A model generated the notes under the pieces. It had not been told where the DNA came from, made no database searches, and saw only the letters and a program-made list of their open reading frames with translations. A program made the position numbers and the translations under genes. A stretch of 64,000 bases of DNA, taken from sequence record OR805295.1. One strand, written 5' to 3'. This document shows positions 1 through 64,000 of this stretch, piece by piece. The stretch's first letter is position 1. Each line of letters begins with the position of its first letter.

Positions 1-2
1 TC

Positions 3-215
3 GAGGATGCAGTAAAGTATGCCGTTAGCAACGGCGAACAAGGGCAACCCCTCCCCGCGCCGGCGGCGCAGACCGATGCCCCGGCAACGGCAGAAGCGCA
101 AGCAGAAGCCCCGGCGGCGCAGACCGAGGATGCGCCGGAGACCCCGGCGGCCGAAGCTAAGCCCGCCCGCAAAGGCGGCAGCAAAGGCAGCAGCAAAGGC
201 GGCAGCAAAAAGTAA
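3..215 (+). CDS. 3' end of early protein with Ala/Pro/Glu linker and Lys/Gly/Ser-rich basic tail (5' truncated by window)
   Basis: Frame 3 is open from base 3 to TAA 213-215 and reads EDAVKYAVSNGEQGQPLPAPAAQTDAP...AKPARKGGSKGSSKGGSKK. It ends just before a terminator. More plausible than the listed 19..225 ORF. Confidence 0.75.
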   Translation, partial: EDAVKYAVSNGEQGQPLPAPAAQTDAPATAEAQAEAPAAQTEDAPETPAAEAKPARKGGSKGSSKGGSKK

Positions 216-228
216 GCGCTGCTAACAC

Positions 229-257
229 AGGAAAGGGGCAACTGCCCCTTTCCTTTT
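229..257 (+). terminator. Rho-independent terminator, family AGGAAAGGGGCAACTGCCCCTTTCCTTTT
   Basis: GC stem plus T-run; near-identical copies at 945-976 and 2231-2259. Confidence 0.85.
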
Positions 258-315
258 ATGTCCTAGTTGTAAATGCAAATTAATCTTATTTGCATTTGCA
301 CAAGTCAATCTCCTG

Positions 316-343
316 TTGCATTACTGCGGCAAGATGTTAGTAT
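316..343 (+). promoter_or_regulatory. sigma70-type early promoter
   Basis: TTGCAT-16-TAGTAT, then RBS AGGAG before 384. Confidence 0.7.
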
Positions 344-383
344 GTGCTTGGCAGTAACACATAACTAGCAGGAGCAACAGACA

Positions 384-632
384 ATGGCTAAAGTATTGCA
401 TGTTAACAGCATCGGCAACATCGCCGAAGTGTTTACATCTGTAGACCTCGATAGCGCCTTGTTGCACGCAATCAAGCGCTGTGCAATGATGGGCAAGGTT
501 AATGTTGTTGGTCCCAACGCTCCTGTGTTTGCTAGCCACTACGACGCACTGACAGCGTACGACGTGCAGTGGCGCCTTGTTCCACCAGGCTGCGGCGTTA
601 CTTTGTACGTCATCGCCGAGGACAACAACTAA
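384..632 (+). CDS. hypothetical early protein, 82 aa
   Basis: Promoter and GCAGGAG RBS upstream. Confidence 0.85.
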   Translation: MAKVLHVNSIGNIAEVFTSVDLDSALLHAIKRCAMMGKVNVVGPNAPVFASHYDALTAYDVQWRLVPPGCGVTLYVIAEDNN

Positions 633-643
633 GGAGAGACACA

Positions 644-946
644 ATGAATCTCGTACATCTGTGGATCAACGGGCGTGTTGTGACTGCCCGCAAGGTTGTA
701 AGTAAACACACTGTCCGCAATCCGAACAGTCCGATTGATATCGAGACTATCGACGTTGTTCGACTGCGTCTGCCCCGTGGTGTTCGTGCTAGCAGTTGGG
801 CACTCCGTAAGGCAGTGTACCAGCTCATGGAGCAAAGCTGTAGCTGCTCGAGTGACTGTTGTGGACACTGGTTCGGCGGCGCACGCAAGATCTACATTAA
901 AGGCAGAGACGTCAGTGTCGTTGCCGGGTACCAGCGCAATTACTAA
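644..946 (+). CDS. hypothetical early protein with Cys cluster (CSCSSDCCGH), 100 aa
   Basis: AAGGAG RBS at 631 points to ATG 644 rather than 569; terminator follows. Confidence 0.8.
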   Translation: MNLVHLWINGRVVTARKVVSKHTVRNPNSPIDIETIDVVRLRLPRGVRASSWALRKAVYQLMEQSCSCSSDCCGHWFGGARKIYIKGRDVSVVAGYQRNY

Positions 947-976
947 AGGAAAGGGGCAGTTGCCCCCTTTCCTTTT
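945..976 (+). terminator. Rho-independent terminator
   Basis: AAAGGAAAGGGGCAGTTGCCCCCTTTCCTTTT. Confidence 0.85.
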
Positions 977-1089
977 ATCCATTAATGTGCAAACGCGAAT
1001 TATTCTTATTTGCACAGGACAGTGAGATGCAAACAAGAGGCATTCTTGATGCAGTCGGGTGATAAGAATTGTTCACAAAAAGAAAAAGC

Positions 1090-1117
1090 TTGCGTTATGC
1101 TACACAGGTGCTAGTAT
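1090..1117 (+). promoter_or_regulatory. sigma70-type early promoter
   Basis: TTGCGT-16-TAGTAT with extended TG. Confidence 0.7.
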
Positions 1118-1159
1118 GTGTATTGCAGTACCTATAAACATTAATAGCAGGATAAGAAA

Positions 1160-1480
1160 ATGGTTGACTTTAAAGGTTTTAACTGGGACGCACTAGTCCC
1201 GGAGGACAACGTTTCCACAGTTTCCATTAAAAATCACTACGAGGAACTCCTACAAAGTTTTGTTGACAACGGCATAGACTATGTGTTAGTCCGGCTGTCC
1301 CAGGAACTGCCGCACTACGAGGATTCAGATTATCCCTGCTACAAATTGGTTGACAAGTATGCAGGATGGATAGTAGGCTGGGACTACTACGGATTTGTTG
1401 TGGAACGCATGGACACGCACCTTTTCTTTGACAACAGCACTGCAAAAGGTGTAATGGACTTCCTGGAAGCTAACGGCTAG
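1160..1480 (+). CDS. hypothetical acidic early protein, 106 aa
   Basis: Own promoter, RBS AGCAGGA and terminator. Confidence 0.85.
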   Translation: MVDFKGFNWDALVPEDNVSTVSIKNHYEELLQSFVDNGIDYVLVRLSQELPHYEDSDYPCYKLVDKYAGWIVGWDYYGFVVERMDTHLFFDNSTAKGVMDFLEANG

Positions 1481-1483
1481 CAC

Positions 1484-1514
1484 AAAAAGGAAGGGGCGCA
1501 AGCCCTTTTCTTTT
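1484..1514 (+). terminator. Rho-independent terminator
   Basis: AAAAAGGAAGGGGCGCAAGCCCTTTTCTTTT. Confidence 0.8.
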
Positions 1515-1670
1515 GTCTGCAATTTCTGTGCAAATAAGAACTATTACAGTTGTGGTAAAAGCACAATGCAAATAAGACGCATTCTTGATTAGGCCTGATA
1601 ATAAGTTCTTATTAACAACAAAGAAACTGAATAAGAATAATTCTGAAAAAATAACCCTGCGGCGTAACAC

Positions 1671-1699
1671 AAAGGGCTTGCAAATTGCAAGCCCTTTTT
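1671..1699. terminator. terminator-like hairpin with no gene in front
   Basis: AAAGGGCTTGCA-AAT-TGCAAGCCCTTT, 12-bp stem. Confidence 0.7.
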
Positions 1700-1706
1700 A
1701 ATATGC

Positions 1707-1782
1707 ATTTGTTCTAAGATTAGTTCTTATTTGCAATGATAATATTCCCGCCTTACAAATAAGAACTAATCTTAGAACAAAT
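1707..1782. repeat. perfect 27-bp inverted repeat with 22-bp spacer
   Basis: ATTTGTTCTAAGATTAGTTCTTATTTG (1707-1733) is the exact reverse complement of 1756-1782. Confidence 0.95.
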
Positions 1783-1863
1783 ATTCACTTGATTTTTCTC
1801 CCAATATAGTGTATGTCTATATTAGATAAGATTAAGTCTTGTTTGCTTGTTACACTTTATATG

Positions 1864-1892
1864 TTGCAATGCTAAGGCAATGACAATATTAT
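1864..1892 (+). promoter_or_regulatory. sigma70-type early promoter
   Basis: TTGCAA-17-TATTAT. Confidence 0.65.
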
Positions 1893-1923
1893 ATGTACAG
1901 CAACACAAAACAGGAGATATAAC

Positions 1924-2229
1924 ATGTCAGCAGAATTGAAGCGGTTGTTAGAGATTTTTCCAACCTTTAAATCATTCATTTATGCTGAAGGGGCATATGG
2001 CATTGATGTTTGGAAGGCTACGGGTAGTGTTACTTTGGAACAGGTATTCAATGCTGTTAATGCAGGTAATGCAGAATGGCAATGTAAAGGTGATCCAACA
2101 TGCAGCCTGGAACAAAACAGCATGTATATTTTCATTACTATTCAGGAACCAGACTACACAGGAATGGTTGACATTGATGTTTGTGTAAAGATTACTAACG
2201 GTAATGAAGTAAGTTATCAAATAGCATAA
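1924..2229 (+). CDS. hypothetical early protein, 101 aa
   Basis: CAGGAG RBS, promoter and terminator. Confidence 0.85.
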   Translation: MSAELKRLLEIFPTFKSFIYAEGAYGIDVWKATGSVTLEQVFNAVNAGNAEWQCKGDPTCSLEQNSMYIFITIQEPDYTGMVDIDVCVKITNGNEVSYQIA

Positions 2230-2230
2230 T

Positions 2231-2259
2231 AAAGGAAAGGGGCAACTGCCCTTTTTCTT
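2231..2259 (+). terminator. Rho-independent terminator
   Basis: AAAGGAAAGGGGCAACTGCCCTTTTTC. Confidence 0.8.
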
Positions 2260-2308
2260 ATGACCATTGATGCAAACTATTCTTATTTGCACATCAAAAA
2301 AATATCTA

Positions 2309-2336
2309 TTGAATTCTATTAATATGATGCTATTAT
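2309..2336 (+). promoter_or_regulatory. sigma70-type early promoter
   Basis: TTGAAT-16-TATTAT with extended TG. Confidence 0.6.
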
Positions 2337-2365
2337 ATATAGTGTAATTAACTCGGAGTAAAGTT

Positions 2366-2653
2366 ATGCAACCTCTAAAGCAATTGCCACAAAACTACGC
2401 AATAATCACTCCAACTAGTGTTACTAATTTTAACTGCACCTTTTCTCAAGCCTATTGCAGAATAAAAGCAGAATGCAAAAACGTTTTCTGTTGGGTTCGT
2501 TGGGGTGACCACGGCGTTGCAATGAAGCGCCGAATTGATCCACCGTATGTAGTGTATCGAAACAACGGACGACAACGAAAAGTAGTTCTTGTAAACGTAG
2601 ACAAAGCCCCTGTTAATTGGCAAGACGAACTTAAACAACTATACAAATGGTAA
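2366..2653 (+). CDS. hypothetical early protein, 95 aa
   Basis: GGAG RBS, terminator downstream. Confidence 0.8.
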   Translation: MQPLKQLPQNYAIITPTSVTNFNCTFSQAYCRIKAECKNVFCWVRWGDHGVAMKRRIDPPYVVYRNNGRQRKVVLVNVDKAPVNWQDELKQLYKW

Positions 2654-2655
2654 TT

Positions 2656-2684
2656 AAGAAAAGGGCTATTATAGCCCTTTTCTT
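2656..2684. terminator. Rho-independent terminator
   Basis: AAGAAAAGGGCTA-TTA-TAGCCCTTTTCTT. Confidence 0.85.
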
Positions 2685-2834
2685 ATGACCATTGATGCAA
2701 ACTATTCTTATTTGCACGATCCCGCACTTATAACACAAGTATGTTACAAAAGCAAGAATAAAATTAACTTGACACCTATATGTAGAATATAGCACAATGT
2801 GTTTATAAATTATATTACTACAGGAGCGTTAACC

Positions 2835-3206
2835 ATGTTCAAATGCAAATTGTTTGTAGTAGATCCTGTTTATAACAACCTTTGCTACACTCAACAAATA
2901 TGGCTCGAAAGTGACGTAAATGTGTGTAGCCAAATAAAGCGTATTATTTCTGACGTAGAATTGGCATGCGCAAATAGGATAGTAAATAATCCTCATAGTC
3001 CACTATGCGTTAAATCAGCAGCATTAAAAATGGTTATGGACGGGCGCATTGACATCGAACTCAAAGATGTCAATAGTTACGTTGATCAATATAAAGACAT
3101 TCTTCCTAGCACAAATATTTTGGGTGTTTTTAAACCGACGTTTTTATCTAACTGGAAAGAAGAGTGTGAACTTTATTTCCTTAGTTGCGTTGAAAAAGAC
3201 AATTAA
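2835..3206 (+). CDS. hypothetical protein
   Basis: CAGGAG RBS at 2821 favours ATG 2835 over 2799. Confidence 0.75.
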   Translation: MFKCKLFVVDPVYNNLCYTQQIWLESDVNVCSQIKRIISDVELACANRIVNNPHSPLCVKSAALKMVMDGRIDIELKDVNSYVDQYKDILPSTNILGVFKPTFLSNWKEECELYFLSCVEKDN

Positions 3207-3212
3207 TATAAT

Positions 3213-3500
3213 ATGGAAGATGATTTAAAAAATATTGTTTCGAAGACTATCTTATCTAATAAAATTAAGATAGTCTCTTTACGTACTGTAGTAAAAACTC
3301 AGTATAAAAGAGTAGACTTCCATTATAAGATAGAATGTGAAAATAGTTCTACAAAACGTAATTTGGTATTTGCCCGTATATGCAAACCATTAGAACACAC
3401 ATTAGGTTCAAAACTTGTTTATGTAGATATTGTGCCTATCAAGTTTAAGAAAGATGAAATGCCATCTACTATTCTATCGGTAAGTGTAATGACTAGTTGA
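3213..3500 (+). CDS. hypothetical protein, 95 aa
   Basis: Follows previous gene by 6 nt. Confidence 0.7.
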   Translation: MEDDLKNIVSKTILSNKIKIVSLRTVVKTQYKRVDFHYKIECENSSTKRNLVFARICKPLEHTLGSKLVYVDIVPIKFKKDEMPSTILSVSVMTS

Positions 3501-3592
3501 TATTTGGATTTGATATTTGGAAATATAATAGTAATTCTTATTTGCAATTATAATAAATTCTTGTTTACTTTTAAAATAAAAGCAAATTCTAG

Positions 3593-3621
3593 TTGCATAG
3601 CTAGCGGCAATGTGCTAGTAT
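3593..3621 (+). promoter_or_regulatory. sigma70-type early promoter
   Basis: TTGCAT-17-TAGTAT with extended TG. Confidence 0.75.
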
Positions 3622-3651
3622 ATTAAAAAATAAAGACAGGAGTGTTATTAC

Positions 3652-3834
3652 ATGCAAACCAAAGCAACCGAGTTGGCAGTAGGCGATGTTGTTTTCTACA
3701 ATGGCATGAAAATGACTATCCAGAAAATTTCTAAAGGTCGGTGTGCAATAGATATTACACTAGTAAATACTTTGGCTAAACTCACATCTTATGTGACAGT
3801 CGACTATGACGAAGAATTTGAAGAAGTATTATAA
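3652..3834 (+). CDS. small hypothetical protein, 60 aa, possibly an SH3/KOW-like beta barrel
   Basis: RBS CAGGAG; pattern ELAVGDVVFYNG. Confidence 0.75.
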   Translation: MQTKATELAVGDVVFYNGMKMTIQKISKGRCAIDITLVNTLAKLTSYVTVDYDEEFEEVL

Positions 3835-3850
3835 TGCAGAAATTATAGTC

Positions 3851-3881
3851 ATAAGAAAAGGGGCATTGCCCCTTTTCTTAT
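3851..3881. terminator. bidirectional terminator between convergent genes
   Basis: ATAAGAAAAGGGGCA-T-TGCCCCTTTTCTTAT. Confidence 0.85.
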
Positions 3882-4117
3882 AGTCCCAACAAATGCTTGC
3901 CACTTTTGACTTGCATCATACGTACTTTCTTTTTGCGCATTTGCGTTCTTACGTTCAGGCTGTTGGGACCTTTGAAGCTATACAGTATTTCAGTAGTCCC
4001 GTCTTCATAGTTGCGTACTACATTTGCAACAATTTGACTACCTTCCTGGAACGCTTCGATAAACACGCAGTAATTGAAATTTTCCTTGTTAGCGTTATGT
4101 GCGCGTAGTTGCATCAT
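3878..4117 (-). CDS. hypothetical early protein, 79 aa
   Basis: Minus-strand GCAGGAG RBS and promoter; ends in shared terminator. Confidence 0.8.
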   Translation of the reverse strand: MMQLRAHNANKENFNYCVFIEAFQEGSQIVANVVRNYEDGTTEILYSFKGPNSLNVRTQMRKKKVRMMQVKSGKHLLGL

Positions 4118-4155
4118 TTTCTGTTACTCCTGCGTTGTTTTGCTTTGTTATGTGT

Positions 4156-4183
4156 AGTATACGCTATGCGTGTGCTAATGCAA
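4156..4183 (-). promoter_or_regulatory. sigma70-type early promoter
   Basis: TTGCAT-16-TATACT on minus strand. Confidence 0.75.
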
Positions 4184-4415
4184 GAATTTTCTTCCATTTT
4201 CTTTCAAATAAAATGTTATTAGCATCTATTCTGTTATAACATTTTCTACGACTTCATGTTTTGCAAATAAGAATTAATCGCATTTGCATTCCTACCTATA
4301 TGCCTAAATTTTAGGCAGCCTGGGTGATTGTCTCCCCCGCCCTATTACTGGTCTCTGTATAAAGATAATAGCATATTTGTATCTGCATGCAAGCATTTTT
4401 TGTAGAATTTTCCTC

Positions 4416-4444
4416 TTGACATTCCTTGCTGTAGGCTACATTAT
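4416..4444 (+). promoter_or_regulatory. sigma70-type early promoter
   Basis: TTGACA-17-CATTAT. Confidence 0.65.
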
Positions 4445-4470
4445 GCACACACAGAGCAGGAGATACCATT

Positions 4471-4851
4471 ATGGCACTCATAGCATTAGTAGCAACTGCA
4501 TATGACAAAGAAGGCGATAAGTTCGACTATGTTCGATATCTTAAAGCTCATATCAATTTTGTTTCTGCTCAAGATCAACTGAAAGAATGGATCAAAAACA
4601 AAATTGATGCAAGTATAGCAGAAGTTAAAATCGGTTTACGTGCAGAAATCGAAGTATTGGCCTATTTGGGAAACTATATAAGCCATAGTCAACGGATTAT
4701 TAGTCCCGCCGGGATCATCATGTACATTGTTCTTGATGAGAAGTATGTTAACGAACTTCACGGTCAAATTTCTAATGCAATTGGTTGTGAAGAAAAGAAA
4801 CATGTAATAAAGAAAGAAGAAAACGTCACTTATATTGATTTTAAAAAATAA
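4471..4851 (+). CDS. hypothetical early protein, 126 aa
   Basis: AGCAGGAG RBS and promoter. Confidence 0.85.
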   Translation: MALIALVATAYDKEGDKFDYVRYLKAHINFVSAQDQLKEWIKNKIDASIAEVKIGLRAEIEVLAYLGNYISHSQRIISPAGIIMYIVLDEKYVNELHGQISNAIGCEEKKHVIKKEENVTYIDFKK

Positions 4852-4852
4852 C

Positions 4853-4881
4853 TTGCATTAGCTGTAATGTATATGTATTAT
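4853..4881 (+). promoter_or_regulatory. sigma70-type promoter with no ORF downstream
   Basis: TTGCAT-17-TATTAT with extended TG; predicted start near A4888. Confidence 0.7.
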
Positions 4882-4887
4882 GTACTC

Positions 4888-5044
4888 AAGTTTGCAGCAA
4901 GACGTATTAATTTGTTTTGCTGTTAGTTGTAACTCCTGCTACCAAGTATGTGTTGAGCTAATGCTCCTGACTTGGTTCTTGGTACACTGGTTTGGGTGTA
5001 CCGTTCTTGAGCTGCAAAGGGCTTGCCCGGCGCAGCTTTTTTTT
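4888..5044 (+). ncRNA. candidate structured small RNA, about 155 nt
   Basis: Own promoter; stems 4894-4903/4914-4923, 4942-4947/4970-4975, 4981-4987/4996-5002 and 5010-5015/5032-5037, then 8 T; no credible ORF seen. Confidence 0.65.
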
Positions 5045-5060
5045 GACTAATATTATTCAT

Positions 5061-5090
5061 TTGACAAAAAATAATAATTAAAAATATAAT
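5061..5090 (+). promoter_or_regulatory. sigma70-type promoter
   Basis: TTGACA-18-TATAAT. Confidence 0.7.
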
Positions 5091-5124
5091 AGCTTAGTGT
5101 ATAACTTCCCATATTAGGCTAATT

Positions 5125-5496
5125 ATGAAATTTGTTATTGCTGCTATTGCATTGTCTTTGTCCACACTAGTTTCTGCAGAATCTATTACTGAAGTTGAGA
5201 TAACTAAAGAAACATGCCTTACACTTCTGGAATTATCTAAGATTCATGTTGATATGGTAGTAAATGAACATATGAATGCAATACAAATTGCATCTCATAT
5301 GGATATTGTATCTAATTTATATAAGAATAATAATAGTAAATGGCTTGCGTTCTTGCAGGCTCAAGCAAATATTTCAAAATTAATTGATAACGTATATGAG
5401 TTTTCATCTACTGAAGAAAGAAAGATTATCCCTCTAGCCATATTTAACGGTTGTATGGAAAGAGTTGGTAATACTTTTGAAATATATAAGAAATAA
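5125..5496 (+). CDS. exported protein with Sec signal peptide, 123 aa
   Basis: MKFVIAAIALSLSTLVSA/ES: basic N-terminus, hydrophobic core, VSA cleavage site. Confidence 0.85.
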   Translation: MKFVIAAIALSLSTLVSAESITEVEITKETCLTLLELSKIHVDMVVNEHMNAIQIASHMDIVSNLYKNNNSKWLAFLQAQANISKLIDNVYEFSSTEERKIIPLAIFNGCMERVGNTFEIYKK

Positions 5497-5497
5497 T

Positions 5498-5809
5498 ATG
5501 TATGTATATGTAGTCCATAGAATAGTCAATACAGGCGTTGAGACTAATATTTGCGATATAGAACGTTACGTTACAATTAACGACGTCGGTGCTATATCAA
5601 AGTTTCTTAATTTTAAAGAACATATAGCAGCAAACCCAAACTTATATATACGATTAATTACTACTGGATTTAATACTAAAAAGAACATATTAGAATTAAA
5701 TTTATCCAAAAAAGAATATGTAGTATCAGGTTTTAGAGTTACATCAACTAATATAAATGAATGTATTGAATATTACCTGTGTAGAAGGATATTTAAGTTA
5801 TATGATTGA
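5498..5809 (+). CDS. hypothetical protein
   Basis: ATG 1 nt after previous stop, in the frame of listed ORF 5465..5809. Confidence 0.65.
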   Translation: MYVYVVHRIVNTGVETNICDIERYVTINDVGAISKFLNFKEHIAANPNLYIRLITTGFNTKKNILELNLSKKEYVVSGFRVTSTNINECIEYYLCRRIFKLYD

Positions 5810-5927
5810 ATTTATATTAAAATCCCTTTTATTAACTTCAGTTGTCAGTGTTGGCATACTACTGATATTCATTATTATTTCATTGTTAATGTTTGGCTTA
5901 GCACCGATAGTTCCATTCCTTATTTAA
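5802..5927 (+). CDS. 41-aa hydrophobic membrane peptide (below ORF-track cutoff)
   Basis: MIEFILKSLLLTSVVSVGILLIFIIISLLMFGLAPIVPFLI; overlaps previous stop. Confidence 0.65.
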   Translation: MIEFILKSLLLTSVVSVGILLIFIIISLLMFGLAPIVPFLI

Positions 5928-6141
5928 TTTTAATTATTTGCAAGCAAATGCAAATGCGAATAATTCTTATTATCCAGCAGGCTACTGTACCTAATCTTCG
6001 TTAGATAAAATCTATTAGAATCTACAAAGTCCATTAAAACGTTCAATTGTACATGGTGGCCAGATCTGCATATACTACACACATGAAGCAAGCAAACAGC
6101 GCTTCATAAACAAACCCAAATACAGCTAGGAGTTCCAAATC

Positions 6142-6603
6142 ATGTCCAAAGCAACCGTTACCGTCGAGCAATCCGCAATCAAACTGGTTCGCCGCAACCT
6201 GGAAGGGCACCGGCAAGCCCTGTTGCTGAACGGCGTCGAAGTAGGCAGCAGCGAAGCGTTCTACAAGACCAAAACCCAGCGCACCTGGTCGGCGAAGATC
6301 GACGCCAACATCAACGGCAAGGACATCGTCCTCGAACAGAAAGGCGTGTTCAGCGCGATCCGGATCGCCCGGGCGATGGAACAAGCAATCCTGTTCATCC
6401 TGACCGACGGCAAAGAAGGCGCCGAGATGCCGGCCAGCACGCTGAGCAAGGAAGAGCAAGCCCACAACCTGGTCAAGGCAGTAGTCCAGGTCGCCGACCA
6501 TGCAGTTCAGTCCGGCGGCGCCGGCAACGGCGAAACCGAGGCAGCAGCCCCGGCGAAGAAAGGCAGCTCGAAGAAGCGCAAAGAAGCCCAGCCGGAAGCA
6601 TAA
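6142..6603 (+). CDS. GC-rich early protein with acidic/basic C-terminal tail, 153 aa
   Basis: AGGAG RBS, TATACT -10 at 6071, terminator downstream, GC3-rich codons. Confidence 0.9.
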   Translation: MSKATVTVEQSAIKLVRRNLEGHRQALLLNGVEVGSSEAFYKTKTQRTWSAKIDANINGKDIVLEQKGVFSAIRIARAMEQAILFILTDGKEGAEMPASTLSKEEQAHNLVKAVVQVADHAVQSGGAGNGETEAAAPAKKGSSKKRKEAQPEA

Positions 6604-6616
6604 TCCGGACTACACC

Positions 6617-6642
6617 GAGAAAGCACCGAAAGGTGCTTTCTC
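6617..6642 (+). terminator. terminator-like hairpin
   Basis: GAGAAAGCACC-GAAA-GGTGCTTTCTC, 11-bp stem with GNRA loop. Confidence 0.75.
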
Positions 6643-6759
6643 TATGACAGTTAATAGCAAATATTCTTATTTGCATCTAACCTGAAATAATAATAACTCT
6701 TATTTACAAATCATACTGAATACTGTATTTTACACATTAAACATTGTAGGTAATATAAA

Positions 6760-7248
6760 TTGAATATATTTGTGACTGACACAAATCCTTATGTATGTGC
6801 CAAACATCATTGTGATATTCATCTAAGAAAGATGATAGTAGAAACAGCACAATTGTTAAGCACCACTCATTATATAATAAACGGATATACTCCTGCATAT
6901 AAACCTACTCATAAAAATCACCCATGTACCGTTTGGATTAGAGAAAGTTCATATAACTATAAATGGACTTATGAACTTCTTACAAGTCTTATAAATGAAT
7001 TTGAATATAGATTTGACAAACAACATGCAACTAAAATTCACCTTTCGTCATTAAAAACTATACCAAAACTCCCTAATATAGAAAGAACAGAGTTTGTCTT
7101 AGTTATGCCAGACGAATTTAAAACAGGTAATGTAACACATTCATATCAGTTATATTTAAATAACAAATTTAAAGAATGGGCATCGAGATCTAACAGACCC
7201 ATTTATGCTACATATACAAAGACACCTAAACCATATTTTATTAGTTGA
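6760..7248 (+). CDS. denV: pyrimidine dimer DNA glycosylase / endonuclease V-like family protein
   Basis: MNIF...KMIVETAQLLST and YKPTHKNHPCTVW motifs typical of the phage DenV-like family; TTG start. Confidence 0.8.
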   Translation: MNIFVTDTNPYVCAKHHCDIHLRKMIVETAQLLSTTHYIINGYTPAYKPTHKNHPCTVWIRESSYNYKWTYELLTSLINEFEYRFDKQHATKIHLSSLKTIPKLPNIERTEFVLVMPDEFKTGNVTHSYQLYLNNKFKEWASRSNRPIYATYTKTPKPYFIS

Positions 7249-7320
7249 AAAATAATAAAAATGATTGACACGTACATAAGATCATATTATGCTGTATAAA
7301 ACAGCAAGGAGTAGATATAC

Positions 7321-7554
7321 ATGTACCGCAAACTGAATACAAATCCACGCCCAATGCCAAAAACAAAGGCAATTCCAACTAAATTTGTCATTCAGTACAC
7401 TGCACGGAATAAAGCAACAGAAAGTTTGTTCAAAAAAAGAACTATTACATTACATGCGTTTGGGCGTCTCGATGCACAGACACTCCTATCAAAACATATA
7501 CGAAAAAATAATTTGGAATTAGGTGTAATTATTGATTTCGGTGAAACAGTTTAG
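7321..7554 (+). CDS. basic hypothetical early protein, 77 aa
   Basis: TTGACA-17-TATGCT at 7265-7293, AAGGAG RBS and terminator. Confidence 0.8.
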   Translation: MYRKLNTNPRPMPKTKAIPTKFVIQYTARNKATESLFKKRTITLHAFGRLDAQTLLSKHIRKNNLELGVIIDFGETV

Positions 7555-7563
7555 TTAGTGACT

Positions 7564-7594
7564 AAAGAAAGGGGATTAATTCCCCTTTCTTTTT
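7564..7594. terminator. Rho-independent terminator
   Basis: AAAGAAAGGGGA-TTAAT-TCCCCTTTCTTTTT. Confidence 0.85.
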
Positions 7595-7819
7595 ATTAAG
7601 TCAAATACAAATGCAAATACAAATTATTCTTATTTGCACAGATCAGACCGGCAATCCCAATAACATTACTAACTTAGATGAAATGGCTTACTACAATGAA
7701 CCCTGAATACTGAAAAGTGCCTAAGAAGTAATTCCAGTTGTATCTAAAACACTATGTGTTATTATACATATAGTGTTTTTATTTCTTATAATTATATTCA
7801 ATAATAATGGTAAAAATAT

Positions 7820-8143
7820 ATGATTGAAGTAATTAAATGCATTATATGTAATGAATCACCCCGTCCGGGCGCATTTGCAGCATTTATTACTCAAATGCGT
7901 CAAGTAGTAAAACCTCATGCAACTATAACTAGTTGGAATATTCTGCCCGGCATTAATGATGATCCAACTAGTTATATTCATGCATTCAGTATAAAATCAA
8001 AAACAGCATACGATATTAATCAAGCGATTACCTTATTACTAATGTCATTATATAATGCTAGTGAATATAAGACTAGCTACACACCTACTTCGTTTAAAGA
8101 CTATGAATCTACAATAAAGCATTTATCTAAGATCAAACAATAA
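7820..8143 (+). CDS. hypothetical protein, 107 aa, N-terminal CxxC
   Basis: ORF track; weak RBS. Confidence 0.6.
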   Translation: MIEVIKCIICNESPRPGAFAAFITQMRQVVKPHATITSWNILPGINDDPTSYIHAFSIKSKTAYDINQAITLLLMSLYNASEYKTSYTPTSFKDYESTIKHLSKIKQ

Positions 8144-8207
8144 CCAGTTGCATATTTACAAATATACATGTATGCTAAAACATATACACAATCATGAGTA
8201 CATTATC

Positions 8208-8363
8208 ATGACAAAAGAAATTGCTTTTACTGAAGGAGTAAAAGCAGGCACTCAAATAAAAGAAGGCAAAGCTATCCTAACTGACTTCTTTCGATATTTC
8301 AATTCCTTACCAACTAATATGAGAACTTCTTTTATCATCGGTATCAAAACCGGTAGAAACTAA
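8208..8363 (+). CDS. small hypothetical protein (start uncertain, 8148 or 8208)
   Basis: In frame with listed ORF 8148..8363. Confidence 0.5.
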   Translation: MTKEIAFTEGVKAGTQIKEGKAILTDFFRYFNSLPTNMRTSFIIGIKTGRN

Positions 8364-8544
8364 TAAGCATATTAATTTTCATATTTTGGTAGACAAGGGT
8401 ACTCACTGGATGCATACTGTACACATACAGAACATACGGAGTACAAAGGGATGGATGCGCGTAGTCTGCTTAGCCTTATCGAAGACCTTCCTATAGCTGT
8501 CACGTCTGTTTTGACACCCTCTACCTCGCTTGCAAATAAAAAGG

Positions 8545-8573
8545 TTGACGCAGACTAGCATCGGACACATAAT
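8545..8573 (+). promoter_or_regulatory. sigma70-type early promoter
   Basis: TTGACG-17-CATAAT. Confidence 0.75.
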
Positions 8574-8611
8574 AACTATAACACAACGAAACAGCCCCGG
8601 AGGGCAAGCAA

Positions 8612-8917
8612 ATGGAAACCATCGGCCAAATCATCCTGCAACAACTGGGCGGCAATAAATTCATCGCAATGACTGGGGCTAAGGATTTCGTCCGCTCCGA
8701 TGCCGGCAAGTGGCTGCAATTCAAACTGCCTTCCAACTTCGCCAAAAATAAAATCAATTGCGTGAAAATCACCCTGACCCCTGCGGATTTGTACGATGTC
8801 GAATATCTGTACATTCGCGGGATGAACGTCAAAGAAGTGTCGGTTTCCCGTAGCATTTATGCCGACATGCTGCAAAAGGATTTCACCGAAAACACCGGGC
8901 TTGATACTCATCTGTAA
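8612..8917 (+). CDS. conserved phage hypothetical protein (ILQQLGGNKFIAMTGAK type), 101 aa
   Basis: GGAGG RBS; I recognise the N-terminal motif from many phages but know no function for it. Confidence 0.9.
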   Translation: METIGQIILQQLGGNKFIAMTGAKDFVRSDAGKWLQFKLPSNFAKNKINCVKITLTPADLYDVEYLYIRGMNVKEVSVSRSIYADMLQKDFTENTGLDTHL

Positions 8918-8932
8918 AAGTTTCGAAAAGGG

Positions 8933-8961
8933 TTGCATCATATTCCGACATCCCTTATACT
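8933..8961 (+). promoter_or_regulatory. sigma70-type early promoter
   Basis: TTGCAT-17-TATACT. Confidence 0.8.
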
Positions 8962-9000
8962 ATGCCCATACACAACGAAACAGACCCGGAGGGCAAAACT

Positions 9001-9150
9001 ATGTGCAACATCCAATGCATGAACAGCAAAGCCGGCGAGTCCTACGCATGGATTTGGAGCGATAGCGATAGCGATATCTGCTACGAAGTTATCTTCCGGC
9101 ATGGCCAAGTCCTCACCCAGGTTTGGCTCGGCTATGATATTGTAGCCTAA
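9001..9150 (+). CDS. 49-aa acidic early protein
   Basis: GGAGG RBS at 8988 gives ATG 9001; terminator follows. Confidence 0.75.
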   Translation: MCNIQCMNSKAGESYAWIWSDSDSDICYEVIFRHGQVLTQVWLGYDIVA

Positions 9151-9158
9151 CACCAACT

Positions 9159-9183
9159 AAAGCCCCGTCCCAGGCGGGGCTTT
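9159..9183. terminator. terminator-like hairpin
   Basis: AAAGCCCCG...CGGGGCTTT. Confidence 0.75.
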
Positions 9184-9199
9184 ACCGAAGGAAAAGATC

Positions 9200-9409
9200 A
9201 TGATCGAACAACTGAAAGACATGCTCGTAGCGCAACGCATGCGCATGAACCAACTCGAAAAACTGCGCTACACCGGACGGGTCGCTAGCGAGTTGCATGC
9301 CCACGCCAGGGAATTGTGTGAAGCCTTGGAACTGGCAATTGCAAATGCCCAGTGCCTGGAAATGCGCAAGCCCGAAGAAGCCACCCTGCACGCCCTGTTC
9401 GCACAATAA
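9200..9409 (+). CDS. hypothetical helical protein, 69 aa
   Basis: AAGGA RBS, GC3-rich codons. Confidence 0.75.
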   Translation: MIEQLKDMLVAQRMRMNQLEKLRYTGRVASELHAHARELCEALELAIANAQCLEMRKPEEATLHALFAQ

Positions 9410-9442
9410 CCCACCACGCACAACCCGACAAGGAAACCAACC

Positions 9443-9934
9443 ATGAGCACCACAATCCCCGATACGATTCATCCGAGTGACCTTCCCGAAATCGGCCAGC
9501 CTCTGGCTGATGGAACCTTCTTTGCCCGCCAATGGCTCAATGGCAAGGAATACGCATACGTCGATCTCGGCAAAAGCGCCGAGTTCACTGAAGAATGGGG
9601 CGAGTATGGGCAGGATGTGAACGGCGCCGCCAGCTACCGAGACGGAGCTTCGAACACGATCGCTATGGCTGAAGCTGGCAGCCCGATTGCCAAGCAAGCT
9701 ATGGAGATCGGAGAAGGCGTATTCATTCCTTCTGTTCTGGAACTGGCTCTTCTGTTCTCTGCCAAGCAAGCAGACGAGCTGTCTGGTTTCGCAGATCGCT
9801 GGTACTGGTCGAGTTCGCAGTACTCCGCCTGCGGCGCCTTCCGCATGCACTTCGGCGACGGCGAGGCTAGTGTCGCCATCAAGAGCAGCGCCTGGTTGGT
9901 CCGCCCCGTTCGCAAGATTCTCATCCTTCAGTAA
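9443..9934 (+). CDS. DUF1566 / Lcl C-terminal domain (C-type-lectin-like) protein
   Basis: GxxNT..M, FIPSxxEL, WYWSSSQYS and terminal VRPVRK motifs match the Pseudomonas-prophage DUF1566 family. Confidence 0.85.
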   Translation: MSTTIPDTIHPSDLPEIGQPLADGTFFARQWLNGKEYAYVDLGKSAEFTEEWGEYGQDVNGAASYRDGASNTIAMAEAGSPIAKQAMEIGEGVFIPSVLELALLFSAKQADELSGFADRWYWSSSQYSACGAFRMHFGDGEASVAIKSSAWLVRPVRKILILQ

Positions 9935-10011
9935 TATAGCCCCGGAGATAACACGATGAACCTGCACCTCTCCAAGCATTGTCTGCGCCAACGCGGGACC
10001 AAGGAACAATC

Positions 10012-10260
10012 ATGAGCATTGCAAGCTACCTCTTGTTGTCCACCATTGTCTTCAACAACAACACCTACGCTCGTTCGACGACAGTGGACACCATTGTGGT
10101 TCGTGACCTTAGCAAGGAAGACTGCGAGGCGCTCAAGCGTGAGCGCGAAGCAGTTGTGAAGAACATCCGGGCAAGGAACTTCGGTAGCTCTGGCGATACG
10201 AGTAGTATCACTGTGGGCTTTTCCAAACATAGCTGCACAAAGATGGAGGGTACGAAATAA
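10012..10260 (+). CDS. hypothetical protein with hydrophobic N-terminus
   Basis: AAGGA RBS before ATG 10012. Confidence 0.7.
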   Translation: MSIASYLLLSTIVFNNNTYARSTTVDTIVVRDLSKEDCEALKREREAVVKNIRARNFGSSGDTSSITVGFSKHSCTKMEGTK

Positions 10261-10333
10261 CTCAACTGGCCACGGCGAGCAAACATTGCCTGGCAGGTGC
10301 TAGCTGAACGCCTGGCGGAACAATAAATAAAAG

Positions 10334-10362
10334 TTGACGTAGCCGAGCGAAGGGCGCATAAT
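10334..10362 (+). promoter_or_regulatory. sigma70-type early promoter
   Basis: TTGACG-17-CATAAT, same type as 8545. Confidence 0.75.
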
Positions 10363-10401
10363 AATTACAACACAACACAGCAAGCCCCGGAGGGCGCAAC
10401 C

Positions 10402-10602
10402 ATGACCCAGATCGTAGATGTCAAGCAAATTGCAATTGATGCAAACCGTCGCCCGGCCTACAATGCGGTCATGGTGCGCTGGTTGATGCAGGAAGCTGAA
10501 TTGCACCGTAGCTGCGGACGCACCGCTACCCTGTTCTGCATCGTTCGCAACCGCCCTGACGGCACACAGCGCCAGCTTGTGCAGCTTGTGGCTAGCGAGT
10601 AA
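10402..10602 (+). CDS. hypothetical early protein, 66 aa
   Basis: GGAGG RBS and promoter. Confidence 0.8.
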   Translation: MTQIVDVKQIAIDANRRPAYNAVMVRWLMQEAELHRSCGRTATLFCIVRNRPDGTQRQLVQLVASE

Positions 10603-10632
10603 CCTCAATCACCCTACGCCCAGGAGGCCGTC

Positions 10633-10797
10633 ATGAATGCTGCACTGGCCAGACTTCAAAACGAACGTTGCATGTTACTTCGCCGGATGCTTTGCAGCAA
10701 ATGGCACGGATTCTGTTTTGCAGGTCACCCCTGGGCAGAACAAGCCCGCAATCTGCACGACGAATCCAAGTGCATCCGAGAACATTACAGTAAGTAA
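10633..10797 (+). CDS. 54-aa Cys/His-rich protein (not in ORF track)
   Basis: CAGGAGG RBS; MNAALARLQNERCMLLRRMLCSKWHGFCFAGHPWAEQARNLHDESKCIREHYSK. The listed 10637..10936 ORF begins in the wrong frame. Confidence 0.75.
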   Translation: MNAALARLQNERCMLLRRMLCSKWHGFCFAGHPWAEQARNLHDESKCIREHYSK

Positions 10798-10831
10798 TCC
10801 AATCCCACTGGATCTTACTGAGGATAAGATA

Positions 10832-10936
10832 ATGACCTACGCAGAACTAATAAAGAAACTACATAACATAGAAGCTAGTCATTATCTTTCCAATAATGAA
10901 GTTAATTTTCAAAACACAGGCAAGCAGGAGAATTAA
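10832..10936 (+). CDS. 34-aa peptide
   Basis: GAGGA RBS before ATG 10832. Confidence 0.5.
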   Translation: MTYAELIKKLHNIEASHYLSNNEVNFQNTGKQEN

Positions 10937-10937
10937 A

Positions 10938-11234
10938 ATGAATTGTGAACATTTTTTCCTCAGTGCAGTAAAAGAACTTCTGTCCCTGTACCACATTAAG
11001 AGTACTATTCAACAGTCTTCTGATAACCTCGAAGAATTGGTAGTAGTTATTACCGATACTGCTTTTGGTACTATCAGATATGTTGGAAATAACACTGGAT
11101 CGGTTATGTGTTATACTATGGGCGGTAATTACCCGTTGTATGATACTGAGTGTTATTCCAACCGAACTATGATAGATTGTGTTATGTTGATATCAGTTTG
11201 GTATTCAATGTTTCCGGCATTTGATAATAAGTAA
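10938..11234 (+). CDS. hypothetical protein
   Basis: AGCAGGAG RBS favours ATG 10938. Confidence 0.75.
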   Translation: MNCEHFFLSAVKELLSLYHIKSTIQQSSDNLEELVVVITDTAFGTIRYVGNNTGSVMCYTMGGNYPLYDTECYSNRTMIDCVMLISVWYSMFPAFDNK

Positions 11235-11490
11235 TATAATGGTTGTTCTATATAGTGTATGATGTTAGTTGTATACTATATAGAATAATTCTATTAACTG
11301 GGAGGGATTAATAAAAATATTTTCTTGACAATAGCAGGTATAGGATAATTCTATTATACTGAAAATTGTTATAGAAAAATATAGTTGACAAATTTTGAAA
11401 GTGATGAATTCCAACACCGGGTGGCTGTAAGCTGAGACGGTTAACATTCGGTGGCTGGTGGATTGTTACGCGGGTAGATTTTGAAATTCA

Positions 11491-11725
11491 CCGTCTATAG
11501 GTTCGTTCATAACACTTTCACTTACAAGTCACTTTCATTTATAAGTCATTTCCGTCTATAGGTTCACTTATAACACATATAAGTTACTTCCATTCGCTCA
11601 TAAGTCACTTTCGTTTATAAGCCACTTTCTCACTTTCATTTATAGGTCACATTCAATACTGTTACTACACACATTCAAACCTATAAGTCATTTCACTGTA
11701 TTGTACTGTACTGTACTGTACCGTA
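11491..11725 (+). repeat. non-coding array of degenerate ATAAGTCACTTTC-like repeats plus (CTGTA)6
   Basis: Copies near 11524, 11541, 11579, 11600, 11617, 11642 and 11683; CCGTCTATAGGTTC at 11491 and 11552; pentamer tandem at 11696-11725. Confidence 0.85.
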
Positions 11726-11831
11726 TCATATATACTTCATACAATTTTCTTCTTTATCATGCTGCTAGTAAACAATCTATGTTATTATGTGTAGAAATGT
11801 TGTATAGTGTATTATAGTAAGTATAGTATGA

Positions 11832-12065
11832 TTGCTATACATTATTCCTAATCTCATATTGTTGTTTAACTTTCCAAATCTGTCTCGGCTGTTCTACTTT
11901 ATGTCTCATAGTTACGTATTTTCTTTATCTAGGCGTATACGTAATAAACAAAGTAACTTTATAAAAAATTACTATAACTCATTAAAATGGGTATACGGTG
12001 AAAGAGACATTAATAGATATATTACACGATACACACTGAATAGAGCATTATATAGAGGCCATTAA
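11832..12065 (+). CDS. AT-rich hypothetical mini-ORF
   Basis: ORF track, part of head-to-tail run, no clear RBS. Confidence 0.4.
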   Translation: MLYIIPNLILLFNFPNLSRLFYFMSHSYVFSLSRRIRNKQSNFIKNYYNSLKWVYGERDINRYITRYTLNRALYRGH

Positions 12066-12071
12066 ATAAAA

Positions 12072-12281
12072 ATGTGTAGTATAATAAAAACATCTGTGTA
12101 TTATAATAATATTAATATATCTTCATATGTTACAATTATTAAACTGGCTACAACATATAGGTTAAAAGAATTTTCATACGTTGGAAATTTAAATATATCT
12201 TTAATACGCAATAAAACTTATGTTACATTGAGTGTAAGTAAATATGGTATAAAAATTAATGTTAATATTAGAAATATCTAG
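12072..12281 (+). CDS. AT-rich hypothetical mini-ORF
   Basis: ORF track, head-to-tail run. Confidence 0.45.
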   Translation: MCSIIKTSVYYNNINISSYVTIIKLATTYRLKEFSYVGNLNISLIRNKTYVTLSVSKYGIKINVNIRNI

Positions 12282-12418
12282 GTTAGCAAGGGTTATACGA
12301 TATGATACATTCCTTAATGCTAAATATACACTTTTTAATAGTATACCGAATTTAAGCATGTATAAAATAGGCATTGATGTTGATGATAACGTTATATCTA
12401 TAATAGTTTACCAAACAT

Positions 12419-12634
12419 ATGAATAAAATATTTTTAATTTCTAACAATATTAATTTAATGAAGTATAACATACTTTACTATTATTATTCTGCTATTGCAG
12501 TTAATACACATAAATTCTGGAAGGATAGAAGCTACGATATTGAAATAACATTTACAGGAGGCAATGCAATTATTCTGGAGTTGTTATTTCTAAATTGTAG
12601 AATAAAGGTTAGGAAACAATATGACTACGAATGA
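12419..12634 (+). CDS. AT-rich hypothetical mini-ORF
   Basis: ORF track, head-to-tail run. Confidence 0.45.
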   Translation: MNKIFLISNNINLMKYNILYYYYSAIAVNTHKFWKDRSYDIEITFTGGNAIILELLFLNCRIKVRKQYDYE

Positions 12635-12815
12635 GATTATACACTGCTCGCGTATTGTAGGGATGAACAGAATACGAAAATACATTGTTGTATTTTATAG
12701 ATGTGAGTTTAAAAGTTTATATATGCAGCTTAATAACGAGCTTGGCCATTGTGGAAGTTTAGGTTTAAAGTATAGAGACTTTGATTCAGATATACTTTTT
12801 CGTATAATTCGATAA
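12621..12815 (+). CDS. AT-rich hypothetical mini-ORF
   Basis: Overlaps previous stop; AGG upstream. Confidence 0.45.
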   Translation: MTTNEIIHCSRIVGMNRIRKYIVVFYRCEFKSLYMQLNNELGHCGSLGLKYRDFDSDILFRIIR

Positions 12816-12817
12816 TT

Positions 12818-13003
12818 ATGAATATATTTAAAATTAGTGTTTTATCATATGAAACAATGCAATTAGATACATTGCTTCGATATATTACAATACCCCAACA
12901 TGTACCTATAAAGACTGTTTCTATAGTATATTTAAATGATTCAAAATTTGAAGTATACATTATCTTTGATAATATGAATTATATAATACTCACACATGAA
13001 TAG
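12818..13003 (+). CDS. AT-rich hypothetical mini-ORF
   Basis: Starts 2 nt after previous stop. Confidence 0.5.
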   Translation: MNIFKISVLSYETMQLDTLLRYITIPQHVPIKTVSIVYLNDSKFEVYIIFDNMNYIILTHE

Positions 13004-13223
13004 TATTTTATTAAGATCTAGAATTCTATCATACGAAAATATAAATTCTTTTTTTAATATACTCTCGGCTATCAGTAGTAAGCGTAATCATACCTGGTCT
13101 GCTGTACGCAGCGTATCGTGCGAGTGTTTTAGAGACAATAATTACACACGGGTAAATTTCTCTGTTGAAACCTTTGCAGATAATACATTTACTTTAGCCA
13201 AATATAGAAGTAACAAAGCATAA
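12996..13223 (+). CDS. AT-rich hypothetical mini-ORF
   Basis: 8-nt overlap with previous ORF. Confidence 0.5.
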   Translation: MNSILLRSRILSYENINSFFNILSAISSKRNHTWSAVRSVSCECFRDNNYTRVNFSVETFADNTFTLAKYRSNKA

Positions 13224-13364
13224 CTCTATAATAACCATATATCAATATACACTAAGGTGAAGGGTGAATAGTATAAAATCGAAACTTGTATATAAAGAAA
13301 GTGGATCATACATGATAAAATGAATAAACATATAGGAATGGGTTATATGTGTGATTATGCTGTA

Positions 13365-13494
13365 GTGAAGTGTTGGGAGTGAAGTGTTGGGATGGATTGA
13401 TAGGGGTGAAGTGAAGTGAAATGATTGTATGGAGTGGGTGGAGTGGATTATCTACTAGCACAATTGATTTAAAAAAATGCGTGCTAGCTCCACC
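13365..13494 (+). repeat. purine-rich GTGAAGTG repeat cluster with downstream hairpin
   Basis: GTGAAGTGTTGGGA twice (13365-13392); GTGAAGTGAAGTGAAATGA (13406-13424); GGTGGAG..CTAGCAC pairs with GTGCTAG-CTCCACC (13438-13494). Confidence 0.75.
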
Positions 13495-13582
13495 ATTCTA
13501 AAAAAATAAAATCTTGCTATGCGAATGTATGCAGTTTTGCTATAATATTATTATATTTAATCTAATATAACGGAATTTTAAA

Positions 13583-13957
13583 ATGATATTTGTTTTTGGT
13601 AGTAATGAAGCGGGTCGCCATGGTGCGGGCGCAGCAAAATTTGCACTACAGCGTAAAGGTGCAATCTACGGTATCGGTGTAGGTCATCATGGACAAAGTT
13701 ATGCAATTCCTACTAAAGATCATAACATAATTACACTACCGTATGCTGATATAGAAAAATATGTTAAGCAGTTTTTAGAATATGCGAAAAATAATCCACA
13801 ATTGCAATTTCAGGTAACCCGAATTGGTTGTGGTTTAGCAGGTTTCACTGATAACGAAATAGCTCCGCTGTTTGTTACTGCATCAGATAATTGCTATTTC
13901 GATTGCGCCTGGTCGCCTTATCTTCCTAGCAATTTTAAATTTTGGGGAAGTTTATGA
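13583..13957 (+). CDS. A1S_2505-family phage protein, macrodomain-like
   Basis: IFVFGSNxxGxHGAGAA, GQSYAIPT and FxVTRIGCGLAG motifs. Confidence 0.85.
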   Translation: MIFVFGSNEAGRHGAGAAKFALQRKGAIYGIGVGHHGQSYAIPTKDHNIITLPYADIEKYVKQFLEYAKNNPQLQFQVTRIGCGLAGFTDNEIAPLFVTASDNCYFDCAWSPYLPSNFKFWGSL

Positions 13958-14169
13958 ATATAATAGAGAAAATACAAGACTATAATAGTGTTTTTGATAG
14001 AATAACAGTCTCGTATTTATTGCAATTAATAACAGGGAGTGAAAAGTTAATTAACTTTGATTTTATCAATATAAAGATAGTAACATATAAAACTAGTGTA
14101 ACTAGTAAACCTAGTGCAACATTAGAATATAGAACATGCAGTTTTCCTATAAAAATAGGATTAGTATAG
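13954..14169 (+). CDS. AT-rich hypothetical mini-ORF
   Basis: ATGA overlap with previous stop. Confidence 0.5.
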   Translation: MNIIEKIQDYNSVFDRITVSYLLQLITGSEKLINFDFINIKIVTYKTSVTSKPSATLEYRTCSFPIKIGLV

Positions 14170-14384
14170 TGAATAAACAAGCAGAATATATTCACGCATA
14201 CATTAAGGTATTAAGCGTCTGTTCTATTAATAAAATTATTAATAAGCGTGTGAACCATTTTAGTATATACATAACAGAAGTTATTCATGATTTTGATGGA
14301 AAATATTTAATTGTGAGAGCTAAATTTTATATTGTAGGTATTTACGGTTGTTATAGCAAGCCGGTTATATACAGATGCATATAG
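14136..14384 (+). CDS. AT-rich hypothetical mini-ORF (start uncertain)
   Basis: Head-to-tail run. Confidence 0.45.
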   Translation: MQFSYKNRISIVNKQAEYIHAYIKVLSVCSINKIINKRVNHFSIYITEVIHDFDGKYLIVRAKFYIVGIYGCYSKPVIYRCI

Positions 14385-14569
14385 ATATATTAGATTATTC
14401 AGCACGTTTCGGCAGAAGGTCTAATGCCGTATCTATGTTAATTTACCTTGCGTTTTTAACGGTTAATAGTAAACATATAAAAATAAAAATAGATAAATCG
14501 TCTAGGGTTTTCTTTTCTATAATAGAAAACAACAATTTAAGATATAGTATAGGTATAGTATGTCAGTAA
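14375..14569 (+). CDS. AT-rich hypothetical mini-ORF
   Basis: Head-to-tail run. Confidence 0.45.
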   Translation: MHIDILDYSARFGRRSNAVSMLIYLAFLTVNSKHIKIKIDKSSRVFFSIIENNNLRYSIGIVCQ

Positions 14570-14817
14570 AGGATATACTAATTTTATCTAATTTCTTTAA
14601 TAAAGAAAAGTCGATTGCATCTATTTGTCCCATGCTAACAGTAAATTCAAATCTTGCTCCTTTAGAAATGCCGTTCGAAAACATAAAACTTCTAACTGTA
14701 AATATACATTTTTCCAAAGCTACCTCAAACCACATAAAATATGAGTTTACTTTTGTAACAGACAACACCGTACTTAACAACTTAAATGGATATGCAGTGT
14801 ATATAAGACATGATTAA
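14560..14817 (+). CDS. AT-rich hypothetical mini-ORF
   Basis: Head-to-tail run. Confidence 0.5.
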   Translation: MSVKDILILSNFFNKEKSIASICPMLTVNSNLAPLEMPFENIKLLTVNIHFSKATSNHIKYEFTFVTDNTVLNNLNGYAVYIRHD

Positions 14818-15031
14818 ACATTTCGACAGTGTTACTAATATCCTATTTTTATCCCATTATATTATTGTAAATGATAAACTTATATCTGCATTTGTAAAAT
14901 TTTACAATACGGATAAAAATAAAGATGTTAAACCGCATTTTATTATAGTTACAGACTATTATAATAGAATATCGAAAAATATATTTTTTGTAGTAGACGA
15001 TGCGTATTATGTAACTAGGTATAATGAATGA
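14810..15031 (+). CDS. AT-rich hypothetical mini-ORF
   Basis: 8-nt overlap. Confidence 0.5.
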   Translation: MIKHFDSVTNILFLSHYIIVNDKLISAFVKFYNTDKNKDVKPHFIIVTDYYNRISKNIFFVVDDAYYVTRYNE

Positions 15032-15267
15032 ATTATCATACCAAACTCTTTACATTAGTTAATACATTTTCTATATCACATGCTATGCACTGCAATATAT
15101 GTAATGCACATTTAGCTAACATAACGTTTTTATTTTATGTTAAGGATGCATATTGCGTCGATTTGCATCACGTTAAGTTAACAACAAAAAAATTGTTTAA
15201 TAAAGATGAAATTTATATGTTTACTAATATAAATTCTTTAAAAATATGTGAAATACGTTGTGTATAA
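15028..15267 (+). CDS. AT-rich hypothetical mini-ORF
   Basis: ATGA overlap. Confidence 0.5.
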   Translation: MNYHTKLFTLVNTFSISHAMHCNICNAHLANITFLFYVKDAYCVDLHHVKLTTKKLFNKDEIYMFTNINSLKICEIRCV

Positions 15268-15406
15268 CTTTTTATATTATAATAAAAAGATTATAGTTTT
15301 ATAACATAGTTGAGAATCATCTAAATTTATGTTCATTGTATATACTAATACCCAATAATCTTACTTATTAACGTACTATTCGACATTATAGGATTTTATA
15401 ATTGAT

Positions 15407-15592
15407 ATGTATATAATAGACCTGCAATATTTTTATTCCTACAAATCTATAATAAAATCTATAATATATATTAACACACATTCCATTAATGTACGTTTTT
15501 CATTAATAAAATACCACTACGCATGGCTAGTATATACTAGTCACGGTCATACATTATTCAACAAAATAATAACAGATAATATTGCTAAGTAA
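15407..15592 (+). CDS. AT-rich hypothetical mini-ORF
   Basis: ORF track. Confidence 0.4.
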   Translation: MYIIDLQYFYSYKSIIKSIIYINTHSINVRFSLIKYHYAWLVYTSHGHTLFNKIITDNIAK

Positions 15593-15693
15593 TCGTTTCA
15601 TATTTGCTTATAAACACAATGTTTACATAATTGTATTACATAGTATATTATTAAGTATTGTTGCAAGGATCGCAACAACGGAGATAACAAGGA

Positions 15694-15870
15694 ATGTTAA
15701 CAATTTCATCAGTAGAATTGGCATATGTAAATACTACATGCCTTTTTAGGGCATCCATGTTGCTAAGGGAAATGCCAGGTAGTAATATAAGAGTTTATCT
15801 AGGTAAAAAAGTACAAACGATGGTAATGTTGTCACGTACATTACCTGTTAAAATTGGATATATTCCGTAG
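15694..15870 (+). CDS. 58-aa hypothetical protein (not in ORF track)
   Basis: GGAG at 15680-15683 upstream; MLTISSVELAYVNTTCLFRASMLLREMPG... Confidence 0.5.
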   Translation: MLTISSVELAYVNTTCLFRASMLLREMPGSNIRVYLGKKVQTMVMLSRTLPVKIGYIP

Positions 15871-15882
15871 AAGGGTTAAGAA

Positions 15883-16860
15883 ATGACTATAGTATATGCA
15901 CATGAAATAAAAAATGATGTTTTTGTAGTTAGAACTAGTGCATATCTGTTTAACAATAATACAGTAATCCCTAGGCAAAATAACGGAAAACCTATTATTT
16001 CTGTCGATTTTGCTATACATGACGGAATAAAAGAATATGCAGTAAAAAGTAATGGTTTGATAGAATTTTATGCATCTAAAGACGACATAGAAACTAAACA
16101 GTACACAATAATAACATATATTCATTATGTTTCTCATTATATTCATTCTGTAGATAATACCATATTGTCTGTTCAAGATTATGACACATTTAAACTATGT
16201 AATGAAATAGATAAAGGATATTTAAATCTTTATTCCGAGTGCTATGCTAAGACAAAATACAAAGAAGATACAATCCAAATTGTCATACAAAATAAGCTCG
16301 AAAGTATTGAAGATGAAATGCTAAGAAAGCATGCAATGCCTGTATTTTTGCCAGATCCGCACAACGTAAGTTCTGGAAAATCAGTGTATTCTATAAATTT
16401 AGAAAATGTAATTATAGATTACATTGAAACTAATGTTAATTCTGTAGTTAAAAATAAACTTGAACAAAAAATAAAAAATCCTTCTGAACCGTATTTTTAT
16501 AAATCGAAAATTCTTAGAAATCAATATTATATAGAAAAAACAAACAATTCTATTGCACTAAGTATAGGGCAATCACTACACAATACACTCTATACTAGAG
16601 ATACATTTGTTGGGTCTATAGAAAGTATTAACATATCGTTAAAACATGCTATGAAACAACTAAAACTGATGTGCGATCTTTATATATCGTTAAATGATAC
16701 ATCAAATACCGATATGACCTTTTTAGTTAGCCATCTTGACTCACTAGCTAGAATAGTACGACAGATAGATTTTAAAATAAAAGATAAAGACAAAAGAACC
16801 TTATTAACTGATTCGATTGATAAAATAAAAGAAAGTATAATAAAAAGAAAAGAAGATTAA
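15883..16860 (+). CDS. hypothetical protein, 325 aa
   Basis: Long ORF; no motif recognised. Confidence 0.85.
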   Translation: MTIVYAHEIKNDVFVVRTSAYLFNNNTVIPRQNNGKPIISVDFAIHDGIKEYAVKSNGLIEFYASKDDIETKQYTIITYIHYVSHYIHSVDNTILSVQDYDTFKLCNEIDKGYLNLYSECYAKTKYKEDTIQIVIQNKLESIEDEMLRKHAMPVFLPDPHNVSSGKSVYSINLENVIIDYIETNVNSVVKNKLEQKIKNPSEPYFYKSKILRNQYYIEKTNNSIALSIGQSLHNTLYTRDTFVGSIESINISLKHAMKQLKLMCDLYISLNDTSNTDMTFLVSHLDSLARIVRQIDFKIKDKDKRTLLTDSIDKIKESIIKRKED

Positions 16861-16875
16861 ATCTTCTTTTCTTTT
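16843..16875. terminator. bidirectional terminator at convergent junction
   Basis: AAAAGAAAAGAAGAT-TAA-ATCTTCTTTTCTTTT. Confidence 0.75.
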
Positions 16876-18094
16876 ATATTATTAAAATTGTTTTTGTATA
16901 AGTATACGTATTATTGTCGTATGTAGTTACTCGCCATATTATGTCTTGCGTCTGTCCCACTGTGCCGGAATTTGATGAAAAAGTCCATGTTCTGTTAACT
17001 ACAACAGGATCGTTGGGTCTTACATAATTAACAGATCCCTTTGAATTTGTTCTAGTTGTATTAGATCCTACAGGCAGAGGGTATGCAACTCCGTCAAACA
17101 CTATTTCTTCAGATACAATTGCTTGATAGCCGAATGTAAATATTGCAGATCCGGTTATGCTAGCACCCTGCTGTACTTGGTTAGGACCAGAAATGTTCAT
17201 AGTAGGAACTATTGCTGCACTATTTGTTAAATTATATAACAGTGCATAAGTAGGCGATATAACAGGATATATTGCACTAGAAATATGTTCTATTACTGTA
17301 AATTGCAAATTTCCTTGAACTATAGTTTGTGTGTCAAATTCCGTAAATATTACATAAAATGATATAACAGATGGACTGTTTAACTTTGCTTGAACAGACA
17401 TCTGGACGTTGTCTATTTTAAGTATAAAAACTGTTTGATATGTATTATTTAATTCATAGAACGTTTTAGTACATAGTTTGCTGTTAGTTGGTACGCTTGG
17501 TGCAGATATTCCGAAAAATACAACAGAATTTATATTTTCTAAAAGCTCCTTCATCTTTGTAGAAATAGTAGTGCTCGGCGAGGTCAACTGAGGCGTTATT
17601 CTTATTGCGCCGCCTGTATTGAAAAATTGTCTTGCATGATTATTATCATTAAATGTGACAGTAAACTCAGAATATACAGATTGATCCCACGGAGCACTCG
17701 TTGGTCTACTAGATGTTAGTTTAGTAGTATAAGTCGGATTTGCTAATTTACCTCTATTAGTTTCTAATAAAGATAATGCATCGCCTAACGGTAATAGTGT
17801 ACCGGGCGGTTGCATTACATCATAGTTATATGCAGCAATTGTATTATTTGAAGATACAATTGCTGGCCAGGCTGCGCCTAGTAACGATGTGCCTTGATGT
17901 AATGCAATAGTTTGCATAGTAGAAAACAGTGTATTCCAGTTAGATGCACTGATTATATTTCCTATAGCAACTTGTTGTACAGGAACAGTCTGTCCGTATC
18001 CGTAACTACCTGTTCCTGTGCCTAAAATATTTTGTATTTTAGAAGAAAATAGATTATAATCGGCAGCCTGTATTACCTGATTTCTTGCGTACAT
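16874..18094 (-). CDS. virion structural protein (fibre/baseplate-associated), 406 aa
   Basis: IQAADYN...GYGQ N-terminus typical of jumbo-phage structural proteins; last gene of structural operon. Confidence 0.75.
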   Translation of the reverse strand: MYARNQVIQAADYNLFSSKIQNILGTGTGSYGYGQTVPVQQVAIGNIISASNWNTLFSTMQTIALHQGTSLLGAAWPAIVSSNNTIAAYNYDVMQPPGTLLPLGDALSLLETNRGKLANPTYTTKLTSSRPTSAPWDQSVYSEFTVTFNDNNHARQFFNTGGAIRITPQLTSPSTTISTKMKELLENINSVVFFGISAPSVPTNSKLCTKTFYELNNTYQTVFILKIDNVQMSVQAKLNSPSVISFYVIFTEFDTQTIVQGNLQFTVIEHISSAIYPVISPTYALLYNLTNSAAIVPTMNISGPNQVQQGASITGSAIFTFGYQAIVSEEIVFDGVAYPLPVGSNTTRTNSKGSVNYVRPNDPVVVNRTWTFSSNSGTVGQTQDIIWRVTTYDNNTYTYTKTILII

Positions 18095-19530
18095 TATTTA
18101 GAGCCTATTGCACATAAAACTAATTCTACATCCGATGTTGATTTAGAACTAATAGCACGTCCTATAATACTATATACACCCATAGGACCTAACTGTTGTA
18201 ATTCTGACATTGTTATTCTGCGGGCAACACCAGGAACATCACTTGCAACTAATCTATCGCCCTTAGATATGGGTCCTATTACTTTCACGGGTACTCTTCC
18301 TGCTAATGCGACAAACGGATGAGTGTCATCTGTTCCTGCGTCGGCATTCATCATTATGCCTGCACTTGTACTTATTACACCGAATACTTCTGTATCTGCA
18401 TCGAGTGTTGTCATTGTTATTTCTTTAGAACCACCCAATTTAACTACAGTTCCTGTATCTAATTCTCCATCAGCTTCATATCTTTCTGCAAGATCTGCAT
18501 ATTTACTTGATGTAGACGTACCTATTAAATTAGTTCCATAAATATTTTGGAAAGGACTAGTTTGACTTCCTATAGAAGAAGTAGTTGTTCTAGCATTTAT
18601 TTTAGATGTTGTTATTTCGTTTATGTATGATAGGCCAAATGCATTATTAACATCGCCCATTGTGGTAGTATCAGGTACACCAGGAATTATCTTATCTCTT
18701 GCATATAATTCCATACCGTATATTTTAGAATATCTATTTGTATCTGAACCTAAAGTAAACGCATTAGTTGTGCTAGGTATTAAGTTAGTAATAACACCAT
18801 AACCTGGCTGCCCGGATCCGACTGATAAACTATTAGCATACATCCCGCTTGCATATACACCTGCAATTCTACTCGAAGCACTACCTAGAGTATCAGTTGT
18901 GTTTTTCATCCCAACTGCTGTATCACTAAGAGGTATAAAACCTAAAGTAATATTACCGTTTGATCTAGAAAATACAATTTCTTGTGTTGCAAGAAATCTT
19001 CTTGCATATATATCTGCAAATGTTAAACTTGCCGAACCTATAGAATACTGAGAATTTGTACTGGGTAGTACATTACCGCCTATAGTAGTAGAACCTAATT
19101 GAGTTGTTCCTGCAACTAAATTAGTTGTATTAACTGTACTGAAATAACCGACTCTGAATCTATTTGCGGCTGCGCCTAAATCTACTGTATTTGTTGCAGG
19201 AATTATTGTAGAATCTACTGTACTTATTAATGATTTCCACGATGCATGATTTGGGTTTGCACTAGTGTTGTCTGTAGAATTGACAGGATCGTTTCCTATC
19301 CACACTTTCATTACATTAGTTCTAGTATCAAACCAAAGTTGCCCTTTTATTGCACCCCGAGGAGATGTATTATTTGCAAAGTTTTCTAATGTTCTTATTG
19401 TAGACTGTGCTAAAGATTGTCCATATGCAGGTGTTATTCTACCGACTAAGCTAGTAGAATATACGTTAGATATAGTACCATCAGGTATTGCTATTATATT
19501 TCCGTTTGACTTTGTAATTGTATATGACAT
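18094..19530 (-). CDS. tail fibre with C-terminal peptidase G2-type intramolecular chaperone
   Basis: Repeated IP...LGS...RF..IY shaft motifs; KYADLAERY...VALAGRVPVKV C-terminus. Confidence 0.8.
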   Translation of the reverse strand: MSYTITKSNGNIIAIPDGTISNVYSTSLVGRITPAYGQSLAQSTIRTLENFANNTSPRGAIKGQLWFDTRTNVMKVWIGNDPVNSTDNTSANPNHASWKSLISTVDSTIIPATNTVDLGAAANRFRVGYFSTVNTTNLVAGTTQLGSTTIGGNVLPSTNSQYSIGSASLTFADIYARRFLATQEIVFSRSNGNITLGFIPLSDTAVGMKNTTDTLGSASSRIAGVYASGMYANSLSVGSGQPGYGVITNLIPSTTNAFTLGSDTNRYSKIYGMELYARDKIIPGVPDTTTMGDVNNAFGLSYINEITTSKINARTTTSSIGSQTSPFQNIYGTNLIGTSTSSKYADLAERYEADGELDTGTVVKLGGSKEITMTTLDADTEVFGVISTSAGIMMNADAGTDDTHPFVALAGRVPVKVIGPISKGDRLVASDVPGVARRITMSELQQLGPMGVYSIIGRAISSKSTSDVELVLCAIGSK

Positions 19531-19532
19531 TA

Positions 19533-21278
19533 TTAACCTACCCTAATCCATACGTATGCACATTGCCACGGAGATTGGTTATTATGTTTTCCGTCGCCGC
19601 CGGCAGAAGAAGTTAGAGGAGCTGTGGTAACGCTCTGGAATCCGTAACCGTCTTCGACCCTAGCAGATTGACCGCCGACTGAACCGAATCTACCCGATTG
19701 CGAAACGTTATTTCCGAAACCTTGTATATGCTGATGCGCTGGCATCTCTGCTACAGTAAGTTTATGGAAATAAGTTCCTCCCGTTGATCCAGCAGCATAT
19801 CCACCCGAATCTCCATTTGCATCAGTAGTAGATCCGTTCCCGACTATAGATCTGCCCTGTGCATACGGATTCCAGACCCCGAACCCTAAATAAGTTGCTG
19901 GGTTTGCCGAATTAGTTGCGTTAATGTATACAGAACCTATAGGATATACTAATTCTCTAGTAGCTGCAATGGCAGTTAAAATTTTCTGATCTACTTGGTC
20001 TTGGGTATAAACAGTAGGAAGATTGCCAGTATGCCATATTCTTTGACCGTTTATATATAGCGCGCCGTCGTTTACGCCATCTGTATGCAGTCGGACATCG
20101 TAATCAGTAGAAGAGTTTGTGCCATGGTGAAAATCTAAATACCTAGCTATTTCTGTAACACCAGATGTACTAACAACGGGAATCTTGTTAGCCATATTTC
20201 CAGGAACACCGGGTGCTATAACATCGTGTGACGCTGCTGTGCCTAATCCAACTACAGTTGTGTTCATTGTAACGTTTGCAGTACCGTCTAATACTACTGA
20301 GCCTAAAACATTTCCAGTTAGTGTTAATGTTCTACCAAACGTCCATTTATCTGCAGAAGCTGCTCTGGTTGCATTAGTCGCACTTGATGCATTACCTACG
20401 AAATTTACAGAATACATGTTTCTATAGCGCCGAGCAGTAGAACCTAAGTCATACGTATTGTCTATTACAGGCATCAAATGAGAATTTAAACCTTGATTTG
20501 TGCCAGTTCCTAATGTTAATAACGTCGTATTTACATCTTGACCGAAGAATCTTGTTACTCTATATGAAGTACCACCTATAATCCATGTACCCCTACAGAA
20601 TAAATCGTTATTAGGCCCGTTTTCTAATGCTATAACAGAAGAACCATTAGTAAAAGTTATACCACCGGAATTAATCCATGCTTTCTTTGTATATAAATTA
20701 TCCCATTGTTTTGCAGACGAACCCAAACTAGAAGATGTTATATACTGACAAGGGTTCGGCATAGTCGATTGGGTTTCGGGTAGTATGTCACCTTGAACTG
20801 AAGTATTTCCTACAACTGTAAGAGCAGTTCTGTTAGAACTAGATGTACATTTTCTTAAAGTTGCTTCTGTTCCGAAAAAGCCTACTGCATAGATATTTTT
20901 AAATCTAAGTGTAGGAGACCCTATATTAATTGTATTATCAACCTTTGGCAATAGATCTTGTATTAATGCTCCGCCGATAGGAGTCCACATTTCGTTAGAT
21001 CTATCTGCACTAGTGTTATCGTTGGGAGATAGGGGGTCTGCTCCTTTCCATACTTTAAGTATTTCCTGCTGGGTATCATACCACAATTGGCCCTTAATAG
21101 CCCCCCGAGGCGGAATTGCATTGGCAAAATTTTCTAAATGCCTAATTGTACTCTGTGCTATTTCTCCGCCATATGGTGATATGTCTTTGCCTAGCAATGG
21201 CAAAGTATAATTCTCTAATATTGTTTGGTCTGCAACAGTAATAGGGGTGCCGTTACTTTTGGAAATATTATATGACAT
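19533..21278 (-). CDS. tail fibre / baseplate fibre with T4 gp10/gp12-like C-terminal domain
   Basis: Same N-terminal anchor as neighbour; RYLDFH..DYDVRL motif; YPIGSVY...EMPAHQH...HNNxxP C-terminus. Confidence 0.8.
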   Translation of the reverse strand: MSYNISKSNGTPITVADQTILENYTLPLLGKDISPYGGEIAQSTIRHLENFANAIPPRGAIKGQLWYDTQQEILKVWKGADPLSPNDNTSADRSNEMWTPIGGALIQDLLPKVDNTINIGSPTLRFKNIYAVGFFGTEATLRKCTSSSNRTALTVVGNTSVQGDILPETQSTMPNPCQYITSSSLGSSAKQWDNLYTKKAWINSGGITFTNGSSVIALENGPNNDLFCRGTWIIGGTSYRVTRFFGQDVNTTLLTLGTGTNQGLNSHLMPVIDNTYDLGSTARRYRNMYSVNFVGNASSATNATRAASADKWTFGRTLTLTGNVLGSVVLDGTANVTMNTTVVGLGTAASHDVIAPGVPGNMANKIPVVSTSGVTEIARYLDFHHGTNSSTDYDVRLHTDGVNDGALYINGQRIWHTGNLPTVYTQDQVDQKILTAIAATRELVYPIGSVYINATNSANPATYLGFGVWNPYAQGRSIVGNGSTTDANGDSGGYAAGSTGGTYFHKLTVAEMPAHQHIQGFGNNVSQSGRFGSVGGQSARVEDGYGFQSVTTAPLTSSAGGDGKHNNQSPWQCAYVWIRVG

Positions 21279-21281
21279 AAA

Positions 21282-21887
21282 TTACCCCATTTGCACTCTA
21301 ACAGTATATTGTATTTGTAATGCTCTATTAGATGATTTTTGTATAGGATGGAATATTACATGAGTAATCATTATTGCTTCACTTTGATCTAAATTTCCAG
21401 CTATACTAGGCGGACCTACATATAACGCAATTTCATCGAATACAGAACTATCTTTATTATCTTCTGCAAAACTAGGAGCTCTGTCTATAATTTGTTGTTG
21501 TAGTCCTGCTTCATCGTATGCAAGAGTAGTGGTTACTTTTAAATCTGAAAAGTTTGTACTTCCTAAAATAACTTCTATTTTATTTTGAAGTGTATTATCT
21601 ATTTCTTTTTTAAATGTTTCGTTATATAACGAATCGTCGGGATTGCGTATAATAGAAACATTGGGTTCCCTATAAATTATTTCACCCTCAGCAGTCACTC
21701 GAGTGCCACCGTTGCCGAAAGCCATATATCTTACGTGCCCGTTATCTTGTCCAGCCAATGCAGATACTATAGCAGCAGCCAAATTACCGAAATGAATTGC
21801 ATTCTTTTTGCTAAGAAGTATTTCACCCGTGTCTTTATCTACAATAGTAAGATGCCCAATAGCACGGATAGTTCCACTATCTTGCAT
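21282..21887 (-). CDS. conserved virion structural protein, 201 aa
   Basis: NAIH...MAFGNGG...FDEIALY...IFHPIQKS pattern; located in fibre/baseplate operon. Confidence 0.75.
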   Translation of the reverse strand: MQDSGTIRAIGHLTIVDKDTGEILLSKKNAIHFGNLAAAIVSALAGQDNGHVRYMAFGNGGTRVTAEGEIIYREPNVSIIRNPDDSLYNETFKKEIDNTLQNKIEVILGSTNFSDLKVTTTLAYDEAGLQQQIIDRAPSFAEDNKDSSVFDEIALYVGPPSIAGNLDQSEAIMITHVIFHPIQKSSNRALQIQYTVRVQMG

Positions 21888-21888
21888 A

Positions 21889-22014
21889 TTAACCCCTTTT
21901 ATTTAATAATTCTTTATTTGTTTTCAGATCTACAATTTTAACGTGATCGAGGGCGTGACCGAGCACGTCCTCGTCTGGTTTTTTATTGTTACTGTTATCT
22001 TTCTTATCATCCAT
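21889..22014 (-). CDS. 41-aa mini-protein resembling N-terminus of downstream gene (not in ORF track)
   Basis: MDDKKDNSNNKKPDEDVLGHALDHVKIVDLKTNKELLNKRG; directly behind late promoter at 22020. Confidence 0.75.
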   Translation of the reverse strand: MDDKKDNSNNKKPDEDVLGHALDHVKIVDLKTNKELLNKRG

Positions 22015-22019
22015 ATCGA

Positions 22020-22027
22020 TATTTATC
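22020..22027 (-). promoter_or_regulatory. late promoter GATAAATA
   Basis: Variant of T4 TATAAATA; recurs before many structural genes. Confidence 0.7.
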
Positions 22028-22038
22028 TGTGTTTTAAA

Positions 22039-25000
22039 CTACGGAGTTAATCCACTTCCGGGTCTGTTTTGTAAAAATATAGCCCAGGGAGTTGTACTTA
22101 GAGCAAGTCCACCGTTATTATTTTCCCATATGTACTTACCAGTATCTTCTTGTTCTTGTTTATACGAACCGTCAAATACTCTAGTATATAGAGGCACAGT
22201 TGTATCTCCGTTTGTTCCGGTATATACAGATGTCCCTAATGATCCCCTAGTCAATCCATGTAATTTATTACCGCGTTTATATAAGAATTCTATACGTTCT
22301 GTTCCTATCCAAACTACACCGGGTTTACTACTAGACGGATCTACTATTGCAGATGCATCTACTAACTCTATAGATTTATCTGTAAGTTTTAATGGTTTAG
22401 CTAATCTAGTGCTATAATAATCAGAAATCCTAACATAGTGTGTTTCGCCCATTTCATCTAGGTGTACCCTAAAACTTAGTGGTTTGGCAGGATATTTGAT
22501 TACAACATTATCACCTTGCATTGTAACTGGATTTATGAAATTGTGTTGTTCATTGAATACAGCTACCCACGAATTATTAACAATATCGGTTACTTTTTGA
22601 ATGTTTGTTTCAGTCCAATCGATTCGTATAATATCGCCTGCGTTAAGAGTACCCTTATATACTACTAATAACTTAGCATTATCACCTGTTATATTTGTAA
22701 ATTCTATAGTGTAGTCTTTGTCTTTAGTTTTACTAATTCCATTTATATAAACTGTCTCTCCTACAAAATTACGTATACTAGTATCTACAGTGAAAAGTTT
22801 TGTATTTGTATACAACATTTCTTTACTCTTACGAGTATATAAATTATTAGACACACTGATCATTCTTTTGTTAGCAGCAACAAACATGTCTATTGTTTGC
22901 AACTTATATTCAGACGTAGTAACAGAAGTTATGTTATATTTGTTCATTACATATGAAACATAATCATCTAACTTCATTATAGAATAAGATTGATACTTAA
23001 CTGTAATTACAGTTCCTGCACTCGGTGCAATTTCAAAATTAATAACAAGTTCAGGAGTAATTCCACTATTATCTACAACTACTGTATAGCCATACATTGC
23101 AACTCCGCTCGAATAAACACCCTGGACTCTGTTGGGGAGAATATTCATACCTGTATGTATCATAGTATCTACACCATTTGCAGTAATATCTACGAACTTG
23201 TATGTAAGTTGTCCCGATGCCTGTGCGACTACTTCGTCAGGATTAGCAATAGTTGGCATATCTATAGGTAGTAAATACACACTATCTGCATTTTCTGGAG
23301 AATCTATGCTTGGATCCCAAGCAAATGTATCCCATGTGTTTATATCTTTATTTTGTTTTGTATTTCTTAAATCTACAGTTATGTATCCTTGAGTATTATC
23401 CCTTACTACTGAATTAGTATCAAACCTATAATCGTTAGCTACAGTAGTTTGTGAAGTATAATTATCTTTATAGACTACTGATATAATATCACCTGTACTG
23501 AAACTAGTAGGATATGCAATGACTACGGTATTAATGCCGTTGTTATCTATATTAAACTTCAATTTGTCTTCAGTATTAGGATCTCCGTTTATAACTAACC
23601 CTATTATGTCCTGTAACACTATTTTTTCAGTTAATACTATTTTAACAAACGGATTCGAAGTATCTGTATTAGTAACAACATACTGAACTTCTGTAGTTTT
23701 CGCATTAGAATCTACAATAATAACCATATTCTCTGTAGGAGATACTAATGCTTGTTCTTCCGGGATTCCTTCTCTTACGTTAGTATCTTCAAAATATGCA
23801 CCATCTATTATAGGCTTACTAGTGTCACTGTTAAATGTATTAGTAACAGGATTAAAAGTAAATACTATTTCGTCACCTTCTGCCGCGCCAGGAACTTCTA
23901 TAGATGTGAAATTAGAACCTTTTGTAGCAGTGTATTGTGTAGAAGATCCATTTAGTGTTACGCCAGTTATATCTACTACATATCGTATGACAAATGTTGT
24001 TTTTCCTTCCGATATAACTGTTGCACTTGTTTCAGTATAATTAGGAGTAATAACATACGTAGCAGTAGAGGCATCCCATGCATATTCGTCCCACTTTGTA
24101 CTATCCCACGGTCTGCTAAATATGTACTCAAAATCTTTAGCATCTATTACCTTACCTTCATAGTCACAACCATATTCGTCGCCGAATCGTTCATTGAATT
24201 GGAATAAAACATCTCTCTCGCCGGCTGAACTTTCGTATAGACGTTCAGTAAACGAACTGTATGGATATGAACCGTTTATGGGTGCGGCACTTAAAATATC
24301 CCGTTGGAGGTCAGTTTGATATAAGATATATCTTCCAGCAGCGCCAGAATATTGTAAGTATTCAGTCCATAATTGACGATTACCTTCTTGTATTGTGCCC
24401 GGTATACCCCAACGTAATTGACCCCACTTAGGTATACCCCAGCCGCCTGCGATTTTACCAGCCGGATCTATTGCTAAATCAAATATAGGTTTAAGTACTT
24501 TACCGGGTTGTCTAGCATTATATTCTAACCTCATTTCCTCTAACGGAGTTTGGGTGAATTCTGTACCAGAATATAATTTTATTTTAGATCCTATTTTAAT
24601 AAGAGTATTTGATTTAAATGTTACTTGTAGATAACCATTCTCGTTTATTTCTACATCATATTGCTCTTTAGTAATGGTTTTTCCATCTACCTTAATTTTC
24701 CAAACAGATTTTATATCAGTGTAATTTACTATTATTACATCACCTGCATCAGGAGTAGATGGAAGTATTATAAATGTTGCATTTAATATTGTAGTGAATG
24801 TATAACCTTCTATTTCTTGCCCATTTATTGTTACAGATGTTATTCTAGAAATATCTTTATTAGCACCTAATTGATATTGAGAAATTCCATCTAATGCTAT
24901 AAATTCATCATTAGGAGTATTTGCTATAAGAACTACTTGACCACCGGTACCGATAAATGTTTGGTCGCCTAAGTCTATATAATTCGGTTTAGTTATGTAA

Positions 25001-28000
25001 CCGCATTGTACTCGATCGTATAACGAATTTATATCAAATAATCTAGGTACTTCTATCGGACGGAACGGTGCTTGTTCTCCCTCGTGATCGTCTGGCCAAT
25101 CATATAATGAATCATAGTCATACGCTGTTCCGTTCGCGATATCCATAGGAACATTATATTTTACCCCTAAGTCTCTTATTTTTGTAGTATACGGTTTAAT
25201 TTCTTTTATATAAGAAATAAAACTCTGTATAGGATCAGTTGTAACCGATTCTTGCTGAGTTAAACTTTCTCCTTCTTGATTAACTTTTATATAAGTAGTC
25301 TTGAATACCCAATCTAAGTTTTGTTGCTCAGATAAAATATAATTTATTAACGCAAAGAACACTAAGTTCCTCATTACTAAGTTTGCGTCTTTAAATACAT
25401 TGTTATAAAGAGCAAATATTAGTTCTCGCAGTGCATTATCATTTGTATATGATCTAGATACTGTATAGATTGCAGGCAACAACTGAATAGCACTGTTCTG
25501 ACGTCCAATTAGCGTAAAATTTTGATTACTGTATTGATAAAGTGTAAATTCTTCAGGTCTTACTAATTTAACTATATCGCCGTCTTTTAGTTTTCCTACA
25601 AGTCCTGTTAATTCACCTACAGTAGACACTTGTTTTACAGGTGTTGTATTAAATTGATTAAATCCGTCAGCATACCAGTTTACATATCTCCAAAGAACAG
25701 AAGACGCTAATCCGTCAGCCCATGCAGGATTAAAATCTTTTATAGATATAGTAGACAGAAGACTGTTTGCATTTTGAACAAATACTTTTCTTGCTGCCAT
25801 TCTGTTATCTATCATAGATTGTCTAGGTCTTACTTTTATACCTAATTTACTAAATTCAGACAACGTAGGATCAGGAACTATATCTCCGTTTATGTTATAT
25901 CCAACTAAACTATCTACTAATCTATTCCATAGATATGTAGGGATAACCGAAACTTCGTCGCCTTCCCTTAGTAGTTTCCATTCTGTGTGTTTCTCGTTTA
26001 TATTTTTAGTGTATCTATAATTAACCTGGAATACTGGTGTTTTTCCATTAATAGTTTTTGATACATTAGAAAATACAAACGAATTATTTCCTATAAACGA
26101 GAACCATTTATAACCCTGTGATTTAGGATTAGTTATAAGATTTTCTACACTAGTAGAAGTCATATTTCTACTTTTTATATTATTAGGTATTTCTTGTTTA
26201 CCTTTTACCCAATAATAATATATAGGTGTTGCTTGGCCAGCAGAATTAGTGTCATACCTGACAACATAATCTGTTAACGATTTCGGTGTGCCAGTGCCGT
26301 TGTATAAATCAGGCGTAAACGGACTCGAAACCCATTCGTAAACATTTATTACTGAACCTGGGAATAGTTTACCCCAATTATCTCTTCTATATTCTAGAAT
26401 TTGTTCTTTGGTTTCAGATCCATCTAATTTCCCGGGTTGTTCATATTGTAAATACCTGCAAGTAGATGTATCCCACCATAATCTTCCCACTTCAGAATCT
26501 GTAAATGCTAATTCGTCGTCTATATTTGCAGAATTAGCCGAAACAGAATATGTAGTAGGATCTATTTCTGATTTATAGTGAATGTTTCTATCAGCAGTTC
26601 CCGGTATTAATCCTTTGACTGGATCGTAAACTGGTAGAAAATCTATAGTTTGTTTAGTGTCTTTATCATAGAAGTATGCATTTTCGAATAATTTACTATC
26701 TACTAAATTTTGTCTAGAACGAATATTTGTTATAGTAGATCCGGAAACAACAGCAACTGCCCAGTCATTATCTGAATTTATACTATCAATCCATACTTTA
26801 CCTGATGTTACGTTAACAGTTGCATTATTTTTAAATCTCACATTTTTAAAGAATAAAGGATTCTGTATAGGTACATTAGTTACTTGTTTACCTTCTTTAT
26901 CAAATATTGCATCTATAACACCGTCCGAATCTACAGTATACGAATATACCATGTTGTTTATAACACAATACGGATATAGCGCATTAGTAGCAGGTGTTAG
27001 TCCAGAGTATATAACAAATACACCCCAGTCGATACCTACTGACGAGGCATTACCTACCCAAATGTAACTAGTTAGACTCGGTTTAGAAACATCTTTTCTT
27101 TCCCACAATGTAAATATATTTTTAGGATATAGTATTTGATGAGTAACATCTTTAGTGTTTACATACCCAGCTGTAGGTATATTTCCGTCTAGCTGTTTTG
27201 TAGTAGGAACTAATCTATCATTATACTTAATCTCATTACCTACAATTACTGGCATTCTGCCATTAGGTTTAGATAGCCAACGCTCGTTGTCATCGCTATC
27301 TATAGTAATAATCATATCATATGGACTATCTTCGTCTATTTTATTTTTTATAATAGAAATTAACTTATCTATAGTTATGACAGTCTGGTTATAAATTATT
27401 GCTATTTTGGGAGGTTTTATATAACCGTATCCCGGTTCAGTTATAGTAACAGAATCAATTCTTCCATTTTTTAATACAACCTGTCCTGTTGCTCTAATTT
27501 CCTCTACAATACTATTATTGGGGCTATTTAATTGATTGCCTTGCAAATACGCATCTACATTAGGATCTAAGCCAGCATTAGCTTCTTCAGGTGTAGCAAA
27601 TACTATTATAGGTGTAGTAGTATAAATCATTTCTGAACTTAATACTCTAACTTCAGAAACTTTACCTGTTCCATATGATACAGGATATGATAATTCTACT
27701 ATTTGCGGATCACTTTTTACTAAATCGCCGTCGATTAATACTTCTAATTGTGCATTACTATTAGTAGCACCAAAATCTGCTAACTTAAATGCAAATTCCT
27801 CGTAAATCTGAATATTTTCATTACTTTTAATAAATTCAGATCGTAAGAGTTTATCTACAGACTGCTTTGTACCTTTCTGAGAAATCATGCCTTTATAGAA
27901 TAGATATTGCTGATCGCCTGTAATACGTAGATTGTTTAAATACTCTCTATCTTGGAATCCTATTAAATGTCTAGCAGTTTGTTCTATTATGGGATTATCT

Positions 28001-31000
28001 AATGTATTTTCAGTATCGTAATAATGCCATATCGAATCAGTTAAATTCTCAAAGTTTTGTAATAGATTATCATCTTGTATTAAATAACCATCCGCCTCAA
28101 ATTTACCGTACCAATCGTTTGTGCGAATGCCGCGTAACTGAAGTCTTTTTTGTCTAGAGTATAGTAACGGATCGTATATAGTATCATTAAATATAGTTTT
28201 GTTATCAAATAGTATAGCGTGTTCTGTATCGCTTGTAGAAACACGGAATAGATATATTCCAATTTGATCGCTTTCGTGAGATACAGAGATAGTTCTTCTG
28301 TCCCTATCTATAATAGTATCATTGGGCGATATAGCATATCCATTTTGATCTAATATACTATAAACACCATTTGATATTCTTTCTACCTTCTCAGGATAAC
28401 CTTCGTTTACTTCTAATGTAATTTTAGAAGCACCTGGGGCAACGAATAAAGTGTTATTTGGTGCCCATTGAGTAGTTGCCCAGAATAAGAATCCCTTAGC
28501 AGAAGTAACCCAATTTAATACTTCTCCTGTAGTTTGGTCTATTTCGTTAAATTTCCATCCGTTTAATTCTAAATACTGACCATATCCTATTAGGAAATCA
28601 AATACATCCTGAGGAGTATCTAATTCACTTCCGTATTCTATTTCGTAGAATTCGCTATAATCGCCTTCATTAATATAGTTTACTGTTATACCGCCAGTTG
28701 CAGGAAGTGATTTTAGACGCATCCAGTTATCTTGATTAAATTTTCCCTGTGCTGCAATAACAACGCATTGATAGTAGACTCCGTTATACCGAACTACATC
28801 TCCGTAATTGTACTGAACATTAGTGTCATAAATTGTGAAATTAGAAGTTGTTCCGCCTACATTTATTGTAGTTCCAGATACTAACGTACTTCTAGGAACA
28901 ACTTTAAATACAGGATTTAATACATCATATCCTCTTACTTCAAATTTTCCATATTCGTTCACACGTATTGCAACACCGCTGAATACGTATTCAGTTATAG
29001 GTTTGCCGGTGTATACTCTTACATGTATATTTTCGTTAGGTAACAACATGCTAGAATTAGTAGAGCCGCCAGATATACTATCAGCATATACGTTCAATGT
29101 ATCTACATTGGTATATCCTGCAAGTCTATGTGCTAAACAAACATCTAACGAACGTATCTTACTACCGAAATTGTATGTAATATCTTGTTTACCCATGAAG
29201 GACAATCTATCAAATACATATTGTTGATATCCAGAGTTTAACACTATATTTCCATTTACTACTTCGCCGTGGGCATATGTGTTACTATTAGCAATTCTGG
29301 TATATGTAGAACTCGATATATACTGCTTCGCGTTTATGGGTGCTCTTGTATCGTCAAGTGGATTCCAGTATCTTTCTCCGAAATCTGCAGGTTTCATTAA
29401 ATATAACAATTCTAACTGAACAAATGGCCATTCCGAATTGGTATACCATGCTTCTTCTACAGGACTATTGTCCCCGAATATCCATTCGTCTTGAAGTGTT
29501 TCTATTTCTTGATTAGAAAGCTGCGGAACTATACCTAACTCTTCTGGTGTTTTTAAATCACCAGAAGCATCTGACGGTATTAGATTTGGAACTAATCCAG
29601 TTCTTTTATACTTTTCGTGGGTGCCTGCTCTATTGCCACGGCGAATTATACCGTTTTCAATATCAGTCCACATATCAGTATTTTGTGAAGTATAATCTCC
29701 ATTATATTCTTCATCCCACCAGGTCGGCTTTTCTACAAACCCTAACATTTCCCATGGTGTTTTATTAGGTGTTAGTGTGTTATAGTAGTATTTGTATAAT
29801 CCGCGCCAGGATCCGATAGAATCGTTACTAACTGGACGATAATTCCAGGTTTTCCAGTTTAACGAATTAAATCCAGAATATAATTTATAATTAAGACTAT
29901 TCTTTAAACACCATTTTAAGAAATAAGGTTTTACTATTTCATTATATTGTTGCAGAGTATACCCGTTTTCATAAAATTTTGTCGGTTTTACATCGTCTAA
30001 TTTAAGTAATAAATTGTAATCTAGTCTAAATTTGTCGGCAATATTGTTATATATTCTTGTTTCGAATTCTAATAATAGATCATCCCTAATATCGCCGTAG
30101 GTGGGTATTTTAGAACCATCATGACCTAAAATTACTTCTGTAGGAGTAACATAACTAGTATCTACAATTATTTTAGGTTGATATACAGGATAACATCCTA
30201 TTTTAGAAGGTGTTGCAGGTATTTTTGCAGAAAGTATGTTATTGTATATACGAACAATATACGACGTATTCGAAGGTGTGCTAGACAGTTTAACAACTAA
30301 ATTATTATTAGAATACGATAGTGTATAGTCTTTATCTATTGTTAATGTATTGTAATCAACAGAAGTGCCAGTTCTTCTAAATACAAGAACAGAAGAATCC
30401 ATTTTACCTAATATGTTATTAGTCGGTACTAATAATGTATTTCCTACTGATGCGCTAGAGAAATTGTATTCATCGTATACATCACCCCATGCAGCCATAT
30501 ATGATTGCGTGAAGGCACCATTGTATTCGAACGTACTAGTAACGCGATTTATCACATACGTAAACAATGCATCTATGTTTACTGGGTTTGTATTTTGATT
30601 TAAAGGCGCTGCTATTAATTCTTTTGCATATTTTATGAACTTATCTTTATATCTAGTATACTCGTCGCGTGCAAATCTTATAGCAGAATTTATATTTAAT
30701 TCTTCGCTAGAAGATACAAGCATTGTTTTTAACAATGGACTTCTATTTTGTAGAATAAATGTACCTAAAGATTTGTCTTCTGCAGTATCTCTGTAATTAT
30801 TATTAGAACTATAAGGATCTCCTTTAAATCCTATTTGATTAGTCATTATACTAACAAAATGGTTTGTTAACTCATTCGACGAGTATTCATTTACTTCTAA
30901 GTTGTTAGGGTTATTCTCTAATTGTTGTGGAATTTGATAATACCCTAGTGCGTTATCTGGCAAAGCTTCTTTAGAATAGGTGTATGTTTGAATAACATCA

Positions 31001-33612
31001 GTTGCAGAGAGTGATCTTAGTATTTTTATAGTTTTAGTAGGTTTCCCGTCGTTATCTAGGACTATAGTAAATTCCACATTCTGTGCAAGGGTAGATTTAT
31101 TGTATTCTACTCTTATGTCAAATATACCCGGTTCCAATTCTTCGGGTGTTACGCTTAGTTCGTATTCTTTTTGCGAAGAATCCGATACTACAAATCTATC
31201 TATTACTCTTTGTTTAGAATTTCCGTCAAATGGCACCCAGGTATGCTCATACGTGGGATTAGAGCCAGATATTGTATAATTCCATTGTTTAAAATAATAA
31301 TAACCTTTTATTGGTTCAAATTCATTTCCATTGAAGTATTGGAATACATCCATGTGAAGATCGTGTCTAAACACAATATCGGATATTTGACCTAAGTTTT
31401 TTACTTCAATAGGAAATCCTAGTATTTCATCGTCGTATGCACTTTCTTCATTTACTTTATATGAAAAAATCTTAGATCCAGCAAATGTAGATTGCGGGAA
31501 ACTATCCAACGAAATTGCATTGTTATTAGAGTCTAAATCGGTATAATATAAATTAAATAAAGGAGCTTGGTTAGCATTTGTTTTTCTATTATAAGTCCTT
31601 TCCCATTGTACTCCAGTATAATAGAACATGTCTCCTGCAAATGTATCTCCTTCAGTTACTAATACTACATCTCCTTTAGCAACTTTTGTATATTTGTTAG
31701 GAACAGGGATTATACTGTTTACTACAGTATTGTCTGGCTGTTCTACTTTAACTATTTTCCATATATAGTCTGTTGCATTTAGTGTAAGAGTTTCGTTATC
31801 TCTTACTATTAATTTAACAATACTATCGTCGGGCACTATATTTTTAAATTCTACTAATAGTGCATTATCTTGTTCTATTGTAAAACTAACAAAATCATCT
31901 GCAGGATTATATAAGTAGTCATACGATACTGGATCATTGTTTGCATCTCTTGTATATGCATCTATTTGAATACCTATTATATGATTACCTATATTTTGTT
32001 GAGTAAAATTAAAAGTAAAATCATTATTAAATAAAAATGTTCTTCTAGCGCCTGGTCCTTCTATTGCTTCGGCAGCAGGCTTCTTATACATGTTTACTTT
32101 ATTGTTTACATTTATTTCTACTTGGTCACCAGGCAATAACCCATCTATGTTATCATTTATGATTACATCAAATGCTAAATTAGTAGGTAAGGTAGTTCCT
32201 GTAATGGTTACAATGCTATTATTCTTGCCAACAGGTGTATTTAATGTTTCTACATTAAATGTAAACGAAGTTCTTGGCTGTCTTATAGATGTTCCTCTGT
32301 TAACTACATCTATAGTCTTAATAGTTCCTACGCTAGATGGTGTATAAAATTTATATTCAATGCCATTTGTTATGTTTTCAAAACTAACATTGTTTATATC
32401 ATACGAAATAGGATTCCATTGCAATCCTTTTGTGTCTGCAATGAAATTCATTTGGTTTAATTCATCTTCGTACGAATACCATTCGGGATTGTAAAACATT
32501 TTGTTACCACGTTTTACAATTACAAATATATCATCTGTATCAGTAAATGGTTTTCGTAATATTATATTGTATGGTGCTGCATCTGCAATAAATGTATCTA
32601 CAATTGGATAAGTTATTGTGCTATTAGATAAGAAAATTAACTTATCTTGATCTTCTAATAGTTTTCCATCAATAGTGTATGATGCAGAATTTGATATACT
32701 AGAAATATTATCAGACTCGGCTACTAGATTGACTTCACCTAAGTAATTATTTCCAGATTTAAATAACTCTATATCTCTATCAAACTCTATAATAGGTCTT
32801 CTTGCCTTAACTGCGTTGTTATACGTAGATGTATTAGTTGCAGAGGCAGAAGTTGCCATTACAGATTTATGATACCATTTGTTAGTGCGCGACCAGGCGT
32901 TGCCATCTCTGCAGCCACGCTCTATAGTGATATAATCTACCGAACCGACCGTATCTACTAAGTGAGATTCATCTTTTACTAAAATAATACCTTTTCCAAC
33001 ACCTTCTACAGTTAACGGTCTATTAAATGAAGACGAGTTAGTATATTGTATTCTGAGTCCGTTAGAAAGCTGAATAGTATTACCGTTTTCTAATGTTATA
33101 CTGGCGTTCTTTTTTCCTATTATATTGTTTATTATCCATTCGTCTGCGTTTATACCACTTTCGTTTTCTACTGTTAACATAATAACAGGCAGCCGATCTT
33201 CTATCCAATAATAATTTTGGAAATTTATAAATTTATCTAAATCTATCGGCGGACCGAAAGAATAATATCCACCAGAAAATAAAGTGTCATTATTCTTTGT
33301 ATTGGCACCATAATAATTTAACCTGTTTAACAAGTCTTGGTAAAACATTATATTTGTTTGATCTAACGTAGTAGAATCAATACTATACGAGGTTGCTTCT
33401 AACTGATACCAAGTCCGTTCTTTAGTAGGTTCTGCTAAGTAATAATCGTTTATGGGATCATGTCTACCAGGAACTCTTCTACCTATGTAAGCAGTTATAT
33501 CCTCTACATTCTTTTTAGAAAATAGTTGCTCAAATGTAGCTAAAAAGAATCTTTTTTGGGTATCTGTTCTAAATATACCAGGTAACTTGTTAAACGTTTT
33601 TAATGTTGCCAT
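22039..33612 (-). CDS. giant virion structural protein, 3857 aa, probable baseplate wedge (gp7-like position)
   Basis: Uninterrupted 11.6-kb ORF directly after gp6-like gene; no enzyme motif recognised. Confidence 0.85.
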   Translation of the reverse strand: MATLKTFNKLPGIFRTDTQKRFFLATFEQLFSKKNVEDITAYIGRRVPGRHDPINDYYLAEPTKERTWYQLEATSYSIDSTTLDQTNIMFYQDLLNRLNYYGANTKNNDTLFSGGYYSFGPPIDLDKFINFQNYYWIEDRLPVIMLTVENESGINADEWIINNIIGKKNASITLENGNTIQLSNGLRIQYTNSSSFNRPLTVEGVGKGIILVKDESHLVDTVGSVDYITIERGCRDGNAWSRTNKWYHKSVMATSASATNTSTYNNAVKARRPIIEFDRDIELFKSGNNYLGEVNLVAESDNISSISNSASYTIDGKLLEDQDKLIFLSNSTITYPIVDTFIADAAPYNIILRKPFTDTDDIFVIVKRGNKMFYNPEWYSYEDELNQMNFIADTKGLQWNPISYDINNVSFENITNGIEYKFYTPSSVGTIKTIDVVNRGTSIRQPRTSFTFNVETLNTPVGKNNSIVTITGTTLPTNLAFDVIINDNIDGLLPGDQVEINVNNKVNMYKKPAAEAIEGPGARRTFLFNNDFTFNFTQQNIGNHIIGIQIDAYTRDANNDPVSYDYLYNPADDFVSFTIEQDNALLVEFKNIVPDDSIVKLIVRDNETLTLNATDYIWKIVKVEQPDNTVVNSIIPVPNKYTKVAKGDVVLVTEGDTFAGDMFYYTGVQWERTYNRKTNANQAPLFNLYYTDLDSNNNAISLDSFPQSTFAGSKIFSYKVNEESAYDDEILGFPIEVKNLGQISDIVFRHDLHMDVFQYFNGNEFEPIKGYYYFKQWNYTISGSNPTYEHTWVPFDGNSKQRVIDRFVVSDSSQKEYELSVTPEELEPGIFDIRVEYNKSTLAQNVEFTIVLDNDGKPTKTIKILRSLSATDVIQTYTYSKEALPDNALGYYQIPQQLENNPNNLEVNEYSSNELTNHFVSIMTNQIGFKGDPYSSNNNYRDTAEDKSLGTFILQNRSPLLKTMLVSSSEELNINSAIRFARDEYTRYKDKFIKYAKELIAAPLNQNTNPVNIDALFTYVINRVTSTFEYNGAFTQSYMAAWGDVYDEYNFSSASVGNTLLVPTNNILGKMDSSVLVFRRTGTSVDYNTLTIDKDYTLSYSNNNLVVKLSSTPSNTSYIVRIYNNILSAKIPATPSKIGCYPVYQPKIIVDTSYVTPTEVILGHDGSKIPTYGDIRDDLLLEFETRIYNNIADKFRLDYNLLLKLDDVKPTKFYENGYTLQQYNEIVKPYFLKWCLKNSLNYKLYSGFNSLNWKTWNYRPVSNDSIGSWRGLYKYYYNTLTPNKTPWEMLGFVEKPTWWDEEYNGDYTSQNTDMWTDIENGIIRRGNRAGTHEKYKRTGLVPNLIPSDASGDLKTPEELGIVPQLSNQEIETLQDEWIFGDNSPVEEAWYTNSEWPFVQLELLYLMKPADFGERYWNPLDDTRAPINAKQYISSSTYTRIANSNTYAHGEVVNGNIVLNSGYQQYVFDRLSFMGKQDITYNFGSKIRSLDVCLAHRLAGYTNVDTLNVYADSISGGSTNSSMLLPNENIHVRVYTGKPITEYVFSGVAIRVNEYGKFEVRGYDVLNPVFKVVPRSTLVSGTTINVGGTTSNFTIYDTNVQYNYGDVVRYNGVYYQCVVIAAQGKFNQDNWMRLKSLPATGGITVNYINEGDYSEFYEIEYGSELDTPQDVFDFLIGYGQYLELNGWKFNEIDQTTGEVLNWVTSAKGFLFWATTQWAPNNTLFVAPGASKITLEVNEGYPEKVERISNGVYSILDQNGYAISPNDTIIDRDRRTISVSHESDQIGIYLFRVSTSDTEHAILFDNKTIFNDTIYDPLLYSRQKRLQLRGIRTNDWYGKFEADGYLIQDDNLLQNFENLTDSIWHYYDTENTLDNPIIEQTARHLIGFQDREYLNNLRITGDQQYLFYKGMISQKGTKQSVDKLLRSEFIKSNENIQIYEEFAFKLADFGATNSNAQLEVLIDGDLVKSDPQIVELSYPVSYGTGKVSEVRVLSSEMIYTTTPIIVFATPEEANAGLDPNVDAYLQGNQLNSPNNSIVEEIRATGQVVLKNGRIDSVTITEPGYGYIKPPKIAIIYNQTVITIDKLISIIKNKIDEDSPYDMIITIDSDDNERWLSKPNGRMPVIVGNEIKYNDRLVPTTKQLDGNIPTAGYVNTKDVTHQILYPKNIFTLWERKDVSKPSLTSYIWVGNASSVGIDWGVFVIYSGLTPATNALYPYCVINNMVYSYTVDSDGVIDAIFDKEGKQVTNVPIQNPLFFKNVRFKNNATVNVTSGKVWIDSINSDNDWAVAVVSGSTITNIRSRQNLVDSKLFENAYFYDKDTKQTIDFLPVYDPVKGLIPGTADRNIHYKSEIDPTTYSVSANSANIDDELAFTDSEVGRLWWDTSTCRYLQYEQPGKLDGSETKEQILEYRRDNWGKLFPGSVINVYEWVSSPFTPDLYNGTGTPKSLTDYVVRYDTNSAGQATPIYYYWVKGKQEIPNNIKSRNMTSTSVENLITNPKSQGYKWFSFIGNNSFVFSNVSKTINGKTPVFQVNYRYTKNINEKHTEWKLLREGDEVSVIPTYLWNRLVDSLVGYNINGDIVPDPTLSEFSKLGIKVRPRQSMIDNRMAARKVFVQNANSLLSTISIKDFNPAWADGLASSVLWRYVNWYADGFNQFNTTPVKQVSTVGELTGLVGKLKDGDIVKLVRPEEFTLYQYSNQNFTLIGRQNSAIQLLPAIYTVSRSYTNDNALRELIFALYNNVFKDANLVMRNLVFFALINYILSEQQNLDWVFKTTYIKVNQEGESLTQQESVTTDPIQSFISYIKEIKPYTTKIRDLGVKYNVPMDIANGTAYDYDSLYDWPDDHEGEQAPFRPIEVPRLFDINSLYDRVQCGYITKPNYIDLGDQTFIGTGGQVVLIANTPNDEFIALDGISQYQLGANKDISRITSVTINGQEIEGYTFTTILNATFIILPSTPDAGDVIIVNYTDIKSVWKIKVDGKTITKEQYDVEINENGYLQVTFKSNTLIKIGSKIKLYSGTEFTQTPLEEMRLEYNARQPGKVLKPIFDLAIDPAGKIAGGWGIPKWGQLRWGIPGTIQEGNRQLWTEYLQYSGAAGRYILYQTDLQRDILSAAPINGSYPYSSFTERLYESSAGERDVLFQFNERFGDEYGCDYEGKVIDAKDFEYIFSRPWDSTKWDEYAWDASTATYVITPNYTETSATVISEGKTTFVIRYVVDITGVTLNGSSTQYTATKGSNFTSIEVPGAAEGDEIVFTFNPVTNTFNSDTSKPIIDGAYFEDTNVREGIPEEQALVSPTENMVIIVDSNAKTTEVQYVVTNTDTSNPFVKIVLTEKIVLQDIIGLVINGDPNTEDKLKFNIDNNGINTVVIAYPTSFSTGDIISVVYKDNYTSQTTVANDYRFDTNSVVRDNTQGYITVDLRNTKQNKDINTWDTFAWDPSIDSPENADSVYLLPIDMPTIANPDEVVAQASGQLTYKFVDITANGVDTMIHTGMNILPNRVQGVYSSGVAMYGYTVVVDNSGITPELVINFEIAPSAGTVITVKYQSYSIMKLDDYVSYVMNKYNITSVTTSEYKLQTIDMFVAANKRMISVSNNLYTRKSKEMLYTNTKLFTVDTSIRNFVGETVYINGISKTKDKDYTIEFTNITGDNAKLLVVYKGTLNAGDIIRIDWTETNIQKVTDIVNNSWVAVFNEQHNFINPVTMQGDNVVIKYPAKPLSFRVHLDEMGETHYVRISDYYSTRLAKPLKLTDKSIELVDASAIVDPSSSKPGVVWIGTERIEFLYKRGNKLHGLTRGSLGTSVYTGTNGDTTVPLYTRVFDGSYKQEQEDTGKYIWENNNGGLALSTTPWAIFLQNRPGSGLTP

Positions 33613-33618
33613 TTTTGG

Positions 33619-36600
33619 TTAAATTCTCATATTCATTTCTGTTAAGTTATTTACTATCTCTACATTAGCTACAGTTGCAGTAGATATAAACAATTCATCC
33701 GATTCTGCTCTAATTTGGAATAAATTACCAAATTTAGAAGTTTGTTCTATAGGTACTATAACAACCGAACCTATAACTCCCGCTAGGGTTTGGTGAATGT
33801 ATGCTGCTAATTCTGTATAATAGAATGATTCACCGAAATCCCAGTTGTTTATGTTAAAATATTCGTCTATTGCAGAAACAACTTTAGATTTTATTTCGTT
33901 ATCAGTTAAAGTAGTAGAACCTACTTTAACTACTTTGAATGTACATTTGTATTCTTCTCTTGCTTGCTGACCAAATAATACTTTAAATCTAGCAGGCTGG
34001 AATACAATTTGGTCTGACAGCATTTTGTATGTACTAAGATCACCAAATTGTATTCTTAGTTCTTCAGTAGTAGGCGATTCAGGGAAACGTTCGATAGGTA
34101 AATTTTGATTTTTCCATTTAAGGATATCGTCATAATACGATTGTGTTAAAGTTACCATATCTACAATATTACTTATACTAGGATCTATTCTGTTATCTGA
34201 AGGAGCATAGTGTTTCCATTTATAATGCAATGGATAAAACTGAGAATCCTCATTCTGTGTATAACCCCTTCCGTTACTAACACTATGGTCATCATCAAAC
34301 ACATATGATAATACAGCATAACTTGCAGTTAATGTCATAAACTGTGCTAATGAAGACGAATTAGCCTTCGCTGCGGTTATACCTGTTATTTCGTTAATAG
34401 TTTGGTTATTTCCATTGTTAATACGTATTGTTTCGAAAATACGACTACCGGGAGAATCTAAATTCTGTGTTACAATATTTATTCCGTCATTTTCTATGCG
34501 TTCTATAAAAATAGTTGTCCCATCAACACTATTATTACTATTATAATTATCAGAATATATTGCTTCTAATACTTTAGTCCTTAGCAATGATTTAAAAGAT
34601 GATTCTGCTGCACTTGCAATTAAAACTAAGTCCCTTGCAACAACATCATTATAATTAAAATCTAAACTATTAGGATTCTGTTGGCGAAGATCTAGCCAAG
34701 ATGCTTGCCATAATCTATTATATTCATACCCGTCGTAATCTGTAGTTTTTTCGTGAAAAACTAAATCAGTGGGTGAAACAAATTGTTCGAAAATAAAAGT
34801 ATTATCTGGTATACCGTCTCTATCTCTGTCTGCAGGAACTACTACTATTTTTCTGGGATCACTATATCCGTCAGATTCTATAAATGTTTGGAAAGAATTC
34901 CAGACAATAGAATTACCTAATTGGCCTTGATTAGAATAAAATATTCGTATAATATCGTTAACTTGTTGTCCTACGTATTCTGCATCTAAAACGCCAGCAG
35001 ATGCAGCTCCAGTTGGCAATGCACCCGGTAATAATATGCCGTTTTGCCAATACTGAATTTCTTTAGGTAAAGTATCTCTGTATTTTAAAATTATTTTGTT
35101 GTCGGGATAAGTTAAACTAACTATACCATTAACCAAACGCCATTGACCGTTTCCGATAAACTGCCAATTTTCTACTATAGTAGGACCTGTGTTAATTCCT
35201 AGTATTTCTATTTCATCTCTTTGTGCAGAACCAGTGTTTATGTCATATTCGGTTTCGTCTGTATCGTAATAAAATTCTACAGTACCGTTTGTTTCAAATA
35301 TAAACTTTGTTCCTCTCGATAAAAATGTATAATTATCTGTTTCAGTAGAATATGTTAAAACAAGCATCCAGTCTTTTCTAACTGCAGGCTGAGATAAAGA
35401 TAAATCGAATTCAAAATTATCTAAATTTGTAGTAGGTACGCCTAATACAATAAACCACGAACCTTCTGGATCTACATCTATATCGTACTTTAAACCAAAT
35501 TCATTTCTTCTAAATAGTTGATTTGCTATATCTGTAGTTTCTTCTGTATCAAACGTTGTTTTATATCTAGGATATACACTATCTACATACCAATTTGCTG
35601 GAATTTCTATATCAAATACAAATAAACTTGCGTTTAATCTAGTTGCAATAAACTCATTATCTGTAGTTGCATCCCCTTGTGACACCGGGTTGGTAATACT
35701 TTTAACGGTTACTTCTTTATATTCTGTACCGTTTGTAAATTTAATTTTAGATCCGACAGAAAGGAATCTAAATTCCCCTTCTGGTCTATTATTATAATTC
35801 GTAGGGTATATATAGTTGGTAGATCCTTTAACTAAGTATCCTGTATTAGTTGCATCAGACGACGGATACGTTACCCACCTTGCTTGAGTAGAAGTGTATC
35901 TAAATATATTAGGAACTCCAGGGCGAACAATGGAGGTATTTATGGGGTTAGGAGTTGGGTTTTGTCTATATCTTATATACTCACTTAGGTAATTATTCCA
36001 ATAAAAGTTGATTAAATCTTGATTTCTGATAAATGTCTGTAAATTATTTCTAACTACTATATTTTCGCTAACTAATTTATCACCCATTGCTACTGTAGTA
36101 GAAGGCACAGTACTCTGATTGTATATAGAACCATCTTCGCCGAAAATATTTAAATTTTGATGAAATCCAGTTGGATCGTTAATATCTATGTATCTAGAAT
36201 GTCCAGAATGAGTTCTATTGATAGCATGAACTTTTGCAATAGAACTACCCTGCGTTAACGGGAAAACATTATAGTCCTCGTTGTTTACCATTCTATCTTG
36301 GGTATAGTATACTTGAGGTGCTCTGGTTTTTATCTCATCGTTTGTTTCTGTAGGCGAAGAATTAGATATAGTTTGTTCTAAACTAAAAATTAATCGAAGA
36401 TCATATTGTTGAGAATCCGCACCTATATACGGTATTACTAATTCCATCCCGGATGCTTCTTCCGGACGTAAAGTAAAAGTAGTGTTAGATGAAACTCTAT
36501 ACCATACTCTAAATGTACCTGTAGGAATAGTACCGAAATTTCCATCAGAGAATTTAACAGAAATTTGATCATTAACTCTAGAAACTACTTCAAATATATT

Positions 36601-37578
36601 TCTTATACCTAAGTTAATACTATTATAAATTATATTTGTTCCGCCAGAAACGTTAGGTACCTTAGTCCATTTTTCTTCAACAGTTCCGATTTCGTTAATC
36701 TCTTGGACCCACACATCAGTTTCATTTATATTTCTATCATTTATATCTATAATTCTATTTTGAACAGGGAAATCGAATGCAAAATCTTTAAATGCAAGAG
36801 TACCCTGTTTAAATTGCAAAAAGAAACCTGTGTTTGCAGAATCTAGCCCCTGGCCATCGTTCCTGTATATAACATGAAACGCATCGTCTGGATCGGGTTG
36901 TCTTTCCGTAAATGTTTCGTCAAAATCTGAGTTAACTACTTCAAACGGTAGGGCGACATTATTAACAACTATCGGTATAGGAAATGCAACGTTTACCCTT
37001 TTTACGTTGTTTAATTGATATAAGCTAGTAGGTATATTACCTACTGTTCCACTTTTAAATGGTCTACCGAATGGATTAGTAGAAGCAAATGCCGCATTTA
37101 ATATAGTTATAAACTTGTCATAACTATCTATATCGTTAGGATCATTCCAAAATACAGTTCTATTATTTAAATTCCTTTCTTGAGAATCTGTAACTGGTTC
37201 TGACGTTTGCACACCTATTAATTTAAATAACCCTTTAGCAGGTATATTTCGTTTAGGCTGATAGTTTATCATTCTAGCTAAACGTATAATGCTATCCCTA
37301 CGCTCAGCAGTATCCATAAAGTTTTCTCTAGAATTTAAATCCATTCTGAATGCAAGACTAGTTCCCAGATATGCAAGTAATTCTATAATAGCAATAAATT
37401 CAGAGCTTTCTATGTAATCATTAAAATCTTCAGGATAATGGATTTGAACATAATTAACTAACGCAGTCTTTAAGGAATCAAAATCATATGCTTTGAAATC
37501 GACGTCCTTGAAACTTTTATATATTTTTCTATAATCTTCCGCTGCGAACAGATTAGATTGTCTTACGTCTTGTGACAT
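33619..37578 (-). CDS. gp6: baseplate wedge subunit, T4 gp6-like, 1319 aa
   Basis: YDFDSLK...DFNDYIESSE...ENFMDTAERRDSIIRLA N-terminus; QDRMVNNEDY motif. Confidence 0.85.
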   Translation of the reverse strand: MSQDVRQSNLFAAEDYRKIYKSFKDVDFKAYDFDSLKTALVNYVQIHYPEDFNDYIESSEFIAIIELLAYLGTSLAFRMDLNSRENFMDTAERRDSIIRLARMINYQPKRNIPAKGLFKLIGVQTSEPVTDSQERNLNNRTVFWNDPNDIDSYDKFITILNAAFASTNPFGRPFKSGTVGNIPTSLYQLNNVKRVNVAFPIPIVVNNVALPFEVVNSDFDETFTERQPDPDDAFHVIYRNDGQGLDSANTGFFLQFKQGTLAFKDFAFDFPVQNRIIDINDRNINETDVWVQEINEIGTVEEKWTKVPNVSGGTNIIYNSINLGIRNIFEVVSRVNDQISVKFSDGNFGTIPTGTFRVWYRVSSNTTFTLRPEEASGMELVIPYIGADSQQYDLRLIFSLEQTISNSSPTETNDEIKTRAPQVYYTQDRMVNNEDYNVFPLTQGSSIAKVHAINRTHSGHSRYIDINDPTGFHQNLNIFGEDGSIYNQSTVPSTTVAMGDKLVSENIVVRNNLQTFIRNQDLINFYWNNYLSEYIRYRQNPTPNPINTSIVRPGVPNIFRYTSTQARWVTYPSSDATNTGYLVKGSTNYIYPTNYNNRPEGEFRFLSVGSKIKFTNGTEYKEVTVKSITNPVSQGDATTDNEFIATRLNASLFVFDIEIPANWYVDSVYPRYKTTFDTEETTDIANQLFRRNEFGLKYDIDVDPEGSWFIVLGVPTTNLDNFEFDLSLSQPAVRKDWMLVLTYSTETDNYTFLSRGTKFIFETNGTVEFYYDTDETEYDINTGSAQRDEIEILGINTGPTIVENWQFIGNGQWRLVNGIVSLTYPDNKIILKYRDTLPKEIQYWQNGILLPGALPTGAASAGVLDAEYVGQQVNDIIRIFYSNQGQLGNSIVWNSFQTFIESDGYSDPRKIVVVPADRDRDGIPDNTFIFEQFVSPTDLVFHEKTTDYDGYEYNRLWQASWLDLRQQNPNSLDFNYNDVVARDLVLIASAAESSFKSLLRTKVLEAIYSDNYNSNNSVDGTTIFIERIENDGINIVTQNLDSPGSRIFETIRINNGNNQTINEITGITAAKANSSSLAQFMTLTASYAVLSYVFDDDHSVSNGRGYTQNEDSQFYPLHYKWKHYAPSDNRIDPSISNIVDMVTLTQSYYDDILKWKNQNLPIERFPESPTTEELRIQFGDLSTYKMLSDQIVFQPARFKVLFGQQAREEYKCTFKVVKVGSTTLTDNEIKSKVVSAIDEYFNINNWDFGESFYYTELAAYIHQTLAGVIGSVVIVPIEQTSKFGNLFQIRAESDELFISTATVANVEIVNNLTEMNMRI

Positions 37579-37592
37579 GAATTAATTCCTAC

Positions 37593-37985
37593 TTATAATC
37601 TATCTATGTTAGAACTATTTTCTTGAGTAAAAATAGCAATAAGCCTTTCTGGTGTTTGGTATGGCAAAAATGTAAGTAATACCTCTATTCTTATTCCGTT
37701 GTGAAGTTGTATTACTTTTATATCGTCATCGCTATTTAATTGAACTCTCGGATCAGAACCAATTACGTCCTTGACATCATCTACAACTATTCCTACTGTA
37801 TATTCGTCTAGGGGATCCATTACATAGTCGTGTATGATACTTCCGAATTCGGGTAACATAACTCGTTCGCCCTTTCTTGTATAGAAATGATTCATTAAAT
37901 CTACTTTAACTAAATCTATGTCATTTACTTGATACGGTGGCCTAACTTTACCTACCGTAGAAAATCCAATAAACACTTTTGCCAC
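37593..37985 (-). CDS. gp25: baseplate wedge subunit, gp25-like
   Basis: DLMNHFYTRKGERVMLPEFGSII...DPL...DPRV. Confidence 0.9.
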   Translation of the reverse strand: MAKVFIGFSTVGKVRPPYQVNDIDLVKVDLMNHFYTRKGERVMLPEFGSIIHDYVMDPLDEYTVGIVVDDVKDVIGSDPRVQLNSDDDIKVIQLHNGIRIEVLLTFLPYQTPERLIAIFTQENSSNIDRL

Positions 37986-38008
37986 TTTATTATTCCTGTT
38001 TATTTCAA

Positions 38009-38016
38009 TATTTATC
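38009..38016 (-). promoter_or_regulatory. late promoter GATAAATA
   Basis: About 25 nt upstream of gp25. Confidence 0.7.
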
Positions 38017-38040
38017 TGGATATTTTTCTACATACTTAAC

Positions 38041-38069
38041 TTGACGGATAACAGTAAAATTAGTATACT
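38041..38069 (+). promoter_or_regulatory. sigma70-type promoter
   Basis: TTGACG-17-TATACT. Confidence 0.75.
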
Positions 38070-38121
38070 GTGTACATGTTAAGTAATTCCGCTTAACAGT
38101 AACTAAGCAAAGAAAAAGAAA

Positions 38122-38364
38122 ATGGCAAAAGAAAAAGTAACTTTCCCTATCTATAAATTCAACCGCATTGCAGAAATGGCTGACAAATATAATTCTAAAA
38201 CTAAGACACAACGGTTTCAAGTTATGTCTAAGTTTAAAGGAACTCAGCTTATAGAAGTTGGACTGTACGATACTAAAGATAAGAAATATGTACTAGTAGA
38301 TACACGCCATTATACAATGGATGATTGTATAAAAGAAATGGAATCTATGATTTCGGGAAAGTAA
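38122..38364 (+). CDS. small hypothetical protein inserted antisense in baseplate operon
   Basis: Own promoter and terminator. Confidence 0.8.
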   Translation: MAKEKVTFPIYKFNRIAEMADKYNSKTKTQRFQVMSKFKGTQLIEVGLYDTKDKKYVLVDTRHYTMDDCIKEMESMISGK

Positions 38365-38378
38365 CTTAAACAGAAGGG

Positions 38379-38408
38379 AGGGGGTTAAGTAACTAACCCC
38401 CTATTTTT
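38379..38408 (+). terminator. Rho-independent terminator
   Basis: AGGGGGTTA-AGTAAC-TAACCCCCT then T-run. Confidence 0.7.
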
Positions 38409-38693
38409 ATGCCCGGAAAATTAAAGTATCATAATAGCTATGACTTTGTATACGGCGTCTATGTTATCGCAAAAGATTCCCACAAAGGACAATATGTATG
38501 CATAGCTTTATCTGAAGACTTAGACGAAGAATATATATTTAATGAAATCAATTTTTATAGTGTACGCTATATAAAAGATAATTTCTACGATGTATATTGC
38601 AAATTCGATTTATTTACTTTTGCTAGAATGTTGGCAACACATTTAGAATTATTGTACGACAGAAGATACAATTATTTTAATGATGATTTATAA
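38409..38693 (+). CDS. hypothetical protein, 94 aa
   Basis: Fills gap up to the gp5-like stop. Confidence 0.6.
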   Translation: MPGKLKYHNSYDFVYGVYVIAKDSHKGQYVCIALSEDLDEEYIFNEINFYSVRYIKDNFYDVYCKFDLFTFARMLATHLELLYDRRYNYFNDDL

Positions 38694-38700
38694 AGGAGCA

Positions 38701-40134
38701 TTATGCTCCTTTATTTTTGTGCTCAGGACACGGTTCGAATGTATTAAATCTAGATACTATAGTAGTTACTCCTGGCTGAGACATTCTATTATATCTATTT
38801 GCATCACTAAACTCAGGCAATATATTAGTTTTGCCATTAGTAGTAGGTGTACTTGCTTCAGTAGGAGAATCAGGTGCCGGCGGCTGCGGACCGTTCATAT
38901 GTATATTAGCACCTAACTCGATAATATCCCCGCCTGCACTTAATCCATATGTTCCGTTAGTAGCAGTTGCTATCTGTCCTGCAGCTTGTAAATTATAATT
39001 AGAACCTGCTTTTAAAGATATATCAACTCCAGCAGTGTTATGCAAACTGCCTCCTAATTGATTTAGTAATGTATCTTTTTGCGATTGAATATTTAAATTA
39101 TTATTAGCTTGTATAAATATATCTCCGCCTTGACCTGTTAGTTCCGGTGCTATGCCTCCGGTAGAAACAGTAGTATAATCTTTAGATGCTTTAATGTTTA
39201 TATTTCTTCCTGCCTCTATATTAATATCTCTATCTGCTCGTATATTGAAATCTTCCATAAAACGTAAAGATCCGGATTTTGCACCAAACACATCTACGTT
39301 ACCTGAGTTATCTAATTCTATCCAAGCAGTGCCCAATTTATTAATTATATAAATTATTCCATTAGTTTCATCTAATCTTATTTGAGCACCAGATCTAGTT
39401 CTTAATGTGATATGTTCGGATGTGGGTGCATCATCCATGACGAACTGATGGCCGCCATGCCTTCTTACATTTGCACCGTCTATTACTGGACCTGGGGTAA
39501 GAATACCGAATACCTGGCTAGGTGCTTCCCTGCGTGCAGATGATGAAGATACACCCCGTATATTATCGTTAATAAGCCCTTGCGTTTTTAATCCTTGGGC
39601 AAGACTAGCAACAGGTTTATTAATAGTTTGTGCATTTACTTTTTCTAGTGTGTTTTTATTATATTCACCTACAGGTAAAGATTTTCCTGCTGTCTCATAA
39701 TTATTAACACTGCCAGCAACTGCAGGAATCATATGATTCATCTGTTGTTGCCATATGCATCCAAACCAAAATCCCTTTGCAGGGTCGCCGTTAGCAAACA
39801 TTACAGCTACCTGATTTTCAAGATCTGGCGGAACTGCCCACATACCGTAAGATGTTTGTGTTTCGTGGAATGCAGATACATCTTGTGAGCCGCCGATTGT
39901 CATAGGATTAGTTGCGCCAGCAAATGGCGAACAGTATCCAACTAACAACCAACCAGATTCATCGCTCGGATCAGTACCAAATTCCGGTACCCAAACCCTA
40001 AGTCTTCCCATTCTGTTGCTATCGACATTATCTTTGACAAACCCAATATACATTCCGTAATATTTTTGTGCTCTGCCTGTCGGTGTTTTGCTAGCAGACG
40101 GATTTACACCTACTGTTCTAGAATATGTACTCAT
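38701..40134 (-). CDS. gp5: baseplate central spike, gp5/VgrG-like with OB fold, no lysozyme domain
   Basis: GFVKDNVDSNRMGRLRVWVP, MWAVPPDLENQVAVMF and GHQFVMDD...LRTRSG motifs; beta-helix repeats. Confidence 0.85.
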   Translation of the reverse strand: MSTYSRTVGVNPSASKTPTGRAQKYYGMYIGFVKDNVDSNRMGRLRVWVPEFGTDPSDESGWLLVGYCSPFAGATNPMTIGGSQDVSAFHETQTSYGMWAVPPDLENQVAVMFANGDPAKGFWFGCIWQQQMNHMIPAVAGSVNNYETAGKSLPVGEYNKNTLEKVNAQTINKPVASLAQGLKTQGLINDNIRGVSSSSARREAPSQVFGILTPGPVIDGANVRRHGGHQFVMDDAPTSEHITLRTRSGAQIRLDETNGIIYIINKLGTAWIELDNSGNVDVFGAKSGSLRFMEDFNIRADRDINIEAGRNINIKASKDYTTVSTGGIAPELTGQGGDIFIQANNNLNIQSQKDTLLNQLGGSLHNTAGVDISLKAGSNYNLQAAGQIATATNGTYGLSAGGDIIELGANIHMNGPQPPAPDSPTEASTPTTNGKTNILPEFSDANRYNRMSQPGVTTIVSRFNTFEPCPEHKNKGA

Positions 40135-42158
40135 TATTGATTAAACCTTTGGATGTCTATGTCTGTTATATCAGTTAATTTATCTCTTACTGCTTGCAAT
40201 TCTTGGCGGAATATGCCTTTGGAAAAAACATGCTTCACTACTATAACTTGATATATGCCATTTATAATAGTATTTTGTTTCATGGAAGATGTTACTGTTC
40301 CTTCTATATAATTTAAATTAGGAGTCTGACTAGTAAACAAAAAGAATACCTGAGACGAAGTAGGATTAACATAAGATGTATTTGTACTGTTTATCCTATC
40401 CTCTACTGTACTTATTTTATTAGTTGTGGGCGGACCTAGCCAATAAGGATCTCCTTTTATAGATAAATCTATTTTAAGCAATTCGGCATTATCATCATAC
40501 ATTATTTGAGAAAATAATGAAGATAAAAAAGATTTACCTGCATGATAGTTGTCTTCTACACCTATATCATCATTTGAAGTATCTGGGGTTTCTATAGTTG
40601 TAATAGGAAGTTTACTTAATGAATCTGCAGTAGCATCTTCTATAAATTGTATGGCATTTTGCCTTACTTCAGTTTCTTGATCTGTGTCGGGATCTGCATT
40701 TGTATTTTCTCTAATCCTTGCTTGCCTTCCTTTTGACACTAGAGACGATTGTTCTGTATTTGTATCTACAGTAGATACATTTCTAGGATCCTGGCGATCT
40801 GTACCAGGAGTAACTGTTGAATTAAATTTGCTTTTCACAGATGCACTTGTTGACATCTTCTGTTTTAATAATAACTGATCAGGAGACATTCTTCTACCTG
40901 GATCAACAGATGTATAGGTATCTACTGTTCCTGTTTGCCTAGGTAGCGTAGCATACCACATGAAATTAAATTTCAAATTAAAATCTAATATTTGATCATT
41001 TAATCCAGTAAATAGATAATTATAATGCTTTCTTAGAACACTTCTACCTAAATATTCATTAAATCTGTTTTCTGAAGACTCGGGTGTAACTCTAGATTCA
41101 TCCTTCGATGCAACTATTGTCATTGTATCGTACGGTACGATAACATACCTAAAATTCCTAGCATAATCCCCTCTTCCTGGGTCATATTCTAGCGTGTCTA
41201 CTTGAGACAAAACCCTATATAATTTTTTAACCATAGACCTATTCGGATCTGGATTAAATTGGGGGTGAGCCGGAACATCCGAACCTGCAATTTCCTTTTC
41301 AATAACTTCTGTAGAATTTATTATAGTTTCAATTATATACTGAATACTAGTATTATCATAAAATTGAACAGTAGTTACTGAGTTATCATCCACTACATAG
41401 TCAGATAATCTGTCAATTGTTTGGTCGGAATTAGATATTTTTAACGGAGCATTTATTAATCTCTCATCCGAAATTATTATTTCGTACTTATCTGGCTTCA
41501 ATTGTTTATTAGATGCTCGCTGTGGCTGTCTATCATTGAGTGATTGTTTTAATTTTTCTAACATTTCGCCTACAGTTTTGCCAGAAAGAGATATACCTTG
41601 TTGCATATCGCCGTATTGGTTTGTATATCCTAGTTCACTGTATACTGCTCCTACAAAATCATAAGTTGTACCCGATCCTGTAACAACCATATCCATTTTA
41701 GTTATAGTAATAGGAAATACCCATTTTGCCTTCATAACAGACGGCAACGAAGAAGTTGTTGTTCTACCTTTAAAAGTCAATTCCATAAAATATGGTGCTT
41801 TTAAGTAATTATCTATACCTAAACTAACAGCAGATGCATATAACTGATCTAACATACTACTGCCATGAGGTTCTTGAATTTTAAAAGATAATGTTGTAGA
41901 CTCACCCGTGCCGGTTTCTACTGTCATTCCAGGAACAGTTGTTAATATGAAGTCATCTATACCTAATCCAGTAACACCCGATTCTGCAATTGTTATTTGC
42001 CTGGACCTGTCTAATACATTATTGTTTACTATATCTTCTATAGAGCACATATATAGTCGCAAATGATAAGTAGTGCTAGTTATAGAATCTAATGGATTAG
42101 GTAAAAACGGATACATATTTGTATCCGTATTAGTAGGAGTAGGTTTGTTTAATGACAT
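40134..42158 (-). CDS. baseplate hub protein (gp27/VgrG-N-like), 674 aa
   Basis: Position between gp53-like and gp5-like genes; IKGDPYWL...GIYQVIxVKHxF..G.F.Q.L C-terminus. Confidence 0.7.
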   Translation of the reverse strand: MSLNKPTPTNTDTNMYPFLPNPLDSITSTTYHLRLYMCSIEDIVNNNVLDRSRQITIAESGVTGLGIDDFILTTVPGMTVETGTGESTTLSFKIQEPHGSSMLDQLYASAVSLGIDNYLKAPYFMELTFKGRTTTSSLPSVMKAKWVFPITITKMDMVVTGSGTTYDFVGAVYSELGYTNQYGDMQQGISLSGKTVGEMLEKLKQSLNDRQPQRASNKQLKPDKYEIIISDERLINAPLKISNSDQTIDRLSDYVVDDNSVTTVQFYDNTSIQYIIETIINSTEVIEKEIAGSDVPAHPQFNPDPNRSMVKKLYRVLSQVDTLEYDPGRGDYARNFRYVIVPYDTMTIVASKDESRVTPESSENRFNEYLGRSVLRKHYNYLFTGLNDQILDFNLKFNFMWYATLPRQTGTVDTYTSVDPGRRMSPDQLLLKQKMSTSASVKSKFNSTVTPGTDRQDPRNVSTVDTNTEQSSLVSKGRQARIRENTNADPDTDQETEVRQNAIQFIEDATADSLSKLPITTIETPDTSNDDIGVEDNYHAGKSFLSSLFSQIMYDDNAELLKIDLSIKGDPYWLGPPTTNKISTVEDRINSTNTSYVNPTSSQVFFLFTSQTPNLNYIEGTVTSSMKQNTIINGIYQVIVVKHVFSKGIFRQELQAVRDKLTDITDIDIQRFNQ

Positions 42159-42457
42159 TAAATTATACCTTCTAACGATTCTATAGTGGGTGCATATATA
42201 GATTTTCCTGCAGTAAAATCGTATATAGGATCGATTAATTCATCCATATTTCTTACCGCAAATACCCACCAAAGTTCTTCTGTTCCGTATAAATCATACG
42301 AAAGCAAATCAGGTCTTTGATCATATTTAGGTGCAATAACAATTAATTCATCAGTTATATTAGGTAATATTTTCCTAGGAACCCATAAATCTAAATAAAA
42401 ATCTTTTATAGGTGTATCATAATATCGGCTTTTCGTAGAAGAAATGTTATTTGCCAT
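42158..42457 (-). CDS. gp53: baseplate wedge subunit, gp53/LysM-like
   Basis: YDQRPDLLSYDLYGTEELWWVF. Confidence 0.85.
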   Translation of the reverse strand: MANNISSTKSRYYDTPIKDFYLDLWVPRKILPNITDELIVIAPKYDQRPDLLSYDLYGTEELWWVFAVRNMDELIDPIYDFTAGKSIYAPTIESLEGII

Positions 42458-43092
42458 TATATAAATCCTTTATTATTCTTCAGTAACTCACCTGTCCTAA
42501 ATTTACTTAGATCAAATGTCTGTCTAACCTCTTGGGGGTTATATTGAGGTTCTAACGTTATCGTCATAGTTAATTGAGTAGGAACATCTGTATTTTCACT
42601 TATGTTGTTAAATCTTACAGGGACATAATCTACTTTGTTGTCTAAAATAATACTGAAATTTTTAACAACTACTGGCACATTTTTGAACATGTATGTTCCT
42701 AAGTAATTAAATGATAAAATAGGCGGCGGTGTGCCTGCTCTTACTAAATCTGTTTGTCCAAAGTAATTTTTTGTTACTGTTCGCATAAAATGCATTGCTG
42801 CTAATGTATACCTTGCCTCTACATCTGTTTGTGATGTAAATATTGCTTCTACTGATATAGGCTGAGGTGCAGATTTAACATATGCAAGGTATTTGTAGTT
42901 AGTATGAGTAAAATGAAAGGATTCATCGTATTCTGCATCTGCTGCTAATGTAACTATCGGTCTGAACGGAAATATCAAACCGCCTGTCTTTTTTAGAGGT
43001 GCAAGAATGTTAACAAGCTGGTCGTTACTTTCTCCAAATAAATCATTTGCAGCTAACGCATTCTTTGGTTTTAAAATTGCTCTACTATCCAC
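42457..43092 (-). CDS. tail tube initiator / baseplate-tail junction (gp48/gp54-like)
   Basis: GLIFP...HTNY...GTPPPIL...NVPVVVKNF...DVDY-like...VPT pattern. Confidence 0.75.
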   Translation of the reverse strand: MDSRAILKPKNALAANDLFGESNDQLVNILAPLKKTGGLIFPFRPIVTLAADAEYDESFHFTHTNYKYLAYVKSAPQPISVEAIFTSQTDVEARYTLAAMHFMRTVTKNYFGQTDLVRAGTPPPILSFNYLGTYMFKNVPVVVKNFSIILDNKVDYVPVRFNNISENTDVPTQLTMTITLEPQYNPQEVRQTFDLSKFRTGELLKNNKGFI

Positions 43093-43112
43093 GATATATA
43101 ATCTCTTTTATA

Positions 43113-43120
43113 TATTTATC
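43113..43120 (-). promoter_or_regulatory. late promoter GATAAATA
   Basis: Heads the minus-strand baseplate operon. Confidence 0.75.
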
Positions 43121-43141
43121 AGTAGGTTTATATGCTAATAT

Positions 43142-43170
43142 TTGACTTTGAAAATATTTTGTTGTAAAAT
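43142..43170 (+). promoter_or_regulatory. sigma70-type promoter for gp55-47-46
   Basis: TTGACT-17-TAAAAT with extended TG. Confidence 0.7.
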
Positions 43171-43194
43171 AATAATAAAAAGCATGGATGCACA

Positions 43195-44037
43195 ATGAAT
43201 ACAAAAATTGTAGTTAATTATATTAATAATAAAGAAATGTTAAAGGAAATACATCGTAGTAAAAATTCATTCTGCGAATATATTTCCCCAGAGTATAAAG
43301 ATTACGATATTATCTTTACTTCAAAAGAAGACTGTCTGAAACAAGAAAATATAAACGCAGCAATACTTAAACGAGCAGAGCGTTTAACTCAAGTACAGAT
43401 AGATGAATATGCATTAAGAACAAATACTAGTTCTAAAAAAGCAAAAGCATCTATAACCCAAGTAGATCCTGCAACAATAAATAAACATGATGTTGTTTTT
43501 CGTGTTATAACATACGAACATATTCCAGAAGATCATGATAGGAAAAAGACAAAAAAATCAATTAAAGACTATCATGTTAAGTTAAATTTTACTCCTTTTA
43601 AACATTTTATTATAGACGAAAATAATAACTTAGTAGAAGTAGGCAGAAGTCACAGCAAAAAAGGAGAGTTTTGCTTAACTGGAGGATCTATATCAGATAG
43701 ATTAGCAAAAATGTTTATGTTGTTAATTGACAAATTCGGTCAAAAAAGCAACTGGCGTGGATATTCATATCTAGATGAAATGAAGGGACAAGCTTTACTT
43801 CAGTTAGCGTCTATGGGGTTGCAATTCGACGAACATTTAAGCGATAATCCCTTTGCATATTACACTTCGTCTATAAACAATTCTTTTACTAGGGTATTCA
43901 ACATAGAAAAACGTAATCAAATAATCAGGGACGATTTATTACAAAATATGGGACAAAATCCTAGCCTTACTAGACAATTAGAACACGATGAGCAAATTCG
44001 GTTGCTCAGAGAATTAAATGATTCTAAAGATGATTAA
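43195..44037 (+). CDS. gp55: late transcription sigma factor, T4 gp55-like
   Basis: NYINNKEML; NWRGYSYLDEM; FD...SDNPFAYYT...NSF...EK; adjacent to gp47/46 as in T4. Confidence 0.9.
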   Translation: MNTKIVVNYINNKEMLKEIHRSKNSFCEYISPEYKDYDIIFTSKEDCLKQENINAAILKRAERLTQVQIDEYALRTNTSSKKAKASITQVDPATINKHDVVFRVITYEHIPEDHDRKKTKKSIKDYHVKLNFTPFKHFIIDENNNLVEVGRSHSKKGEFCLTGGSISDRLAKMFMLLIDKFGQKSNWRGYSYLDEMKGQALLQLASMGLQFDEHLSDNPFAYYTSSINNSFTRVFNIEKRNQIIRDDLLQNMGQNPSLTRQLEHDEQIRLLRELNDSKDD

Positions 44038-44048
44038 AAGGATTTAAA

Positions 44049-45062
44049 GTGGGTAATTTATTTAAGAAAGTTGCATGTTTTAGTGATATTCACTTCGGAT
44101 TGCATCATAACTCTAAAATTCACAATCAAGACTGTGAAGATTTCATTAAGTGGTTTTGTAAAACTGCTAAAGAAAAAAATGCAGAAACATGTATATTTTT
44201 AGGCGATTGGCATCATACAAGAAACACCATTAATGTATCTACGCTAAACTACACTATGTCTAGTTTAGAACTACTAAACGATACGTTCGAAAAAGTATAT
44301 TTTATCACTGGCAATCATGACCTTATGTATAGAGAAAAAAGAGAAGTACATTCTATTCCGATGGGTCACAAATATCCTAATATAGTTATGATAGAAGATC
44401 CGTTCGAACAAGGAGATGTATCTATTCTACCGTGGTTAGTAGGAGATGAATGGAAAGATGTTCCTAAAATAAAAGCAAAATATTTGTTCGGGCATTTAGA
44501 AATTCCAGGATTTAAACTAAATGCAATGGTAGAAATGCCAGATGTAGGAGAAATAAAATCCGAACATTTTGTTAATCAAACATATGTATTTTCTGGACAT
44601 TTTCATAAGAGACAAGTAAATGGAAAAATTAATTATATCGGCAATCCATTTGGTCACAACTATTCTGATGTATGGGATTTTGATAGGGGTGCAATGTTTT
44701 TAGAATGGGGAGGGGAGCCTGAATATGTTAATTACGAAGACGGACCTAGATTCATATCCACTACATTGAAACAAATACTAGAAAATCCAGATTATTATCT
44801 TAAGCCAAAAACTCACGTAAAAGCAACTATAGATGTAGATATAACATACGAAGAAGCCAATTTCTTACGTGAAACATTCTTGTCTTCATATAAAGTTAGA
44901 GAATTTAAATTATTACAGTCTAAATATAGCGAACACGAAATAGAAAGTGATACTGAAACTGAATTCGAAACTGTAGATGAAATTGTTATTTCCGAACTAA
45001 CTAATATCCAAAGTGATAACTTTGATAAAAACATACTTATAAGCATTTACACAAACCTATAA
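44049..45062 (+). CDS. gp47: recombination endonuclease subunit (Mre11/SbcD-like)
   Basis: DIH, GD, GNHD, GH and SGHFH metallophosphoesterase motifs. Confidence 0.95.
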   Translation: MGNLFKKVACFSDIHFGLHHNSKIHNQDCEDFIKWFCKTAKEKNAETCIFLGDWHHTRNTINVSTLNYTMSSLELLNDTFEKVYFITGNHDLMYREKREVHSIPMGHKYPNIVMIEDPFEQGDVSILPWLVGDEWKDVPKIKAKYLFGHLEIPGFKLNAMVEMPDVGEIKSEHFVNQTYVFSGHFHKRQVNGKINYIGNPFGHNYSDVWDFDRGAMFLEWGGEPEYVNYEDGPRFISTTLKQILENPDYYLKPKTHVKATIDVDITYEEANFLRETFLSSYKVREFKLLQSKYSEHEIESDTETEFETVDEIVISELTNIQSDNFDKNILISIYTNL

Positions 45063-46816
45063 TGTTAAAATTTAAATCTATATCAATGCGAAATTTTATG
45101 TCTGTCGGTAATAATACACAGACTATATTGCTAGACGAAAACGATCTAACATTAGTTTTAGGAGAAAATTTAGATCTCGGTGGCAATGACAGTAAAAACG
45201 GAACCGGTAAGACTGCAAAATTAAATGCACTTTCATACGCACTCTTTGGTACAGCATTAACTAATATAAGAAAAGAAAATCTAATTAATAAAACAAATGA
45301 AAAAAATATGTATGTTAAATTAGAATTTTCGTTGAATAATAAAGAATACAAAATAGAAAGGGGAAGAAAACCCAATATATTTAAAGTTATAATCAACAAC
45401 AAAGAATTAGAAACAGACGAAACTGACGAAGCGCAAGGCGACAGCAGACAAACACAACTTGCATTAGAAAAGGAATTAGGTTTTAGTCATAATATGTTTA
45501 AAAACATAATTGCACTAAACACTTATTCCACTCCTTTTCTCTCTATGAAAACTACCGAACAAAGAGAATTAATAGAACAACTGCTAGGCATAACTAAACT
45601 AAGTGAAAAAGCAGATATTCTAAAAAATTTAGTTAAAGATACTAAAGATAGAATTAAAGAAGAAGAATTTAGAATTAAAGCAATCCAAGAAGCAAATAAA
45701 AGCATAGAACAAAACATTGCTTCTATGGAACTTAGAAGCAAAGCCTGGGATAAAAGACATTTAGATACTTTACAAGAATACAGAGAATCGCTAGAGCATC
45801 TAAATAAAATAGATATAGATACTGAAATAGAAATGCATAAAGTTTTAAAAGAGATTTCTATTAAAGAAAGAGAAAAAAATGATATTTTAAAAGAATATAA
45901 TATTGTAGAACGAGAAATACAGTCATTATCTACAACAGTATCTCACCTTTCGTCACAATTACTAAAAACTACAGAACACAACGAATGTCCTACATGCGGA
46001 CAAGAATTAAATGATAGTCATACTTCATTAACTGAATCTTTAAAATTAAAGTTAGAATCTGCAACTAATTCACTTAAAGAAAAAGAAAATGAAAAAGAAT
46101 TAATTTTAAATACATTGAATTCTATTTTTATACCGGAAAAACCATCTACGTTTTATTCGTCTTTAGATGATGTTTATAATCATAAAACTATGATTAATAC
46201 ACTAGAGCATTCTATAGAAAAAGAAGAAATGCTAACTAACCCTCACGTAGAAAATGTTTCTATTTTACGGGATAGTATAAAACCAGTGGATTTCGAAACT
46301 ATTAATACGTTAGTTTCGCTGCGAGATCATCAAGAATTTTTATTAAAACTACTAACTTCAAAAGACAGTTTTATAAGAAAAAAGATTATAGATCAAAATT
46401 TATCTTATCTAAATACAAGACTTGCACACTACTTAATAAAAATAGGATTGCCACATGAAGTAAAATTTATGTCTGACCTAGAAGTTCAGATTACAGAACA
46501 CGGCAGAGAATTAGATTTTGATAATTTAAGTAGAGGTGAACGCACCCGTTTAATTCTTTCACTAAGTTGGGCATTCAGGGATGTATTTGAAAGTCTTAAC
46601 TATAAAATAAATCTGCTGTATATAGACGAATTAATAGACAATGGATTAGATACCAGAGGTGTAGAATCTGCTTTAAGCATTCTAAAACAAATGTCAAGGG
46701 ATTCTAGCAGAAAAGTATTTTTAGTGTCACACAGAGAAGAATTAATTGGACGAGTTGATGTTCAACTAAAAGCAGTAAAAGAAGGTGGATTTACTTCCTA
46801 TACAATTGAAGGATAA
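45062..46816 (+). CDS. gp46: recombination ATPase subunit (Rad50/SbcC-like)
   Basis: GTGKT Walker A, CPTC zinc hook, LSRGE signature, YIDE Walker B, VSH. Confidence 0.95.
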   Translation: MLKFKSISMRNFMSVGNNTQTILLDENDLTLVLGENLDLGGNDSKNGTGKTAKLNALSYALFGTALTNIRKENLINKTNEKNMYVKLEFSLNNKEYKIERGRKPNIFKVIINNKELETDETDEAQGDSRQTQLALEKELGFSHNMFKNIIALNTYSTPFLSMKTTEQRELIEQLLGITKLSEKADILKNLVKDTKDRIKEEEFRIKAIQEANKSIEQNIASMELRSKAWDKRHLDTLQEYRESLEHLNKIDIDTEIEMHKVLKEISIKEREKNDILKEYNIVEREIQSLSTTVSHLSSQLLKTTEHNECPTCGQELNDSHTSLTESLKLKLESATNSLKEKENEKELILNTLNSIFIPEKPSTFYSSLDDVYNHKTMINTLEHSIEKEEMLTNPHVENVSILRDSIKPVDFETINTLVSLRDHQEFLLKLLTSKDSFIRKKIIDQNLSYLNTRLAHYLIKIGLPHEVKFMSDLEVQITEHGRELDFDNLSRGERTRLILSLSWAFRDVFESLNYKINLLYIDELIDNGLDTRGVESALSILKQMSRDSSRKVFLVSHREELIGRVDVQLKAVKEGGFTSYTIEG

Positions 46817-46847
46817 TAAAAAAGAGGCTTAAGCCTCTTTTTTATTA
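46814..46847. terminator. perfect 34-bp palindrome, bidirectional terminator
   Basis: TAATAAAAAAGAGGCTTAAGCCTCTTTTTTATTA contains both convergent stop codons. Confidence 0.85.
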
Positions 46848-47578
46848 GTTTCTATTTTTGCTTTATCTAGTTGCTGTTTACTAATATATTTCGCATTAAT
46901 TGTTATATTTTTGTTATCTTTTGCTTTAGTTAACCTATGAGCACCGTCTATTACATATAGTTTACCGTTGTCTTTATACACTATTATAGGGATGCTCACA
47001 TCGGCAGCTTTTACTCTCGACGGCGCTAATTTGGTATATCGTAATATCCATGTTAAGTCTTTTATTTTAACACTTTCTACAGGAGCATGCTCTGTACTTC
47101 TAAAAATATCATCTAATCTATATTCATTACCATTATGCGTTAATGTACTATGTTTACCTTCTGTATAAGATTCAGAAATAGTATTAATGTTGTTGCCTAT
47201 GTTAGATATTCTTGTTAAACTAGATTCAGTATCAGAAGCTATTATGTCTCTACTATCTCCTGATCCTTTAAAATCGTAAACAATTATTCTTACTACATTA
47301 GGGAATATAGAAGATTTATTTACTTTAAGTCTTTTTATACGGTTACCCTGGGTGTCGTATAATGTTTCGTCAATTATATTAATATTAAAAGATTTTGCTA
47401 AATCCTTTGCAGTAATACCTACCTCTGCGGGCGATTCTTTAGAATATCTAGCCCTATTATCTATTACTAACTCGGTATTGTTAAAAAATGGATATTTATT
47501 CAATACATTGTTTAGTATTTTTTTAAATTTTGTATCTATAGGCTTAAACGGTAAAATCTCACCTTCTATAAATCTCAT
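46829..47578 (-). CDS. protein with C-terminal ParB/sulfiredoxin-like domain
   Basis: PIIVYKDNGKLYVIDGAHRL. Confidence 0.8.
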   Translation of the reverse strand: MRFIEGEILPFKPIDTKFKKILNNVLNKYPFFNNTELVIDNRARYSKESPAEVGITAKDLAKSFNINIIDETLYDTQGNRIKRLKVNKSSIFPNVVRIIVYDFKGSGDSRDIIASDTESSLTRISNIGNNINTISESYTEGKHSTLTHNGNEYRLDDIFRSTEHAPVESVKIKDLTWILRYTKLAPSRVKAADVSIPIIVYKDNGKLYVIDGAHRLTKAKDNKNITINAKYISKQQLDKAKIETNKKEA

Positions 47579-47580
47579 TA

Positions 47581-48078
47581 TTATTTACTCAGCTGTTTTA
47601 CTTTCTCTTTATTCTCTTCTGTCCAGAAATTATTCCAACTACAGAATACCCAACCCTTATAATCTATACTATTATTTACTTTAATACCGGTTTTTTCTTC
47701 AAATACTACCCATTTGCCTTGCCGCGTTATTTTTATAAAAATAATATTAAAATCACCCTCGCTAGCAGTATCGCGTACCTGTGATATCCATGTATCTAAC
47801 TGTTTGCACTCTCCTTCGAACAACGAAGTAAATGAAAATTTTGCATACGATTTACATTCAGAATTAAAATGTTCCCATGTATCCGGAGGGAAAATATCAC
47901 CTTTATAGGATTTGATTTGATTATTACCTAGTGATGTTTTTCTGACAGAATTTTGTCCTCCTATAAAGGCACCTGAATGTGCTGTTCTGGTAAAGGGTTC
48001 GTTGTAAAATGAGGTAAGATCTTTTGCTACATCTCGTTCCCAGCTACTACCTTTAATTTTACTTTTCGATCCAGACAT
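47581..48078 (-). CDS. Holliday junction resolvase, PD-(D/E)XK type
   Basis: SKIKGSSWERDVAK, SGAFIGG, GDI and ECKSY motifs. Confidence 0.85.
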   Translation of the reverse strand: MSGSKSKIKGSSWERDVAKDLTSFYNEPFTRTAHSGAFIGGQNSVRKTSLGNNQIKSYKGDIFPPDTWEHFNSECKSYAKFSFTSLFEGECKQLDTWISQVRDTASEGDFNIIFIKITRQGKWVVFEEKTGIKVNNSIDYKGWVFCSWNNFWTEENKEKVKQLSK

Positions 48079-48152
48079 GTTTTGTTAACCTTTTATATAC
48101 CTGTTAAATTTTACATTATTTAGTTAATTTTATACCCATATAATACTGTCGA

Positions 48153-48160
48153 GATAAATA
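48153..48160 (+). promoter_or_regulatory. late promoter GATAAATA upstream of large ncRNA candidate
   Basis: No ORF downstream for 1.4 kb. Confidence 0.6.
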
Positions 48161-48209
48161 TGTGTGTAGATAACTTATAGCATTATTTTTAACGATTTTA
48201 GTACAATGG

Positions 48210-48238
48210 TTGACAGTATTAATGTCGTATGCTATAAT
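48210..48238 (+). promoter_or_regulatory. consensus sigma70 promoter
   Basis: TTGACA-17-TATAAT with extended TG; no ORF downstream. Confidence 0.9.
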
Positions 48239-48243
48239 CCGCA

Positions 48244-49146
48244 ACATAATAAAACTAAAGGACGTATGTAACAAAACAGACGTTCTCCTAAGTGTTTTAA
48301 AGTTTTTGCTTAGGAAGACCCAGTTGTATGTTTAAAGGGTGAACGGTAACGGGCATTCTTGTTTAAGACTAGTTCTTATGAAGACATTGGCAACTAACAT
48401 AGCAGCTTTGTTCCATCATTGGATATTGGTAGTAGAAACTATCCCCATCGTGCCTTTACTGTAGTACCGTTAGAGACGGAGATAACGCAGGAAAAAAGGT
48501 TATTTAAATTATGATTTTGGGTGCTGCAGAACACTTTCGTAAACAAAAGGAATATAGTTTACGTATACACAACGGGAACGGGAAAAAGCTTTTTAAGCAA
48601 AAACGAGTCCCTGGTAATTGGTGTTTAACGGGAGTGACGTCCCAAATGTTATTCATTGATTAACACTGTAAGAAGGTTGTAAGGGTTATTGTGTTCGAAG
48701 TGGTTTACACAACTGTTCTTCCTACATTTATGTACAGAAGTGTAAACGAAAGGATGTTGCTCTGGTAGAAAAAGATCAACGTACTTTATGACACTATCCT
48801 TGTGACATATGTACTTGTACCAACAACAGCCGCAGGTTACGGATATGGTATTACAAACTGTACTGCGGTTCCGGGAGTTGAAAGTGGATGTTAGCTTAGG
48901 TGGCTGTTTGCTTAATTATAATGTTTAATTTAGGCAATATAAGCGTCGGGTGAGGCTTTCGTAGGTTGCGTGTTTATGCTACGGTGTAAATGGGCTAGAC
49001 TACTGGCGCATACATGAGTATTGTAGGATTGGCGCTTTAATAAAGAAATTTGTTAAAGTTTGAGTTTAGCTCCCCGCTCATTAGCAATAAACGTTGCTAG
49101 TCGATAGTATACCCACGCCTAAATAATGCCGTCATTGTTTAGTTTT
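48244..49146 (+). ncRNA. candidate large structured non-coding RNA, about 900 nt
   Basis: Consensus promoter; 5' AAAACTAAA(48251)..GACG pairs with 3' CGTC..TTTAGTTTT(49146); more than 15 internal helices; GC about 42-45 percent in two sampled lines; no ORF of 60 aa or more. Confidence 0.75.
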
Positions 49147-49154
49147 TTTAAAAA

Positions 49155-49439
49155 ATATAATTGTCAATTATATGTCGTACGCATCTACCCCGAAAAGGGG
49201 TAGATGTTTATGACTTTCGTTTACACTCATGTCATAATCAGTACACGCCATTTTAGGCCATTCTACATCAATACACTGCTTCTAGCAGTGTATTGGACAT
49301 ACAAAATAATCTTAAATTATATCAAATTTGTTTAATTACTTTAATTTTGTTACTTTAGTAACTTGTATTTTGTTTATATGAGTTGTAGTTTACGAAAACG
49401 AATATAAACAAAATACATATGTGAACTGTAGTTCACATA
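49155..49439. repeat. cluster of seven inverted repeats
   Basis: Stems at 49155-49173, 49182-49206, 49208-49237, 49269-49295, 49349-49362, 49364-49417 (16 bp) and 49418-49439. Confidence 0.9.
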
Positions 49440-49551
49440 CTTACTAACGTTGTATATTACGGTAATTCTATAAAATATCTCTATATAATTATAAACGTTT
49501 TATGGCATACTACGACTAAACGAAATTGAAAATTAACTAGAGATTTAATTA

Positions 49552-49559
49552 GATAAATA
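49552..49559 (+). promoter_or_regulatory. late promoter GATAAATA
   Basis: Upstream of 49592. Confidence 0.65.
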
Positions 49560-49591
49560 ATATTGTAAAAATTGTATAGAGGTATACATCA

Positions 49592-50044
49592 ATGAACGAT
49601 TACACACATTACACAGAGGAAGATTTCATATTTTTAGCATATGATTTAAATACTCAGCTTATAAATGATGGATATCCTGACGCTGCTGTAAAATTTATTA
49701 CTAATCAGTTTATTTTAGAGCATAGACATCCTGACGAAATAAAACGTTGTATAGGATGTAATTCTAAAATGTATGAAGATGTTATTGCTACTAAGAGAAA
49801 TTTATCTGGTAAATCGCATTGCAGACATTGCGAATCGAAACTTAGTATGTATAAGGAAGTTGTTAAGGAAGTAGCAAATACAACACAAATACTTCGCATA
49901 CCAGAAAAACATTTAAATTCAGTTAAACGATTAATTAGAATATATAATGAGCAAAACAAAACTGGTGCATATCAGAGTATATTAGTTAAAACAAAGAAAC
50001 TTAACACAGGAGTTTCTAAAAAGTCAAAAAGAAAGGGACGTTAA
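49592..50044 (+). CDS. hypothetical protein with CxxC...CxxC zinc finger and basic tail
   Basis: CIGC...CRHC; GAGG RBS. Confidence 0.85.
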   Translation: MNDYTHYTEEDFIFLAYDLNTQLINDGYPDAAVKFITNQFILEHRHPDEIKRCIGCNSKMYEDVIATKRNLSGKSHCRHCESKLSMYKEVVKEVANTTQILRIPEKHLNSVKRLIRIYNEQNKTGAYQSILVKTKKLNTGVSKKSKRKGR

Positions 50045-50060
50045 TTGTCCCTTTCTTTTT
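50026..50060. terminator. bidirectional terminator
   Basis: AAAAAGAAAGGGAC-GTTAATT-GTCCCTTTCTTTTT. Confidence 0.85.
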
Positions 50061-50286
50061 ATAGGAAGCTTCTACCTGTTTCTGCTTCAATTTTTTGTTT
50101 AATAAATTCTCCTAAACGTACCCGCTCTTGATATGATAAAGACCAAGCAGTGTGCCAGTCAAATCCATTAATTTTATCACATATTTGGACTATTTCGCCT
50201 TCTAATCCCAGTGATTCTTGTTCATATTCTTGTATAACGTTCCTAATATCATCTGGGGTTCCCGATACTAGGATTCTCTGAAAAAA
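50059..50286 (-). CDS. start-less ORF (gp51-like) reached by predicted -1 frameshift from gp26-like gene
   Basis: 73 codons QRILVSGTPDDIRNVIQEYEQE...WHTAWSLSYQERVRLGEFIKQKIEAETGRSFL; no in-frame ATG/GTG/TTG; T TTT TTC slip site. Confidence 0.75.
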   Translation of the reverse strand, partial: FFQRILVSGTPDDIRNVIQEYEQESLGLEGEIVQICDKINGFDWHTAWSLSYQERVRLGEFIKQKIEAETGRSFL

Positions 50287-51122
50287 CTTACTGGATTAAA
50301 ATCTACAGGTACTACAAAACTTTTATTACAGTTGTCACATACTGCATCAAAGTCGCCATTAACTCCTACTTGATTTATTTCTTTTAAAAGACTATCTATT
50401 TTATTAACATCTGCTCTATCTATATTTGCTATAAATTCTTTTATATCAGCCAGTGTCTGAGGAGTATTATTAACTATATCTATACCGTTAGTTTCATCTA
50501 CAATACGAACTATTGTTTTTGCAATTAATTCGAAATTTAATGATGACAGTTCATTTATTGTGTTAGAAAATGCAGAAAGTTTTTCTTCATCTGAATACAT
50601 ATCGCTTTGCATTATTCTAATAAATTTTGCTTGTTCTAATGCAGTTTTTGCAACTGTCATATTATCTGAAAAATCATATGGTCTAATAAATATAGATAGA
50701 CCGTTATCGAGGTTCACGACGTATTGATCTTCTAAATAAGTGGACGTATTAATAACATTTAATAAGTCTATTCCATATAAATTTTTATGATTACAATGCG
50801 GGCACGTAGAAGAAATATCTATTGTGTTACCGTATGATGCTGCTTTTATAGCAACACATATCATATGAATGTCATTAATTAAGAGTTTATTTACATCTTT
50901 AATTCCCGGTACACAACTCTTAATTACTTCTTTTAAGCCTTCACCGTTCACTAATGCATCAGGATTTTTTATTAATACTTCATCTTTTCCTGTCATAGCA
51001 TATACCCCTAGTTCTCCGGAATCGGTGTATTCTACAACATTTGATGGATAAAATGAATTTCCGCTGGGCAAACGAATATAAGATTTGAATGTTCTGTAAT
51101 ATTGATGTAATTTGTTGCTCAT
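50268..51122 (-). CDS. gp26: baseplate hub assembly protein / chaperone, T4 gp26-like
   Basis: YIRLPS...VYAMTGKDE...KNPDAL..G; D...I.VAIKAASYG; CPHC and CxxC. Confidence 0.85.
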   Translation of the reverse strand: MSNKLHQYYRTFKSYIRLPSGNSFYPSNVVEYTDSGELGVYAMTGKDEVLIKNPDALVNGEGLKEVIKSCVPGIKDVNKLLINDIHMICVAIKAASYGNTIDISSTCPHCNHKNLYGIDLLNVINTSTYLEDQYVVNLDNGLSIFIRPYDFSDNMTVAKTALEQAKFIRIMQSDMYSDEEKLSAFSNTINELSSLNFELIAKTIVRIVDETNGIDIVNNTPQTLADIKEFIANIDRADVNKIDSLLKEINQVGVNGDFDAVCDNCNKSFVVPVDFNPVSFFRES

Positions 51123-51141
51123 AATGTGTATATGCTCTTTT

Positions 51142-51169
51142 GATAAATATGCTATATACCGTATTTATC
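51142..51169. promoter_or_regulatory. back-to-back late promoters GATAAATA (+ 51142-51149; - 51162-51169)
   Basis: Between divergent gp26-like and tape-measure genes. Confidence 0.75.
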
Positions 51170-51191
51170 ATAGCATTTTATAGAGGTTCTT

Positions 51192-53588
51192 GTGGCAGAA
51201 GATATTAGAATTGTTGGCGTTGATCCTAGTGTCCCTGGCTGGGCTCGAGAAGAAACTCTTAATAAAATAGTATCTGAGTTAAAAAAACTCAATGGATCTA
51301 ATACAAGAGAAAACGACGAACTAAAAGATGCAGTAGATGAACTAGTTAGGGTAACCCGTAGATCTAACGAAGATACATCTAGAACAGATAATAACACTGA
51401 AATAAAAGAAGCATTAAATAGATTATCTTCTTCGTTAAAACAACAGAAAAAATCTGATAATTCTTTATCTGCAAAGCAAGGGGGAAACAAACCTCCCGTA
51501 TTGCCGCCTGACAATAAGAAATCTAAATTAGATACAGATACTATAGGCGCATTTATTACTGCCGTCGGTACTGCTTCAAAGGCAGTAGCAAAATTTACTT
51601 TAAGTATGGCATCTTTTGCAGTTGGCGGAAGTATATATGCTGCATTAAAGCAAGCTGCATCGTCGCAACTTACTTTATCTAGAGATTTATATAAATCAGG
51701 TTGGAACTTCGGAACGGTATTAGACGATGCATCTGGTATTATTAAATCTACCAACTTAGACGGTATTTCGTATGCCATAAAAGGTTTAGGTATAAATTCA
51801 TCTGCACTATCTGAAGTATTAAAAGGCAATGAATTAGCAATACAAAAATACGGAATAAAATCGTTTGTAGATTTGTCTTCTAGCTTAAAAAGACAAGGCA
51901 ATAGCTTAGGTATGTCTTTAAAAGAAACAGCAGATTATGTAGGAGAATATTTAGAATCTCAACGTTTAATGGGTACATTTGATAAAATGCGCCAAGTAAA
52001 CATGACTGCCCTTGCATCTAAAGCACTTAAAGATACCCAAGCATTTGCTACTGCGTTAAGAATGTCTACAGAAGACCTACAGGCAAAAATGAATGAAAGT
52101 TTAAAAGATGTAGACTTTCGTGTAGCAATAGAATCAGTTAACGCAAATTCTAAAGAAGCCGCTGCCCAAATTTATGCTGCTTTGCCAGAACAATTGCAAA
52201 CTATGTTTAAGGTAGCTCTTAAAGATACTCCGTCTTTTATGGCATCTAAAGAATACGCCGATTTGATAAAATCCGGGCAAGGAGAATTAGCTAGACAAAT
52301 AATTGCAGTATCATCTGGACTGAAATCTGGTAATATAACTAACGGTCAGGCAGATGATGCAATGAAACGACTTATAAAATCTACTAGTTTTGCAGAAAGT
52401 ACAATGCGTAGACTTGCTATGCTAGATGCTCGTGGACTAATAGATAGTAATGTTGCTGCTGCTGCGTATGGATTAAAAGACCTTAGAGATAAAATGGATG
52501 GTCATTATGAAGGAATCCAAAATACAGAAGCTACAAATTTAGCAAAAGTTGAAGATGTAAGAAATAGAGCATTAGCTGTATTAGATACGTTTGTATCATC
52601 TATAATGAGAGCAGGATTCGAATCTGACGAATTTGCTAAATTATTAGATAATGCAAATGAAATGTTAAAAACAATTCATAATACAGCAGAAGACTTAGGT
52701 AAACAATTAGGTCCGGAATTATTTAAATTTGTTAACAATGCTATGGAATATCTAAATGGTTTATTTAGTAAAGATGTAGCAGGAAATATAAATGTAAATT
52801 ATTCTAAAATAATAGGAGATATTTTAACAAGTTCCGGTGCTGCTATAGTAGTTGGCGTTCTTGCTATTATGACTACATTTAAAGGTGTTGTTATTTCTTC
52901 GTTATCGTCGTGGCTTAAAGGTGCATCAGGACCTATGTCATCATTAGGTGGCACAGTAAAAACTATAGCAGGAAGATTAGGGGCATTTGCAGCACTAGCA
53001 GTATCGTTTACGAATGGAATAGGTAGATTAAGTCAATCAATTTCAGAAGGCGGCGATGCAATAGAATCTGCATTGAATTTTTTATCGGGCGCAGGCGAAG
53101 GTATAATAGATCCTGTGTTTAAATCCCTTACATGGGCAGCTAACAAATTAGGTATAGTATCTGATGAAGCAGCAGATGGATTTAGTAAATACATCAGTGA
53201 TACTAATTTGCAACAGTTCTTGGGTCTACAAGATATACCTATAAAAGTAGAAACTACTAATAAACCTGCATATACACCGCCTGGACCTACTGCTACTAAA
53301 ACATCTGCATACGGTAAAATAGAAACTCCGAAAGCTCCTGCTATAATTCCTACAGCTCAGCCAGATGTAGCAGATGCAGCAAAACAAAGTCCTACTCCTG
53401 TAGATCCTACTAGCAATATAAAGCCTATAGAAAATACAGGAATGAGTTCTCAAGACATGCTAAATAGAAGTACAGATAAACTTATACGTTTACAAGAAGA
53501 ACAAATACGACAGTTACAAGAGCTTGTAGATATTCAGCGCAGAGCATTAGCTGCTACTAGAGAAACTGGATTTACAAGAACTAGGTAA
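51192..53588 (+). CDS. probable tape measure protein, 798 aa
   Basis: Long helical Ala/Leu/Ser/Gly-rich protein with Pro-rich C-terminus next to gp26-like gene; no diagnostic motif. Confidence 0.7.
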   Translation: MAEDIRIVGVDPSVPGWAREETLNKIVSELKKLNGSNTRENDELKDAVDELVRVTRRSNEDTSRTDNNTEIKEALNRLSSSLKQQKKSDNSLSAKQGGNKPPVLPPDNKKSKLDTDTIGAFITAVGTASKAVAKFTLSMASFAVGGSIYAALKQAASSQLTLSRDLYKSGWNFGTVLDDASGIIKSTNLDGISYAIKGLGINSSALSEVLKGNELAIQKYGIKSFVDLSSSLKRQGNSLGMSLKETADYVGEYLESQRLMGTFDKMRQVNMTALASKALKDTQAFATALRMSTEDLQAKMNESLKDVDFRVAIESVNANSKEAAAQIYAALPEQLQTMFKVALKDTPSFMASKEYADLIKSGQGELARQIIAVSSGLKSGNITNGQADDAMKRLIKSTSFAESTMRRLAMLDARGLIDSNVAAAAYGLKDLRDKMDGHYEGIQNTEATNLAKVEDVRNRALAVLDTFVSSIMRAGFESDEFAKLLDNANEMLKTIHNTAEDLGKQLGPELFKFVNNAMEYLNGLFSKDVAGNINVNYSKIIGDILTSSGAAIVVGVLAIMTTFKGVVISSLSSWLKGASGPMSSLGGTVKTIAGRLGAFAALAVSFTNGIGRLSQSISEGGDAIESALNFLSGAGEGIIDPVFKSLTWAANKLGIVSDEAADGFSKYISDTNLQQFLGLQDIPIKVETTNKPAYTPPGPTATKTSAYGKIETPKAPAIIPTAQPDVADAAKQSPTPVDPTSNIKPIENTGMSSQDMLNRSTDKLIRLQEEQIRQLQELVDIQRRALAATRETGFTRTR

Positions 53589-53617
53589 TAAACACAATAT
53601 ATATTGAGATAGAGTAC

Positions 53618-55333
53618 ATGTCTAGTTGGAAAAAACATTTTAAGCCTGCATCAAATTCAGCGCTGCCTATACAAACTAAAAATACATCTGGTTATGCTTC
53701 TGCTGTTTCAAAATATAACACATGGCTTCCTGAAGTTTATATGGGTCCGCCTAACAGATTGGAGCGGTACATTCAGTATGAACAAATGGATCTAGATCAC
53801 GAAGTAAACACTGCATTAGATACTATAGCAGAGTTTTCCACACAACCGGACGGTGTAACCGGGTTGCCATTAAATATAAAATTTACAGAAGAACCTACTG
53901 AAACAGAATTAAAAATTTTAACAAAAAGCTTAAAAAGATGGATACATCTTAATAAGTTTGAAGATAGGCTTTTCGGTATTTTTAGATCTACAATAATGTA
54001 TGGAGATCAATTCTTTATAAGAGATCCGGAAACTTACGAATTATATTGGGTAGACCCGCACAAAGTAGAAAAAATAATTGTTAACGAAAGTAAAGGAAAA
54101 GAAATAGAGACCTATTTCATTAAAGATGTCGATTTAAATACTGCAGAGTTAGTAGGATCTAATGTAACTAATAAAATACAAATAGGATACGGAAACACAG
54201 CATCTGCTTTCCCCCAAGCAACTATGGGAATAAATCCTGCAGGACCATACGCATCTGCAAATAATCCTAGTCAGAATGGCTCATTAGCTAACAGCGAAGC
54301 TATGCCGATAAATGCAAAGCATATAGTTCATTTTTCTATGACGGAAGGTATGAATTCTGCGTGGCCGTTTGGTACTAGTGAATTAGAGACTATATTTAAA
54401 GTATATAAGCAAAAAGAAATGCTTGAAGATGCAATGCTTATATATAGAATTCATCGCGCACCAGAAAGACGTGTGTTTATTATTGACACAGGTAACTTAC
54501 CTCCTAACAAAGCTCAGCAAGTGTTAGAGCGCGTTAAATATGAAGTACAACAAAAAAGGATTCCTAATAAAACCGGCGGCGGAAGTAACATTCTAGACTC
54601 GTCATATAACCCTCTTTCTACTCTTGAAGATTATTATTTTGCTCAGTCAGCAGACGGCAGAGGATCGAAAGTAGATGTTTTACCGGGAGGTTCTAATCTA
54701 GGCGAAATAGATGATATGCGTTATTTTAATAATAAAATGATGCGTGCGTTAGGAGTTCCTAGTTCGTATCTGCCTACAGGACCCGATGATGGTACAGCAG
54801 GGTATAATGACGGAAGAGTAGGAACTGCATATATACAAGAATTTAGATTTAGTGAAAGATGCAAAAGACATCAACGCCAAATAGTAAAAACATTAGATAA
54901 AGAATTTAAACTATATCTTAAGTTTAGTGGTATTACTATAGACAATAGTATATTTAATATAACATTTGTAGAGCCACAAAATTTTGCTAAATATCGACAA
55001 ATAGATATGGATTCTGCTCAAGTTGCAGTTTTCAATGGGATTGCCGATGTCCCCTACATAAGTAAGCGGTTTGCATTGAAACGTTATTTAGGTTGGGGAG
55101 AAGCTGAAATTCTAGAAAACGAAAAGATGTATGCAGAAGAGCAGAGTCTTAAAAACAAACGTGGTAAAAAAGCTGATGCTGGTATGAGACAAGTGGGTAT
55201 TTCGCCAGCTGCGCTAGCTGGTGTTGGGGAGTTTGATACCAGTGCAGTTAGTGATAGTTCTGACTTCGGTGATGACGATATAGTCGATGATATCGATTTA
55301 GATCAAACAGTAGAAGACTTTGGGAAAGAATAA
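53618..55333 (+). CDS. gp20: portal protein
   Basis: LEDAMLIYRIHRAPERRVFIIDTGNLPP..A; EDYYF...GRGSKVDVLPGG.NLGEIDD. Confidence 0.95.
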   Translation: MSSWKKHFKPASNSALPIQTKNTSGYASAVSKYNTWLPEVYMGPPNRLERYIQYEQMDLDHEVNTALDTIAEFSTQPDGVTGLPLNIKFTEEPTETELKILTKSLKRWIHLNKFEDRLFGIFRSTIMYGDQFFIRDPETYELYWVDPHKVEKIIVNESKGKEIETYFIKDVDLNTAELVGSNVTNKIQIGYGNTASAFPQATMGINPAGPYASANNPSQNGSLANSEAMPINAKHIVHFSMTEGMNSAWPFGTSELETIFKVYKQKEMLEDAMLIYRIHRAPERRVFIIDTGNLPPNKAQQVLERVKYEVQQKRIPNKTGGGSNILDSSYNPLSTLEDYYFAQSADGRGSKVDVLPGGSNLGEIDDMRYFNNKMMRALGVPSSYLPTGPDDGTAGYNDGRVGTAYIQEFRFSERCKRHQRQIVKTLDKEFKLYLKFSGITIDNSIFNITFVEPQNFAKYRQIDMDSAQVAVFNGIADVPYISKRFALKRYLGWGEAEILENEKMYAEEQSLKNKRGKKADAGMRQVGISPAALAGVGEFDTSAVSDSSDFGDDDIVDDIDLDQTVEDFGKE

Positions 55334-55554
55334 TGAAAATTAATGATATTATAACAGAAGGTTATTATAATCCTGCAGACGATTCTAGTGCAATTGCACA
55401 TAAGTCAGATACACGTAGACCTAGACTAACATTTTCTCATTTAAATAAGCTTAGAAAAATGAGAGAATTGCGTAAAGTAGAAACAGAAGAACATTTAGTG
55501 TTGGTTAGACAAATGTATAGCCAACCGACACAATCAGACGATACATTTGGATAA
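55333..55554 (+). CDS. small conserved prohead-region protein, 73 aa
   Basis: DTRRPRLT...LNKLRKM; between portal and core genes. Confidence 0.85.
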   Translation: MKINDIITEGYYNPADDSSAIAHKSDTRRPRLTFSHLNKLRKMRELRKVETEEHLVLVRQMYSQPTQSDDTFG

Positions 55555-55577
55555 AATTTCTAAAAATGTTAGTTTTT

Positions 55578-55599
55578 GGGGCATAAATGCCCCTTTTTT
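55578..55599 (+). terminator. Rho-independent terminator
   Basis: GGGGCA-TAAA-TGCCCC-TTTTTT. Confidence 0.8.
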
Positions 55600-55620
55600 A
55601 ATATTAAGTGTAAATACCGA

Positions 55621-55628
55621 TATAAATA
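55621..55628 (+). promoter_or_regulatory. late promoter TATAAATA (exact T4 consensus)
   Basis: Heads the core-protease-scaffold-capsid operon. Confidence 0.75.
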
Positions 55629-55659
55629 ATATACAACGTTTTCCTAAAGGAGTAAAAAC

Positions 55660-56472
55660 ATGTCTCATCGTAAGGAACTAGAAAAAGTTCTAGATCTTCT
55701 ACTAAATGAAAATGCAGAACAAGCTTCGGCATTATTACATCAGATTGTTGTAGCTAAAGCTCGCGATATTTACGAACAAGAATCTGCAGATTTTGAAGAA
55801 GATTTTGTAAATGAAGAAGTAGGTGGCGACAGCCGCGAATCGTTTATTGACGACATTAAATCTGACGAAGAAGAAATCGATGCAGATGAAATGTTTGATG
55901 ATCAGTCTAGCGAATTAAATTCTGAAGATGAAGAAGAAGCTGATGCTGATCAAGATATAGAAGATAAAGTAGAAGATCTAGAAGCTCAGTTAGCTGCATT
56001 AAAAGCAGAATTTGAGACTCTAGTAAGTCAAGAGGAAGATGAACCGTATCATCCTAATTTAGAACAAGATTTAGATGATGCTGCCGCTGATGCCCTAGAA
56101 AAATTTGAAAGTTTAGAAGAAGCAACTAAGTTTAGTGATTCTGTAAACGTAGATATGAAACAAGAAGGTAAATTAGCAGGAACAGGTAATAAAAGTAAAA
56201 CTGGTTCTGTAGATAAAGAATCACCTTTTAGTAAACCTACTCAAAAGAAAAATTACGGAGTAGATCCTGTTAAATTTGCTAAATCTACTAATCAAGGCGC
56301 TGAAGCTTCAAAGAAAGCAGACGAATCGTGTGATTTGAATACAGAAGCTACTCCTGAAAAAGTTAGCGATCCTGCAATGAAACAAGAAGGTAAATTAGCA
56401 GGAACAGGTAATAAAAGTAAAACTGGTTCTGTAGATAAAGAATCACCCCTATCTAAAGCACCTAAGAAGTAA
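55660..56472 (+). CDS. acidic prohead core protein, 270 aa
   Basis: Very Asp/Glu-rich; between portal and protease (T4 gp67/68 position). Confidence 0.85.
   Translation: MSHRKELEKVLDLLLNENAEQASALLHQIVVAKARDIYEQESADFEEDFVNEEVGGDSRESFIDDIKSDEEEIDADEMFDDQSSELNSEDEEEADADQDIEDKVEDLEAQLAALKAEFETLVSQEEDEPYHPNLEQDLDDAAADALEKFESLEEATKFSDSVNVDMKQEGKLAGTGNKSKTGSVDKESPFSKPTQKKNYGVDPVKFAKSTNQGAEASKKADESCDLNTEATPEKVSDPAMKQEGKLAGTGNKSKTGSVDKESPLSKAPKK
56155..56447 (+). repeat. exact 71-bp intragenic duplication (56155-56225 and 56377-56447)
   Basis: Encodes MKQEGKLAGTGNKSKTGSVDKESP twice. Confidence 0.95.
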
Positions 56473-56490
56473 TTTAGGATAAGTATAAGT

Positions 56491-57123
56491 ATGGCTAGAC
56501 AGCTTTACGAATATATGTCCCAATCTAAGGGATCGATAATAATAGAACACGGCACCGGACCTGACGGTGCCCGTGATCTATTTATGCGCGGAATATTTAT
56601 TCAAGGTGATGTAAAAAATCATAATCAGCGCATCTATCCCCTACATGAAATATCTCATGCAGTTGAATCAGTAAAAGCAAAAATACAGGAAGGGTTTTCT
56701 GTTTTAGGAGAACTCGATCATCCAGAAGAATTAACTATTAATTTAGACAGAGTGTCTCATATAATCACAGAAATGTGGATGGAAGGCAACTGCGGCTACG
56801 GCAAATTAAAATTATTAGATACTCCTACTGGAATTATTGCTAAAAGCTTATTAACTGCCGGAGCCAAATTGGGCGTAAGTTCTCGCGGCTCAGGTAATGT
56901 AGGTTATGACGGTGTAGTGAGCGACTTTGATATTGTAACAGTTGACATTGTTGCACAACCGAGCGCGCCTAATGCATATCCTAAACCTATATATGAAAGT
57001 TTATACAACATGAAAGGCGGCGAAATCATTATGGATTTAGCCCGTAACACACCACAGGATCCTAGTGCAGATAAATATCTCAGTAGGGAAATAATAAAAC
57101 TTATATCCGAATTGAAAAAATAG
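56491..57123 (+). CDS. gp21: prohead protease
   Basis: GIFIQG..KNHNQRIYP, LGELDHP, GVSSRGSG and DIVAQPSAP motifs. Confidence 0.95.
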   Translation: MARQLYEYMSQSKGSIIIEHGTGPDGARDLFMRGIFIQGDVKNHNQRIYPLHEISHAVESVKAKIQEGFSVLGELDHPEELTINLDRVSHIITEMWMEGNCGYGKLKLLDTPTGIIAKSLLTAGAKLGVSSRGSGNVGYDGVVSDFDIVTVDIVAQPSAPNAYPKPIYESLYNMKGGEIIMDLARNTPQDPSADKYLSREIIKLISELKK

Positions 57124-57135
57124 TAGGAGATTTAA

Positions 57136-58242
57136 ATGACAGTGAAGTTCGAACATATCCTAAACGAACAAACTTCTTTAAGTGCAGAAGTAAAATCTGC
57201 TATTACAGAAGCATGGGAAGCTCGTATAGGACAAGTAAAAGAAGAACTCACTGCTGAGCTTCGTGAAGAATTTGCTCGTAAGTTTGCACACGACAAAGAA
57301 CAACTTGTCGAAGCAATGGACAAATTCTTAGAAGAAAAAATCCGCAGTGAAATCGAAGAATTTGCTCAAGACAAACGAGAACTAGCTGCCGAACGAGTTC
57401 AAGCTAAAATGCAAGTAAAAGAACATATCGAAATGCTCGATAAGTTCTTAATAGATGCAGTTTCTAAAGAAGTCAAAGAACTTCGTGAAGATCGCCGTGC
57501 AATTAAAGGCAATCTAGAGAAACTAGAAGAGTTTGCACTCACTAATCTTGCAACCGAAGTTAAAGAGCTTCGGGAAGAAAAGCAAGCATTAGTTCGTCAG
57601 AAAGTTAAATTAATTAGTGAAGCAAAAAAACAACTAGCAGAAACTAAAAAGCAGTTCATAAAGAAAGCGTCGCAAATAGTAGACACAAACATTAATAGCG
57701 TATTGCAAGAAGAAATAAAGCAATATAAAGAAGATATTGATGCTGCTCGTCGAAATGACTTTGGACGTCGTTTATTTGAAGCTTTTGCTGCAGAGTACAT
57801 GACTTCGCATCTAAACGAAGGTAGTGAACTTAAGAAACTCAAAAATATTCTTATACAAAAAGAAGAAGCCCTTAATGAAGCTTTATCTCATGTAGAAGAA
57901 CGTGAAGCACTTGCAGAAAATCTACGCACTCGCATTTCTGTATTAGAAGAGCGTGTTAAACGTAGCTCTGTAATGTCTGAATTGTTAGCTCCGCTAAATA
58001 AAGAAAAGCGTAGTGTAATGCAAGATCTTTTAGAGTCTGTAAAAACAGAACATTTAAAAGTTGCATATAACAAATATTTGCCAGCAGTGCTAGATTGTAG
58101 TGCAGCACCGGCAAGTAAAAAAGAAGCTCTAACTGAGTCAGCAAGAGCTGTAAAAACTGGTAACAGGGCGTCTAGCGTTGCCCAGCAAGATGACTCATCT
58201 GTAGGCGTTGAAGAATTAAGACGCCTAGCAGGCATTAAGTAA
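57136..58242 (+). CDS. gp22: prohead scaffolding protein
   Basis: Coiled-coil, Glu/Lys-rich, between protease and capsid; FGRRLFEAF and RRLAGI. Confidence 0.9.
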   Translation: MTVKFEHILNEQTSLSAEVKSAITEAWEARIGQVKEELTAELREEFARKFAHDKEQLVEAMDKFLEEKIRSEIEEFAQDKRELAAERVQAKMQVKEHIEMLDKFLIDAVSKEVKELREDRRAIKGNLEKLEEFALTNLATEVKELREEKQALVRQKVKLISEAKKQLAETKKQFIKKASQIVDTNINSVLQEEIKQYKEDIDAARRNDFGRRLFEAFAAEYMTSHLNEGSELKKLKNILIQKEEALNEALSHVEEREALAENLRTRISVLEERVKRSSVMSELLAPLNKEKRSVMQDLLESVKTEHLKVAYNKYLPAVLDCSAAPASKKEALTESARAVKTGNRASSVAQQDDSSVGVEELRRLAGIK

Positions 58243-58261
58243 TTAGGAGAATAACTTAAAA

Positions 58262-59449
58262 ATGTCTAATCGTCTATTTGAAAGCAACTGGGCTGCTACT
58301 AAAAGCGCCCTCACTGAAGGTCTAAAAGGTCAACGTAAGTCGACTATGGACGCAGTAATGGAAAACACTAAGCGTTTCTTAGTTGAAAATGCTTCCGCCG
58401 GTGCTACCCAAGCCGGTAACATAGCTACTATCAACAAAGTAATGCTACCCCTAATCCGTCGTGTTATGCCTTCCGTTATTGCTAACGAAATTATGGGTGT
58501 ACAGCCTATGACTGGTCCCGTAGGTCAGATACATACCCTACGTGTTCGTTATGCTGATACTGCATCTGGTGTTCAAGCTGGCACTGAAGCACTAAGCCCG
58601 TTCGATATTGCAAAAGCATATTCTGGTAACGAAGCTTTAAACAACAGCACTAACCCAGTTCCAGGCGCTGCCAACACTTCTCGTATGGAAGGTTTTGCCG
58701 GTAATCGCATGAACATTCAAATTCTAAAAGAAACCGTAGAAGCACGTACTCGTCGTCTAAGCGCTCGCTGGACCTTCGAATCTGCACAGGATGCTAATGC
58801 TCTTCACGGTATAGATATAGAAGCTGAAATCATGCAAGCTTTAGCTCAAGAAATTACCGTCGAAATCGACCAAGAAATGCTAAATCGTCTACGTATTTTA
58901 GCTGGTCCGGCTCCTGTAACTTATAACCAAGCTGCTGTATCTGGTACTGCTACTTATGTTGGTGATGAACATGCTGCATTAGCTGTAATGATCAACCAAC
59001 AGGCTAACTTAGTTGCTGCTCGTACTCGTCGCGGCGCTGCTAACTGGGCTGTTATTTCGCCTAACGCACTAACTGTTCTACAGTCTGCAACTACTTCGAC
59101 TTTTGCTCGTACTACTGAAGGTGTATTTGAAGCGCCTACTAACGTTAAATTTGCAGGTACCTTAAACGGAACTATGCGCATTTATGTAGATACTTATGCT
59201 GCTGAAGATGAAAAAGTTTTAATCGGTTATAAAGGTTCGACCGAAACTGATGCTGCTGCATTCTTCTGCCCGTATATTCCGTTAATGAGCACTGGTCCGG
59301 TAATTGATCCTACTACTTTCGAGCCTGTAGTATCATTTATGTCCAGATACGGTTACTTAGAACTCACCAATACTGCTAACTCGCTGGGTAACGGTGCTGA
59401 CTATCTAAGTTCGATTGCTATAGATGCATCCACTCTTAAATTCTTCTAA
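58262..59449 (+). CDS. gp23: major capsid protein
   Basis: LIRRVMP..IA.EI.GVQPMTGP.GQI..LR; ARW..E.AQD...HG.D.EAE; FFCPYIPL; FMSRYG. Confidence 0.97.
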   Translation: MSNRLFESNWAATKSALTEGLKGQRKSTMDAVMENTKRFLVENASAGATQAGNIATINKVMLPLIRRVMPSVIANEIMGVQPMTGPVGQIHTLRVRYADTASGVQAGTEALSPFDIAKAYSGNEALNNSTNPVPGAANTSRMEGFAGNRMNIQILKETVEARTRRLSARWTFESAQDANALHGIDIEAEIMQALAQEITVEIDQEMLNRLRILAGPAPVTYNQAAVSGTATYVGDEHAALAVMINQQANLVAARTRRGAANWAVISPNALTVLQSATTSTFARTTEGVFEAPTNVKFAGTLNGTMRIYVDTYAAEDEKVLIGYKGSTETDAAAFFCPYIPLMSTGPVIDPTTFEPVVSFMSRYGYLELTNTANSLGNGADYLSSIAIDASTLKFF

Positions 59450-59485
59450 TAATAACAAGTTATACTTGTTATTCGAAGAATACCA

Positions 59486-59517
59486 AAAAAAGTGTAGTAG
59501 AAATACTACACTTTTTT
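59486..59517 (+). terminator. Rho-independent terminator after capsid gene
   Basis: AAAAAAGTGTAGTA-GAAA-TACTACACTTTTTT. Confidence 0.9.
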
Positions 59518-59518
59518 A

Positions 59519-59547
59519 TTGACTAGAAAAAAATAATTTGTTAGTAT
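59519..59547 (+). promoter_or_regulatory. sigma70-type promoter
   Basis: TTGACT-17-TAGTAT. Confidence 0.65.
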
Positions 59548-59567
59548 TATAAAAAACTATTTTATAT

Positions 59568-61145
59568 ATGTCAGACTTAATAATACAAATAAAAGAATTG
59601 ATAAAAAGTAAACCAAAGCATTTCAGTGTTTTGATTAAAAAAGATTTAAAATTAGCAGAATTTGTAGAGCAACACTGCACTAATCCCTATAATACTGTGT
59701 ATGCTGCTAAAGTGTATACTGCTATAACCGGCGAAAAAGAAGAATGCAAATACGGAAACACAAAAAAATTTAATTCAATAAATGACGGGTTTAGATTTTG
59801 TGGTACTGCATCCTCGTGCAAGTGTTGTAAAGAAAGTGTATCTAATAACTTAGTGCAATCAAAAAAGATAGAAAATAAAGAAATATCAAAGAAAAAGCGT
59901 GAAAAAACTAATCTAAAAAAATACGGAGTATCAAATACTGGGCAATCTGCTATTGCTCTACAAAATCATGCAAAATTTTACGAAAATAAACAAAATGTAG
60001 ACAAAGTAACGTCTAAGATAAAGCACACTAAGTCAATAAAATACGGTAACAAAAATTTTAATGGTAATAAATGGTATTCTAAAATATCGGAAAAACTAAA
60101 AGAAAATAATTTATCTTTTACTATACAAGAACATGAATATAAAGGTATGGCAGAAACATATTGCATAAAATGTGGAACCTGTAATACCACTTTTATGTCT
60201 AAGGTTAGATATAGTAGTATACCGACTTGTGCAATATGTATGCCAGAATTGACAGTATGTAATTCAACACAAGAACAAGAATTATTTAATTTTATAAGAC
60301 AACATTATTCTGGAGAAATAATAACTGGATCTAGAAAAATATTAGATTCTGGAAAAAGTTTAGATATATACCTTCCTGAAAAAAATCTTGCGATAGAATA
60401 TAATGAGCTTTATTGGCATGTAATGGATAACGATCGTTTACCGCACATAACCAAAACGTATCATTATGACAAATATATAGGTTGTAAAGAAAAGGGAATA
60501 TCGTTAATTACTATATATGGACATTTGTATAACTCTAAAAAAACTATAATAGAAAACAGATTACTTCATAAATTAGGCTATACACAAGAGACGGTATATG
60601 CTAGAAAATGTATTATTAAAGATGTGCCTTCTGCAGAAGAAAAAGAATTTTTGAATAAAACGCATATACAAGGTTATGTTCCGTCATCTATAAAATACGG
60701 ATTGTATTTTAATGATGTATTAGTTGCATTAATGAGTTTTATAAAATCATCTAACAGAAACATTTCGGGAAATAACAGATACGACTACGAATTGCTTAGA
60801 TATGCAACATCTTGTTCGGTACTAGGCGGTGCATCTAAATTGTTTTCTCATTTTGTAAAGAATAATATTCCTAATTCTATAGTTTCATATTCACAAAACG
60901 AATGGAATACAGGCAATGTTTACCGTATATTAGGGTTCAAACAAGAACCTAAAATAAACATAGGATATTGGTATGTAAGTCCGGATTTTTGTAAAGTATA
61001 TCATAGGACTAATTATACTAAAAAGAAATTAATAGAACATGGCTTTAATTCAAATAAGTCAGAACACCAGATAATGGAAGAGCGTGGATTTAGACGACTA
61101 TATGATTGTGGTAATACCAAATGGGTGTGGGAAAACAAAATATAA
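59568..61145 (+). mobile_element. free-standing putative homing endonuclease (Hef-like, Vsr/DUF559-type nuclease core)
   Basis: EKTNLKKYGV repeat, CxxC pairs, LDIYLP...AIEYN..YWH, VYARKC, ELLRYA..GGASKL and YDCG motifs. Confidence 0.75.
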
Positions 61146-61196
61146 GTTTTTAAAATACAGAGTTGTGTTATACTTTAAAAATAAAAGGGGTTTTTA

Positions 61197-61661
61197 GTGT
61201 CAGACATAGTTGATATACGTTTTGAGTTTGTAGGATACGATTCAGACATAAAATACGTAAATAATTGCGAAAATAGTGGATGTTATGATGAGGGTATATG
61301 TCGTTGTGGACATTTTGAAGATACAGATATAAATGGTATACCAGATGATCCCGAATATATTTTTCCAACTAAAATGTCTGTATGGAGACGAGTAGGATAT
61401 AATGGAATATATGATGATTACAAACATAGTTACTATGAAATCACTGAATCCGATAGAAAATATTTTGCAAAAATAATGCATTTTATCGGTTATACACTAG
61501 ATTCTTTTTATTTTGATATCGAATCGGGGTACTATGGCGAAGAAGGCGGAGATCTAGTACACGATAAACAGGGCTTGTTAAAATCTGCCATGATTGACAT
61601 TTTAAACAGACCCGACGAAGAAGACAGATTGGTGTATTTATTATCTAAAACTTGGGAATAA
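61197..61661 (+). CDS. acidic Cys-cluster protein, paralogue of next gene
   Basis: CENSGCYDEGICRC and GYYGEEG. Confidence 0.8.
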   Translation: MSDIVDIRFEFVGYDSDIKYVNNCENSGCYDEGICRCGHFEDTDINGIPDDPEYIFPTKMSVWRRVGYNGIYDDYKHSYYEITESDRKYFAKIMHFIGYTLDSFYFDIESGYYGEEGGDLVHDKQGLLKSAMIDILNRPDEEDRLVYLLSKTWE

Positions 61662-61662
61662 T

Positions 61663-62361
61663 ATGGATACATTCATTACATTTTATGGCAGATACTATGC
61701 AACTTTAGATTACGAACTGCAACACAATTGTAATAACGATTGTATAGAAAGCGGAATATGCAGATGTTCTGTAATAACATCCCCTGTAGTGGTATCTATC
61801 AATAACTATAAAGTGTATGATATGGTCGAGGTGTTAGTAAATAAACCCGATTTAAACGGAACACCTAGATGTGTTAGATATATGTATAGTCAAATAGAGC
61901 AATATTGTGTAGAAAGAATCATAACAAAACATAAAATTTTAGACGGTTCACTATATTATGTAACTGTAGAACGTGGTTATTACGGTGATGAAATCGGTGA
62001 CATAATCCATGAAAATGAACAAAATGCAATGGATGATATATTAACGATGATTTCATTAAAAACCGATATAGAAAAACTACATTATGTTTTAATGTTAGAA
62101 TACGGGTATATTGCTCCTATAATTTCTGAGTGTAAAAACTTGGCTATTAAAAAAGTATGTATAAACGATATAGTTCCTACTATTGCATATAAAAGTATGG
62201 AACCTCAGCATACCTATCATTTAGATGTATATGATGATATGATAATGGGTGTGCTAAAGGGAAATAAATTGATTGATGGTAATCATAGATATTCATTTTA
62301 TATGAATAAAATGAGAGATAAAAATAAAGATAACTTTGTATATTATATAGAATTATCTTAA
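61663..62361 (+). CDS. Cys-cluster protein with C-terminal ParB-like motif
   Basis: CNNDCIESGICRC, GYYGDEIG and LIDGNHRY. Confidence 0.8.
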   Translation: MDTFITFYGRYYATLDYELQHNCNNDCIESGICRCSVITSPVVVSINNYKVYDMVEVLVNKPDLNGTPRCVRYMYSQIEQYCVERIITKHKILDGSLYYVTVERGYYGDEIGDIIHENEQNAMDDILTMISLKTDIEKLHYVLMLEYGYIAPIISECKNLAIKKVCINDIVPTIAYKSMEPQHTYHLDVYDDMIMGVLKGNKLIDGNHRYSFYMNKMRDKNKDNFVYYIELS

Positions 62362-62371
62362 CGGTGTATAT

Positions 62372-62677
62372 ATGAAAACAATAGGCGTGGATTATGATGA
62401 CACTATATCACAAGATGATAACGGATGGTTATCTGTATTACTTGCACTTGAGCACATTGGATACAGGGTTGTTATTGTTACTTACCGTAATCCTACCTGC
62501 TATCCAGAAGATCTTCAATTTTTAATAGATAAAGGATATAAGGTATACTTTACAAGTCAACATGCTAAAAGAACGTATATGGAAAATCTTGGCATAGATA
62601 TAGATATTTGGATAGACGATAGTCCCGAATCTATATTATATAATTATGATTCATATTTAGGTAAGTATATAAAATAA
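62372..62677 (+). CDS. HAD-superfamily phosphatase, minimal
   Basis: IGVDYDDT motif I, VT motif II, K motif III, WIDDSP motif IV. Confidence 0.85.
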   Translation: MKTIGVDYDDTISQDDNGWLSVLLALEHIGYRVVIVTYRNPTCYPEDLQFLIDKGYKVYFTSQHAKRTYMENLGIDIDIWIDDSPESILYNYDSYLGKYIK

Positions 62678-62702
62678 AAAAGGAGCATAATGCTCCTTTT
62701 TT
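62676..62702. terminator. Rho-independent terminator
   Basis: AAAAAAGGAGCA-TAA-TGCTCCTTTTTT. Confidence 0.85.
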
Positions 62703-62705
62703 ATT

Positions 62706-62713
62706 GATAAATA
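62706..62713 (+). promoter_or_regulatory. late promoter GATAAATA
   Basis: 25 nt upstream of ATG 62738. Confidence 0.75.
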
Positions 62714-62737
62714 TATGCATCTTAAGGAATAAGGTGT

Positions 62738-64000
62738 ATGTCGAGTAAAATTAAATTCACGGATCAATATATCCTATCTAGTGTTGGGCAAACTTCTAAT
62801 AATATAGTATATTTGCAAGTAAATGATGATCAGCAATTAGTTGTTACTCATCCTATGTATGCAACTGAATGGTCTACATTAGGTGGGCTTAGAGTAACAG
62901 GTGATCAGTCTAAATTTGATGGATCATTAGAAGTTGGATATGAATTGCTAGTAGGACAAACATCTACCTTTAACAACGACATGGTAGTAAACGGTTTAGT
63001 TACAGTAAACAGAGATTCTCTAGATGCAATGCTCATTCACGGGAATGTTACATTACATGGCAACTTAACTGTAGTAGGTAGCAGCTCAGGGACTACACCC
63101 GGGCAAGTAACTATTTCCGACAACATTATGGTCGTGAATACAGATGACGTAGGTCCGGGCGTCACTGCAACATATTCTGGTTTTGAAGTCCAGCGTGGAA
63201 TTCCCGTAGGCGAAACTAATAGTCACGGTGAACCTGGCCAAGGTAAATTGCCTTCTGCTGGATTAGTTTGGAATGAAGTGCAAAAATCCTGGGATCTTAA
63301 TTATAACCCTATTCTTTCTGAAAAATTACCACAAAATCCTAGAATAATTAACTTAGGGCAGCCAGTTGCTGACAACGATGCTTCTACAAAAAAATATGTG
63401 AATGATAGCATAACTGCTGCACTTGACGATGATATTTATTTAGATAGACTTACTGATGTAACAATTTCTTCTCCGGCTAATAAAAATATACTACAGTACG
63501 ATTCTTCTACATCGCAATGGAGAAATTTACCATATTCGTTTATACGATTAACGGATGTAACTGGTGTATCTGTCCCGAGAGGATATGTAAGATGGAATGC
63601 AGCAGGAACACAGTTAGTATATGAAACCACTATAGATTATGCACAGTTAACTGGATTGTCTGATGTAGCTAAAGCAGGACAAGGGGCTCTAAGTTTTCTT
63701 AGTGATGTAACGTTATCATCGTTATCTAATACACAGGCATTATTTTATAATGGAACCTCTTGGGTTAATAGACTAATTAATTACTCCGACATTCAAAATA
63801 CTCCTACTAACAATTCGTATAGTTTTATTGGATTAAATGATACAAATAATACAGTTGTTAATAACGGATATGTAAGATGGAATGCAGCAGGAACACAGTT
63901 AGTATATGAAACCACTATAGATTATGCACAGTTAACTGGATTGTCTGATGTAGCTAAAGCAGGACAAGGATCGTTAGATTATTTAACAGATGTTAGTATA
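62738..64000 (+). CDS. fibre-like structural protein, runs off window end (absent from ORF track)
   Basis: MSSKIKFTDQY...; GNLTVVG, DNIMVVN, DASTKKYV and repeated LxxLxDVxI motifs; late promoter and AAGG RBS. Confidence 0.85.
   Translation, partial: MSSKIKFTDQYILSSVGQTSNNIVYLQVNDDQQLVVTHPMYATEWSTLGGLRVTGDQSKFDGSLEVGYELLVGQTSTFNNDMVVNGLVTVNRDSLDAMLIHGNVTLHGNLTVVGSSSGTTPGQVTISDNIMVVNTDDVGPGVTATYSGFEVQRGIPVGETNSHGEPGQGKLPSAGLVWNEVQKSWDLNYNPILSEKLPQNPRIINLGQPVADNDASTKKYVNDSITAALDDDIYLDRLTDVTISSPANKNILQYDSSTSQWRNLPYSFIRLTDVTGVSVPRGYVRWNAAGTQLVYETTIDYAQLTGLSDVAKAGQGALSFLSDVTLSSLSNTQALFYNGTSWVNRLINYSDIQNTPTNNSYSFIGLNDTNNTVVNNGYVRWNAAGTQLVYETTIDYAQLTGLSDVAKAGQGSLDYLTDVSI
63581..63969 (+). repeat. 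exact 104-bp intragenic duplication, period 285 bp
   Basis: 63581-63684 equals 63866-63969; encodes GYVRWNAAGTQLVYETTIDYAQLTGLSDVAKAGQG. Confidence 0.95.

What the first reader, a model, noticed from the sequence alone, without database searches (positions are those of the whole stretch)
50059..50300. Programmed -1 frameshift fusing a T4 gp26-like gene to a gp51-like tail: lambda G/GT logic in a T4-related phage
Seen on the minus strand: the gp26-like ORF ends ...CCA GTA AGT TTT TTC AGA GAA TCC TAG, containing the heptamer T TTT TTC (50286-50280). Six nt later a 10-bp stem begins: TCCTAGTATC (50273-50264) pairs with GATATTAGGA (50250-50241) around a 13-nt loop. The -1 frame stays open for 73 codons to TAA at 50059, right at the terminator. 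It contains no ATG, GTG or TTG and has an in-frame TAA just upstream of the slip site, so it cannot start on its own with a standard codon. Predicted products are 284 aa and about 354 aa. Established: long-tailed phages make tail-assembly chaperones G and GT by such a frameshift next to the tape-measure gene, whereas T4 has separate genes 26 and 51. Inference: gp26/gp51 are the G/T equivalents and this lineage keeps the frameshifted form. The tape-measure candidate is the adjacent divergent gene.
Basis: partly seen in the sequence, partly recalled or inferred. Interest (0 to 1): 0.82.

Follow-up and report, generated by a model that had tools for sequence, protein, structure and literature searches.

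The report
Conserved frameshift makes gp26/gp51 forms
A jumbo Pseudomonas phage very probably makes a short and a long form of its tail-hub assembly chaperone from one gene by a programmed ribosomal slip, which is what phage T4 achieves with two separate genes, 26 and 51.

Summary
The window is Pseudomonas phage Paride, a PA5oct-like jumbo phage.

- **The gene.** The 284-aa ORF is a full-length PF12322 (T4 gp26/gp51) protein.
- **Conservation in jumbo phages.** I examined 83 distinct relatives at 28-57% protein identity. All carry an in-frame slippery heptamer, mostly T_TTT_TTC, 1-11 codons before the stop. Complete loci then show a conserved 69-92 codon ORF in the -1 frame.
- **No independent start.** In about three quarters of them, the window included, that ORF has no usable start codon near its beginning.
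- **Stimulatory hairpin.** A hairpin follows the heptamer and shows compensatory changes in the nearest clade.
- **T4-type phages.** The same arrangement occurs in a cyanophage, Aeromonas PX29 and a Nitratidesulfovibrio phage.
- **T4 itself.** It has no heptamer. It has two PF12322 paralogs: gp26, which ends at that point, and gp51, which continues in frame into a tail related to the -1 extension.

This also explains the published puzzle of "truncated" cyanophage gp51.

I found no paper describing any of this. No protein-level evidence exists. Homology to lambda G/GT and the tape-measure identity of the neighbouring gene are not shown.

The parts
50268..51122 (-). gp26-like hub assembly chaperone gene, 0 frame. 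It encodes 284 aa and the end coordinate includes the TAG stop. This is the short form.
   Evidence: PF12322 T4_baseplate, E 3.2e-25, matched through to the end of the profile. phrog_150 baseplate hub. AF2 model with pLDDT 90.7, matching 'baseplate hub assembly protein' models in BFVD at E 2.5e-27.
50280..50286 (-). Slippery heptamer T_TTT_TTC in X_XXY_YYZ register, three codons before the 0-frame stop.
   Evidence: Read directly. An in-frame heptamer is present at the same place in 83/83 distinct relatives and in 80/80 cyanophage loci. This heptamer class is among the most shift-prone in E. coli (PMC4066793).
50059..50295 (-). -1 frame ORF. Its 73 codons from 50280 to 50062 form the C-terminal extension of the long form (about 354 aa), and TAA lies at 50061-50059. 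It has no ATG, GTG or TTG.
   Evidence: Translation. Homologous -1 peptides of 69-92 codons occur in all complete relatives. It is related to the T4 gp51 C-tail: hhalign probability 67%, P 5e-5, and 0/300 column shuffles reach the score.
50241..50273 (-). Hairpin 6 nt downstream of the heptamer: a 10-bp stem plus a 3-bp inner extension. It is the likely frameshift stimulator.
   Evidence: Centroid fold, -14 kcal/mol, z -2.0. A hairpin lies at the same position in the 56%-identical relative L178. In the nearest clade it is 90% paired, with compensatory changes at 4 of 9 pairs, and 0/500 shuffles reach the covariation score.
50025..50061 (-). Terminator-like hairpin followed by a T-run. It starts at the stop codon of the -1 ORF and lies between convergent genes.
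   Evidence: Scan. No terminator-like site lies between the 0-frame stop and this point.
51192..53588 (+). Divergently transcribed 798-aa virion protein.
   Evidence: Marked ESI-MS/MS 'structural protein' in the PA5oct record. The AF2 prediction is all-helical and of low confidence. Only 2 homologs were found in 5.8 billion proteins. No Pfam, PHROG or PDB hit and no BLASTP similarity to T4 gp29.

Best explanation
Most ribosomes translating the late mRNA of the gp26-like gene stop at TAG and release a 284-aa PF12322 protein. A fraction pause over the downstream hairpin with their P and A sites on U_UUU_UUC. They slip back one base and continue for 73 codons in the -1 frame. This yields a protein of about 354 aa that shares its first 281 residues with the short form and ends in a gp51-type tail. 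The transcript ends at the terminator just after the -1 stop.

The two forms correspond to T4 gp26 (short) and gp51 (long), both classed as hub assembly chaperones.

Shown here:
- the sequence signals;
- their conservation across distant phages;
- protein-coding conservation of the -1 frame starting at the slip site;
- the paralogy of T4 gp26 and gp51;
- the relatedness of the extension to the gp51 tail.

Inferred:
- that the slip actually happens, and at what rate;
- that the long form is the low-abundance 'catalytic' partner;
- that the pair chaperones the tape measure and hub as lambda G/GT does;
- that the frameshift is the ancestral state and the T4 gene pair is derived.
For: (1) Conservation of the signals. 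All 83 distinct gp26-like genes from cultured jumbo phages, IMG/VR contigs and one Logan contig were examined. Each carries an in-frame heptamer 1-11 codons before the stop: T_TTT_TTC, A_AAT_TTT or T_TTT_TTT. Wherever the DNA is complete, a -1 ORF of 69-92 codons follows.

(2) Codon choice. The codon before the heptamer encodes N, S, H, D, T or A and always ends in T. It ends in A for the A_AAT_TTT type. Third-position T elsewhere in these genes is 36%.

(3) Start codons. The first ATG/GTG/TTG in the extension falls at codon 1-7 in 20 genes, 8-20 in 27 and beyond 20 in 34. It is absent in 2, the window included. The -1 peptides nevertheless align from the slip site onward.

(4) T4 control. T4 gp26 has Phe-Phe at the equivalent point, encoded TTC TTT. 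It stops 3 codons later and is followed directly by gene 25.

(5) T4 paralogs. T4 gp26 and gp51 both match PF12322 over its full length (E 9e-64 and 8e-55), and gp51 has about 48 extra C-terminal residues.

(6) Extension versus gp51 tail. hhalign gives probability 67% and P 5.4e-5. The score is 27.5, against 9.8 +/- 2.2 (maximum 20.9) for 300 column shuffles. The extension HMM hits 92/100 gp51 proteins, 88 of them at residues 220-250.

(7) Bridging lineages. Cyanophage P-SSM5, Aeromonas PX29 and phage SRB7757 have T_TTT_TTC one codon before the stop of a single PF12322 gene. The gp51-tail HMM hits their -1 ORFs at E 1.3e-9, 1.5e-4 and 0.012. All 80 P-SSM5-like loci keep the heptamer while the flanking codons vary.

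(8) Hairpin..

(9) Terminator placement..

(10) Motif class. H_HH.U_UU.Y heptamers are among the most efficient in E. coli (PMC4066793).

(11) Sequencing. Eleven independently sequenced PA5oct-like genomes have the same frames.
Against: - There is no protein, ribosome-profiling or RNA evidence, so the shift and its efficiency are unmeasured.
- The window hairpin is only moderately unusual: z -2.0, and 10/200 shuffles fold as well.
- Downstream structure is not universal. 43% of loci have z above -1.5.
- Twenty of the 83 jumbo genes have a start codon within 7 codons of the slip site. In 72 of 77 cyanophage loci, and in PX29, a start codon lies next to or overlapping the 0-frame stop. There the small ORF could also be translated on its own.
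- Serratia phage Kevin and Pseudomonas phage Cygsa01 keep the small ORF but have only a U_UUC tetramer.
- The homology between extension and gp51 tail is moderate. It covers about 34 columns, and the extension is about 25 residues longer.
- The gp51-tail HMM did not list the window's own extension among its matches at E up to 10, so the link rests on the jumbo-family extension profile.
- The CBB homolog is annotated 'structural protein', unlike a pure chaperone.
Confidence: 0.85

Rival explanations
1. The 73-codon ORF is a separate small gene, a 'short gp51'. It would be translated by re-initiation or coupling at the end of the gp26-like gene, from a rare start codon in this phage, and no fusion protein would be made.
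For: Relatives are annotated this way. ATGA or TAATG overlaps occur in Phosso, 121Q, PX29 and Cygsa01. In 72/77 cyanophage loci the ATG follows the 0-frame stop by 2 nt. Kevin and Cygsa01 lack a canonical heptamer. A phmmer search of 1.84 billion proteins found only 69-74 aa called ORFs and no long fused protein.
Against: The window and L178 have no ATG, GTG or TTG near the start. In 61 of 83 genes the first such codon lies 8 or more codons into a peptide that is conserved from the slip site, and 2 more have none. This model gives no reason for the heptamer to be kept at nucleotide level in 83/83 plus 80/80 loci, with a matching third base in the codon before it. T4 gp51 shows that the tail functions while covalently attached to a PF12322 domain.
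Confidence: 0.09
2. The frame change is made at the RNA level. RNA polymerase would slip on the T-run, producing a minority of mRNAs one base shorter or longer that encode the fusion directly.
For: The site is a homopolymer run of 6 T, or 7 in a few relatives. Long A or T runs are known sites of transcriptional slippage (general knowledge, also noted in PMC4066793).
Against: The run is short. In the nearest clade it is only 5 T, within A_AAT_TTT. What is conserved is the codon register X_XXY_YYZ and the third base of the preceding codon, which matters to tRNA re-pairing and not to a polymerase. A conserved hairpin at 5-6 nt spacing fits ribosomal frameshifting.
Confidence: 0.04
3. It is an artefact or a decaying gene. 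A sequencing indel in the T-run, or a real mutation, would have split a once continuous 354-aa gene.
For: Homopolymers are error-prone in some sequencing chemistries. T4 gp51 shows that a continuous long gene can exist.
Against: The frames are the same in 11 independently sequenced PA5oct-like genomes and in every one of more than 160 related loci from cultures and metagenomes. The -1 frame has a stop 0-21 codons upstream of the heptamer in all of them. No continuous form turned up among close relatives.
Confidence: 0.01

Closest known systems
Phage T4 gp26 and gp51 (hub assembly chaperone and 'catalyst'; Pfam PF12322)
   Same: The window protein is a PF12322 member. T4 gp26 ends 3 residues after the Phe-Phe that marks the slip site here. 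T4 gp51 is the same domain continued in frame into a tail related to the -1 extension. Both T4 proteins are listed as hub assembly chaperones (PMC3004832).
   Different: T4 uses two diverged, divergently transcribed paralogs that are 20% identical, with no slippery site. This phage has one gene and a frameshift. Its extension is 73 aa, against about 48 aa in gp51.
Lambda gpG/gpGT and the conserved -1 frameshift of tail assembly chaperones (Xu, Hendrix and Duda 2004; from my own knowledge)
   Same: Two products share an N-terminal domain. A minority long form is made by a -1 slip at an X_XXY_YYZ heptamer a few codons before the stop. Both have an assembly-chaperone role in tail morphogenesis.
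   Different: I detected no homology. There is no Pfam tail-assembly-chaperone hit. The best Foldseek match to a chaperone structure is HK97 2ob9 at E 2.1. The gene is not immediately upstream of a tape-measure gene on the same strand. The T4 relatives act on the baseplate hub.
'Short gp51' of cyanophages and marine vibriophages (Sullivan et al. 2010, PMC3037559)
   Same: It is the same small ORF directly after gp26, similar to the C-terminal part of T4 gp51. In P-SSM5 and 80 related contigs it lies in the -1 frame behind T_TTT_TTC.
   Different: [quoted passage not shown] No frameshift was proposed. Cyanophage copies usually also have their own ATG, whereas the window copy has none.
Bacterial -1 frameshift cassettes such as dnaX and IS3-family transposases
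   Same: The motif class is the same (H_HH.U_UU.Y, which is efficient in E. coli), with a downstream structure as stimulator (PMC4066793).
   Different: The protein family and purpose differ, and no upstream Shine-Dalgarno-like stimulator is evident. No Rfam family reached its gathering score in 49950-50400, and the sub-threshold matches all lie 3' of the hairpin.

Membership tests
Pfam PF12322 T4_baseplate (T4 gp26/gp51 family) | Match to the family HMM above the gathering score, over the whole domain | tested here: met
   89.5 bits against a cutoff of 24.5. Residues 38-282 match profile positions 16-219 of 219. All but one of the 96 homologs found carry PF12322.
Pfam PF12322 T4_baseplate (T4 gp26/gp51 family) | Same fold as annotated T4-like baseplate hub assembly proteins | tested here: met
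   AF2 model with pLDDT 90.7 and pTM 0.86. BFVD hits have TM 0.85-0.89 and E down to 2.5e-27, including Aeromonas phage 25 gp26.
T4 gp51-type long form | C-terminal tail beyond the PF12322 domain, homologous to gp51 residues of about 200-249 | tested here: met
   Extension versus gp51 tails: hhalign probability 67%, P 5.4e-5, and 0/300 column shuffles reach the score. 88/100 gp51 proteins are hit at residues 220-250. The cyanophage -1 ORFs bridge the two groups, at probability 41% to the extension and 97% to the gp51 tail. The signal is moderate, not strong.
T4 gp51-type long form | Domain and tail on one polypeptide | not testable with these tools
   Here this requires the frameshift. No proteomic data could be searched.
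Programmed -1 ribosomal frameshift cassette | X_XXY_YYZ heptamer in the 0-frame register | tested here: met
   T_TTT_TTC at 50286-50280. It belongs to the efficient class in E. coli.
Programmed -1 ribosomal frameshift cassette | Stimulatory RNA structure 5-9 nt downstream | tested here: met
   A 10-bp hairpin after a 6-nt spacer, z -2.0. Covariation in the nearest clade. Median MFE of the 55 nt downstream is -12.8 kcal/mol, against -6.3 for an upstream control window. It is not seen in every lineage.
Programmed -1 ribosomal frameshift cassette | Phylogenetic conservation of the site and of coding potential in the -1 frame from the site onward | tested here: met
   83/83 distinct jumbo-phage genes, 80/80 cyanophage loci, PX29 and SRB7757.
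Programmed -1 ribosomal frameshift cassette | Trans-frame protein detected | not testable with these tools
   The PA5oct record carries no MS note for this gene. Raw data are not available here.
Lambda-type tail assembly chaperones (G/GT) | Sequence or fold membership in known tail assembly chaperone families | tested here: not met
   No Pfam tail-assembly-chaperone family reaches its threshold. phrog_15960 'tail assembly chaperone' is hit only at E 0.015. The HK97 chaperone 2ob9 is matched at Foldseek E 2.1, TM 0.41 by target length.
Lambda-type tail assembly chaperones (G/GT) | Gene immediately upstream of the tape-measure gene on the same strand | tested here: not met
   The neighbour is divergently transcribed and its tape-measure identity is unproven. 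In T4, gene 29 lies three genes beyond gene 51.
Lambda-type tail assembly chaperones (G/GT) | Absent from the mature virion; binds the tape measure and tube protein | tested here: inconclusive
   The PA5oct homolog carries no ESI-MS/MS virion note. The CBB homolog is annotated 'structural protein'. Binding cannot be tested here.

The most novel reading that the evidence does not exclude
The PF12322 pair is the T4 superfamily's functional counterpart of lambda G/GT. On this reading the frameshift is the ancestral way of making it, kept from 140-kb phages to 490-kb jumbo phages and in marine cyanophages. Only the T4-proper lineage replaced it, by duplicating the gene and fixing the long frame. 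This would be a documented case of a recoding signal being exchanged for a paralog. It would also assign a concrete role, as the minor long chaperone isoform, to T4 gp51, whose 'catalytic' function has been unexplained since the 1960s.
Probability: 0.5. Interest if true: 0.85.

Novelty: new variant of a known kind. Interest (0 to 1): 0.78.

Why it matters
From my own knowledge, T4 and its relatives have been treated as lacking the conserved tail-chaperone frameshift of other long-tailed phages. T4 gp51 has remained an essential hub protein of unknown function (PMC3004832).

If this frameshift is real, four things follow.
- gp26 and gp51 are the short and long forms of one chaperone.
- The puzzling 'truncated gp51' of cyanophages and vibriophages, and the 'missing gp51' of Aeromonas phage Aeh1 (PMC3037559), are explained.
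- Hundreds of phage genomes need an annotation correction: a joined CDS in place of a stray 50-75 aa hypothetical protein.
- It offers a natural example of a frameshift and a gene duplication as alternative solutions to the same stoichiometry problem.

Tried and rejected
- **Extension against libraries.** The extension gave no credible hit as a single sequence or as a 40-member alignment against Pfam, PHROGs and the PDB.
- **tblastn of the extension.** In 50,697 phage records it found only the 11 PA5oct-like genomes.
- **phmmer of the extension.** Against 1.84 billion proteins it found three small ORFs and no long fused protein.
- **hhalign through the tool.** With a single T4 gp51 it gave 1% probability. 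With a 22-member gp51 alignment it gave 27%. Only the larger local profiles with a shuffle control were persuasive.
- **RNAalifold.** On 12 sequences it returned no structure, because three rows were out of register. I then specified the helix on the nine in-register rows and counted pairs.
- **The 798-aa neighbour.** There was no Pfam, PHROG or PDB hit, no similarity to T4 gp29 and only two homologs, and the AF2 model has low confidence. I could therefore neither confirm nor reject 'tape measure'.
- **Foldseek of the gp26-like model against the PDB.** Nothing was significant.
- **Rfam.** Nothing reached threshold.
- **Literature.** Ten searches found no report of a frameshift in gp26-like genes, nor of gp26/gp51 as G/GT equivalents. 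The library lacks most subscription journals, so a prior report cannot be excluded.
- **P0095.** This 361-aa homolog on a 1.3-kb contig was not hit by the extension HMM, and I did not pursue it.
Full report
**Identity of the window.** The region is 100% identical to Pseudomonas phage Paride and 98.6-99.7% identical to ten other PA5oct-like jumbo phages (Arenbergviridae, Wroclawvirus). Window coordinate x corresponds to Paride coordinate x + 186000.

**The observation.** On the minus strand, ORF 50268-51122 encodes 284 aa ending in Phe-Phe-Arg-Glu-Ser.
- The heptamer T_TTT_TTC occupies 50286-50280 in X_XXY_YYZ register.
- The -1 frame has TAA at 50298-50296 and is then open to TAA at 50061-50059, 73 codons after the slip. 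It contains no ATG, GTG or TTG.
- A 10-bp stem with one G-U pair begins 6 nt after the heptamer. It is the centroid fold at -14 kcal/mol, z -2.0.
- A terminator-like hairpin begins at the -1 stop.
- Within this one window the combination is not unique. One antisense ORF also has a heptamer plus a long open -1 frame, so the case rests on comparison with other genomes.

**What the gene is.** The 284-aa protein matches Pfam PF12322 (T4_baseplate) at E 3e-25 through to the last profile position, and it matches phrog_150, 'baseplate hub'. With a 60-sequence alignment AlphaFold gives a confident model (pLDDT 90.7). Its best matches among predicted viral structures are 'baseplate hub assembly protein, T4-like'. 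Nothing in the PDB matches significantly.

**Conservation in jumbo phages.**
- tblastn found the protein in 97 phage records. These are PA5oct-like, Rak2/121Q/GAP32/CBB-like, Atu_ph07, Phosso, XacN1 and SCTP-2, at 25-31% identity outside the PA5oct group.
- The extension peptide alone found only the PA5oct group.
- Reading the DNA settled the matter. In six cultured relatives the same T_TTT_TTC lies at the end of the gene. The -1 frame is closed just upstream and open downstream into a small annotated ORF.
- Eighty IMG/VR loci and one Logan contig at 56% identity behave the same way.
- All 83 distinct genes have an in-frame heptamer 1-11 codons before the stop: T_TTT_TTC in 67, A_AAT_TTT alone in 13, T_TTT_TTT in 3.
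- All complete loci have a -1 ORF of 69-92 codons, mostly 75-78.
- The codon before the heptamer encodes six different amino acids and always ends in the base the heptamer needs. Third-position T is otherwise 36%, and Phe is TTT 71% of the time.
- The 0-frame tail after the heptamer varies in length, whereas the -1 peptides align from the slip site onward.

**Could the small ORF start on its own?** The first canonical start in the extension is at codon 1-7 in 20 genes, 8-20 in 27 and beyond 20 in 34. It is absent in 2. Separate initiation is therefore possible in a minority, for example through ATGA or TAATG overlaps in Phosso and 121Q. It cannot deliver the conserved N-terminal half of the domain in most lineages, and it has no standard start at all in the window.

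**RNA structure.**
- Across 74 loci, the 55 nt after the heptamer fold to a median of -12.8 kcal/mol, against -6.3 for an upstream control window. 57% have z below -1.5.
- In the clade nearest to PA5oct, a hairpin 5 nt after A_AAT_TTT is 90% paired in nine sequences.
- It shows changes on both sides at 4 of 9 pairs, and its covariation score is above all 500 shuffles and all slid controls.
- The window and L178 hairpins lie at the same position.
- Structure is weak or absent in some lineages.

**T4 itself.** I reached a T4 record through a portal-protein search.
- T4 gp26 (208 aa) has Phe-Phe at the equivalent point, encoded TTC TTT. It stops three codons later and is followed directly by gene 25.
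- Both gp26 and gp51 match PF12322 from end to end (E 9e-64 and 8e-55). They are 20% identical (BLASTP E 1e-5), and gp51 has about 48 further residues.
- T4 therefore encodes a short and a long version of one domain in two divergent genes.
- The review PMC3004832 lists both as hub assembly chaperones and calls gp51 essential and of unknown function.

**Is the extension gp51-like?**
- Through the tool, hhalign gave 27% probability (P 7e-4) between 40 extension peptides and 22 gp51 proteins. The match aligns the extension's C-terminal half with gp51 residues 222-256, which lie beyond the Pfam domain.
- For scale, the two bona fide PF12322 domains scored only 18%.
- An HMM of 74 extensions was searched against 989 sequences, including about 790 decoy ORFs. 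After the self hit, it ranked gp51 proteins in the next 25 places.
- That HMM reported 92/100 gp51 proteins, 88 of them at residues 220-250.
- With 98 gp51 tails, hhalign gave 67% probability and P 5e-5. The score was 27.5, against 9.8 +/- 2.2 (maximum 20.9) for 300 column shuffles.

**Bridging lineages.**
- A tblastn search with T4 gp26 led to phages that have one PF12322 gene followed by a small ORF.
- In cyanophage P-SSM5 that small ORF is annotated 'similar to gp51'. The others are Aeromonas PX29, Nitratidesulfovibrio SRB7757, Serratia Kevin and Pseudomonas Cygsa01.
- The first three have T_TTT_TTC one codon before the stop, with the small ORF in the -1 frame. Kevin and Cygsa01 retain only a U_UUC tetramer and have TTG or TAATG starts.
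- The gp51-tail HMM hits these -1 ORFs at E 1.3e-9, 1.5e-4, 0.012, 0.16 and 1e-3 respectively.
- The cyanophage-type set links to the gp51 tails at 97% probability and to the jumbo extensions at 41%.
- All 80 P-SSM5-like contigs keep the heptamer while neighbouring codons vary. However, 72 of 77 also have an ATG five codons on.
- Acj61 has the T4 arrangement and no heptamer.

**Literature.** Sullivan et al. [quoted passage not shown] They gave no explanation and made no mention of frameshifting (PMC3037559). Sharma et al. 2014 place H_HH.U_UU.Y heptamers among the most efficient in E. coli, and U_UU.C second among tetramers (PMC4066793). Ten searches found no description of this frameshift. 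The library is incomplete.

**Mechanism and function.** The best-supported model is -1 ribosomal frameshifting that yields forms of 284 and about 354 aa. The long form would be the equivalent of T4 gp51. That the pair works like lambda G/GT on the tape measure is an inference from the shared logic and from the T4 hub pathway. Membership of the G/GT protein family is not supported. The divergent 798-aa gene is a virion protein, all-helical in a low-confidence model and very fast-evolving. That profile fits a tape measure but proves nothing.

**Verdict.** Protein-level evidence is still missing.

Noticed in passing
L091 (Prochlorococcus phage P-SSM5) 2470-2666; L092 (Aeromonas phage PX29) 2490-2681: The published oddities of a 'truncated' cyanophage and vibriophage gp51, and a 'missing' gp51 in Aeromonas phage Aeh1 (PMC3037559), coincide with a small -1-frame ORF behind T_TTT_TTC at the end of gp26. 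They are probably annotation consequences of the same frameshift.
   Followed up: partly
L094 (Serratia phage Kevin) 2480-2660; L095 (Pseudomonas phage Cygsa01) 2090-2282: These phages keep the small gp51-tail ORF in the -1 frame but have only a U_UUC tetramer in place of the heptamer, together with a TTG or TAATG start. This may be a lineage-specific switch from frameshifting to coupled initiation.
   Followed up: partly
window 22039-33612 (-): A single 3857-aa ORF annotated 'virion structural protein' lies next to the baseplate wedge, gp25-like and gp5-like genes (33619-40134).
   Followed up: no
window 50150-50281 (+): A 43-aa GTG ORF on the opposite strand, across the slip site and hairpin, is annotated as a hypothetical protein in phage vB_Pa-PAC2. 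It is probably a spurious call over the -1 extension.
   Followed up: partly
window 50025-50061: The terminator-like hairpin lies between convergent genes: the -1 ORF on the minus strand and a 150-aa ORF (49592-50044) on the plus strand. It has T-runs on both sides, so it may terminate transcription in both directions.
   Followed up: no
window 45037-45402 (-): This is the only other ORF in the window with an in-frame heptamer (TTTAAAT and AAATTTT) plus a long open -1 frame. It is antisense to the SbcD/SbcC genes, so I took it as chance.
   Followed up: partly
model of window 50271-51122 (-) against BFVD: The gp26-like fold turns up in many other myovirus groups: Bacillus SP-15 and BCD7, Campylobacter CP220, Ralstonia phiRSL1, Ackermannviridae, Tenacibaculum and Leptospira phages. 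Some targets are 430-600 aa long. None was checked for frameshift sites or C-terminal tails.
   Followed up: no
window 51123-51191: The 69-bp divergent intergenic region between the gp26-like gene and the 798-aa gene contains TATAAAAT- and GATAAATA-like motifs. These resemble T4 late promoters, and the phage encodes a late sigma factor (43195-44037).
   Followed up: no
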